IMG/VR virus record: IMGVR_UViG_3300026299_000009
Coordinates: 1-34,593 of that record
DNA: 34,593 nt
From: a virus
Taxonomy: Duplodnaviria > Caudoviricetes
Reading direction: 5' to 3' (one strand)
Shown here: piece after piece, positions 1-34,593 of the stretch
Layout: the number at the start of each line of letters is the position of its first letter
Numbering within the stretch: the first letter of the stretch is position 1
The notes under the pieces: model-generated
Seen by the model: the letters and a program-made list of their open reading frames with translations, nothing else
What the model was told of the DNA's origin: nothing
The model's database searches: none
Position numbers and translations under genes: made by a program

Positions 1-1783
1 CGCGCTGGCGGTCGCGTTCGGCCTCGGCCGCCGCCCGGGCCAGCGCGCGCATCCGGTGCGCCTCGGCCTCGAGAAGGCCCATCTTGCGCTTGCGGATCTC
101 GACCTCGGCCTCGGCCAGCGCATTGGTCCGCAGCCGTTCGGCATTGCTGGCCCCGATCAGCCCGGTCTCGCGGGTGATCGCCGCCAGCCGGTCCTGCTGA
201 TCCGCCATCCAGTCGCGGCGGGCCTCAAGCGCCGCCTGTTCCTGCGCCGCCAGTTGCAGCGAGAGGCTGATCCGGGCGCGCAGCCAGTCGGCGCTGCCCT
301 TCTCGACCCCCATGCCCTTCAGGCGCAGATCGAGGTTCTCGCGCGCCTGCGCGGCCTTCAGCCGCTCGACCTCGATACTGTCCGACCCGAACCGCGCCGT
401 CACCGCCAGCAGGTCGGCCTCCTGACGGTGGCCGGTGACCATCTGGTCCACCTGCCGCTTCTTCGCCTCGGCCTGCGCGGTCTCGATCGCCTGAATGCCA
501 AGCAGGGTATCGGCCTGCTTCTTCAGCTGGTCGATCAGCTCCTGCTCATCCTTGGATATGCCGTCCTTCAGCCGGGCGAGATGATCGACCTCCTGCAGCA
601 GGGTCTGCATCGCGGCAATCTGGGCATCGATCCCTTCCGCCTTCTCAAAACCACGCACGGCATCGTCAAAGGCGCCAAGCGATGCCGCATAGGGCCGGGC
701 ATTGCCCCAGCCCGACCCGCCCAGATCGAAGAACTCCGCGATCCGGCCCTCATTGCCGCCGCGAAGGTTGTTCTCCTTCATCAGGCCCAGCATGTCGCGG
801 ACCGCATCACTGGTGGATTTCAGCTTCTGATCGACGCTGAGACGGTCCAGACCCGAGAGGATGGCATAGAGTTCCTGCGCCGCCGTGGCGCCGACCCCGA
901 ATTGCCGCGACAGATCTTCAGCGCTGGAACCCGCGAGATCGGCCGACCGCTTGTAACGGTCAAATGCCGTCGTCAGTTCGGCCATCCGCTCTTCGAGGGA
1001 TTTGCCGGAGGTCGCGAGAGACCCGAAGGCCTGAATGCCGACCGCCGCCAGCGTGGTGAAGCCGATGATGACAAGGTTCAGCGGACTGACGATTGCCCTC
1101 AGCCCCTGCAACAGCCCTCGTGCCGCCTGCGCGCCACCGCCCATCTGCTGCGCGATGCCTGCCAGCTGCGAACCCTGCTGCAGACCGATCATCAGCGGGT
1201 TCATCCCCATCGCCGCCGTCACGCCGATGTCGAAGCCCTGCGCCCCGATATTCGCCGTATAGGGATTGGGCCCGGCGCCGCCGCGCGAACCGGGACGCTG
1301 CACCGGGGCCAGCATGCTCTGCGCGGCCGCCGCCCGCGCGGCCCCCGCCTCGCGCGCCGAGATCGCCCCCAGCCGTTCCGCCTCGGCAATATCGCGCAGC
1401 GCCATCTCATACTGCCGCGAGGCCGCGAAGAGCGGATTGTAGCGTGCCCGGAGCTCGTCGAGCATCAGCCCGTGCCGCAGGCCCGAGGCCGTGCTGTCTT
1501 CCGTGGCCCGCGACAGCCCCGACCAGGCGGCAATCGCCCGCTGCATCGCGGTTTCCTGCGCGGCGAGCGCGGTGGTCATGCCAACGAGCCCGGTCTGGGC
1601 ATGGCGCGCCCCGGCGGCAAGGCCCTCCAGCACCGGCGTGGTGGCGCCACCGGCCGAGGCCAGATCCCGCGCCCCGACCGCAACGCCCCGCGTCGCCTGC
1701 GTCAGATCCGCCATCTCGCGCCGGGCCTGATCGGCCACCACGCGGATCAGCATGTCGAGATTGATCTTGCCATCGGCGGTCAT
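1..1783 (-). CDS. tail tape measure protein, 5' part (runs off left edge; absent from ORF track)
   Basis: Manual translation from ATG 1783: MTADGKINLDMLIRVVADQARREMADL...DELRARYNPLFAASRQYE...NIGAQGFDIGVTAAMGMNPLMIGLQQGSQL, lambda-type tape measure motif; Ala-rich; follows tail chaperones. Confidence 0.9.
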   Translation of the reverse strand, partial: MTADGKINLDMLIRVVADQARREMADLTQATRGVAVGARDLASAGGATTPVLEGLAAGARHAQTGLVGMTTALAAQETAMQRAIAAWSGLSRATEDSTASGLRHGLMLDELRARYNPLFAASRQYEMALRDIAEAERLGAISAREAGAARAAAAQSMLAPVQRPGSRGGAGPNPYTANIGAQGFDIGVTAAMGMNPLMIGLQQGSQLAGIAQQMGGGAQAARGLLQGLRAIVSPLNLVIIGFTTLAAVGIQAFGSLATSGKSLEERMAELTTAFDRYKRSADLAGSSAEDLSRQFGVGATAAQELYAILSGLDRLSVDQKLKSTSDAVRDMLGLMKENNLRGGNEGRIAEFFDLGGSGWGNARPYAASLGAFDDAVRGFEKAEGIDAQIAAMQTLLQEVDHLARLKDGISKDEQELIDQLKKQADTLLGIQAIETAQAEAKKRQVDQMVTGHRQEADLLAVTARFGSDSIEVERLKAAQARENLDLRLKGMGVEKGSADWLRARISLSLQLAAQEQAALEARRDWMADQQDRLAAITRETGLIGASNAERLRTNALAEAEVEIRKRKMGLLEAEAHRMRALARAAAEAERDRQR

Positions 1784-1786
1784 GTT

Positions 1787-2131
1787 TTACCTGCTGTTCA
1801 ATGCGTCTTTTGCAGCGGCCTCGACGGTCTGGAACCCGGCCCAGAGTTCGGGGGTGATCGCGATGCCGGCGCTGTCCCAGGCGGCGCGGCAGGCGGCGTA
1901 ATCGAGACCGAGCCAGAGGGGCGGCCCGCCGAAGACTGGCGAGACCCGCCACTGGTTGCTGACCGCAAAGAAGGCCTCGAGCGCGGGCAGGTTCTCGGCC
2001 CAGAGCCCGAAGCTCCGGTCGGCCTCCTCAAGGGCCAGCCCGAAGAAGGCCGCATCGGCTTCGGCCGCGCGGCGATCCGCGCCGGAGAAGCCGCCCCCGG
2101 CCCAGACCCGCCCCGCCGCGCTCAGTTTCCC
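1787..2131 (-). CDS. tail assembly chaperone, frameshifted C-terminal part (DUF1799-like, gpT equivalent)
   Basis: -1 frame open from GGGAAAC at 2131 to TAA 1787: ...GLWAENLPALEAFFAVSNQWRV...LGLDYAAC...; contains no ATG. Confidence 0.85.
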   Translation of the reverse strand, partial: GKLSAAGRVWAGGGFSGADRRAAEADAAFFGLALEEADRSFGLWAENLPALEAFFAVSNQWRVSPVFGGPPLWLGLDYAACRAAWDSAGIAITPELWAGFQTVEAAAKDALNSR

Positions 2132-2451
2132 CGCTTCGCGCCCAGCATCGCCGCGTTGTAGGTCTCCAGCAGCGCCACCCGCACGAAGGGCAGATCGATC
2201 ATCCGGTCGCGGTTCGCATCATTGAAGGCGATCTCCTCGCCCGCATCATCGACCACACCCTCCCAGCCGGTCAGGATCTCGCGCAGATAGGTCGCGGTCC
2301 CCTCGGCCGTCATCGTGTCATGGGCCGTGACCTCGCTGACCGGCAGCGCCCGGAACCGCGCGGTGAAGGTCTGGGTGTCATGCCCGCCATCGACAGGCAC
2401 CGAGAGTTTGACGGTGTGCGAGAACTCGGGCTTTTGCAGCAGCTTGAACAA
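2122..2451 (-). CDS. tail assembly chaperone (lambda gpG equivalent)
   Basis: 109 aa between tube and tape measure, GWEGV motif, ends AKRGN-stop over a slippery heptamer. Confidence 0.88.
   Translation of the reverse strand: MFKLLQKPEFSHTVKLSVPVDGGHDTQTFTARFRALPVSEVTAHDTMTAEGTATYLREILTGWEGVVDDAGEEIAFNDANRDRMIDLPFVRVALLETYNAAMLGAKRGN
2125..2131 (-). promoter_or_regulatory. -1 programmed ribosomal frameshift site G GGA AAC
   Basis: XXXYYYZ heptamer in the correct phase immediately before TGA. Confidence 0.85.
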
Positions 2452-2463
2452 GGGAAGGCTCCT

Positions 2464-3402
2464 TCAGGTGAATGCGAGGGTCAGCTGGTCATTGCCACTG
2501 TCCGGCAGGGGCACGCCGCGCAGCGGCCATTCGACGATGCGGTTCTGCTGTTCGAGGCCAGAGGGGCGCTGCAGCTGCAGGCGCGGCACCGTCAGGGTGC
2601 AGATCTTCCCGGCGCCGGTGCCATGCACGAGGCTCAGCGGCACCAGACCGCCCGCCGCCGCCAGCGCATAGGGGTTCAGCGTGGCCAGCGGCACCGCCTC
2701 GACGGTGAAGTCGATCATCTCGGAGATCTTCTCGATGATCACGCTTTCGGAACCGATCAGGAACCGGGTCGAGACGGTATTGCCAAGGTTCAGCGCCAGC
2801 GAGCGCAGCACCAGCGCGGTCGCATCCACCGTGAACGTGGGCGTATTGGCCGAGGTCGCCACCTGCGGGAACTGGCTGAGCTGGGTGCCGAGCGTGACCG
2901 CGGGCAGCGCCTGCGACGACGGCTGCACGAAGAGCCCGGTCAGTTCCGCCTCCAGATAGACGATGCCCTGGGCATTGACCCGCAGCGTGCCGGTGCCGCG
3001 CGCGCCGAGGATCTTGTAGAGCGTGCCCGCGATATTGAGGCAGATCGTGGCCGAGGAATGGTTCTTCGACACCCGGCTGTAGGTCACCGAAGCCCCGGCG
3101 GCGATCACCTCGGCAAAGCCAAGCGCCTTCAGGACCGGCCCGAAGGCCGGGGCGCTGCCCGCCGTGCCCGACCCCTTCAGCTCGACCTTGAAGGAGAGCT
3201 TCGCATGCAGCCCGGTCGGAATGGTGCCCGAGGCGCCCATCCACGGCATCTCCAGCGCCCGGTCCACATCCTGCCCCTCCATCGGCGAGAGCCGCACATC
3301 GGTGACAAGGAGCGCATTCGCCGCGCCGGTGGGCGTGGCATCGACCCCGTAGCTGGTCTCGGTCTTGAGGAGGAGGGTTTTCTCGTCCCAGTAAAGCGGC
3401 AT
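2464..3402 (-). CDS. major tail (tube) protein
   Basis: 312 aa, N-terminal LLLKTETSYGVDATP typical of siphophage tube proteins; position upstream of chaperone. Confidence 0.85.
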   Translation of the reverse strand: MPLYWDEKTLLLKTETSYGVDATPTGAANALLVTDVRLSPMEGQDVDRALEMPWMGASGTIPTGLHAKLSFKVELKGSGTAGSAPAFGPVLKALGFAEVIAAGASVTYSRVSKNHSSATICLNIAGTLYKILGARGTGTLRVNAQGIVYLEAELTGLFVQPSSQALPAVTLGTQLSQFPQVATSANTPTFTVDATALVLRSLALNLGNTVSTRFLIGSESVIIEKISEMIDFTVEAVPLATLNPYALAAAGGLVPLSLVHGTGAGKICTLTVPRLQLQRPSGLEQQNRIVEWPLRGVPLPDSGNDQLTLAFT

Positions 3403-3570
3403 TTATTCCTCCTTTACGGCGGGTTTTGCGGGCTTTGCCGCAGGCGGTTTCCGGGGAGCAGGTTCGGCGGGCACAGGTTCGGGGGCGGCCTCGTCGAGCG
3501 GGGTCAGGCTGCCATCGGCATTGCGGATGTAGCTGCCGCCCTCGGCGGGCAGCGGATGGGGCGCGGTCAT
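3403..3570 (-). CDS. small Pro/Ala/Lys-rich phage protein (55 aa)
   Basis: ATG 3570 overlaps upstream stop (ATGA), GAGG SD; MTAPHPLPAEGGSYIRNADGSL. Confidence 0.7.
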   Translation of the reverse strand: MTAPHPLPAEGGSYIRNADGSLTPLDEAAPEPVPAEPAPRKPPAAKPAKPAVKEE

Positions 3571-4001
3571 CGCGATATCCTCAGCTGGTTGGAAAGGGCG
3601 AGGTCGATCTGGTAGAGGATCAGCCCCGCATTCATGCTCATCAGGCTGCCCCGGACGAGCCGCAGCACCCCGGTGGCGGGACCGGCCGGGCACCAGCCGC
3701 ACAGCGCGCCCAGCACCGCATCGATCAGCGCCTTCAGCGGATCGCCGCCGCGCTGGCCCGCCGCGTCATGCACCCGCAGCGCCAGCATCACTGTCAGGAT
3801 CTCGTCGGTGTCCTGCACATAGGCCCCGGCGGCGGTGGCGACATGGCCGCCCTGAATGCCCGCAGGCAGCACGAAGGCGGCAGGCGTCTTCGCGGGCAGC
3901 TTGCCCGCCTCGATCAGCCTGCCAAAATCGACCGCCCCCGCCACCCGGCCGGTCAGGGCCGGGACCGTATCCGACAGCCGTGCGGAGATCGCCCCGATCA
4001 T
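3567..4001 (-). CDS. tail terminator / Mu gp37-like protein
   Basis: 144 aa, TPAAFV and ALCGWCP motifs, follows gp36. Confidence 0.8.
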   Translation of the reverse strand: MIGAISARLSDTVPALTGRVAGAVDFGRLIEAGKLPAKTPAAFVLPAGIQGGHVATAAGAYVQDTDEILTVMLALRVHDAAGQRGGDPLKALIDAVLGALCGWCPAGPATGVLRLVRGSLMSMNAGLILYQIDLALSNQLRISR

Positions 4002-4429
4002 CAGATGTAGCCCCGCAGGTTCTCTGCGGTCAGCGGGCGGTCGCGGTCGGTGAGCCGCGCGCCGGTGCCGCCGGTTTCCACCGGGGCAAGCGTGGTGGCA
4101 TGCAGCACGACAGACCCGGCGGCCATGCCCTCGAGCGTCTTCATCGCCTCCTTGTAATCGGCTTCGATCTTCTCGTCGGGCTTGTAGACATGCAGTTTCC
4201 AGATCGCGATGGCCTCGGCGATCTCGCGGATCTCCGGCGGCGTCTCCGCCAGCGGCACCACGAAGCGGGTGCCGAGGCGGCCGTTGATCGTGGCATCGGC
4301 ATTGGCCAGCGCCCGCGCCACCACCACGGTATCGATCCCCCCGGCCGGAGGCGTCGCGCGGTCGGTGATGCCGAGCAGCATGTCGGCGCCATAGCGTTCG
4401 GTCAGGTTCTCGAGCGTGGCATAGGTCAT
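4001..4429 (-). CDS. head-tail adaptor, Mu gp36-like (DUF1320)
   Basis: MTYATLENLTERYG, ALANADATINGRL..RF..PL, YKEAMKTL motifs. Confidence 0.9.
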   Translation of the reverse strand: MTYATLENLTERYGADMLLGITDRATPPAGGIDTVVVARALANADATINGRLGTRFVVPLAETPPEIREIAEAIAIWKLHVYKPDEKIEADYKEAMKTLEGMAAGSVVLHATTLAPVETGGTGARLTDRDRPLTAENLRGYI

Positions 4430-4461
4430 CGGATACAGGGCTTTCCGGCAGGGGATCGGCC

Positions 4462-4483
4462 CCGGCGGCGCGCAGGCCGCCGG
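4462..4483 (-). other. GC-rich intergenic hairpin after the capsid cluster (mRNA stabiliser or weak terminator)
   Basis: CCGGCGGC-N6-GCCGCCGG perfect 8-bp stem, no U-tract. Confidence 0.45.
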
Positions 4484-4489
4484 ATGGCG

Positions 4490-4807
4490 CTAGAGAGTTT
4501 CGAGATCATCCCAGCTGGCATCGGCCAGCGCGCCGGTGCCCTTCAGTCCGGTGAACCCGGCCAGGGTCAGCGGGATCGGATCACCGGGGGCAAAGCGGTA
4601 GCCGTCATGCTCGATGGCGCTGGCCACCGTGGCGATCCGGCGCTCGGGCAGGAATTCGGGCGCCGTGCCCTTGGGCAGGATCGGGGCAAGGTTGGGGCCG
4701 ACCGCAGCCACGGCCTGCAGCAGGGCCGCCTCTGCCGTATCCGGGGGGATGGCTGGGGTGATGGCCGGGGCGCTTTCCCCGGCCGGCGATGCGGGACGCT
4801 TTGCCAT
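4490..4807 (-). CDS. hypothetical head-associated protein (105 aa)
   Basis: ATG 4807 directly after capsid stop; IEHDGYRFAPGD resembles small DUF7210-like capsid-adjacent proteins. Confidence 0.7.
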   Translation of the reverse strand: MAKRPASPAGESAPAITPAIPPDTAEAALLQAVAAVGPNLAPILPKGTAPEFLPERRIATVASAIEHDGYRFAPGDPIPLTLAGFTGLKGTGALADASWDDLETL

Positions 4808-4808
4808 G

Positions 4809-5783
4809 TCACTGCACCGCATTCTGGACGAAGTAGCCGACGTCCCTTGCGATCACGAGTTCCTTGACCCGCTCGCCCGTCCGCACCCGGTAGCCGCCCT
4901 GCAGCCCGACATCCGGGTCTTCGATCCGGCCCGAGATCCGGCCGCCATATTCGGCGGTGGCGCCGAAGGTGATGCCGCCGCGCTCGACCGAAGCGCCGGG
5001 GTTGAGGTGCAGCATGGCCAGATGCTTGCCCCAGCACCGGCTGAGCGACGGCGCCTGACCGGGCTTCGCTGTATTCACCCAGGCATCGCCGATCAGCAGC
5101 CGTTGCAGCCCCTCGCCCGAGAAGAGCTCGATGAACTGCTCGCGGCTCACGAGGCCCGAGGTCTGGGTGCCGCCCTTGATCGCATTGACGATGATCGGAT
5201 GCGAGGACAGCTTCGACCAGACCGGCCGCCCCATCACCCAGGTATTCGGGCGATAGACCAGCGTCGATTCCTGCCCGGTCTTCAGCGCGGTGATCGGGTC
5301 CGAATTGGCGTAATCCGACCATTGCGAGCTGCCCGACAGCGTGACCCTTTTGTCGGCGGCATAGGTGTTGAGGTTGTGGACCAGCCCCGCCACCCGCACC
5401 TCGCGGATGTTCTGCAGCACATCGGTCAGCATCTCGACCGCATGGCTTTCCGGGTCGATGGCCGACAGGCCCCGGGCGCGGGCATTGGCGGCGGCCTCGA
5501 CATCGGAATGCACGATGGGCGCGTCGAAGCCGTAATCCTCGACGGCGGATTCCTTCTCCTCGCCGGTGAACTCCAGCTGCTGCACGCGGCCCTTGCGGCC
5601 GACCCGGCCGTCAGGAATGGCGAAGGCATCGGCCAGCGGATATTCGGTCCATTTGAAGATCTCGCCGCCGACCGTCTGACGCGGCAGAACCTCGTCGGCG
5701 ATATAGGTGATCGACGGGTTGCGATAGCCGACCGAGATGGCGGTCAGGACGGGATCGACGGTAAACGGGCGTTTCGGGGCCAT
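4809..5783 (-). CDS. major capsid protein
   Basis: 324 aa, DPVLTAISVGYRN..YIADEVLP and QWSDYANSDPI motifs, strong GAGGAG SD, downstream of protease. Confidence 0.9.
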   Translation of the reverse strand: MAPKRPFTVDPVLTAISVGYRNPSITYIADEVLPRQTVGGEIFKWTEYPLADAFAIPDGRVGRKGRVQQLEFTGEEKESAVEDYGFDAPIVHSDVEAAANARARGLSAIDPESHAVEMLTDVLQNIREVRVAGLVHNLNTYAADKRVTLSGSSQWSDYANSDPITALKTGQESTLVYRPNTWVMGRPVWSKLSSHPIIVNAIKGGTQTSGLVSREQFIELFSGEGLQRLLIGDAWVNTAKPGQAPSLSRCWGKHLAMLHLNPGASVERGGITFGATAEYGGRISGRIEDPDVGLQGGYRVRTGERVKELVIARDVGYFVQNAVQ

Positions 5784-5795
5784 GGGTTACTCCTC

Positions 5796-6176
5796 TCAGG
5801 CGCGGTCGAGCAGGCTCGGCGCGAGCCAGATATCGATGATGTCGCCGGCAACCCCCGGCTGGATGGCGAAGCCGACCACCCGGCGGGTGGTGGCAGCGGC
5901 GGCGCTGGCCGCGATGGCCTTGCCCTCGGCATCGGCCATCAGCGGCGTCCCGGCGGTGACGGTGCCGCCCAGATCGACCGCCGCCATGCCCGCCAGGACG
6001 ACATCACACATGCCGCCCGCCTCGGCGCCCATCGCCTCGGACACCCCGAGGGCGGGGGCGGTCGCGGTGGCCGCCTGCGCGATCTTCGACGAGGCGGCGA
6101 CATCGGAGAAGGCCACGATGCGGCGGCCCGCGATGGCGGCCGAGGCCTCGAAGGCCCGGATGAAGGTCGGGATCAT
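5796..6176 (-). CDS. capsid cement/decoration protein (DUF2190-like)
   Basis: 126 aa Ala/Gly-rich, GGTVTAGTPLMADAEGKA and AGDIIDI motifs. Confidence 0.8.
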   Translation of the reverse strand: MIPTFIRAFEASAAIAGRRIVAFSDVAASSKIAQAATATAPALGVSEAMGAEAGGMCDVVLAGMAAVDLGGTVTAGTPLMADAEGKAIAASAAAATTRRVVGFAIQPGVAGDIIDIWLAPSLLDRA

Positions 6177-6745
6177 TGCTTGCCCTCCGAAACGGCGGTG
6201 ACGGCGGCGGTCCAGCCGAGGTCGATCCCGGCGGCCTTCTGCCTGGCCTGATAGGCCCGCGCCCGGGTGACCAGATCGCCGCTGTCGGCGGCCTGCAGCG
6301 CGATCTCGCCCGAGGGCAGTTCGGCCGTGACCGCAGGCATGGCGCCGATCAGCTCCTCGGTGCCCTGCGCATCGGCCATATGCATGGCGATGTAGCGCTC
6401 GCGCATCGGCTTCACGCCGACCCGGCCCTCGCTGATCGCCCCGTCCACGAAGGCGGTGGCCCGGTCGCGGGCGGTGGTGTCCTGCAGCGCCTTCAGCCGG
6501 GTCGAGACATCGGCCAGTTCGGATTGCAGGGCGGTGATCTCGGCCGGTTGCGCGGTGGTCCGCGCCTGCGCGGCGGCGAGGATCGCCTCGGGCGTGGCTT
6601 CGGTCACGCCAAGCGCCAGCCCGATCTGGCCCAGGTGCGACTGCAGCGCGGTCTGCGGCTGCTTCAGGGTTCCGATGGCCCCGAGGATCTGATCCTCGGT
6701 GGCATCATCGGCAAGGCCCAGGGCCTTGGCGACGGCAGGGGTCAT
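6173..6745 (-). CDS. scaffolding protein Z from internal in-frame start (190 aa)
   Basis: GGAG-N6-ATG just after the protease domain; helical Ala-rich sequence; Mu I/Z arrangement. Confidence 0.65.
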   Translation of the reverse strand: MTPAVAKALGLADDATEDQILGAIGTLKQPQTALQSHLGQIGLALGVTEATPEAILAAAQARTTAQPAEITALQSELADVSTRLKALQDTTARDRATAFVDGAISEGRVGVKPMRERYIAMHMADAQGTEELIGAMPAVTAELPSGEIALQAADSGDLVTRARAYQARQKAAGIDLGWTAAVTAVSEGKQ

Positions 6746-7195
6746 GGAGGTCTCCATATGCAGGGAAGTGAGGCCCCGGAAATTGGGCCGGTTGGTCAGC
6801 GAGGCGCGGGCGATGGCGAGGATGCGCTTGGCGCCGTCATGGATCACCGCCGGGCTGATCCCGAGATAGGCCCGGTCGGCCACCAGGGCGCGGCCGGTCT
6901 CGGTCCAGTCCACCCGGCCCCAGATGCCGTCGGCGCGCGCCTGCAGCTCGACGACATAGCCCCGGGCGGGCGAGGCCTCGCCGCGCGGGGCGGCGAGGTC
7001 GATGGCATGGTTCTCGTCGATGGGAAGCTTCCCCGTCGAGGCGGCAATCACCGCCTGCGGATCGACAAGCCGGTAGGGACCGCGCGCATCGGCGGTCAGG
7101 ATCTCCGCCCCGGCCGGGATCAGATGGATCCAGTCAGGGGCACCGCCCTCAGGCAGCGACGTGGATTGAAGCGAGATGATCTGCGGGTTCGACAT
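6173..7195 (-). CDS. Mu-like prohead protease I (with nested scaffold)
   Basis: WIHLIPAG, PIDENH, GIWGRVDWT, YLGISP, ASLTNRPN motifs; start chosen at MSNPQ. Confidence 0.92.
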   Translation of the reverse strand: MSNPQIISLQSTSLPEGGAPDWIHLIPAGAEILTADARGPYRLVDPQAVIAASTGKLPIDENHAIDLAAPRGEASPARGYVVELQARADGIWGRVDWTETGRALVADRAYLGISPAVIHDGAKRILAIARASLTNRPNFRGLTSLHMETSMTPAVAKALGLADDATEDQILGAIGTLKQPQTALQSHLGQIGLALGVTEATPEAILAAAQARTTAQPAEITALQSELADVSTRLKALQDTTARDRATAFVDGAISEGRVGVKPMRERYIAMHMADAQGTEELIGAMPAVTAELPSGEIALQAADSGDLVTRARAYQARQKAAGIDLGWTAAVTAVSEGKQ

Positions 7196-7201
7196 GAACC
7201 C

Positions 7202-7251
7202 AACATCCCCCGACAGCCAAAACCAAAACATCCGCAACGGTGTGCGGATGT
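7202..7251 (-). promoter_or_regulatory. late promoter of head operon: activator palindrome plus candidate -10
   Basis: ACATCCGCA-N6-TGCGGATGT (7228-7251), T-tract, GATGTT at 7207-7202; same motif at 16908 and 24337. Confidence 0.75.
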
Positions 7252-7400
7252 GATGGGGTCAAGGGGGGGGCGTGGAGGGACGACACTATATGTATGTTGA
7301 CTATTCGGACCGATGCCACCTTGTTGCGCGCGCACTTTACGAGAGGATCTTCTGTGCTAGTAGTTGAAGATAAATCGCGACAACCAACTTGTAGGGTCCA

Positions 7401-9008
7401 ATGTACATTACCAAAATCCGGCTAAAGAACGGCTACAAACGCTTCCACGACCTTACAATTGATTTAGGCGAAAAACCCGCTCGCATAGTTGCTTTGGTGG
7501 GGCCGAACGGCTGCGGCAAGAGTAGCGTGCTGGATGGCCTCTTGTATCACGCAAGTGCTCTTGGGAAAATTGGAAGAAATGCAAATCGCGATCCCAACTA
7601 CCATTCAATGACTGATAATAAAGCCACATGGCAGGATATCGATATTCAATTTACTGTTGGAAACTTCGTTCAGGTTCGGAAATCAAGAGAAGCCTCTGGA
7701 AGCGAAAATACTATTTTTTCATTCCGCAGCCCATATCGCTACAATAGCGAGCTCAAAGTCAAAGAAACTCTTGCCGTACCAAGAATTAGCTTAAATTCTT
7801 ACGGCGCAGGCGACGCATCCAGTTTAGATGCCAAGATGGAGGAAAACTATCGCCGCCTTTATGCTGCTTACAATCGATATCGCGATGACAATGACCTCAG
7901 GCCGAGCGAGGCTAAAAACAAAATTATAGGCGACCTGAATGCCTCAATCAAGAACTGTATTGATTTGGAAATTTCCAGCCTAGGAAACGTCGAGGGTAAT
8001 CAAGGGACAATTTACTTCAAGAAACCGGGGCACCCAAAGGAATTTGAATTTGATGTTCTGTCCTCCGGGGAGAAAGAAGTGGTCGACATTTTGCTCGACC
8101 TCTACCTGCGAAAGGATGACTATGACGACTCGATTTTCCTAATCGACGAACCTGAGCTACATATCAACACGGCGATACAAGGCAACCTGCTCGTCGAAAT
8201 CGATAGATTGGTCGGACCTAACTGCCAGATTTGGCTGACAACCCACAGTATCGGCTTTCTCAGGGCGTTGCAGACCCAAATGTCCGATAAATGCCAAGTG
8301 ATCCATTTCCGCTCCGAGTATAATTTGGCATCGGAAGCGCGCACTTTAACTCCGGTCAAAGTCAGTCCAGGCACTTGGCGTGAGCTGTTTTCCGTCGCGT
8401 TAGACGACTTGGCGCTTCTGGTCACTCCTTCAACCATCATCTACTGTGAGGGGAGGGCTGAACCCGGCGCGGGTGGCCGAGAAAGAGGATTGGACGCGCA
8501 GGTTTTCAACAACATCTTTGCGCAGTCCCACCCCGAGGCATTTTTCATTTCGAGCGGCGGGAACACCGAGCCCGACCAGCGCAGTGAGATTGCAATAGCA
8601 ATCCTCGGGAAGGTATTCCCCACTGTGGAGATATTGGTGCTCAAGGATCGGGACATGGCGTCAGGAAAGGAAACGAACGAACATGATCGCCGAGTTTATT
8701 TAAGAACCAATCCTAAGAATCATAGACTTCTTGAACGCTGGGAGATCGAAAATTACCTCTTCGACAAAGAAGTTCTGCAAGCTTACTGCACCGGTGAGGG
8801 TTTACACTTTGATGAACAGGCTTATGACAAGTTCGTGACCAGCGTCGTCAATCAAGACCTTAAGGGTGAAGTGCAGCGGATAAAGAGCTTTTGCGGTATC
8901 AAAAACAGTATCAGCCCTGATGTTTTCAAAATCGCCTTATCCAAGTATATGAGCTCTGGAATGTCCGTGGTCCGTGAGCTTGAAAGCTGTATATTTACTC
9001 CGACGTGA
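7401..9008 (+). CDS. ABC-type ATPase fused to TOPRIM-like domain (OLD/PARIS-like putative defence nuclease)
   Basis: Walker A GPNGCGKS, signature LSSGEK, Walker B FLIDEPE, H-loop TTHS, C-terminal IIYCEG / DRD / EIENYL; AT-richer and on opposite strand to flanks. Confidence 0.85.
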   Translation: MYITKIRLKNGYKRFHDLTIDLGEKPARIVALVGPNGCGKSSVLDGLLYHASALGKIGRNANRDPNYHSMTDNKATWQDIDIQFTVGNFVQVRKSREASGSENTIFSFRSPYRYNSELKVKETLAVPRISLNSYGAGDASSLDAKMEENYRRLYAAYNRYRDDNDLRPSEAKNKIIGDLNASIKNCIDLEISSLGNVEGNQGTIYFKKPGHPKEFEFDVLSSGEKEVVDILLDLYLRKDDYDDSIFLIDEPELHINTAIQGNLLVEIDRLVGPNCQIWLTTHSIGFLRALQTQMSDKCQVIHFRSEYNLASEARTLTPVKVSPGTWRELFSVALDDLALLVTPSTIIYCEGRAEPGAGGRERGLDAQVFNNIFAQSHPEAFFISSGGNTEPDQRSEIAIAILGKVFPTVEILVLKDRDMASGKETNEHDRRVYLRTNPKNHRLLERWEIENYLFDKEVLQAYCTGEGLHFDEQAYDKFVTSVVNQDLKGEVQRIKSFCGIKNSISPDVFKIALSKYMSSGMSVVRELESCIFTPT

Positions 9009-9135
9009 TCTCTTGGACGGTTTCAACGTGAAGAAGTATGATCACTGGTGAGTTTGCTCCAGCAGGAACCAGCACTTAGTTCGGAGCACCCGCGAGCAAT
9101 GTCTGATTGGCACCGACCATCCGCAATGGGCCGAC

Positions 9136-9666
9136 TCACCCTCCCGCCCGCGCCTCAAGGGCTTCGCGGACGATATCGAGGATGTTGGTGCGGTCGGTGT
9201 CGGAGAGGCCGAGGAAGGGCCGGGCCGGGATGTCGCCCCAGGGCAGGTGGTGGAAATAGTCGCGGGAGGCGGGACCGCCGTCTTTCTGCCTGGTCCGGCC
9301 CATGCGGGCGCCGAACTGGCCCTGTTTCGCGCCGAACTGCATGACCGCCGCCTGCAGGGCATTCGATCCGACCGAGACGAAGTCGGGGCCGGACCGGAAG
9401 TTGATGCCCCGTCGCATGTCTCCCTCCAGCCAGAGCGGATAGGGGCCGGGTTTCCCGCCCTTCTTCTCATAGGCTTTCAGGGTCGAGGCGGCGCGCGGGG
9501 CGAAGGGGGATCCGTCCGGGCTCTGGCCGATCAGCATCCGGTCCTGCGTGGATTGCACCAGCGCATCGCCGATCTGGCGCATCACCTGACTGAGATCAGA
9601 CAGCAGCGCCTGCAGCCCGGTCAGCGCCTGCTCGACCTCCGCATCCTTTATTTCAATCGTGAACAT
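9136..9666 (-). CDS. virion morphogenesis protein, Mu gpG-like
   Basis: start MFTIEI; GQSPDGSPFAP, VGSNALQAAVMQFG, IPARPFLGLS motifs. Confidence 0.92.
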   Translation of the reverse strand: MFTIEIKDAEVEQALTGLQALLSDLSQVMRQIGDALVQSTQDRMLIGQSPDGSPFAPRAASTLKAYEKKGGKPGPYPLWLEGDMRRGINFRSGPDFVSVGSNALQAAVMQFGAKQGQFGARMGRTRQKDGGPASRDYFHHLPWGDIPARPFLGLSDTDRTNILDIVREALEARAGG

Positions 9667-9675
9667 GACTATATT
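9647..9675 (+). promoter_or_regulatory. candidate sigma70 promoter for the tRNA-like RNA
   Basis: TATATT at 9670-9675, 6 nt before the closing stem; weak -35 TTTATT at 9647-9652 with 17-bp spacing. Confidence 0.5.
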
Positions 9676-9681
9676 TGCCTT

Positions 9682-9765
9682 TCTGAGGTCGTGTGCCCGA
9701 TCGGTAAGGGGGGTGTGCCGTAACCCGGCAGATCGATGTTGGTTCGACCCCAACCCGACCTCAGA
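9682..9765 (+). ncRNA. tRNA-like cloverleaf RNA (non-canonical anticodon arm, no CCA)
   Basis: 10-bp closing stem TCTGAGGTCG/CGACCTCAGA; D arm CCC-GATCGGTAA-GGG; arm GGT-G-TGCCG-TAACC-CGGCA-G-ATC; T arm GTTGG-TTCGACC-CCAAC. Confidence 0.72.
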
Positions 9766-11038
9766 GCCTTCCTTCCACCAGGATCGCGCCCCGAGTGACA
9801 TCGGCCCGAAGATCCACTAGCTCAACCATGCGGCCGGTCTGCATGGTGTTGAAGGCAGCCTTTGCTTTCTTCACCCAGGTATTGATCTCGATCACCATTT
9901 TCGCGGTGCGACCGGGAACATCATAGATCAGCGAGAACACGGGCTCGCCGGAGACATGATCCAGCAGCACGGCGCGCGGCCTCCCGAGCCGCCCCGGCAT
10001 GCCCTTGTACCAGTCCAGATCCAGCGGCGCGGCCTTGGGCTGGCGCGGCACCGCGCGGGTCGAGGCCACCGTCACATGATCCGTGCCCCGGAAGGTGTGC
10101 TGCACATTGAGATCGGTCACCACGATCTCGGCGGTCTCCGGTGTCACGCCATGCCGGATCGCCGCATCGACCCAGCCCGGCTTCAGCGCGCCGATCACCA
10201 TATGGCGGCCCTGGACAAATTGCCCGAGCGCCTGATCGACGAAGGCACCGAAGGCGCGGTCGAGATCCGCAGTCTTGCCCGCAGGCCAGCTTTCGAACAG
10301 CCGCGCGCCAATCGGCGCCGGGAGGCGCGGCAGCTTGTCCTTCAGCGTCAGGATGGTCTCGGCGGTGCTGGCGCCCGGCGCGTAATCCCAGCCCTTCTGC
10401 AGCCCCTTCGGCAGGCCGGTGCGCGGATCGGGCCGGTCCCAGTCCGGTGGCAGTTGCTTGCCCGGATCGCCGCCGACCCGGCGGATCCCGGCTTCGGTGT
10501 GCGCGCCGAACACCCGGCAGCCGCAGCCCCAGCCGTTCGGCGGGAAGAACCTCGCCCAGAACGGATGATTCGGCGGCAGCGCGATGCCGTCCAGCGCCAG
10601 GTGATGCAGCCGGGGATGTTCAGCGCCGGAATGGCGATAGACCCAGTATTTGTAGTTTCCGGCCAGCAGCTGCGCCCGCCGCCCCGCCGCATAGCTGGTC
10701 AGCAGGTTGGTCTGGTAGATCACCCGCGTGCGCCAGGCCTCGCCCTTCGCACTGCCTTCGCCGGTCCAGCCGGTCCAGCCATGCCGGGCCACGATCTGGC
10801 GGAAATCCTTGCGGAAGACCTCGAGCGCGGTGCCCTGCGAGATCGCCTTGTCGACCGCCGCCGCCAGATCGGCCAGCAGATCCGCCTTCAGCGCCCCGGC
10901 AACCACGAAGGCGCGATCATGCTGGTTATGGCGCAGGTCATCCCAGGCGCCGGTGGGCAGCAGATTGCCCAGCCGCAGCCGGAAGGCCGCCTGCTGTTCG
11001 GCAAAGAGCTGGTGGAAGCCGAAGCCGACCTCAGCCAT
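9761..11038 (-). CDS. MuF head morphogenesis protein with C-terminal extension (putative PBECR-like nuclease)
   Basis: RAFVVAG, RVIYQTN, PPNGWGCGCRV, GWDYAPG MuF motifs, followed by about 190 further residues. Confidence 0.9.
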   Translation of the reverse strand: MAEVGFGFHQLFAEQQAAFRLRLGNLLPTGAWDDLRHNQHDRAFVVAGALKADLLADLAAAVDKAISQGTALEVFRKDFRQIVARHGWTGWTGEGSAKGEAWRTRVIYQTNLLTSYAAGRRAQLLAGNYKYWVYRHSGAEHPRLHHLALDGIALPPNHPFWARFFPPNGWGCGCRVFGAHTEAGIRRVGGDPGKQLPPDWDRPDPRTGLPKGLQKGWDYAPGASTAETILTLKDKLPRLPAPIGARLFESWPAGKTADLDRAFGAFVDQALGQFVQGRHMVIGALKPGWVDAAIRHGVTPETAEIVVTDLNVQHTFRGTDHVTVASTRAVPRQPKAAPLDLDWYKGMPGRLGRPRAVLLDHVSGEPVFSLIYDVPGRTAKMVIEINTWVKKAKAAFNTMQTGRMVELVDLRADVTRGAILVEGRL

Positions 11039-12701
11039 CGCCACGCCCGTCCGCATCCAGACGCCCGGCCAGATCGGCGGTCAGGAAGGCCTCCGCCATC
11101 AGCTCCGCCATGGCCTGCGCATCAAGGCCGGGGAAGCCCGCGAGCAGCATCTGCCGGAACTCCCCGAGGCTGCCGGCGGCATTCATCATCAGCTCGATCT
11201 GGCCGATCATCCCGTCGATCACCGGCGGGGCGGCGCGGGCCAGTTGATCAGCCAGATCGGCGGCCGGATCGCCCGCTGCGCCGAGACCGCCAGAAATCGC
11301 CGCTGAGGGGCCTCGGGCCTGCAGGGCGGTCTCCGTGCCCGGCAGGCCCTGACCCCGTTTAATTTCGCCGGAAACCCGTTTAGATTTTGAAGCCCGGTCC
11401 TCTCCCTCCCCCAAGGGTGCCGATCCGGCCAGATCAGCGGTGGAAACCGGCGCTGCCACCCTCAGAAGCCGGGCGCCGGGCTTGGGTTCCGAGAAGCCGA
11501 AGCGGGCGCGGATCTCACCCTCCTCGATCTCCATCCCCAGACGGACCATCTTGTCGACCGCCGTGGCCAGCGCGCTCAGATCCTCGGTCTTCGGGCGGCC
11601 GATCCGGATCCTTGGATACCGTTTCTGCGGCCCGAACTCGAGCTGGATCCACGGCCGGATCACATCGCGGTTGATGATCGCCGAAAGCGCGCTGGCATCG
11701 GCGCCCTCGATATCCTCCTGCACCAGCCGGTGCTCGCGCCCGACCGCATGGCCCCCGGCGATGGCATCGGTGGTCGCGGTCTGCCCCAGCACCGCCTTCG
11801 AGATCTGCTGGTCGAGGTGATTGACCCGCTTCTCGTAAAGATCGCCCGACTGGCCGATGGATTTCGACTCGATGAAGTCGATCGACATCGTGTCGGGGAT
11901 CAGCGCCGCGCAATCCCCGGCGATATTGGCCACCGCCCGGAACAGCGTGGCCTTGTCCTGCTCGCTGGCCCCCGGCTGCCATTTGCCCACCCGCAGCGGC
12001 TGGCCATAGGTCTGGGTGAAGATCGCCCAGTCCCGCCCGGTGAAGGCCTTGAACATCCAGCCCCACATCGCAACCCGCGCCAGACCGGCGCGCAGCAGGA
12101 TGCCGGATTTGGCCGGGATATCGGCAAAGACGAAGCGGAAGGCAGGCAGCGGCACCTCGCGCCCGCTGTCATCCAGCATCAGCGGCCGGGCCAGATCGTG
12201 ACGGGCAAACCGGATGATCCGGGGATCGCGCCAGGCCAGCTCCTTCGGCAGATACTGCCCCTCGGAATGATCCCAGATGATCGCCGTGGCGGAATAGCCC
12301 TTCGACAGGCAGTCGAGGATATGGAACAGCTCCTGCTGCAGCTCGTCGCGCTTGACCCAGTCGCGGACCATATCCGCCAGCTTCCCGTCATGGGCATCGT
12401 CCGAGGCCGCCTCGACCGTGATGTCGAGCTGCGAGACCGACCGCTTCCGGGTGCCGATCACACCCAGATAATGCGGGTCGCGTTCCTCGATCACCTCGGC
12501 CAGTTCCATATAGCGCACCGGATCGCCATGATCCGCCGCGCGCAGGATCTGCGCCAGCCGCAGCGGGTTCAGCCCGTCACCCGGATAGGAGGTCAGCGGC
12601 GAGCGCGCGCCCGAAAGGCTGGGCGCCCCGACATCGCGGGTCAGGCTGGCGCGATCCACCTCATAGCCCCAGCGGTCGGTCAGGATCAGATTGCGGGCCA
12701 T
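11031..12701 (-). CDS. portal protein, Mu gp29-like (DUF935)
   Basis: EERDPHYLGVIGTRK, YGQPLRVGK, ISKAVLGQT motifs; start MARNL. Confidence 0.93.
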   Translation of the reverse strand: MARNLILTDRWGYEVDRASLTRDVGAPSLSGARSPLTSYPGDGLNPLRLAQILRAADHGDPVRYMELAEVIEERDPHYLGVIGTRKRSVSQLDITVEAASDDAHDGKLADMVRDWVKRDELQQELFHILDCLSKGYSATAIIWDHSEGQYLPKELAWRDPRIIRFARHDLARPLMLDDSGREVPLPAFRFVFADIPAKSGILLRAGLARVAMWGWMFKAFTGRDWAIFTQTYGQPLRVGKWQPGASEQDKATLFRAVANIAGDCAALIPDTMSIDFIESKSIGQSGDLYEKRVNHLDQQISKAVLGQTATTDAIAGGHAVGREHRLVQEDIEGADASALSAIINRDVIRPWIQLEFGPQKRYPRIRIGRPKTEDLSALATAVDKMVRLGMEIEEGEIRARFGFSEPKPGARLLRVAAPVSTADLAGSAPLGEGEDRASKSKRVSGEIKRGQGLPGTETALQARGPSAAISGGLGAAGDPAADLADQLARAAPPVIDGMIGQIELMMNAAGSLGEFRQMLLAGFPGLDAQAMAELMAEAFLTADLAGRLDADGRGDG

Positions 12702-12703
12702 GG

Positions 12704-14377
12704 TCAGATACTCCCGCGAAGCCGGGCGCCGAGCGGCCCGCGCCACCAGCCCTCCGCTTCGCTCCCGAACATTGCGGGGCCGCCGTTATGACCGACCCTC
12801 TGGTCATGGACCGGCACCGGCACATAGCCGTATTCGACCCAGCGCATCCGGCTGGCAAAATACGCCAGCGCCAGCGCGATGGCATAATCGCCGTGGCGCT
12901 TCCTGCCCTTCTCGCCTTCGCGGACGGGGGGCACGCGGGGGATGCCCCGGATCAGCTTCACCATGCGCAGGTCGGAGACATGCTCGCTGTCGGCGATCAG
13001 CGCGATGTGATCATCCTCGAAGGCCGCCTTCAGCGGCGGCATCTGCAGCCGGTACCATTCCTCGCTGAACCTGATCGCCCAGACGAGGCCGGGGCCTTCG
13101 GGGTCTTCCTTCAGCCCGAACCTGCGCCCCATATCCTCGGCCACGGTCCAGCCCATGCCGGTGGCATCGAAGGCCGCGCCGACCAGCCGTGATCTGACAT
13201 GGTCGAGGATCATGCCGACGACACGCTTCTGTTCGTCGCCGGGCACGTTGCGCATTTCCAGCGCCAGCGCCTCGCGGCGTTTGAGACCGGCTTCAATGGC
13301 CAGCAAACTGACCGTGGACAGGTCGGCCACCCGGCCGAAGTCGAAGCCGAAGGCATAGAGCGGCCCGAGGTCGATCCCGGCCAGCACCTCGCCCAGCTCC
13401 TCCAGAAAAGGCGCCATCAGCGCCGCCTGATCCAGCGCCGGGCGGTGCAGGTAATCCGCCGGAAGCTCCAGCCGCAGCACCCTGCCGGGCGCGGTCATCC
13501 GCGCCTCGATCAGCGGCGCGGGCAGCCAGGCCCCGGAGCCGAGCGCCGGGATGCAGAACAGTTCCTCATCCGCGCCCTCGCCATAGAAGTCGATGATCTC
13601 CTGCCGCCAGCCCGCCTCGGCCGCAGGCGTCCAGGCATCGCCGGTGCGCAGGCAGATCCGCTGATAGAGCCCGTCGCGCAGCGCCTCGTCGAAGTCGATA
13701 TGCAGGTGGCGATAGGGTTTGCGCCCGGCCAGAATGTCCTGGACGGTGCTGTTGAAGGCATTGTCGACCCCGTTATGGGTCGAGCAGACCACCACCTGAC
13801 CGCCCCACATCAGGAAGGCCAGCGCCGCCTTCAGAAGCTCGGCCAGATTGTCGACGAAGGCCGCCTCGTCAATGATCACCACCCCCTGCTTGCCGCGCAG
13901 CCCGCGCGGGGCCGAGGACAGCGCCAGCACCTCGAAGCCGCTGGCGAACTGGATGCGGAAGGCCTTGATGTGTTTGGTATCGCTCGGGTCGGCCGGGTTG
14001 GTATCCTCGAACAAGAGTTCGTCCGAGGCCACCGCCGCCGTGGCGAAGGCCCGCGCCCACATGGCGCAGGCGTCGATGAACTCCCGCGTCATCTCCTGCG
14101 AATAGGAGATGTACATCACATCCATCCCGCCCGCCGGACGTTCCCGCCCGGCCCGCAGCACCGCATAGGCCGCAAGCCCCCAGGTCAGGCCCACCCGGCG
14201 GGACTTCTCGACAAACAGCACCCGGCAGAGCGCGGTATTGTCCAGCAGGCTGACCGCCCGCGCCTGATAGGGCAGCAGCACCTTCGGCAGGCCCACCTCG
14301 TCGATCAGCCCCGACATCCCTTCCGTCGCCGCACGCCGAAGCTCCGCCCATTCCTCACGGGAGATCGGTGCGGTCAT
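12704..14377 (-). CDS. terminase large subunit, Mu gp28-like
   Basis: LLPYQ, EKSRRVGLTW, VIIDEAAF, GFDFGR, DATGMG, HGDYAIA motifs. Confidence 0.95.
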   Translation of the reverse strand: MTAPISREEWAELRRAATEGMSGLIDEVGLPKVLLPYQARAVSLLDNTALCRVLFVEKSRRVGLTWGLAAYAVLRAGRERPAGGMDVMYISYSQEMTREFIDACAMWARAFATAAVASDELLFEDTNPADPSDTKHIKAFRIQFASGFEVLALSSAPRGLRGKQGVVIIDEAAFVDNLAELLKAALAFLMWGGQVVVCSTHNGVDNAFNSTVQDILAGRKPYRHLHIDFDEALRDGLYQRICLRTGDAWTPAAEAGWRQEIIDFYGEGADEELFCIPALGSGAWLPAPLIEARMTAPGRVLRLELPADYLHRPALDQAALMAPFLEELGEVLAGIDLGPLYAFGFDFGRVADLSTVSLLAIEAGLKRREALALEMRNVPGDEQKRVVGMILDHVRSRLVGAAFDATGMGWTVAEDMGRRFGLKEDPEGPGLVWAIRFSEEWYRLQMPPLKAAFEDDHIALIADSEHVSDLRMVKLIRGIPRVPPVREGEKGRKRHGDYAIALALAYFASRMRWVEYGYVPVPVHDQRVGHNGGPAMFGSEAEGWWRGPLGARLRGSI

Positions 14378-14970
14378 CCGGAGACCCCGAGGATCTGCGC
14401 CTTGATCGCTTCGGCGGTTTCGGCGGTCAGGCCCTTGACCCGCGCCACGGTGGAAACGGCCGTCTCGACCTTGGCGGCAAAGGCAGCCTCAACCTTTTGG
14501 CGCCGGTCGGAACTGACGCTCTGGGCCGCCATGGCATGGCGCAGGGCGGCCGCGAGCTGCATCACCCCCTTCGGATCGATCGAATCCTCATCGGCCTCCG
14601 CCAGCATGTTGAGGACCAGCGCCTTGACAGTTTCGGCGGCCATCACCGTCAGATTGTCGGCATCCGACGGGTCGAATTTCTCGGCCAGCGTCGAGACGAT
14701 AGCACGCGTCTGATCCAGACGCCGCGTCAGCCGCGCCATCCTGAAGGCGTAGCGGTTGAAGCTGCTGAAGGCCGGGATCCTGAATTCGAGCTCGCCCCGG
14801 CTGTCCGCCATCAGCTTTTCGCATTCGGCGACGAATTCGGCATAGATATCGACCTGCGTCCGGTCGCGTTTTGACAGCTCCTGTGCCGCCCAGGCGATAA
14901 TGGCGTCGCATTCCGAGGGCATCAGCTCGATCGAGGAAAGCCGCCCCCGCCCTTTGGGTTGCTCTGCCAT
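14374..14970 (-). CDS. Mu gp27-like protein (DUF3486, terminase small subunit)
   Basis: GRGRLSSIELMP, SSFNRY, IKAQILG motifs; overlaps terL start. Confidence 0.88.
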   Translation of the reverse strand: MAEQPKGRGRLSSIELMPSECDAIIAWAAQELSKRDRTQVDIYAEFVAECEKLMADSRGELEFRIPAFSSFNRYAFRMARLTRRLDQTRAIVSTLAEKFDPSDADNLTVMAAETVKALVLNMLAEADEDSIDPKGVMQLAAALRHAMAAQSVSSDRRQKVEAAFAAKVETAVSTVARVKGLTAETAEAIKAQILGVSG

Positions 14971-14971
14971 G

Positions 14972-15274
14972 TCAGCCGCCCGGCCGCGACGGGCGCTGGA
15001 TACCTTCAATGGCGATCACGCGATCAAGATGCTGGCGGCCGGTTTCGGTCAGCGTGGCAACGAGAACCGACCCCGCCTCGATCAGCGTCAGCGCCCCCAT
15101 GGTCTGCAGCCAGCGCATTTCCTGATGCAGCCAGGCACGGTCGCGGCGAATGCCGAACCGCGTCAGTTCCGGCAGGATAAGATCGCTGTTCAGCGTCTCG
15201 TCAGTCTGCTGGGCCAGCGTCTTCAGAACAATCAGGCGGGACTGCTCCCGCATCAGCTGCGCCATGTCCTTCAT
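14972..15274 (-). CDS. Mu gp26-like winged-helix protein
   Basis: RLIVLKTL, LNSDL, WLQTMG, ATLTETG, GIQRPS motifs. Confidence 0.85.
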   Translation of the reverse strand: MKDMAQLMREQSRLIVLKTLAQQTDETLNSDLILPELTRFGIRRDRAWLHQEMRWLQTMGALTLIEAGSVLVATLTETGRQHLDRVIAIEGIQRPSRPGG

Positions 15275-15612
15275 TTGCCACGCTCCAGAAGCAGTTCCTG
15301 CATGCGTTCGGTGATTGCCTTCAGCGGCTCCAGCCGTTCGGTCAGCACCGCCATGGTGCCGCGCAGCCCGACCATTTCCCGGTCAAGCTTGTGGAAATCA
15401 TCGCGCGAGGGCATGTCGCGGACGGCCTGCTCCATGCTCTGAAGCCGTTCGCTGTGACGGGCCAGCATTCCGGCATGTTCATCGAGCCGCTTCGCATTGG
15501 CCCGGCTGCCGCTGGAAATCATGTTCCAGACCGTCAGCCCGAAGGTCAGAAGCTGGCTCAGCGCGATCACCCAGACCACGGCGGGCGAGATGTTCAGCAT
15601 TTCGGCATTCAT
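15271..15612 (-). CDS. Mu gp25-like membrane-anchored coiled-coil protein (DUF2730)
   Basis: N-terminal TM helix, MPSRDDFHKL motif, position. Confidence 0.85.
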   Translation of the reverse strand: MNAEMLNISPAVVWVIALSQLLTFGLTVWNMISSGSRANAKRLDEHAGMLARHSERLQSMEQAVRDMPSRDDFHKLDREMVGLRGTMAVLTERLEPLKAITERMQELLLERGK

Positions 15613-15613
15613 C

Positions 15614-15931
15614 TCAGGCGTTCTCCCCTGCCCCGCCGGCGGCAGGCCTGCGCCAGAACACCAGCCGGAACTTCGGGGCGCGGCGTTCGAACCAGAGCCA
15701 GATCGCGGTGAGGATCGGCACCAGCTGCTGGATCAGCGACACGGCATGCTCGCCGCGCGCCGCCACCTCTTCGGCCGTGCAGCCGAGGCCGACCTCGCAG
15801 AGGCTGGGCAGCAGGGCAAAGCCGATGGCATTGCAGGCGGTGACCAGCACCGTGACCAGCAGAAGCCAGAACGACTTCACACCGAGGGCAGAGGTTTCGG
15901 GCAATTCGGTATTGTTCGACAGGCGGAACAT
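15614..15931 (-). CDS. putative holin
   Basis: 105 aa, two or three hydrophobic segments, basic C-terminus, adjacent to endolysin. Confidence 0.6.
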   Translation of the reverse strand: MFRLSNNTELPETSALGVKSFWLLLVTVLVTACNAIGFALLPSLCEVGLGCTAEEVAARGEHAVSLIQQLVPILTAIWLWFERRAPKFRLVFWRRPAAGGAGENA

Positions 15932-15940
15932 GGGGCCTCC

Positions 15941-16837
15941 TCAGGCGATACGGGGGGAGTGACCGCCGGTCCCGAAACGGACAGGGGCGGCATAGGTGGC
16001 GACGATCCAGCCGGTCAGGCCGCCGAAGGTGACGTTCAGCCAGCGCCGACCGCCAAACAGCCCTTCGCGGTTCACGGGGACGATGGCCTGATCGGGGATC
16101 GCGGCGAGGATGTTGGGGTTGAAGCTCGGCCAGCGCCTGAGGTTCAGCGTGGTGCCGGGGGTCTCGATCTGGACGTATTCGTCTCCGCCAACCACATCGC
16201 TGCCCGCTTCCGCCGATGCTTCGGCAGGGTCATCGCGCCCCAGAACCCGGGCGCGGATCGCCTCCAGCGGAAAGAGCGGGTTGGTATCGACCTTGCGGCC
16301 GGGGCTGACATACCAGTGGGTGGTGATGTCGCGCAGGGTCGGGATGCCTGCAAAAAGCGCCTGCGCCAGCTCCTCGACCGCCGCGATCTGCTCGGGCGTA
16401 TAGGCCATCCAGGTGCCCTTGCCGTGTTCGGGCGTTTCGACATCCGCAAGGGTATAGCCGCCGATCTGGCCACCCGGCCCGAAATCCTGCCCCCACCAGG
16501 CCAGCACCGCGCCACCCGCGCCGCGCTGCATCCGGCCGGGGTTCACGATCTCGATGCCGATGGCGAAATCATTGCAGCCGCTGCGGCCGTGATAGGAGGA
16601 TTGCCCGGCATGGGCGGCGCGGCGGTTGGTGGGCACCAGCTGACTGACGGTGCCATCGCGTTCCACCACGAACTGCACGCTGACCGCCGGGGAACTGGCC
16701 AGATAATCGCGGCTGTTGAACTTCTCGAGCCGCCCGGCCGTGTCGTGAAGGATGATGATTTCCGGGGTGATGATGCCGCCGATCAGCTTGGCCGCGCGGT
16801 AGTCGATCCCGTCAATCCGGTGGTTCTTCAGCTTCAT
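15941..16837 (-). CDS. endolysin: N-acetylmuramoyl-L-alanine amidase (Amidase_2) plus SH3b domain
   Basis: IILHDT, AAHAG, IGIEIVN, TTHW..SPGRKVD motifs; C-terminal LNLRRWPS...GLTGWI. Confidence 0.92.
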   Translation of the reverse strand: MKLKNHRIDGIDYRAAKLIGGIITPEIIILHDTAGRLEKFNSRDYLASSPAVSVQFVVERDGTVSQLVPTNRRAAHAGQSSYHGRSGCNDFAIGIEIVNPGRMQRGAGGAVLAWWGQDFGPGGQIGGYTLADVETPEHGKGTWMAYTPEQIAAVEELAQALFAGIPTLRDITTHWYVSPGRKVDTNPLFPLEAIRARVLGRDDPAEASAEAGSDVVGGDEYVQIETPGTTLNLRRWPSFNPNILAAIPDQAIVPVNREGLFGGRRWLNVTFGGLTGWIVATYAAPVRFGTGGHSPRIA

Positions 16838-16880
16838 GGATGCCCTCGTCGAGGGGCATCAGCGCCCCGTTATCAGGGGC

Positions 16881-16929
16881 AGAATGGCGGGTGAAAGGCC
16901 TTAAAAAACATCCGCAACGGTTTGCGGAT
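16881..16929 (-). promoter_or_regulatory. late promoter of lysis/packaging operon
   Basis: ATCCGCA-N6-TGCGGAT (16910-16929) abutting the activator stop codon, T6 tract, CATTCT at 16886-16881; position equivalent to Mu Plys. Confidence 0.78.
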
Positions 16930-17351
16930 CAGAACAGCTTGAGTTGCCGGGGATCGAATTTCGGCGGGGGGCGCCGCCGCCCCTTGCGCCGGAACCAGCC
17001 CCGGACGGTGGCATCGGTCACATGCAGGCGGCGGGCGATATCCGCCGTGGTCATGCCCTCGTGCCGCATGCAGACCGCAAGCCATGGCTTCGCGGTCGGC
17101 ACCCGCAGCTTCTGGCCCGAACTCATCATCCGGCTCAGCGCCTGGGCAAGCGCCAGCGTCCGGTCCTGACCGAGCCGCTGCACGATCAGCGAACGGCTTC
17201 TCGGGCTGGCGGGCAGATAGACCTCCGCCCCGCCAAACTCGAGCAGGAAGGCCATCGCCCCCTTTTCGCCCAGCACATCGACATAGGGCTGCACATGCGC
17301 CGGGGCACGGGGCGCGCGGAACCCGTCCTCCCATTCCGCATCCCCTGTCAT
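16929..17351 (-). CDS. Mor/C-family late transcription activator
   Basis: FLLEFGGAEVYLP motif and C-terminal HTH (TTADIARRLHVTDATVRGW), QLKLF end; between gemA region and lysis genes. Confidence 0.85.
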   Translation of the reverse strand: MTGDAEWEDGFRAPRAPAHVQPYVDVLGEKGAMAFLLEFGGAEVYLPASPRSRSLIVQRLGQDRTLALAQALSRMMSSGQKLRVPTAKPWLAVCMRHEGMTTADIARRLHVTDATVRGWFRRKGRRRPPPKFDPRQLKLF

Positions 17352-17614
17352 GGTTCGGCCTCCCGGCGTCTCCGGCGCGGGCGGCGTTGGCATTGCTCCG
17401 GGGCGAGGAGAACGGTGGTCACGTTCAGACCCCCTTCCTCGCAGAGACTGCCCCGCACCACGAAGATGACGCCATCCATGAGGATCTGCCGCTCACCGGC
17501 CTCAACGGCTTCTGCCAGCCGACCGGCGATGGCCGCGCGAAGCTCCTCGATCCGGAACCCGCCTGCACGTTCAAGATAGCGCAGGACCGCATGGTCGGAG
17601 ACACGCAGGTTCAT
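17348..17614 (-). CDS. hypothetical protein (VSDHAVLRYLER family)
   Basis: 88 aa, ATGA overlaps with both neighbours. Confidence 0.75.
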   Translation of the reverse strand: MNLRVSDHAVLRYLERAGGFRIEELRAAIAGRLAEAVEAGERQILMDGVIFVVRGSLCEEGGLNVTTVLLAPEQCQRRPRRRRREAEP

Positions 17615-18060
17615 TGCAGCCGGAGCCCCTTCCGCTTGCACCAGTCCCTCAGCGCCTGGATCACATCATTGATCTGGCGCTGGTCGCGCAGGGCATCGAT
17701 GTCGATCGGCACCGATTGCCATTTTTCGCCGAACCGCCGCCGCACAAAGGCGTTCAGCCCGTCCCGGCCGGGGCTTTCCAGCGCCCCGGCATCCCCGAGC
17801 AACTTCCAGAGCACATGGACATAGCGGAGATCGGCGCGCGGGGCTGCGGCACGCCGCCCTTTTGCCGCCTTCCGGAAGCCTGCCCTGAAGCCGCGCTGTT
17901 TCAGGGCCTCGATCACCTTCCGCAGATCCGCATCGGTCATCGCCGACATGCTGGATTTCCCGGTCACGAGCAGTTGCAGATCATGCCGCGCATCCTCATC
18001 CAGTCGCAGTTGCCTGCAACCGGCGTGGATCATCCGCTGGAGGGTCAGGTTTCCGGCCAT
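17611..18060 (-). CDS. gemA: GemA / Mu gp16 regulatory protein (DUF1018)
   Basis: IHAGCRQLRLDED, TGKSS, LNAFVRR, VIQALRDW motifs. Confidence 0.9.
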   Translation of the reverse strand: MAGNLTLQRMIHAGCRQLRLDEDARHDLQLLVTGKSSMSAMTDADLRKVIEALKQRGFRAGFRKAAKGRRAAAPRADLRYVHVLWKLLGDAGALESPGRDGLNAFVRRRFGEKWQSVPIDIDALRDQRQINDVIQALRDWCKRKGLRLQ

Positions 18061-18061
18061 G

Positions 18062-18724
18062 TCAGGCGCTCGCCAGATCGATGGTCAGCGCCTTCCAGCG
18101 ATCCCGGCAGGAATCGCGGAACGAGAACCGGAGATATTCCTTCGAGCCGATCACATACATGGCCTCGCGGATGGCGCGCTGCCCTTCCTGCCAGCGGCTG
18201 TCATCGCTTTCGGTGCCCAGCAGGATAAAGATATTGGTGCGGTTGATCTGACCTTCCTTGTCGGTGTCGAAGGCATTGGTGACGATCGAGCGCATTTCGG
18301 CCCGGGTGCCCTCGGCCCATTCCCGCAGACATTCGTCAAACAGGGCCTTTGCAATCTGCATCCCGGCATCGAAGGCCAGCCGGTCCTGCACACGCACCTC
18401 GATCTTCCAGAGCCCGTCAAAGCTCGTATAGGTCCGGTTCCCCTTCTCGCCCCCGACGGTCACATTATATTCCTGCGCCATCAGCGCATCGAAGGCCCCG
18501 AGATTGGCCATCGTATGGGCGCGAAACCGGGTGATCTGTTCGGAGAGGGCAATCGCATAGCCGAATTCGCGGCGCACCATCTCGTCCCGCAGCTTCTTCA
18601 GCGCGGGGATATTCTCGACGGCGGTCAGATCGCCAGTGGCATTGTGCATGTAGCTTTGGTCCCCATGCCGGACGAGGCCAGTGGGCATGGGCGCAGGCTG
18701 AAACGCGGAGTGATGGGCGGTCAT
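18062..18724 (-). CDS. DUF3164 family protein
   Basis: GGEKGNRTYTSFDG, AFDTDKEGQIN, GSKEYLRF motifs. Confidence 0.9.
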   Translation of the reverse strand: MTAHHSAFQPAPMPTGLVRHGDQSYMHNATGDLTAVENIPALKKLRDEMVRREFGYAIALSEQITRFRAHTMANLGAFDALMAQEYNVTVGGEKGNRTYTSFDGLWKIEVRVQDRLAFDAGMQIAKALFDECLREWAEGTRAEMRSIVTNAFDTDKEGQINRTNIFILLGTESDDSRWQEGQRAIREAMYVIGSKEYLRFSFRDSCRDRWKALTIDLASA

Positions 18725-18789
18725 GTCAGTTCCTTTCGGGATCGGCGCCGGAGAACCGGCTGAAGAACAGGGGGATCGGTGTCAGCGGA

Positions 18790-19179
18790 TCATTCGGCCT
18801 CCTCATCCGGCGCCCCTTGCGTGCGGAGGTAGCGGGGGCAGCGATGACAGGCGCGATACATGCGGCCGCGCAGCGGATTGCCGATCACGAAAGACCGGGC
18901 CTTCTGCCGCCAGTCCTGACAGACCTGCAGCCCCATATCGCCGAGCGACGGGCAAAGAATGGTCTGATGCTGGAACACGCCGCGCACCCGTTCCTCGATC
19001 GCATCATATTCGGCCGGGTATTTCCGGTTCAGAACCTGGCTGACCACGGTCGCGCTGCGCCCGAGGGCGCGTGCCACCTTTGCCTGGCTGGATCTGGCGC
19101 AGGCCACGGCCAGCACCTCGACCCAGTCGGGAAGCGCGTCACCCCAGGCATCCCGGGCGGCTTGCAGGGGGCCGCTCAT
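18790..19179 (-). CDS. HTH protein with Cys-rich C-terminus
   Basis: SQAKVARALGRSATVVSQVL HTH; CPSLG..C..CHRCP. Confidence 0.82.
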   Translation of the reverse strand: MSGPLQAARDAWGDALPDWVEVLAVACARSSQAKVARALGRSATVVSQVLNRKYPAEYDAIEERVRGVFQHQTILCPSLGDMGLQVCQDWRQKARSFVIGNPLRGRMYRACHRCPRYLRTQGAPDEEAE

Positions 19180-19754
19180 TGCTCACCCCCCATCTGGCCA
19201 ATCCCCGCGACATAGGCATAGGCCGCATCGTTGGGATCCCAGACCGCCGCCACCCGCTTTTCGCGCGGTGCGCGCGGCCCGCTGTTGCGCACCAGCTGAT
19301 AGGTCGCCTCACGCTGGCCCGGAATGGCGGTGCGCAGCACGACCAGATAGCCCGCGCGCAACAGGGCCTGACAATAGCTGCTGGCTTCCCTGTCATCGAC
19401 CCGCAGATCCGCCCGGCAATGGGCAGCCAGATCGGTGGGCGAGAATTTCTTCAGCCCCCGCGCCCCGGTCCAGAGCTGGGCACAGACCTGCGACGTCCGA
19501 TCCTGCGGTTCGCGGTGTTCCGGCGCAACCTCGAAGAGCTTGCGGCTATGCCCCTGCCCGCCCTGACGATGCTGCACCCGCCCCTCCGCCTGCCAGCGGG
19601 AGACCAGATCCGTCGCCACCTTGTGCGAGACGGACATTTCGGAGGCGATCTCCGAATAGCCGAAGATTTCCAGCCGCCGCGCCACCTGCCATGCCTGGGC
19701 TTCGATCTTCGGAAGCTGTTTCGCCGTAGCAATCTTGAGAACCCTGACCGCCAT
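19176..19754 (-). CDS. conserved early protein with tandem winged-helix-like domains
   Basis: 192 aa; YCQALLRAGYL, YQLVRNSGPRAP, VWDPN typical of the gene after B in such phages. Confidence 0.8.
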   Translation of the reverse strand: MAVRVLKIATAKQLPKIEAQAWQVARRLEIFGYSEIASEMSVSHKVATDLVSRWQAEGRVQHRQGGQGHSRKLFEVAPEHREPQDRTSQVCAQLWTGARGLKKFSPTDLAAHCRADLRVDDREASSYCQALLRAGYLVVLRTAIPGQREATYQLVRNSGPRAPREKRVAAVWDPNDAAYAYVAGIGQMGGEQ

Positions 19755-19756
19755 GA

Positions 19757-20557
19757 TTACCCCCTGATTGCCCGCAGGGCCGCCTGCTGTTGCCGCGCCC
19801 GCTCCATCGCCTCGATCTGGCGGGGCACCGGCGCATCCCCGTTATGGAAGGGACGGTTTCCCCATTCCTTCAGGCCAACCCGCTGCAGGCCCTTGGTCAG
19901 CGCCAGCTGCTTGATTTCGGAAAGGTTGGAGCTGACGCGGCGCAGGGACCGCTTGGATCCGGCCAGCACCGCCACCGCCAGCGGCTCCTCGACCTCGATC
20001 CCCCGCGCATAGATCCGGGCCAGCTGCATGACATCGGCCAGCTCGGCCGGTTCGGCCGCCACCCATGTCAGCATCCGGCCGTGAACCCGCTCCCACCGTT
20101 GCAGCTTGGTCGGCAGATCCTCTTCGCCGATCAGGATGATCGGCACATTCGAAGCCTCGTAGAGCCCGCGCACTACCTCTACCATGTCATCGCGGATCAG
20201 CCGGTCGGCCTCGTCGATCAGCAGCGGCCGCTGGGTCCGGGTCAGGCCCTCGGCGACATGTTCGTAGATATCGGCGGCACTCGCACTCTTGCGCAGCATG
20301 AGGCCCAGCTGGTTTGCCACCCCGGTCAGGAGTTGCTTGGACCGCCAGAGCGGCTGGACCTCGACATGCAGGGCGCCGAATTCATTCTGGGTATAGATCG
20401 CGGCCGAGCTTTTGCCCCAGCCGCTCGGGCCATAGAAGGTCGCCATGCCGGGCAGGCCATCGTCACGCGTAAGCACGCGGTCCACCAGCCCCAGCAGGGC
20501 CGAAACATTGCGCAGCGGGGCGACGCTGGTGTCCATGTTGATGCTGTTGCTACTCAT
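19757..20557 (-). CDS. transposition ATPase B (MuB-like)
   Basis: Walker A GPSGWGKS, Walker B LLIDEAD; directly downstream of transposase. Confidence 0.93.
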   Translation of the reverse strand: MSSNSINMDTSVAPLRNVSALLGLVDRVLTRDDGLPGMATFYGPSGWGKSSAAIYTQNEFGALHVEVQPLWRSKQLLTGVANQLGLMLRKSASAADIYEHVAEGLTRTQRPLLIDEADRLIRDDMVEVVRGLYEASNVPIILIGEEDLPTKLQRWERVHGRMLTWVAAEPAELADVMQLARIYARGIEVEEPLAVAVLAGSKRSLRRVSSNLSEIKQLALTKGLQRVGLKEWGNRPFHNGDAPVPRQIEAMERARQQQAALRAIRG

Positions 20558-20566
20558 GTTCTCCTC

Positions 20567-22684
20567 TCAACCGAAGATTTCGTCGCCGTGATTGTCGTGA
20601 AGACGACGTTCGGTGCGGTATTCCGATGTGGTCTGATATCCGGCGAGCCAGCGGCGCTGATCACTGGTCAGCGTGGCGCCGGTTTCGGCCGCGCGCTCCA
20701 GCTCCAGCGCGCGGCGGAACCGTTCGCGGGCCGTCTCGGCCGCCTCGGGGACGGGCCGCAGCGGCAGGGTTGTCACCGAGGCCGGGGTGGTTTCGGCGGC
20801 AGGCGCATCCACAGGCCGCCCGCGCCGGGTTGCCTTGACCGGGGCGAGCCGCACCACCTTTGCCTCCGGCTTCGGCGGTTCGACGGGGCTGACCTCGTCC
20901 AGCATCCGGCCCAGTTCCCGCGCGGTAAACCGGCGGTGCGCCTTCGCGGCCTCCCGCTCTGCCTTCAGCCAGTCGCGCTTCGCACGGGCCAACAGCTTGG
21001 CTTCCTCGGTGTCGAAAAAACCGGCGCGATCAAAGGTCGGCGCATGACCCAGATAGATATTGTCATGGGTATAGACGTGCAGGCCCGACCAGAGATCGGC
21101 GGAATCGAAGCGGATCACCACCGCCTGCCCCGCGATCTCCGGCATCCAGTCGGCCCAGTATTTGTTGCCCATGAAGCTCAGCTGGCCATTGCGGCTGTTG
21201 GCCCGGATGCCCTTTGCCCCCATCAGCCAGAGCCGCCGCTGCGCCTCCGTCGCGCGTCGGATCGGCGCCTGGGCATAGCTCTCGTCGAAAACATCGACGA
21301 AGGACCGGCCATAGGCTACTTCGGAACGCCGCCCGACCCGGGTGTTATGCTCTTCGATGCCTTCGGCCAGAACCCGCAGGAACTCCTCCAGATCAATCGC
21401 GCGGCTGCCGTAATCCTCGGGCTTTGCATCGGGGCGGTTGCCCGTCCAGGCACCATCAAAGCGGGGATCCTTGGCGATATTGTCGCACATGTCGCGGAAC
21501 GCCCGCTCGATCGGCTTTGACTGCCCACTATAAGGAGTGGCCCAGTGGATCTGGCAGCCAAGCGCGGTGAAGAGCCCGGGGACATCCTCATCCGTCATGC
21601 TGAAGCGATAGCGGTTCGGGGTGCCGCCGCTGATCGCCTTGGCGGCAAATTCGCGGCCGTTGTCCAGAAGCACATGTTCGGGGATGCCCCAGTCCTCGAT
21701 CATCTCCCCCGCTGCCAGCAGCACCGTATTGCTGTTGGCGGTCTGATCCACCCGCCACGAGAGGATGCGGCCGGAATAGATGTCCTGAAACGCCACCATC
21801 TGCGGCCGCCCGACATAGGGCGGATCGCTCTGCCCGCGCTCGACCGGCCAGCGCACGAAGACGTCGAACTTGTGATAATCGCCGTTCACCGCCTCCAGCG
21901 CCTGCAGGCAGGTCTTGTCCCTGACCTGCGTCGGATACATCCGTTTCACGGCATCCAGCCCCTCGCGGCACAGCGTCTGGGTCACCCTGCTGATCGTCGC
22001 ATTCAGATGACGACGCATCCGCCATTCCGGCAGCACCTCGAAGCCCCGCTTCTTCGCCACCCGCAGCTGGCGCCGGTAGCAGCTTGAAAAGCTCGGCCCC
22101 GAGGACCGCAGGAAATCGCTCTTGATCAGTTCGAAGAAATCCGGCGCAACCTCCGATCTTGCCCCCCGGGGGGAGGTTTCGACGCGGTGCCGATCCGCGA
22201 GATAGGGCAGACGGTCATCGGGCCGCACGCCTTCGACCAGCGAGAGCCAGCCCCAGATCGTGCGCACGCCCTTGCCTTCGGCCGCCGCGACCTGCCGGAT
22301 CGCCTGATCCCGGCCAAGCACCGGCTCCAGCGCCTCGACCGCCTGGATCACCAGAAGTTTCGCACGCGCCTTGCCCTGCACCGCCTCGGGCAGCCGTTCG
22401 AACCATGCCCATGCGGTATCGCGCTCCGGGCGCTCGGCCCCTGCCCTGCCCTCTGGCGCAACCTCGGCCAGCAGGCGCCGTTGCGCCCGCGCGGGCAGCA
22501 ACCGCCAGCAATATTCCCAGCCCCCGCCACGACCTGAGCGACGGCGGGCGTGATGCGGATGCGCGCGCCAGTGCTGGCGCTCGGCCATGGCATCGACACC
22601 CTGCCGCGTGTCCGGAACATCCGGCAGGCCGCTGGCCGCCAGTTCCGTTGTGGTCCACCATTCCTGTTTCGGGGTCAGCGTCAT
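20567..22684 (-). CDS. DDE transposase A (MuA-like)
   Basis: N-terminal Mu HTH (EWWTTTELAASGLP, GRGGGWEY), catalytic NGDYH / LDNGREF / SKPIERAF, Mu C-terminal domain. Confidence 0.96.
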   Translation of the reverse strand: MTLTPKQEWWTTTELAASGLPDVPDTRQGVDAMAERQHWRAHPHHARRRSGRGGGWEYCWRLLPARAQRRLLAEVAPEGRAGAERPERDTAWAWFERLPEAVQGKARAKLLVIQAVEALEPVLGRDQAIRQVAAAEGKGVRTIWGWLSLVEGVRPDDRLPYLADRHRVETSPRGARSEVAPDFFELIKSDFLRSSGPSFSSCYRRQLRVAKKRGFEVLPEWRMRRHLNATISRVTQTLCREGLDAVKRMYPTQVRDKTCLQALEAVNGDYHKFDVFVRWPVERGQSDPPYVGRPQMVAFQDIYSGRILSWRVDQTANSNTVLLAAGEMIEDWGIPEHVLLDNGREFAAKAISGGTPNRYRFSMTDEDVPGLFTALGCQIHWATPYSGQSKPIERAFRDMCDNIAKDPRFDGAWTGNRPDAKPEDYGSRAIDLEEFLRVLAEGIEEHNTRVGRRSEVAYGRSFVDVFDESYAQAPIRRATEAQRRLWLMGAKGIRANSRNGQLSFMGNKYWADWMPEIAGQAVVIRFDSADLWSGLHVYTHDNIYLGHAPTFDRAGFFDTEEAKLLARAKRDWLKAEREAAKAHRRFTARELGRMLDEVSPVEPPKPEAKVVRLAPVKATRRGRPVDAPAAETTPASVTTLPLRPVPEAAETARERFRRALELERAAETGATLTSDQRRWLAGYQTTSEYRTERRLHDNHGDEIFG

Positions 22685-23583
22685 GCCTGCCCCTCCCGAC
22701 CGCGCGCCCGGAACGGCACGATCTCCGCCGCCTCGCCCCCGTCGCCGGGGCTGGTCTGCGCGGTCATCAGGGGCGAAAGGTCGGCAAAGACATCCTCGAC
22801 AAACCGGCGCCGCGCCGCGAGCCGTGCGCGCGACCAGGCGTTCAGAAGCGCCTTGAATTCTTCGTCAACGGGGTCTTTTACGATGGGCTGAAGACCGGAT
22901 CTGAGGCTGCGCATGGCCTCGGCTGCCGATTTCGCGGCCCCTTCGGACAGCAGGCGCACCACATCATAGCGATCCGTCGGCTGGCTGATCTTCGCGATCT
23001 CGGTCAGGTCTTTCAGGCTGACCTGACGCGGGGCCGCGCGCAGACTGGCCACTTCGTCGGGGCCAAGTCGGGAACCGGCGGCGACGATCTTCTGCACCTG
23101 ACGCATGGTCATGTTGAACTTTTCGGCGGTCGCGGCAGCAAACGAACTAAGTTCGCTTGCTAAACCCTGACGCGCCAAACCACCGGCCACACCCTGCCTG
23201 GTTTCCGGGTGCAGCCGCTCGTAGACCGCCTTGCGGGTGGCCAGAAACACCGCCGTATCAAGGGCGTTCATTTCGGCACCGGCAAGGTTGTCGTCAATCT
23301 CGATCAGCCGCGCCCAGTCGTCGGTCACGTCCGTCCAGATCTTCGCCTCGATCTCGTCCCAGCCCAGACGCCGGGCGGCTTCGGTGCGATGGGCGCCTGC
23401 CAGCAGGTGCAGGCTGCCATCCTTCTTCTTGCGCAGATGAATGGCGTCCTTCATCACCCCGGTCTCGCTGATCGAGGCGATCAGGCTGTCAACGCCCGCT
23501 GCGCTGACCGGGCGCAGGCGGGAACCGATCACGATATCGGCGATCCGCACCCGGTTCTGCTGCATCAAGGTCGGTGGTTTCAC
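22681..23583 (-). CDS. ParB N-terminal domain protein
   Basis: RLRPV, LLAGAHRTEA, EIDDNL motifs plus central HTH; stop overlaps transposase start. Confidence 0.88.
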   Translation of the reverse strand: MKPPTLMQQNRVRIADIVIGSRLRPVSAAGVDSLIASISETGVMKDAIHLRKKKDGSLHLLAGAHRTEAARRLGWDEIEAKIWTDVTDDWARLIEIDDNLAGAEMNALDTAVFLATRKAVYERLHPETRQGVAGGLARQGLASELSSFAAATAEKFNMTMRQVQKIVAAGSRLGPDEVASLRAAPRQVSLKDLTEIAKISQPTDRYDVVRLLSEGAAKSAAEAMRSLRSGLQPIVKDPVDEEFKALLNAWSRARLAARRRFVEDVFADLSPLMTAQTSPGDGGEAAEIVPFRARGREGQA

Positions 23584-23607
23584 GGTTTGGCCCCTTGGTC
23601 TTCGCCG

Positions 23608-23931
23608 TCACGACGCCGCGCGACGGATCTTCGCTATCGAATTGGTCGGAATGCTCAGCGAGGCGGCATCGCCCCGGCTGCGGCAATGCGCGCACAGCCG
23701 GTTGTGGATGCCTTCGCTGTCGAAGTTTCGCCCGCAGCACATGCAGGGGCGCGGCCCGCGTTTGGCATGTCGGTCGGCCTCGGCCTGCATCGCCTGGGCG
23801 GCCTCCACGGCGGCCCGGCGGCTTTCGAACGGCGGCCCGACAAGCTTGCCTTCGGGGCTGATCACCCGGAACCGGCCGCCGATCCGCTCGACGTGGAACC
23901 GCTGTTCGGGGGCGCTGAAGGTGCCAAGCAT
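23608..23931 (-). CDS. hypothetical protein with zinc-ribbon motif
   Basis: RPCMCCGRNFDSEGIHNRLCAHC; GAGG SD. Confidence 0.8.
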   Translation of the reverse strand: MLGTFSAPEQRFHVERIGGRFRVISPEGKLVGPPFESRRAAVEAAQAMQAEADRHAKRGPRPCMCCGRNFDSEGIHNRLCAHCRSRGDAASLSIPTNSIAKIRRAAS

Positions 23932-23935
23932 GGCC

Positions 23936-24166
23936 TCAGCCCCCGTAGCTGGCGGTCAGGAAACCGGCCAGCTCGTCCATCAGCCCGCATTCCTCGGCCG
24001 CCGCGACATGAACCAGCAGGCGGGCAGCAGCCTCGTCATAGACCAGCGCCGCATCCTGCGCGTCGCCCGTCTCACCCGCGAGTTCGGCCCGCGCCATATT
24101 CGCGGCCTCGTCGCGGATCGCCTCCAGCAAGGCACATTTCGACAGGGGTTCGATGTGATCCTTCAC
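23936..24166 (-). CDS. hypothetical early protein
   Basis: 76 aa, GTG start with GGAGG SD overlapping upstream stop. Confidence 0.7.
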   Translation of the reverse strand: MKDHIEPLSKCALLEAIRDEAANMARAELAGETGDAQDAALVYDEAAARLLVHVAAAEECGLMDELAGFLTASYGG

Positions 24167-24492
24167 GGGGTTCCTCCGAAAATGATGATGAACATGGGCA
24201 GCAGGACCGGCGTGCAGACCACCAGCGCCACCAGCGAGGCGATGCCGAGCAGGTCACCGATCCAGCAATCGTTGATGCGCTCGTCCAGCGCGCGCAGGCG
24301 CCGCCAGAGCGACAGGCGCGGCAGATCAGGCTCGATATCCGCAAACCGTTGTGGATGTTTCTTGGTGTCGGGTTCCGCATGCTGACGGTGACGAGGGGTC
24401 CATCCCAAACCCCCCGCCACCTGAGCCCCTGTGCTCACCAACAACACAAGGACTGTTCGCATGACGACCCGAACTCCGGTGGCCGCATTCAT
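24163..24492 (-). CDS. hypothetical membrane protein
   Basis: GGAGGGG SD, hydrophobic N- and C-terminal segments. Confidence 0.6.
   Translation of the reverse strand: MNAATGVRVVMRTVLVLLVSTGAQVAGGLGWTPRHRQHAEPDTKKHPQRFADIEPDLPRLSLWRRLRALDERINDCWIGDLLGIASLVALVVCTPVLLPMFIIIFGGTP
24337..24383 (+). promoter_or_regulatory. third copy of late-activator site, reverse orientation
   Basis: ATCCGCA-AACCGT-TGTGGATGTTT (one mismatch to the 16908 copy over this stretch), CATGCT at 24378-24383. Confidence 0.65.
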
Positions 24493-24735
24493 CGCCACCC
24501 CTCCCGGAACACGAACGGATTTTCAGCGCGGCACACCCCGATCCTGCCGGACTGCCTTACCAGCCGGATCGGGGCGGCCTTCGCCGCGGCAGGGGCCAAC
24601 CGACCCCGGCGAAACCCAAGGGTGCCTGCGCTGTCGGACAGGCGGCACATCAAATTCTGGCGGTGCCGACGAGTGTAACCAGCACTCGCCGGCACCTTCA
24701 TCCAAGACCTCAAGGACAGATCAAGGACGATCCGA

Positions 24736-25158
24736 ATGAAACGCACACGGCGGCTCTCAGCCTCAGAAGCAATCGACTGCATTTGCAGACGCGAACTGGG
24801 CCTTCCACTCAAACGATGCAGCACAGGGAACGCAGACCTGACGGCAGTGCTCTCCGCACTGGAGGCCCTGCGCGATGCGACCACCAATCCTCTGGAAACA
24901 TCGGGTGACTGGATTGGAGAGAAGGAAGAAAACGATGTCGATGACACAATCGCCCGAATGGCCGAGACCGGATCGCTGGACCCCGCGCGGTTTCTCTCAT
25001 CAGAAAGCCGGATAGCTCTGCGTGCGGTGATCGACGTGGCAATGGTCGAATACACGGTCATTCCCGTTGGCCCCCACAAGCTGAGAGGCATTCCCGATAG
25101 ACTGCAAGGTTATGCCCTGGGATTAGCCGCAGTCGCGCGGCATGCTCTTCGGGGGTAA
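24736..25158 (+). CDS. hypothetical protein (140 aa), antisense to early operon
   Basis: AAGGA SD 8 nt upstream, protein-like composition; 3' end overlaps convergent ORF. Confidence 0.55.
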   Translation: MKRTRRLSASEAIDCICRRELGLPLKRCSTGNADLTAVLSALEALRDATTNPLETSGDWIGEKEENDVDDTIARMAETGSLDPARFLSSESRIALRAVIDVAMVEYTVIPVGPHKLRGIPDRLQGYALGLAAVARHALRG

Positions 25159-25345
25159 GCCCCGACTCTTCCGCGAACCGGGCCTCGCCCTTGAGGGCGA
25201 GTGCCACCCCCTCGGGGATGATCTTTTGCACCAGCTCGGACGACCCGCAGAGCCTGAACAAAAGCAGACGCAGGCAGCCCTCCTGATCGGCGGCAGACAT
25301 GCTCTGGAAATAGGGAGATGAAACGATGTCGATGAAGTGTTCCAT
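25058..25345 (-). CDS. hypothetical early protein (95 aa)
   Basis: TGATG coupling to upstream gene; MEHFIDIVSSPYFQ. Confidence 0.5.
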   Translation of the reverse strand: MEHFIDIVSSPYFQSMSAADQEGCLRLLLFRLCGSSELVQKIIPEGVALALKGEARFAEESGLTPEEHAARLRLIPGHNLAVYRECLSACGGQRE

Positions 25346-25773
25346 CACGCGGCATCTCTCTGATTGGCTTCGGTGGGGCGTGGAATGTCCGAGGGCCAAG
25401 GCAGAGGATCCGGCCAGATCGACGCAAAGTAGTTCAGCGCCAAGAAGTGGGTAGTGGAATGTGCGCCGACCACCTCGGAGCGGCGAAGACGGATCAGGCA
25501 CGCGATGACACTTGAAGTCACCGCGCCTCTGGATGACCTCCACTCATAGAGGGGACCCGAGTAGACCGGAGCATTCCTTTTGTTCAGGGCGCAGCCCGAA
25601 TAGCAGGTGTACAGCCTGTCTAGGCGGCGCAGGCCTTCAGCGTTGGCGACAGCATTGGTCATGCGCAATTTGCGCGTCGTATCAACTTGGGGGAGCGTTA
25701 ATATTGCGGCCCGCAGGTTCACAAACGCGACCTTCACAGCCGCAATTTCAGCTTGAATTTCGGGGCGAACCAT
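25345..25773 (-). CDS. hypothetical protein with Ner/Cro-like C-terminal motif
   Basis: TGATG coupling, GGAGG SD; C-terminal YFASIWPDPLPWPSDIPRP. Confidence 0.7.
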   Translation of the reverse strand: MVRPEIQAEIAAVKVAFVNLRAAILTLPQVDTTRKLRMTNAVANAEGLRRLDRLYTCYSGCALNKRNAPVYSGPLYEWRSSRGAVTSSVIACLIRLRRSEVVGAHSTTHFLALNYFASIWPDPLPWPSDIPRPTEANQRDAA

Positions 25774-26024
25774 CAGGCGACCCTCCGGTTCGGCCTAGGG
25801 CGCTCAATCCCCGTCGGCCATTCAAGGTCGGTCGGCCAGTGGTCAGAAAACCATTGGCAGACGTTCACCGCAGTCTTGAGAGTGCAACCTTTGCCCTCTG
25901 TTAGACGCTTGAAGAACTGCCCGTCACCCCGAACCAAGTAGGCAATACGCCAATGACTGAGGTTCAGGTGACGTGCGTAGGCATCAGCAAGAGTGATGAG
26001 GTGTTGGTACGGTGCGTTTGTCAT
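25773..26024 (-). CDS. Ner/Cro-like small DNA-binding protein
   Basis: 83 aa, divergent from repressor, first early gene, WFSDHWPTDLEWP motif. Confidence 0.85.
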   Translation of the reverse strand: MTNAPYQHLITLADAYARHLNLSHWRIAYLVRGDGQFFKRLTEGKGCTLKTAVNVCQWFSDHWPTDLEWPTGIERPRPNRRVA

Positions 26025-26030
26025 GCCCCG

Positions 26031-26059
26031 ATTAAGACGAAAAGCTCTTATACAGTCAA
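26031..26059 (-). promoter_or_regulatory. early promoter
   Basis: TTGACT-N17-CTTAAT, 6 nt before the ner ATG. Confidence 0.7.
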
Positions 26060-26102
26060 GATACTTCCGTCTTACCTCGCCGAATCAGATTTATTTATCT
26101 TG
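26033..26102. promoter_or_regulatory. three putative repressor operators, consensus YAAGA-N8-TCTTR
   Basis: 26033-26050, 26057-26074, 26085-26102 (last with imperfect left arm TCAGA). Confidence 0.7.
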
Positions 26103-26124
26103 CCGCGTGTGTTTACTTGCCGGG

Positions 26125-26838
26125 ATGCGAGATAAGTCCGTCAGATCAAAGGAAACGAATGAGCGAGTGAGGGCGCTTGTCGAAGCTGCCCTTGAAGACA
26201 AGGGCATTTCCGCTCGGCAGGCGTCCCTGCAGATTGTTGGCCACGATGGCCTCATTCGTGACATCCGCGCCGGAGGGCTGCCGAGTATCGACAAACTTGA
26301 AGCTCTCTTTGATCTGCTGGGGCTCGAGTTCTACTTTGGGCCACCCAGAGATACGGGGCCGATCGAGACTCTCACACTGGACGGCGCCGACTACGCCCAC
26401 GTCCCCCTGCACGACGCTATGCTTGCGGCGGGGGCTGGCGTTTTCAATGGATCAGAGACAGTCGTGGAAACTCTCGCGTTTCGCCGCGAATGGCTACAAC
26501 GTATCGGTGTGTCCGCCTCAACCGCCCGGCTCGCCCGCGTTCAGGGTGACAGCATGCAACCCAGCCTCTGGCACGGCGACATGATCCTGATCGACACCCG
26601 CACCAATGAGCCGCCGGTGCGTGACCGGGACCAACGCGACCAGCGCCGCTCCCCCATCTATGCCCTGATCGATAACGGCGAGGCCCGCGTGAAGCGGATC
26701 GAACGCCCCTCCCCCGATCAGATGCTGCTGATTTCAGACAATACCGATTACCCGCCCGAGCTGCGGCAGGGCACAGATCTCAAGGCCATCACCATCATCG
26801 GCAAGGTGGCCTGGTGGGGTCACACGAACAAGGACTAG
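26125..26838 (+). CDS. CI-like repressor with S24 autopeptidase domain
   Basis: N-terminal HTH, AAGAG cleavage site, GDSMQP and VKR catalytic motifs; start at 26125 is a best guess. Confidence 0.92.
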   Translation: MRDKSVRSKETNERVRALVEAALEDKGISARQASLQIVGHDGLIRDIRAGGLPSIDKLEALFDLLGLEFYFGPPRDTGPIETLTLDGADYAHVPLHDAMLAAGAGVFNGSETVVETLAFRREWLQRIGVSASTARLARVQGDSMQPSLWHGDMILIDTRTNEPPVRDRDQRDQRRSPIYALIDNGEARVKRIERPSPDQMLLISDNTDYPPELRQGTDLKAITIIGKVAWWGHTNKD

Positions 26839-26840
26839 GC

Positions 26841-27785
26841 ATGGCAGGCAGACGCGGTGCAGATACGCGGCGGCGCTGGGCAATCTATTTGAGTGGCCCG
26901 CTTGCAGCGCTGGCCCTCATGCTTTCGGCGAGCGCAGCAACTGCGGAGGTGATCGTCACGCATGAGCTTTTGGAAAAGCGTGACGACCAGCCGTGCAAGG
27001 TGAAGCTACGAACCGATGCTGGCAAGCGCGTTGGCTTCTACCTGTCACGTGACGAGGAGCGGTGGAAAATTGAAGCAGTAATCCTTGCCAACGCTGAAGT
27101 TTATCGGCGCTTTTTTGATGATCAGCGTCTTAGCGATACATTCCGCTTCACGTTCGCGCTCAAAACTGTGACGATTGGTGGCCAGATCCTGAAGCTTCAG
27201 AATGCGCGCTTCCTCGAAGTCTCACCGTCGGGTGTTCATAAAGAAACGTTGGGGTCTTTTGAATTCAAGGAGCTGCACAATGTTGCCAAGGTGCTGGACG
27301 CCATGGCGAAGGACGGATTTGAAATCGACGGTTTGATCAGGCTGGATACCACAGCTTCCGCGCTCGCAAGCTTTCGTTCATGCGCATATGAGACGATAGG
27401 ATTGCAAGAAGGGCAGCATGTAGAGACTGATTTTCGTGCTGAGTTTCGAATGCTGTTCGAGCACACATTTCGGATATGGATCGTGTTCTTGGCCACTGCA
27501 GAACACTGTCAGGCCGCGCAATTTGATGAGGCCGCAGTGAACAACGTGATCCTAAGGGCCTCCCACGCATTCTACCCTGGCCTGTCGAACTGGCGTAAGC
27601 GCGCCTCCTATCGGGACATGCTGAATCGTGACGTGGCGAAAGCGCAGCTTATCGGCGCCTCAGAAGCTCTGAAAGGGTGCTTCCTTGCGCGGCCGCTGGC
27701 TGAGAAAACCCGCATTCCGGTAGACATGGCGATCGAGGAAGCCGAAGTCTGGAATCGATATCCCTTACGATACTGGCCTCGCTGA
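26841..27785 (+). CDS. hypothetical exported protein (314 aa)
   Basis: AAGGA SD, basic n-region, hydrophobic core and ATA-E signal peptidase site; 2 nt after repressor stop. Confidence 0.75.
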   Translation: MAGRRGADTRRRWAIYLSGPLAALALMLSASAATAEVIVTHELLEKRDDQPCKVKLRTDAGKRVGFYLSRDEERWKIEAVILANAEVYRRFFDDQRLSDTFRFTFALKTVTIGGQILKLQNARFLEVSPSGVHKETLGSFEFKELHNVAKVLDAMAKDGFEIDGLIRLDTTASALASFRSCAYETIGLQEGQHVETDFRAEFRMLFEHTFRIWIVFLATAEHCQAAQFDEAAVNNVILRASHAFYPGLSNWRKRASYRDMLNRDVAKAQLIGASEALKGCFLARPLAEKTRIPVDMAIEEAEVWNRYPLRYWPR

Positions 27786-27883
27786 TCCACCACTCAAAGG
27801 AATGATGCACAACTGCATCGCCTCCCTATTGTTACTGGAGGCTCAGCCAAAGCGCGACAAGTCAATATCTGATCTTCAAGAAT

Positions 27884-27898
27884 GTTCACCTTATGTTC
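27884..27898 (+). promoter_or_regulatory. alphaproteobacterial LexA (SOS) box
   Basis: GTTC-ACCTTAT-GTTC = GTTC-N7-GTTC, 27 nt upstream of methylase ATG. Confidence 0.75.
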
Positions 27899-27925
27899 TG
27901 GATGGTGCACCCAAGGAACATGACG

Positions 27926-28753
27926 ATGAACAGCCCTTTAACTCACGTTGAACCCGTCTCTCCCGCCGCCCCCTGGCTGGGCGGCAAGCGCAATCTGGCC
28001 AAGCGGATCTGCGGGATCATCGACCGCACCGCCTGCACCACCTATGCCGAGCCCTTCGTGGGCATGGGCGGGATCTTCCTGCGCCGCGCGACCCGGCCGC
28101 GCTGCGAGGTGATCAATGACAAGGGCCGCGACATCGCCAACCTGTTCCGCATCCTCCAGCGGCATTACCCACAGTTCCTCGACACCCTGCGGTTCCAGCT
28201 GACCACGCGGACCGAGTTCAACCGGCTGGTCGATACCAACCCCGAAACGCTGACCGACCTCGAGCGCGCAGCGCGATTCCTGTATCTGCAGCGCACCGCC
28301 TTCGGCGGCAAGATTTCCGGCCGGAACTTCGGGGTCGTGACGGACCGGCCGGGCCGGTTCAACCTGACCACGCTGGAGCCGATGCTGGAGGATCTGCACA
28401 GCCGCCTGTCCGGCGTGATCATCGAATGCCTGGACTGGGGCGACTTCATCCCTCGCTACGACCGCGAGGGAACGCTGTTCTACCTCGACCCTCCCTACTG
28501 GGGCTGCGAGGGCGATTACGGCAAGGCGCTGTTCAGCCGCGAGGATTTCGGCCGGATGGCGGAGGTTCTGGCGAGGCTGAAAGGCCGGTTCATCCTCTCG
28601 ATCAACGACGTGCCCGAGACCCGCGAGATATTCGGCCGCTTCCATCTGACCAGCGTGACTACCAGCTACACCATCAGCCGCACCGGCAACGACCAGTCCG
28701 GGGCGCGGGCCGAACTGCTGGTGTCGAATTATCCGATTCCAGCCGTGACATGA
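27926..28753 (+). CDS. DNA adenine methyltransferase (Dam/D12 class), orphan
   Basis: WLGGK, YAEPFVGMG, VIND, FYLDPPY motifs; AAGGA SD. Confidence 0.93.
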   Translation: MNSPLTHVEPVSPAAPWLGGKRNLAKRICGIIDRTACTTYAEPFVGMGGIFLRRATRPRCEVINDKGRDIANLFRILQRHYPQFLDTLRFQLTTRTEFNRLVDTNPETLTDLERAARFLYLQRTAFGGKISGRNFGVVTDRPGRFNLTTLEPMLEDLHSRLSGVIIECLDWGDFIPRYDREGTLFYLDPPYWGCEGDYGKALFSREDFGRMAEVLARLKGRFILSINDVPETREIFGRFHLTSVTTSYTISRTGNDQSGARAELLVSNYPIPAVT

Positions 28754-28944
28754 CGCAAAGCCGATGATTCATTGCCTAAATGGGCGGAAAGCAGACTGAC
28801 GGCATTGCAGCCCAGCAGACGCAGCATTCCTAGGAGAGTCGCCATTTGTACGGATCGCAATGAAAAATCTGCTATATGTCACGGACTAGACGGAAGGCGA
28901 CCCAGCGTTTCGGGAATGTGGTCTCAGATGGCGACCAGATTCAT

Positions 28945-29802
28945 TTAATTCGCACCCAGCAATTGGGCCAGTTTCGATGCCGCATCGGCGGCGGCATTCA
29001 ATGCCCTAGAAATACGATCAGGATTTGCGTGAGCCCACGCGGCAGCACTCACAGGGACGCCCCACTTGATCAAGCTGTCGACCCCGAGATCGAGTTTTCT
29101 CCCTATCCAAGATGTTATCGAGAGCGCCAGCTTCCTGAGTTGCGATGCCTGCGCTTGTATGACCTCTGGCGCAGGATCATCTTCACCGACTTCTGCGCGC
29201 AGTGTCTCGACTGCTTTGCGGACAGTTTCAAAGTCAGCAGGGGATAACGGATCGTCCTCAACAAGACCCGGCGGATTGTTGTGATGCCTCGGCGGCAGTG
29301 CTTCTCGATACAGTTGGACCGTATCCTCGACAAGTGCCAGACAAACGAGGAGTTCATGCTTGGCCGCCGCTATATCATTCACCAATGCTGTTGTAGCTGT
29401 CACCGCGATCAGTGGATTTCCGTTCTCATCTGTAAGAACGCGACCGTCTTCAGTTGTGAGATAGCTTTCCCCGCGTTGAAGCTCCGGAATACTTGGCTCA
29501 TCATCTTCTGAAATGAAGATGTCGGGAAATGGCGCGTCCAAGCTATAAATCCCATCGTCCGGTTCTTGGGAATCGAACGCCCATGCACTGACATCACGGG
29601 TGAGATCTTTAGAATTCACTCCTAGTTGTTCTAGCAGTTCTGGATCGCTATCCGCAGCGAAGCGGACTAGATAGCCGTACACCTCGCCATCATCACCTTC
29701 TATTTCCTCAAGGTTCCAAGAGGCAAGCTCTAAACTCTCGACACTTACACCCCAGTGCTGTGCGATCAATCTTGCTTGCTGCTCGTCATGGTCGAAATCC
29801 AT
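28945..29802 (-). CDS. acidic hypothetical protein (285 aa)
   Basis: long ORF in AT-richer DNA, co-oriented 71 nt after the C5 methylase. Confidence 0.8.
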   Translation of the reverse strand: MDFDHDEQQARLIAQHWGVSVESLELASWNLEEIEGDDGEVYGYLVRFAADSDPELLEQLGVNSKDLTRDVSAWAFDSQEPDDGIYSLDAPFPDIFISEDDEPSIPELQRGESYLTTEDGRVLTDENGNPLIAVTATTALVNDIAAAKHELLVCLALVEDTVQLYREALPPRHHNNPPGLVEDDPLSPADFETVRKAVETLRAEVGEDDPAPEVIQAQASQLRKLALSITSWIGRKLDLGVDSLIKWGVPVSAAAWAHANPDRISRALNAAADAASKLAQLLGAN

Positions 29803-29873
29803 CGGTCATCCAAGAAAATCTCTAGTGAGGCAGATTACGCATTTTAGAGCTGCTGGCGACTGGTATGTGGATC

Positions 29874-30953
29874 CTAACTCTTTGACGGAAGAGCCTCTAC
29901 ATGCGCCCGCAACAGCTTGCCAATGTACTCGCCGAGTGGGACTGGTACCGCATTGCCTATCAGGCGTCCGATCTTAGCGAAGCTCGGCCGTTTCCCAAGA
30001 GGAACAAATGAGTAATCGACGGGAAAGCCTTGGAGCATCGCCGCCTCCCGGAGCGTTATCGCCCGGTCCTGTTCGGGATGCCCGAAGCGACCGTTTCCGT
30101 AGCCGAAGCACTGCGTCGTGATGGTAGGACTCGGTTCATCCCACACCATGCGGCCATATACGGCCGGAAACGTTGCGCCCGTACTCCTGCGGTGACAGGC
30201 AGCCCGTAGCTGCTCCGGCCAGTCGCGCCAAGTGCCCCCCGGCTTCGAAGCCCGAATGCGCTTCATGTTGGTAGCGCTCAACTTGCTAGCCACGTGAAGC
30301 GGGTCGTCGGGGTCGGCTTCCCCCGCAGCAATTCGGCGAAGTGAGCCGATCGTCTGCCTGACGGTGGTCGGTTGACGACCTGATTCGTCTGGTTCCAATG
30401 ATATTGGTCCCAGTTTCGATCCGATCAATACGAGCCGCTTTCTTGTCTGTGGAAGACCGACTTGCCGCACATTGATTACCCTGTAGTCCACGTAGTATCC
30501 GGCGAGTGCAGCTAAGAACTCTTGAAAGACCGGTTGGTCAGCCAAGGGGGGGACGTTCTCCATGGTGACGAGGTCCGGCTGCACCGCGTGTACCAACTCC
30601 CCGAATCGTCGTACAAGTCGCCAGTCGTCCTGCTTACCTCGGCCCTTGCGAGTCCCGTCCCCTTGCCGTACGGCGGAGCGCGAATAGGTCGAAAACGGCT
30701 GGCACGGCGCACACCCGGCCATCAACGTCACTTCTCCGCCAGCCATGGCCTTCGCGACCTCGGCAGCGTCAAGACTGTCGACGTCGGCCCTGAGAAACTT
30801 GGCCGCATTGTTGGCAGCGAAAGGATGTTCACATGCTGGGTCAATATCGACGCCGAGGCGCACATTGATGCCTGCGCGCTCCAAACCATGCGTAAGCCCC
30901 CCCGCTCCGCAAAAAAGGTCAACCGCAGCTATTGTCTTAACATTAGTCGTCAT
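29874..30953 (-). CDS. DNA (cytosine-5) methyltransferase
   Basis: DLFCGAGG, APCQPFS, ENVP, PQTRKR, LREAAMLQGFP, IGNAVP motifs. Confidence 0.95.
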   Translation of the reverse strand: MTTNVKTIAAVDLFCGAGGLTHGLERAGINVRLGVDIDPACEHPFAANNAAKFLRADVDSLDAAEVAKAMAGGEVTLMAGCAPCQPFSTYSRSAVRQGDGTRKGRGKQDDWRLVRRFGELVHAVQPDLVTMENVPPLADQPVFQEFLAALAGYYVDYRVINVRQVGLPQTRKRLVLIGSKLGPISLEPDESGRQPTTVRQTIGSLRRIAAGEADPDDPLHVASKLSATNMKRIRASKPGGTWRDWPEQLRAACHRRSTGATFPAVYGRMVWDEPSPTITTQCFGYGNGRFGHPEQDRAITLREAAMLQGFPVDYSFVPLGKRPSFAKIGRLIGNAVPVPLGEYIGKLLRAHVEALPSKS

Positions 30954-31663
30954 GGCGCCGTCTGTTGAAGGAAGCTTCTTCCATCTATATATAGATCGAA
31001 AGACGCGACGACTTCCTTCATATAGGCAATCACAGGATCGCGCAACTCGGCAAGGCGGCTACTGGGGATGTGACGCGCACCGTCCAAGAAGGACTCGTTC
31101 CCGTGCGCCAGCCGGTTGCGCTTGTGCCGAAGGTACTTCATCGGGGGCATATGGTCCTCAAACATGTTTTCACATGCGGCGATGCGGACCGGGTCACTGA
31201 TAGCGAGAGGGCAGGCCAAAGCGGTCGCGAGTTCGACCACTTCTTCGTGCGACCAGTTCCCTGTCTTGCGGCGGATGCTCAACTTCGACAGGGCGGCCCG
31301 GTCGATTGCCTCTTGCACCAAGCCGACGAAACGGGTCTCGGCGTCATGGACCGACAGGTCTCGCGACAGGTTCACGCGTCCCAGCGCCCATTCGCGCAGT
31401 AGTCCGTCGCACCATTCCTTGGGTGAGTGGACGGCCGCAGCTATTGCCACCTCCTCCAGAACCTTCGCCATCACAGCCTCGACAACGTTGTAGAGGTGGA
31501 CAAGGAAGCCACTCTTGAGAATGTTGATCGGCTCGGAGTCTACGGGTGCCGTGTGGGTGCCGGTCCCACGACCAACGGCAGAAGCCTCCAGCTCCGTTAT
31601 GAACTGCAGATGAGTCTCAATTTCAACCATCCTCTCCGAAAGGATTACGCCAAATTCGCTCAC
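30950..31663 (-). CDS. HEPN-domain protein (MAE_28990/MAE_18760-like)
   Basis: ILKSGFLVHLYNVVE and RNRLAHG (RxxxxH) motifs. Confidence 0.88.
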   Translation of the reverse strand: MSEFGVILSERMVEIETHLQFITELEASAVGRGTGTHTAPVDSEPINILKSGFLVHLYNVVEAVMAKVLEEVAIAAAVHSPKEWCDGLLREWALGRVNLSRDLSVHDAETRFVGLVQEAIDRAALSKLSIRRKTGNWSHEEVVELATALACPLAISDPVRIAACENMFEDHMPPMKYLRHKRNRLAHGNESFLDGARHIPSSRLAELRDPVIAYMKEVVASFDLYIDGRSFLQQTAP

Positions 31664-32766
31664 TGCATGAGCCTCTCATAAACAAAACGAATCCTTGCGA
31701 GGAGCTTGGACTTTACATTTGCGGCGTCAGAAGTCGTGACGTCCCCAAATTCCCTCTCATCTACCCATCCAGCAACGTCTGCGGGCAACGTAGTCAGCTG
31801 ACCTCGGTCTCTCAATGCCAACGCGGTACCCACCGCAATTGCCTCGAAGCGAACCCGCGGTATCTGCTTTCCGGTAGCCGTTTTTCGGAAGCCAAACGGG
31901 AAAAGGCGGTCGACCTCGACCAGCATGGCATCGAACTCCCGCCGAAGGCGTGTTAGATATCCGGGGTCATTCCCTGCTAGGCCATTGGCCTCATCTACGA
32001 AGGCCCAAATGTACTCTCGGGGGCGATCCCTCCATCCGGGAAGATCAAAGATCCCATTTTCGCGGGTGAGCTTTTCCAAGTATGTGAAGAAGCGAACGAC
32101 GAGTTCCTCGCGCTCCCTCTCGTTAACCAGATTTGTCGAGACTGGTGTCATGCTGACGAAGCGCTGATCCGTCGAACAGCTCACCACCAGATCCATGAAC
32201 GGGCCAGGCAGGGAGCCTCTCCGGATCTCCGCCTCGTTCAGGTGTGTTCCACCGGTATTGATACGATTGAACATCTCTGTTCGAGCGGCCTCATTAACAA
32301 GGTTATCAAGTATGATGCCGCGGATGGATCGGCTGGAGAGCTTTCTTTGTCGGCTCCTATCTAAGTCAGTGACGCGGAAACCATTCAGTTCGGGTAGCTG
32401 TTGCAGCTTTTGAAGCTGTAAGTCACCGTCGAGAAAACGCACCATTGTTCGGAGCCGCTGCGACCCGTCCACAATTTCAAGTCGACCGTCATCCGCCTGC
32501 CAAAGGAATAAGAAAGGAATTGGAAGCCCCATTAGCAAAGACTCAACAAACCTTGACTGCTTGTCCTCGGGCCAAACCAACTCCCGCTGATATGGAGGAA
32601 CGTAATACTCCTCTTGGCGGACCTTCTCCGCCAAGAATTCAACTGTATACTCGGTGACTAAGTATTTGATAGCCATTTCCAACTTGGCGATCGCCGCTTC
32701 GCCTGCGACTTTCTGCAATTCAGTCGGAGCTATGCGCCTACTTGCCCGCGCCATGCCATCCACCAT
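31660..32766 (-). CDS. DUF262 (GmrSD N-terminal, ParB/Srx fold) protein
   Basis: VPPYQRELVW, IVDGSQRL, FNRINTGG motifs. Confidence 0.92.
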   Translation of the reverse strand: MVDGMARASRRIAPTELQKVAGEAAIAKLEMAIKYLVTEYTVEFLAEKVRQEEYYVPPYQRELVWPEDKQSRFVESLLMGLPIPFLFLWQADDGRLEIVDGSQRLRTMVRFLDGDLQLQKLQQLPELNGFRVTDLDRSRQRKLSSRSIRGIILDNLVNEAARTEMFNRINTGGTHLNEAEIRRGSLPGPFMDLVVSCSTDQRFVSMTPVSTNLVNEREREELVVRFFTYLEKLTRENGIFDLPGWRDRPREYIWAFVDEANGLAGNDPGYLTRLRREFDAMLVEVDRLFPFGFRKTATGKQIPRVRFEAIAVGTALALRDRGQLTTLPADVAGWVDEREFGDVTTSDAANVKSKLLARIRFVYERLMQ

Positions 32767-33550
32767 CGGTCACTTCAATTGGAAATAGGTATCACGGTTA
32801 GCTGGCATGTTGGCAAGCGTGAAGTCAGTAGCACTAGAGGCTCAAGGGACCCCTGAACCTTTCTTACGCATCGCGCCGCCCGGTTTGGCGACCGAAACGC
32901 GCCATTTCGCGCAGGCGCGTGTGGCCAAGCGATCGGTCTCGGCGATGTGGCTACCCTTGTGCTTGCCGTAGGCGAAGGTCAGCACCAGAGGCACCGCTAG
33001 AAGCCTGCTCGCTCACGCCAATATCCGATCATTTGGTTCTTGGCAGACAGGAGCGGCTCGATCAAGCTGCAGCGATGACACACACACTTCACCTCACTTC
33101 GGCATCCGACGGAAAAGTTATTGGAGGCAGAGTATTTCCTCGACAGGTCAATGCGCGTGGACCGATCTCACTTTCAATATGGCTGAATGCGATCTTGACA
33201 GCGCCGCACTGTCGTCAGACGGGCTTTCCTCCCGGCAGATCGATCTCGTGGCGGTACTTGGTTCGCAGAACACAGATGCAGCGGACGGCAGCTTTATCCT
33301 GCATCGCTATCATCGCGGCCTGAACTTTGCTGCGGTGCGAGACAAGTGTCGGCTTCGAGGGATGCGGCCTCGCAGCATTGGCCTAGGCCGAGCAGCGGCT
33401 AAGGGCCGCTTGCGAACGAGGCCAGAGGTCAGCCCTCCGCACACGCTCCGGACAGGTATGCGCAGACATGTGGAGTGGCTCACACCAACGAGCCAACCAC
33501 CTAAGAAATTGGCTACTGCCGTACAGCGGATCCATAGATCAGCAGCTTTT

Positions 33551-33769
33551 CTAAGATTTGCGCAGGCCCGAGGGGGGCGTTCCAGGAGTTCCGCCGAGAA
33601 CCAACAACGCGATGATGGCAACGAATGGTGTCAGCAACAACGCGACAATGACCCAGGCAACGGGCGACCGGCCGCGCTCGGTCGCCATGGACGCCGGTAC
33701 GAAAAAGTAGAGCCAAACATTAAAGATCAGCAGCAGGACCACGATTATACCGCCTGCAAAGCTGTTCAT
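33551..33769 (-). CDS. small two-TM membrane protein
   Basis: 72 aa, GGGAGG SD, two hydrophobic helices flanking MATERGRS. Confidence 0.75.
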   Translation of the reverse strand: MNSFAGGIIVVLLLIFNVWLYFFVPASMATERGRSPVAWVIVALLLTPFVAIIALLVLGGTPGTPPSGLRKS

Positions 33770-33907
33770 GCGGTCTCACCTCCCCTTCGCCTGGATGAAA
33801 GCCCTAGCGCCTGTCACTGGATGCCTTCAAGTGTTTCCGCGCGCCAAGATGCTAACCGGCTGCTTGATCCGTTGAGGCGCCTCCCACTCAGCCAACATTG
33901 CGAAAAA

Positions 33908-34027
33908 TCAGTTGCATGTTCGGGGCGAGGCCTAGCGCAGCCCGGCAGGTCAGCTCGACACAAAATCAAAGACTTAACCGAACATGCAACTGACGACGGA
34001 AACTTGCGGGCCGATTTGCATGTTCGG
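33908..34027. repeat. subterminal repeats with IHF consensus site
   Basis: TCAGTTGCATGTTCGG 33908-33923 and its exact inverse 33978-33993; TTGCATGTTCGG 34016-34027; AATCAA-AGAC-TTA 33964-33976. Confidence 0.75.
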
Positions 34028-34255
34028 ATGGCCAGTTCGGTCGCGATTTCCAGCCGCCAAAGGCTCAAGATGGCAATTTCTCGTCATGAAAACGGGCACT
34101 TAAACGGTCCCTTCTCCGCCGGGCAAAACGCCCGTTTCGGAGATCTAACATAAAGGGGCTTACGCGCTTGCGTTCATAGTTTCCCCGACAGGCAAGCAGC
34201 CGGAGCGAGATCTAAACCTCATAAAACTACCTTGAACCAATGACTTACCAAAGCA

Positions 34256-34280
34256 TCCCACTCCTTCCCGACTGTTCCCA
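34256..34280. repeat. three TCCC(A/G) repeats at 10-bp period, candidate pac site
   Basis: 34256, 34266, 34276; 31-55 bp from the left terminus. Confidence 0.55.
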
Positions 34281-34286
34281 CCTTTG

Positions 34287-34310
34287 TGCAGTTTTCTGTG
34301 TCAACTCACA
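34287..34310 (-). repeat. phage left end (attL)
   Basis: reads inward TGTGAGTTGACACAGAAAACTGCA; imperfect inverted repeat of the right end. Confidence 0.8.
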
Positions 34311-34315
34311 ATGTG

Positions 34316-34389
34316 TGTAGCGTGACGGCAAAAGCTGCAGAGTTTTACAGCAAATCCTGCAGCAGAACGATTTTTTGCCTCTGCCGTCA
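34316..34389 (+). repeat. phage right end (attR) with R1/R2/R3-like transposase sites
   Basis: TGTAGCGTGACGGCAAAAGCTGCAG; second copy TTACAGCAAATCCTGCAG 22 bp further; inverted TGACGGCA at 34382-34389. Confidence 0.8.
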
Positions 34390-34423
34390 AAGGGCGCTGC
34401 AAAGCCCCGGTTAACGCCAGCCC

Positions 34424-34593
34424 TCAAATCGCCAGGCCTGCCATCGCCGCGCCGACCTCCTCAAGTGTCGTCGCGGCGTCGATTGCGGCGCGGGTGGTGA
34501 GGCGGAGGGCCTCCAGATCGGCGGCGGTGCTGCGCCAGAGGGTGGCGAGGTTGAGCCAGATCTGGGCGAGGCTGGCGCCATCGGGGGCGGTGA
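34424..34593 (-). CDS. 3' end of a probable tail-fibre-associated protein (partial; absent from ORF track)
   Basis: TAPDGASLAQIWLNLATLWRSTAADLEALRLTTRAAIDAATTLEEVGAAMAGLAI-stop; IDAATTLEEV resembles tail fibre assembly/DUF4376-like ends; phage-like GC. Confidence 0.65.
   Translation of the reverse strand, partial: TAPDGASLAQIWLNLATLWRSTAADLEALRLTTRAAIDAATTLEEVGAAMAGLAI

What the first reader, a model, noticed from the sequence alone, without database searches (positions are those of the whole stretch)
9647..9765. tRNA-mimic RNA antisense to the end of a MuF-nuclease gene: candidate toxin/RNA-antitoxin system
Seen: the 94-nt gap between MuF and gpG folds on the + strand as a cloverleaf: 10-bp closing stem (9682-9691 with 9756-9765, overlapping the MuF stop), D arm with the conserved GG, canonical T arm GTTGG-TTCGACC-CCAAC, but an elongated 9-position anticodon arm with a G-G mismatch, a 5-nt loop TAACC and no CCA. 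TATATT sits 6 nt upstream. The elbow is intact while decoding and acceptor features are not, which is not how random decay of a tRNA gene would be expected to look, and Mu-like phages do not use tRNA att sites. Known: MuF proteins carry polymorphic toxin tips, including BECR-fold RNases related to tRNA-cutting colicins D/E5, usually with a downstream immunity protein. Inference: this RNA takes the place of the immunity gene as a decoy or antitoxin (or is a cofactor) for the MuF tip. An alternative partner is the ATPase-TOPRIM gene about 0.7 kb away. I do not recall a description of this pairing but cannot check the literature.
Basis: partly seen in the sequence, partly recalled or inferred. 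Interest (0 to 1): 0.92.

Follow-up and report, generated by a model that had tools for sequence, protein, structure and literature searches.

The report
RNA antidotes for phage capsid toxins
Mu-like phages whose head protein MuF ends in a predicted RNA-cutting domain carry, right behind that gene on the opposite strand, a conserved folded sequence (tRNA-shaped here) that is swapped and lost together with the domain and likely makes an RNA that neutralises it, in place of the usual immunity protein.

Summary
The cloverleaf at 9682-9765 (+) is real. Across 23 homologues, 17 of 22 pairs show compensatory change. The D-loop GG and T loop are kept; the anticodon-position loop is random, 3-6 nt, never 7. 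It is not a decoding tRNA or an att site.

It belongs to the MuF tip, a MuF_C/PBECR-type predicted RNase. In 114 non-redundant BECR-tip loci, 91 of 97 with an intact motif have a family RNA (6 more by eye), against 5 of 17 degenerate ones. No model hits behind 26 short, 5 ART or 6 peptidase MuFs. Each tip clade has its own RNA family (905 same-class vs 2 cross-class hits). One PBECR3-linked family shows a CAU anticodon-like loop. B3 and Pasteurella AFS-2018a have intact tip plus RNA; JBD18 and Mu have lost both. The ATPase-TOPRIM gene is swappable cargo, not the partner.

Best reading (0.6): an RNA decoy antitoxin for a virion-borne tRNase. Expression, toxicity and binding are untested. No description was found in 10 literature searches or in Rfam.

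The parts
9682..9765 (+). tRNA-like non-coding RNA (predicted ends): long acceptor-like stem, D arm, variable middle hairpin, T arm
   Evidence: fold; covariation; model R1 72 bits; training member
9682..9691 (+). 5' strand of 10-bp closing stem (pairs with 9756-9765)
   Evidence: 7 of 8 counted pairs have both-side changes
9696..9710 (+). D arm, 3 bp, loop with conserved GG (9703-9704)
   Evidence: G23, G28 invariant; weakest helix, 83% paired, partly mis-registered in the MAFFT alignment
9712..9734 (+). middle arm in the anticodon position; stem kept, loop not conserved
   Evidence: predicted loops 3-6 nt in 26 of 26, none 7 nt
9738..9754 (+). T arm with canonical GTTCRA loop
   Evidence: (G-T-T-C, A and closing C invariant in 23 of 23)
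9756..9765 (+). 3' strand of closing stem, overlapping the MuF stop codon; no encoded CCA
   Evidence: (CCA right after the stem in 1 of 26)
9670..9675 (+). TAnnnT -10-like box of the predicted RNA promoter
   Evidence: 23 of 26 family members; 1 of 46 no-RNA loci vs 49 of 62 RNA loci at the same place; 2% random
9647..9652 (+). weak -35-like hexamer, 17 nt before the -10 box
   Evidence: sequence; below threshold; RC1 has a 5/6 match at the same place
9761..11056 (-). long MuF (gpF) head protein, 431 aa; PF04233 at 64-182
9764..10294 (-). C-terminal tip (aa 255-431): MuF_C/PBECR-type predicted RNase with H320, R323, K341, N403, T407
   Evidence: (17 of 40 clade members hit PF18819 at E<=0.1; the window's own tip does not)
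9136..9666 (-). gpG (virion morphogenesis, PF05069); its start region overlaps the RNA promoter
7401..9008 (+). AriAB-like ATPase-TOPRIM cargo gene in the gpG-gpI slot; NOT part of the system

Best explanation
The element is a conserved tRNA-shaped sequence that travels with the predicted RNase tip of the phage head protein MuF and likely yields a small RNA that binds and neutralises that tip as a decoy substrate, in place of an immunity protein. Shown here: the conserved fold and its strand; its fixed place behind MuF; a -10-like box tied to the RNA rather than to gpG; one RNA family per tip clade; joint swapping between phage backbones; absence of the RNA where the tip's catalytic-looking helix has decayed or no BECR tip exists. 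Inferred: (1) the tip is a BECR RNase acting on tRNA; (2) the RNA is made from a host sigma-70 promoter in the lysogen, during assembly and as soon as the DNA enters a new cell; (3) the tip grips the tRNA elbow and acceptor helix of the decoy, which lacks a 7-nt anticodon loop and a CCA end and so ties up the enzyme; (4) MuF is packed in the head and delivered with the DNA, so the tip would harm cells that destroy or lack the phage genome, while an RNA antidote works without translation, which a tRNase would block.
For: Covariation (for three families). R1 hits lie only at MuF stops of class-0 tips: 26 of 27 hits in 160 sources, 3 of them non-training; the other is a real tRNA at 21 bits. Seven more out of sample at E<4e-5. 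Intact motif 91/97 RNA-positive by model or BLAST vs degenerate 5/17, Fisher p 1.6e-8. Independent pairs 5.8 same way: 0 opposite (p 0.03-0.06) among BECR tips, and 11.3: 0 (p about 0.001) over all MuF types. Near-identical backbones differ in both traits together: L036/L052 (N-terminus 98%, gpG 95%, gap 2 vs 143 nt), L049/L137, L029/L040, L037/L054; B3 vs JBD18; Mu lacks both, and Iyer 2017 calls the Mu domain inactive. Direction of loss: no intact tip without RNA among 97 once 6 by-eye calls are accepted, but RNA survives behind broken tips (L061 frameshift, L084 helix deleted) - the toxin-dies-first order. ART and peptidase tips have 53-91 aa ORFs in the same slot (11 of 11), as Jamet 2017 reports for MuF toxins. 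Tip model pLDDT 93; best structural neighbours are BECR RNases, BrnT Z 4.9, colicin D tRNase 4.2, CdiA NC101 4.1. PBECR3-linked RNAs show a YYCAWAM loop in 13 of 29, i.e. another part of tRNA mimicked.
Against: No expression evidence: RNA-labelled runs are low-depth contigs, and the RcapMu element is not among the 422 sRNAs of Grull 2017. No toxicity or binding data. Fold matches are weak (all Z<5, Foldseek nothing), and the window's own tip hits no Pfam. The motif rules were written after seeing the alignments, so the 2x2 is not blind. In the out-of-sample set the rule is too narrow: 8 of 21 loci fail it yet show an RNA (mostly by eye), including a KRPAR subfamily (5 loci, 4 without the His), and it fires falsely on gapless L208. 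8 of the 21 RNA calls there are by eye only. One short MuF (L125) has a 96-nt gap that looks structured by eye. The ORFs behind ART and peptidase tips were not shown to be immunity genes, and GC-rich gaps give ORFs of up to 56 aa by chance. Iyer 2017 argued that PBECRs may spare host tRNA. No terminator explains the 3' end.
Confidence: 0.6

Rival explanations
1. The RNA is the tip's cargo or cofactor: MuF binds (and perhaps trims) it, packs it into the head and delivers it as a tRNA decoy against host anticodon nucleases or as part of an active RNP; the tip is not toxic to the phage's own host.
For: Joint swapping, joint loss and clade-specific folds fit equally well. Iyer 2017 proposed RNA binding or non-tRNA targets for PBECR domains. 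RNA survives with His-less KRPAR tips. A phage tRNA neutralising PARIS is recalled, not from a call.
Against: Deleting 90 nt is a one-step event and should then often precede decay of the protein; no clear intact tip without RNA was seen in 97 + 21 loci, while RNA behind broken tips was. Other toxin tips use the same slot for small ORFs.
Confidence: 0.22
2. Convergent type I-like antisense: the RNA pairs with the late mRNA across the MuF-gpG junction and lowers MuF (or gpG) expression; the tRNA shape only stabilises or processes it.
For: Opposite strand, own promoter, overlap of the MuF stop and the edge of the gpG ribosome site; loss with a dead toxin also fits.
Against: Antisense needs no conserved loops, yet elbow nucleotides are invariant and folds are tip-specific. 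Overlap with MuF is only 5 nt here and nil in several homologues. The RNA is kept when moved 200-1000 nt from the MuF stop (L033, L110, L194) or 300-1400 nt from gpG (L133, L086). ART and peptidase toxins in the same operon position have none.
Confidence: 0.09
3. The structure acts in cis on the minus-strand late mRNA (processing or autoregulatory site cut by the tip) and is not a separate RNA.
For: The minus strand folds almost as stably (z -2.0); T4 RegB, a BECR RNase, cuts phage mRNA (Iyer 2017).
Against: G-U 31 vs A-C 9 cells; tRNA loop motifs read only on the + strand; a -10 box travels with the element.
Confidence: 0.04
4. Partner is the neighbouring ATPase-TOPRIM (PARIS-like) gene, or the element is a decayed or odd decoding tRNA.
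For: AriAB is the best PADLOC match (E 3e-33), on the same strand 0.7 kb away. ARAGORN of 33 homologues tRNAs; two pass the Rfam tRNA cut-off.
Against: AriAB-like gene only in the window's own contig among 181 loci (flanks 1.5-5 kb); L002 and L005 keep the RNA with other cargo. The 8 ARAGORN calls give 3 undetermined and 4 different isotypes; no 7-nt loop in 26; compensatory changes show selection, not decay.
Confidence: 0.03

Closest known systems
MuF polymorphic toxins with protein immunity (Jamet 2017, PMC5576092; passages read)
   Same: MuF N-terminus with swappable C-terminal tips in the head module; a dedicated element right after the toxin gene
   Different: The element is a non-coding RNA on the opposite strand with its own promoter. 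The paper left the proteobacterial tips (Ct_MAD) unexplained and mentions no such RNA in the passages found ('RNA' 3 hits, 'intergenic' 0).
PBECR / MuF-C domains (Iyer 2017, PMC5512222; section 19 and passages read)
   Same: Tip family, His in the N-terminal helix plus S/T in a late strand; Mu gp30 inactive
   Different: No partner RNA described ('ncRNA' 0 hits); here RNAs pair with MuF_C-like, PBECR3, PBECR3-like and probably PBECR2 tips.
Type III toxin-antitoxin systems ToxIN/CptIN/TenpIN (recalled, no call)
   Same: Proposed logic: RNA antitoxin binds an RNase toxin directly
   Different: No tandem repeats, not co-transcribed upstream of the toxin, tRNA mimic not pseudoknot repeat, BECR not MazF-like fold, toxin fused to a virion protein.
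DUF3800-I to -XI RNA motifs (Weinberg 2017, PMC5737381; passages read, supplement unreadable)
   Same: Several unrelated RNA folds each tied to one protein family, often on the other strand, function unknown
   Different: Different protein and folds; no Rfam DUF3800 hit in the slot among 32 loci scanned.
allo-tRNAs near toxin-antitoxin genes (Mukai 2017, PMC5389517; passages read)
   Same: tRNA-Sec-like long acceptor stem; some inactive in translation and near TA genes
   Different: Those keep an anticodon loop and a long variable arm with 8/4 or 9/3 branches; this has a 5-bp T stem, no anticodon loop, and one fixed partner gene.
Bacterial Y RNA YrlA; T5 tRNA-Lys against PARIS (both recalled, no call)
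   Same: tRNA elbow mimicry; phage RNA that offsets a tRNA nuclease
   Different: No Ro60 gene among the window ORFs scanned and no Rfam YrlA hit; the T5 RNA is a decoding tRNA that replaces the target of a host enzyme.

Membership tests
Decoding tRNA | 5-bp stem with 7-nt anticodon loop, conserved isotype | tested here: not met
   0 of 26 with 7-nt loop; 8 of 33 called, inconsistent isotypes
Decoding tRNA | D-loop GG and T-loop GTTCRA elbow | tested here: met
Decoding tRNA | 7/5 acceptor branch, 2-nt linker, CCA | tested here: not met
   8-10 bp stem plus bulge, 4-nt linker, CCA in 1 of 26; CCA could be added later, not testable
MuF polymorphic toxin system | MuF domain with swappable C-terminal tip in the head module | tested here: met
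   (66 class changes on the N-terminal tree)
MuF polymorphic toxin system | small immunity ORF right after the toxin | tested here: not met
   no ORF inside the window's 94-nt gap
MuF polymorphic toxin system | tip is toxic | not testable with these tools
   needs expression in a naive host
PBECR / MuF_C RNase | profile match to PF18819 or PBECR1-5 | tested here: inconclusive
   window tip no hit; 17 of 40 clade members hit MuF_C at E<=0.1, best 3.6e-8; Mu gp30 hits the clade profile at E 4e-21
PBECR / MuF_C RNase | helix plus 4-5 strand meander | tested here: met
   model pLDDT 93; BECR RNases head the structural list but at Z<5
PBECR / MuF_C RNase | His in N-terminal helix and S/T in late strand | tested here: met
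   H320 invariant in 24 of 24; T407; definition
Type III toxin-antitoxin | antitoxin as tandem repeats co-transcribed upstream of the toxin | tested here: not met
   single copy, downstream, opposite strand; features recalled
Type III toxin-antitoxin | RNA binds and inhibits the RNase | not testable with these tools
   needs pull-down and rescue
Type I (antisense) toxin-antitoxin | substantial complementarity to toxin mRNA, small hydrophobic toxin | tested here: inconclusive
   5-nt overlap with the MuF frame but full complementarity to the intercistronic mRNA; toxin is a 431-aa virion protein
PARIS (AriAB) partner RNA | co-occurrence with AriAB | tested here: not met
Any Rfam 15 family | score at or above gathering cut-off | tested here: not met
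   window below cut-off; in 32 other loci only two marginal tRNA matches in the slot

The most novel reading that the evidence does not exclude
Mu-like phages run a polymorphic toxin system in which immunity is RNA: each virion-delivered RNase tip is paired with its own structured decoy (whole tRNA elbow for MuF_C-type tips, CAU anticodon loop for PBECR3 tips, larger folds for others). Toxin and RNA are swapped as a cassette, the antidote works without translation right after injection, and the decoy's shape reveals the enzyme's target.
Probability: 0.55. Interest if true: 0.95.

Novelty: categorically new. Interest (0 to 1): 0.88.

Why it matters
Immunity to polymorphic toxins has been described as protein. 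An RNA in that role, for a toxin carried in the phage head, would be a new class, and would explain why proteobacterial MuF tips looked like orphans without immunity genes. The set is large: the class-0 tip profile alone finds 1156 clusters at 50% identity and 20 of 401 sampled Pseudomonadota genomes. There are at least four tip clades with distinct RNA folds. It makes the function of MuF, open since phage Mu, directly testable in cultured phages (B3, RC1, RcapMu, AFS-2018a). It also flags a source of false tRNA annotations. Even under the cargo/cofactor rival these are undescribed RNA-protein modules.

Tried and rejected
ARAGORN and Rfam on the window: no tRNA; tRNA-Sec below cut-off. Foldseek on whole MuF and on the tip: nothing at E<=0.001. 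Expression: one run search and one lay of 4 RNA-labelled runs gave only low-depth contigs of relatives spread over the region; they show neither presence nor absence of the RNA. Grull 2017 supplement (part 1 of 30 read, plus two term searches): RcapMu element not found; its 86-nt fold is not significant alone (z -0.4). The sRNA-Xcc1 hit in L062 lies in the cargo slot, not the MuF gap. One search used a mis-registered structure string and is void; the corrected count is. Automatic stem-boundary calling was noisy (47 of 96; 8 of 34 'displaced'), so the promoter claim rests and on the 1/46 vs 49/62 contrast. The L125 fold was cut off-register and is uninformative. R2 did not recover B3, L198, L199, L201-L204, L206 or L209 at their MuF stops; those remain by-eye. 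R1 also scores real tRNAs (Met, Arg, Lys, Gly, Pro, Gln) at 33-46 bits, so no parent isotype can be named. B3 gap has no other match in the phage collection; AFS gap none in E. coli genomes. The tree is the quick one; the careful search did not finish. Earlier-findings searches returned nothing. Rejected: att site or tRNA remnant (DDE-transposase phage, mid-morphogenesis position, covariation); AriAB partner; the -10 box as a by-product of the gpG ribosome-site spacer (1 of 46 no-RNA loci have it).

Full report
Setting. The window is a 34.6-kb Mu-like prophage contig: DDE transposase, Mu portal, terminase, MuF, gpG, gpI and tail tube genes on the minus strand. A 95%-identical MuF fragment lies in Gemmobacter caeni (L098), so the host is probably a rhodobacter. 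MuF is 9761-11056 (431 aa), gpG starts at 9666, and an AriAB-like ATPase-TOPRIM gene of low GC (about 50% vs 68%) sits between gpG and gpI.

Observation. Alone the fold is modest (z -2.2; opposite strand -2.0). ARAGORN finds nothing; Rfam gives tRNA-Sec at 26.6 bits against a cut-off of 47.

The RNA family. Close relatives keep the element with compensatory changes (L005) and altered middle loops (L002) while carrying different cargo between gpG and gpI. A pattern scan found 7 stretches, all at the end of the same MuF tip type. An unfitted MAFFT alignment of 23 homologues has 90% of cells paired against 75.5% in shuffles, 17 of 22 pairs with changes on both sides, and 36-53% for slid controls. 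Kin share changes, so the shuffle count is not a probability. G-U cells outnumber A-C cells 31 to 9. Invariant bases sit in the D loop, the T loop and the base of the closing stem. The middle arm keeps a stem but its predicted loop is 3-6 nt in 26 of 26 (often GNRA), and CCA follows in 1 of 26. ARAGORN of 33 homologues tRNAs, with three undetermined and four different isotypes. A TAnnnT box lies 0-12 nt upstream in 23 of 26. It is present near the gpG start in 49 of 62 RNA loci but 1 of 46 loci without RNA, and at 2% of random places. A strict sigma-70 scan finds nothing in the window because the -35 is weak, and no terminator.

The tip. Residues 255-431 have no Pfam hit themselves. 17 of 40 clade members hit MuF_C, and Mu gp30 matches the clade profile at E 4e-21. 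The model (pLDDT 93) is a helix plus meander sheet. Foldseek finds nothing. The wide structural search ranks BrnT (Z 4.9, rmsd 3.7, 75 aligned), colicin D tRNase (4.2, 3.9, 89) and CdiA NC101 (4.1, 3.6, 85) first, all weak. H320 is invariant in 24 of 24 close homologues, matching the His-plus-S/T site that Iyer 2017 defines for PBECR domains. RNase activity and a tRNA target are inferred.

What the RNA tracks. Two scans, each cut at its best 80 of 590 and 572 confirmed stretches, gave 160 MuF loci. Dropped before counting: the two copies of the window's own contig, duplicates with identical C-termini, 5 loci where MuF runs off the contig, L005/L011 (no N-terminus) and L041 (frameshift artefact). 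Tips fall into three BECR-like classes (0, the window's; 1, PBECR3-like; 2, PBECR3), ART-like, peptidase-like and short forms. Each BECR class has its own antisense RNA families: BLAST hits between gap regions join the same class 905 times and different classes twice, while tip class changes 66 times on the N-terminal tree of 153 rows (quick tree). Class 0 has the cloverleaf and a derived four-way form (covariation). Class 1 has two larger folds. Class 2 has a small junction whose first hairpin covaries and shows a YYCAWAM loop, like the CAU anticodon loop (likeness recalled), in 13 of 29. R1 hits 27 places in 160 sources: 26 at class-0 MuF stops (3 not in training) and one real tRNA at 21 bits.

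Joint loss. Among 114 BECR-tip loci, 97 keep the catalytic-looking motif: 91 have a family RNA by model or BLAST and the other 6 by eye. Of 17 degenerate tips, 12 have none and 5 keep it (Fisher p 1.6e-8 on model calls). Three of those 5 are single substitutions that may still be active; L061 and L084 are clearly broken. Independent pairs go 5.8: 0 (p 0.03-0.06) within BECR tips and 11.3: 0 (p about 0.001) over all types. The motif rules were written after seeing the alignments. Short MuFs: 0 model hits in 26; 17 of the 22 with gpG found have gaps of 11 nt or less; L125 has a 96-nt gap that looks structured by eye. ART (5 of 5) and peptidase (6 of 6) tips have no RNA and a 53-91 aa ORF in the slot, not shown to be immunity genes. 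Sister pairs make the point: L036/L052 share 98% of the N-terminus and 95% of gpG, yet one has a changed active-site strand and a 2-nt gap, the other an intact tip and the RNA. Among named phages, B3 and Pasteurella AFS-2018a have intact tips and an RNA (B3 by eye; AFS by R1, E 4e-5), while JBD18 and Mu lack the His and overlap gpG by 4 nt. RcapMu has a PBECR2 tip and a 92-nt gap with a -10 box and hairpins, by eye only. The RNA stays when insertions separate it from gpG (L086, L133) or from MuF (L033, L110).

Out-of-sample check. A search of 401 Pseudomonadota genomes found the class-0 tip in 20 (19 new; 21 distinct new loci). Eight have a model-supported RNA at the tip's stop (6 by R1, 2 by R2), 2 a weak R2 hit at the expected place (L194, displaced about 200 nt; L197), 8 an RNA by eye only, and 3 (L207 and L211 from one genome, L208) overlap gpG, lack the helix motif and score lowest of the full-length tips. 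Against my rule: 8 loci fail the regex yet have an RNA, including a KRPAR subfamily mostly without the His, and the regex fires falsely on L208. So the rule is too narrow, though no clearly intact tip lacked an RNA.

The ATPase-TOPRIM gene has no homologue in any of 181 loci except copies of the window's own contig and is not the partner.

Mechanism. Shown: fold, strand, position, promoter-like box, tip-specific families, joint swapping and loss. Inferred: expression, RNase activity, binding, virion delivery. I commit to a decoy antitoxin (0.6) because the RNA fills the slot that other toxin tips fill with small ORFs, mimics different parts of tRNA for different tips, and is lost after, not before, the enzyme decays. 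Cargo or cofactor (0.22) explains everything but that order. Antisense (0.09), a cis element on the late mRNA (0.04) and PARIS partner or odd tRNA (0.03) fit poorly.

Expression was not shown. Four RNA-labelled runs gave only low-depth contigs, and the RcapMu element was not found in the sRNA table of Grull 2017 (outline, supplement part 1 and term searches).

Novelty. Ten full-text searches of open PMC and bioRxiv found no report of RNAs behind MuF or PBECR genes. Read: Iyer 2017 (passages and section 19), Jamet 2017, the 2026 BECR preprint 10.64898/2026.08.28.747851, Mukai 2017, Weinberg 2017, Rfam 15 and the French Phage Network report (passages only). Subscription papers are not covered, and the Weinberg 2017 supplement could not be read; it may bear on whether any of these motifs was listed. 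Rfam scans of 32 loci found no family in the slot beyond two marginal tRNA matches. It works like a type III antitoxin but fails that family's layout, and sits in a MuF toxin locus without the immunity ORF. Verdict: real, wider than first proposed, mechanism likely but untested; interest 0.88.

Noticed in passing
window 7401-9008 (+): Fused ATPase-TOPRIM gene, best PADLOC match AriAB (PARIS, E 3e-33), GC about 50%, in the gpG-gpI slot. Relatives carry a 740-aa ORF (L002) or a weak HEPN-like ORF plus a methyltransferase (L005) there: a cargo hotspot.
   Followed up: partly
window 29874-32766 (-): Three-gene cluster: DUF262/GmrSD-N (NsnA, PD-T4-2_A-like), MAE_28990 HEPN and a C5 DNA methylase, beyond the repressor end; likely a defence island.
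   Followed up: partly
L062:2865-2945 (-) and other PBECR3 loci: Small junction RNA with a 5-bp hairpin and a CAU anticodon-like loop in 13 of 29; suggests the target of PBECR3 tips.
   Followed up: partly
L116:4664-4770 (-), L147, L053 and other class-1 loci: Two larger (about 105-130 nt) RNA families behind PBECR3-like tips, strongly conserved in sequence, not in Rfam.
   Followed up: partly
L060:4747-4838 (-) and alignment A7: In the derived four-way RNA, invariant CGG in the D-like loop is complementary to invariant CCG in the T-like loop: a possible kissing contact replacing the tRNA elbow.
   Followed up: no
L199, L201, L202, L203, L206: Tip subfamily with a KRPAR motif, mostly without the His, still followed by a four-way RNA (by eye); gpG not detected nearby.
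   Followed up: partly
L125, gap after MuF stop: Short MuF followed by a 96-nt gap with a -10-like box and a closing stem by eye; possibly an RNA left after the tip was deleted.
   Followed up: partly
L181:11525-11618 (RcapMu): PBECR2 tip with a 92-nt gap, TATATT box and hairpins on the opposite strand: a candidate fourth RNA type in a cultured prophage.
   Followed up: partly
L181:1132-1202 (+) (RcapMu): Type II hammerhead ribozyme (71.9 bits) in the early region.
   Followed up: no
L062:4636-4723 (-): sRNA-Xcc1 (RF02221) upstream of a small ORF and a 253-aa ORF in the gpG-gpI cargo slot.
   Followed up: partly
L009:2983-3081 (phage B3 ORF34): The annotated 32-aa hypothetical gene is the opposite strand of the candidate RNA and may be a false ORF.
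   Followed up: no
L008:3093-3278 (vB_RhkS_P1): Long MuF of an unassigned tip type followed by a 61-aa ORF, with no gpG found in the slot.
   Followed up: partly

Follow-up and report, generated by a model that had tools for sequence, protein, structure and literature searches.

A Mu-like prophage is joined at its left end, across exactly five base pairs, to a right end that most likely belongs to a second, related prophage in the DNA stretch analysed here. This stretch (the window), 34,593 bases long, makes up an entire virus record. Two different right ends, each preceded by the same 5-mer, were found in the sequencing data: one follows the left end of the phage, the other follows the promoter region of nrdR, and each is present at about chromosomal depth. 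The junction is likely to be the inner seam of a chromosomal tandem, in which the Mu-like prophage of the window has inserted exactly at the 5 bp next to a resident relative's right end, on the upstream side of nrdR, and has duplicated these 5 bp. It is very likely that both seams bound one prophage across about 40 kb. The simplest layout runs from nrdR through scars and 5 bp to prophage 1 (the body of the window), and from there through 5 bp to prophage 2.

Phage genome and joined ends

The genes of the window were called by scanning its 50 ORFs against PHROGs and Pfam (Table 1). They describe a Mu-like siphophage with a MuA-type transposase, a MuB-type ATPase, a ParB-like gene, a repressor and GemA, along with head genes of the Mu type and a portion of the tail genes. 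The conserved Mu-type set is represented by GemA, the late activator, gp27/terminase, portal, F, protease I and gp36, and the phage belongs to the Mu-like phages by every testable structural trait. The distal tail genes of prophage 1 and its own right end are missing from the window. The transposase matches PF02914 with an E value of 2.6e-45 and three more Mu domains; its closest deposited relatives in a tblastn search are those of ThpS-P1, RhkS_P1 and PeaS-P1, with about 50% identity. The pair formed by the ParB-like gene and the transposase gene is also present in these three phages. The product of the gene adjacent to the transposase gene matches phrog_296 with an E value of 5.6e-50. Its comparison with PDB sequences matched no MuB chain and returned one weak clamp-loader match. 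The helix-turn-helix matches of the 192-aa and 129-aa proteins are weak and lie under the curated cut-offs, and among the Atlas look-alikes of these proteins an IclR/TrmB/MarR-type helix-turn-helix is found in a minority of members.

Table 1. Features of the window, with positions, strands and the basis of each assignment
Feature	Position	Strand	Basis
Prophage 1 body, roseobacter (ThpS-P1/RhkS_P1) type, from the interior of the tape-measure gene to the left end	1..34310	-	PHROGs/Pfam, tblastn
Two small helix-turn-helix-like proteins (192 aa, 129 aa), directly downstream of MuB; candidate targeting factors	18790..19754	-	phrog_2030, phrog_2119
MuB-type AAA+ transposition protein, 266 aa	19757..20557	-	phrog_296; AAA_22, TniB
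MuA-type DDE transposase, 705 aa, open	20567..22684	-	PF02914, PF09039, PF09299, PF02316; phrog_310
ParB-like protein, directly upstream of the transposase gene; candidate targeting factor	22681..23583	-	PHROGs/Pfam
CI-like repressor	25993..26838	+	phrog_4, Peptidase_S24
Left-end cargo: adenine methylase, cytosine methylase, HEPN, GmrSD-type	27893..33769	.	PHROGs/Pfam, run contigs
Left end of prophage 1, TG terminus read inward, terminal transposase-site-like motif	34287..34310	-	letters; G012 homologue then 5-bp duplication
5-bp spacer, inner copy of the target-site duplication	34311..34315	.	run contigs, L136, L139
Right end of prophage 2, probably a related resident element (from depth and 9 differences to the nrdR-side right end)	34316..34593	+	
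Two direct transposase-site-like repeats, 22 bp apart, 14/18 alike	34323..34362 (34323-34340, 34345-34362)	+	
Third repeat, inverted, weak (12/18), at background match level	34372..34389	-	
Last gene of prophage 2, 3′ end only (55 open codons and the stop at 34424-34426)	34424..34593	-	

The left end of the phage carries a cargo of about 6 kb, with a GmrSD-type (DUF262) gene, a HEPN gene and a cytosine methylase gene at 29874-32766 (-) and an adenine methylase gene at 27893-28753 (+). Judged by its gene content, this cargo is possibly an anti-phage or restriction module. A relative in Gemmobacter caeni carries a BPTD_3080-family restriction gene at the equivalent left-end position. The stretch from about 28590 to 34340 is one unbranched single-copy contig in sequencing runs X1 and X2. 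A 10-mer occurs three times at 33912-34025, 290-400 bp inside the left end (two direct copies and one inverted), and parts of these repeats recur in contigs of another element in X1, X3 and X4. An AAA_21/AbiEii-like ATPase gene at 7401-9008 (+) is low in GC (about 50%) and opposed to the orientation of the surrounding head gene cluster. A 27-nt near-palindrome is present twice, at 16903-16929 and 24337-24363, with 93% complementarity; one copy lies just downstream of the late-activator gene and the other in the early region. It is possibly a regulator site or a terminator.

The sequence-only reading of this DNA had described phage ends joined head-to-tail across exactly 5 bp, and the letters bear this out: the left end stops at 34310, ATGTG follows and the right end begins at 34316. 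The motif TGT-N4-TGAC-N4-AAA-N-CTGCA, as described, is common to both ends, and these are its only two occurrences in the window. TG...CA termini with repeated transposase-like sites are found, the sites being putative. The repeated sites noticed in the right part are indeed present as the two direct copies and the weak inverted copy of Table 1; the spacing of the direct copies presumably resembles that of R1 and R2 of Mu. The right part had further been said to hold the 3′ end of a tail-type gene. The end of an open frame is there, while its tail identity, plausible from the position, is unconfirmed by Pfam, in which the 55 codons had no match. In X1 the last gene (34446-34593) has about 5.5 times the depth of the left-end contig, and a diverged paralogue is present. 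This suggests that the host carries several related prophages or a tail cassette.

Compared as inverted sequences, the two arms agree at 15 of 24 letters. As a proof of phage ends this likeness was rejected, since the window contains 598 pairs of arms, with spacers of 0-30, that are at least as alike. The arms are regarded as true phage ends because of their position beyond the repressor/cargo block in a genome of the Mu type, because the homologous ends of relatives are bounded by matching 5-bp duplications, and because letters are shared with ThpS-P1 and PeaS-P1: the first 11 letters of the right end also stand near the start of both of these records.

Sequencing depth and the nrdR seam

Runs X1, X2 and X3 hold nearly all of the end of the window and may be its own source; the depths given here were taken from Logan contigs and are a coarse measure. 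The contigs of X4 do not cover the junction. In X1, X2 and X3 the left-end contig crosses the seam unbranched and stops at 34340, so that it includes the spacer and the first 25 right-end letters. The contig that follows in X1 and X2 has the first base of the spacer as its own first base, and its depth is about 1.85 times that of the left end. This implies a second right end with the same five flanking bases and a different sixth base. A prophage of Gemmobacter caeni has almost the same ends as the window and has its right end upstream of nrdR, and for this reason the runs were checked at nrdR. In all four runs concerned (X1, X2, X3 and X5), a single contig contains the right terminus, the same five letters and the nrdR upstream region up to the gene start, with depths of 39.1x, 26.9x, 14.4x and 5.6x, respectively. 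The copy of ATGTG beside a chromosomal right end, for which the sequence-only reading had proposed to look, is found at this joint. In X1 the depths of the left junction, the nrdR junction and the shared right end are 41.3, 39.1 and 76.8, the first two giving a sum of 80.4; in X2 they are 31.3, 26.9 and 56.6, with a sum of 58.2. The ratio of right-end to left-end depth is 1.86 in X1 and 1.81 in X2, and no branch to the host was seen after the left end and its 5 bp. The host ribD-region contig in X1 has a depth of 40.5x. In X5 the nrdR-side contig enters the right end unbranched; the pattern of the tandem is seen in X1-X3 and not in X5.

The inner and the outer right ends differ at 9 of 283 letters. 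Three of these substitutions are found at matching positions in the contigs of X3, and the contigs of X1 and X2 merge both variants. The right part of the junction had been read as the window phage's own end; it most likely belongs to a second, closely related prophage, and not to an unrelated element. The 5-mer at the inner seam is the same as that at the outer nrdR seam, as expected of a 5-bp target duplication; a given 5-mer would match by chance about once in 1000. The outer seam has been assembled twice in metagenomes (L136 and L139), and in a second assembly (L121) the junction is identical to that of the window over 652 bp. L131 is the window's own record and was left out as independent evidence. 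Among the Logan contigs and assemblies examined, none runs from nrdR through prophage 1 to the inner seam. The host may be Gemmobacter-like, as its nrdR upstream region is 93.5% identical to the G. lutimaris locus.

Three origins had been proposed for the junction, and of these the insertion of one element beside a resident end despite target immunity is supported by the shared 5-mer at the outer nrdR junction, by a left junction present at about one copy per chromosome and by the differences between the inner and outer right ends. An excised or plasmid-like circle of the window's phage, which arose by copy-out or precise excision, keeps one target copy and exists beside a chromosomal copy or a relative, is highly improbable. 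The contig is phage-only and phage-sized, and the short contigs formally allow a one-copy circle beside a different chromosomal element with the same flank. However, the record is linear and has no terminal repeat in a sequence check, and a circle accompanied by its own prophage predicts that both ends have equal depth and that the contig branches once the left end and its 5 bp are passed, whereas the observed depths are 1 : 1.8-1.9 without a branch. The joined ends of a circle should also equal those of the chromosomal copy, from which they differ at the nine letters mentioned. In those relatives where such seams have been assembled, different prophages stand in tandem. The ParB-like gene, which might be taken to favour a plasmid-like state, is present in integrated relatives too. 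A false join or circularisation made by the assembler has a negligible probability. The contig ends in a multi-copy gene, and the Logan contigs extend only 25 letters into the right end; against this, another assembler produced the same join in three runs, the second assembly has it too, its spacer equals the outer nrdR flank, and isolate genomes show the same architecture.

Stacked prophages, end stubs and host sites in relatives

A 19-base right-end pattern matched at 19 loci of the viral contigs, 22 of the species genomes and 32 of the metagenomes. In the viral contigs, 16 of the 19 loci have an inverted left end exactly five bases upstream, and these represent three distinct seams. Among the nine distinct inner seams, the window's included, the spacer is 5 bp in seven and 8 and 30 in the others. 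In Roseovarius sp. 217 (G016) one scaffold contains, in this order, host DNA, GCGTG, a 41.6-kb prophage, GCGTG and a second right end. G003 contains two transposases, and its two seams, which share one 5-mer, are separated by 44.7 kb. In G007, ThpS-P1 is joined over 5 bp (junction at 30638-30644) to a prophage related to it by 90-96%; this cultured and inducible phage stands in tandem with a related prophage. The GenBank record of ThpS-P1 opens with 61 bases of flank (L002 1-61), which include an end stub. Matching 5-bp flanks at the ends are found in G016, G012, G421 and G427. In L081 a left end is apparently joined to the remainder of a right end, so that the seam lies inside an end. Seams of this kind are under-counted, since the search pattern requires an intact right terminus. 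The left-end pattern matched in only 6 of 23 genomes, and most arrays are therefore not closed at the left side.

The exact junction pattern was found among the viral contigs only in G001. The 30-nt spacer of this mosaic record was considered as an artefact; this was rejected and the spacer taken as real, as the Gemmobacter caeni genome has the same spacer with a matching outer 5-mer, although the two records may not be independent. Within positions 1-20000 the IMG/VR record G001 joins a seemingly unrelated phage, host genes and Mu-like remnants, so that the record is not one virus. In the G. caeni relative (G012:C8:237611-238696; G001 36895-38511) an internal deletion fuses MuA residues 1-204 in frame to the rest of the terminase, giving a 538-aa ORF; this relative is a decaying prophage. 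A family-wide pattern search matched 7 of 401 genomes, several of them probably by chance. From this search only L076 entered the counts; L080 repeats L041. Six loci from a transposase-based search for related loci were left out of the counts. The same end type with matching 5-bp flanks is present in a bin labelled Castellaniella (L050 / L085 in G427). Castellaniella lies outside the Alphaproteobacteria. These ends may reflect a wider host range or mis-binning.

Short remnants of right ends accompany the intact ones. A right-end prefix of at least 6 nt lies within 45 nt upstream, in the same orientation, at 12 of 26 ends, compared with 0.7% of 53,034 control windows, and a reverse-complement control gave none in 26. 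The 26 ends comprise the 22 genome loci together with L076, L002, L029 and L091 and are not independent. Up to five stubs of the same orientation stand at one site. The stubs are what an insertion just inside a resident right end leaves behind, and the matching flanks fit this reading in G012, G016 and G418 and in L125/L122. The commonest long stub has 11 letters (10 cases), and the target that it implies fits the consensus NYSRN given in the available text of PMC12486242. The window spacer fits two of the three positions of this consensus. The outer flank of the window parses as stubs of 11, 14, 4, 2 and 2 letters, the short ones being ambiguous, and the spacer itself may be built from old ends.

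In the species genomes, 14 of the 20 host-flanked right ends are found at one of five promoter regions that recur, and the host gene there points away from the phage. Five are upstream of the proC-csaA operon (165-174 bases to the nearest start codon), three upstream of an acyl-CoA dehydrogenase gene (99-103 bases), two upstream of nrdR-ribD (206-207 bases), two upstream of lexA (103-107 bases) and two upstream of mraZ. The other six are at unique sites, one of them within a GTA-type gene. Among 15 nrdR loci from the genus of G012, four have a right end. Genes for transcription regulators, namely lexA, mraZ and nrdR, follow three of the five recurring sites (L036, L048, L049, L051, L039 and L052). 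By eye, no host motif common to all five sites was found; the motifs seen at individual sites are presumably DnaA-box-like, LexA-box-like and MraZ-box-like.

The distance from a host anchor to the phage end was compared between loci of the same site. Of the 11 loci at the acyl-CoA dehydrogenase site, 10 have a distance of 32-36 nt, with stubs of 11-28 nt (permutation p 0.004), and the remaining one has 46 nt. At nrdR it is 43-45 in four loci and 31-34 in two (permutation p 0.013, 6 loci). These p values are too favourable because the loci share ancestry and decayed stubs may be misassigned. The test at mraZ was not significant (p 0.15, 5 loci); L133, in which the anchor is missing, was left out. 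At the lexA site the distance is 49 nt in one genome and 50 nt in another, and the sequences between anchor and end are unlike in the two. The proC-operon site has a near-constant distance, with stubs parsed in only three of five loci.

Possible origin of the stacking and comparison with known systems

Taken from the genomic record, it is somewhat probable that MuA/MuB-type integration in the roseobacter group is host-anchored, has one orientation and over-rides the cis-immunity of Mu. We propose that integration would be directed to a zone of a few tens of base pairs at a set distance upstream of certain host promoters, in one orientation. The 5-mer of the previous insertion would keep its distance from the promoter. 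Since this last-used 5-mer would still be at the set distance, it would be the commonest target for the next phage, and seams of left end, 5 bp and right end would result. Insertions slightly further in would cut off a short piece of the earlier right end, which would persist as a stub next to the host DNA. Speculatively, recombination between neighbours might lead to the loss of the inner seams and to one hybrid prophage with accumulated stubs. No TniQ/TnsD-like gene was found among the 50 ORFs of the window or the 9 rescanned at E 0.1, the distal tail region lying outside the window. The ParB-like gene and the two helix-turn-helix-like genes beside MuA and MuB are candidates only for the directing factor.

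The targeting step could be different, with the tandem otherwise formed as proposed. A newcomer might be drawn to the resident right end itself, where an end-bound transposase would capture the incoming transpososome. This is possible but rather unlikely. It would account for stubs at several unrelated loci, for the re-use of the 5 bp touching the right end in seven of the nine inner seams and for the left end joined to the remainder of an end in L081, but it leaves first insertions at the same five promoter regions across species and genera unexplained. It also predicts that the distance from the host grows with each stub. The anchoring by the host is favoured because this distance is near-constant while stub length varies, and the two lexA-site ends hold their distance despite the unlike sequence between anchor and end. 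It is considerably less probable that insertion is near-random, as in Mu, and that the recurrence at promoters and beside prophages reflects only the survival of harmless insertions. Six of the 20 ends are indeed at unique sites, and target immunity is slightly leaky in the Pseudomonas phage Ab30, for which the available part of PMC5977238 gives 0.4% of insertions into its own genome. Selection alone, however, would tolerate thousands of intergenic positions and both orientations, and it can give neither the exact re-use of one 5-mer in seven of nine seams nor up to five same-orientation stubs at one site. In addition, new lysogens of the Citromicrobium phage phiA integrate in a 40-bp zone (PMC12486242, as far as its accessible text goes).

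The window phage resembles Mu, as portrayed in the accessible portion of PMC7350765, in the DDE transposase followed by an AAA+ partner, the Mu-type head genes, the TG termini with internal repeated sites and the 5-bp duplications. According to the same source, early transposition of Mu spares the 1.5 kb or so next to its ends, and insertions are depleted out to about 5 kb. In contrast to the near-random integration and cis-immunity of Mu, the second element here directly adjoins the first, at a distance of 0 bp, and the same few host promoters are found repeatedly; the comparison is not like for like, as the immunity data for Mu, in the part of the source available, concern a replicating prophage and not the superinfection of a repressed lysogen. 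Judged by the recurrent sites, seams and stubs of the genomic record, near-random integration with cis-immunity next to resident ends, a trait of Mu proper, was not found. The Citromicrobium phages phiA and phiB are likewise alphaproteobacterial and Mu-like, with 5-bp duplications and strongly biased integration, phiA into the 40-bp zone (n = 24) and phiB into six hotspots (n = 20) (PMC12486242). The zone of phiA differs in that it lies in a hypothetical gene and not upstream of a promoter. The word "tandem" does not occur in the main text of that paper, and its accessible parts describe neither end stubs nor a targeting mechanism. The closest cultured relatives, vB_ThpS-P1, vB_PeaS-P1 and vB_RhkS_P1, share the gene order ParB-MuA-MuB with the window phage; the portion of the paper on ThpS-P1 and PeaS-P1 that was available (PMC5488378) mentions neither ends nor duplications nor a tandem partner. 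The proposed mode would work like that of Tn7-like elements, such as Tn6022 at comM, which insert at a set distance from a host gene with a 5-bp duplication and whose immunity is sometimes overwhelmed, in natural genomes, by internal or proximal insertions (PMC11014353, available part). These elements differ as cut-and-paste transposons that require TnsD/TniQ-type proteins, and they use a precise single site instead of a zone with several sites. In the accessible text of PMC8682789, the authors of Prophage Tracer state that Mu-like prophages yield no fixed excision junction. A literature search over titles and the openings of abstracts, with most subscription journals and the classic Mu papers outside its reach, found no paper that describes tandem arrays of Mu-like phages with shared duplications or end stubs. 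Narrow-zone integration in Citromicrobium Mu-like phages is already published in the accessible literature; for stacking and scars no paper was found there.

Tentatively, the seams, stubs and sites can be combined into the picture of a roseobacter group of Mu-like phages whose integration is independent of TniQ, anchored to promoters, fixed in orientation and indifferent to immunity. Superinfecting phages would land on or just inside the tip of the resident right end, the resulting tandem arrays would recombine into hybrids, and the nested end stubs would be a readable ledger, kept at each site, of one infection after another.

In textbooks, Mu stands for random insertion combined with self-avoidance. 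The phages described here would provide a natural Mu-type system with the opposite behaviour, of which an inducible cultured member, ThpS-P1, already stands in such an array. Two questions thereby become testable: by what means a MuA/MuB machine can acquire a site preference in the absence of a TniQ/TnsD protein, and whether a relative that superinfects a repressed lysogen encounters cis-immunity at all. Seams of left end, 5 bp and right end in Mu-like contigs are not to be taken for circles or complete genomes. A Mu-type integrator with a narrow target zone could serve as an insertion tool for Rhodobacteraceae, and the stubs at a locus give a lower bound on the number of past infections.
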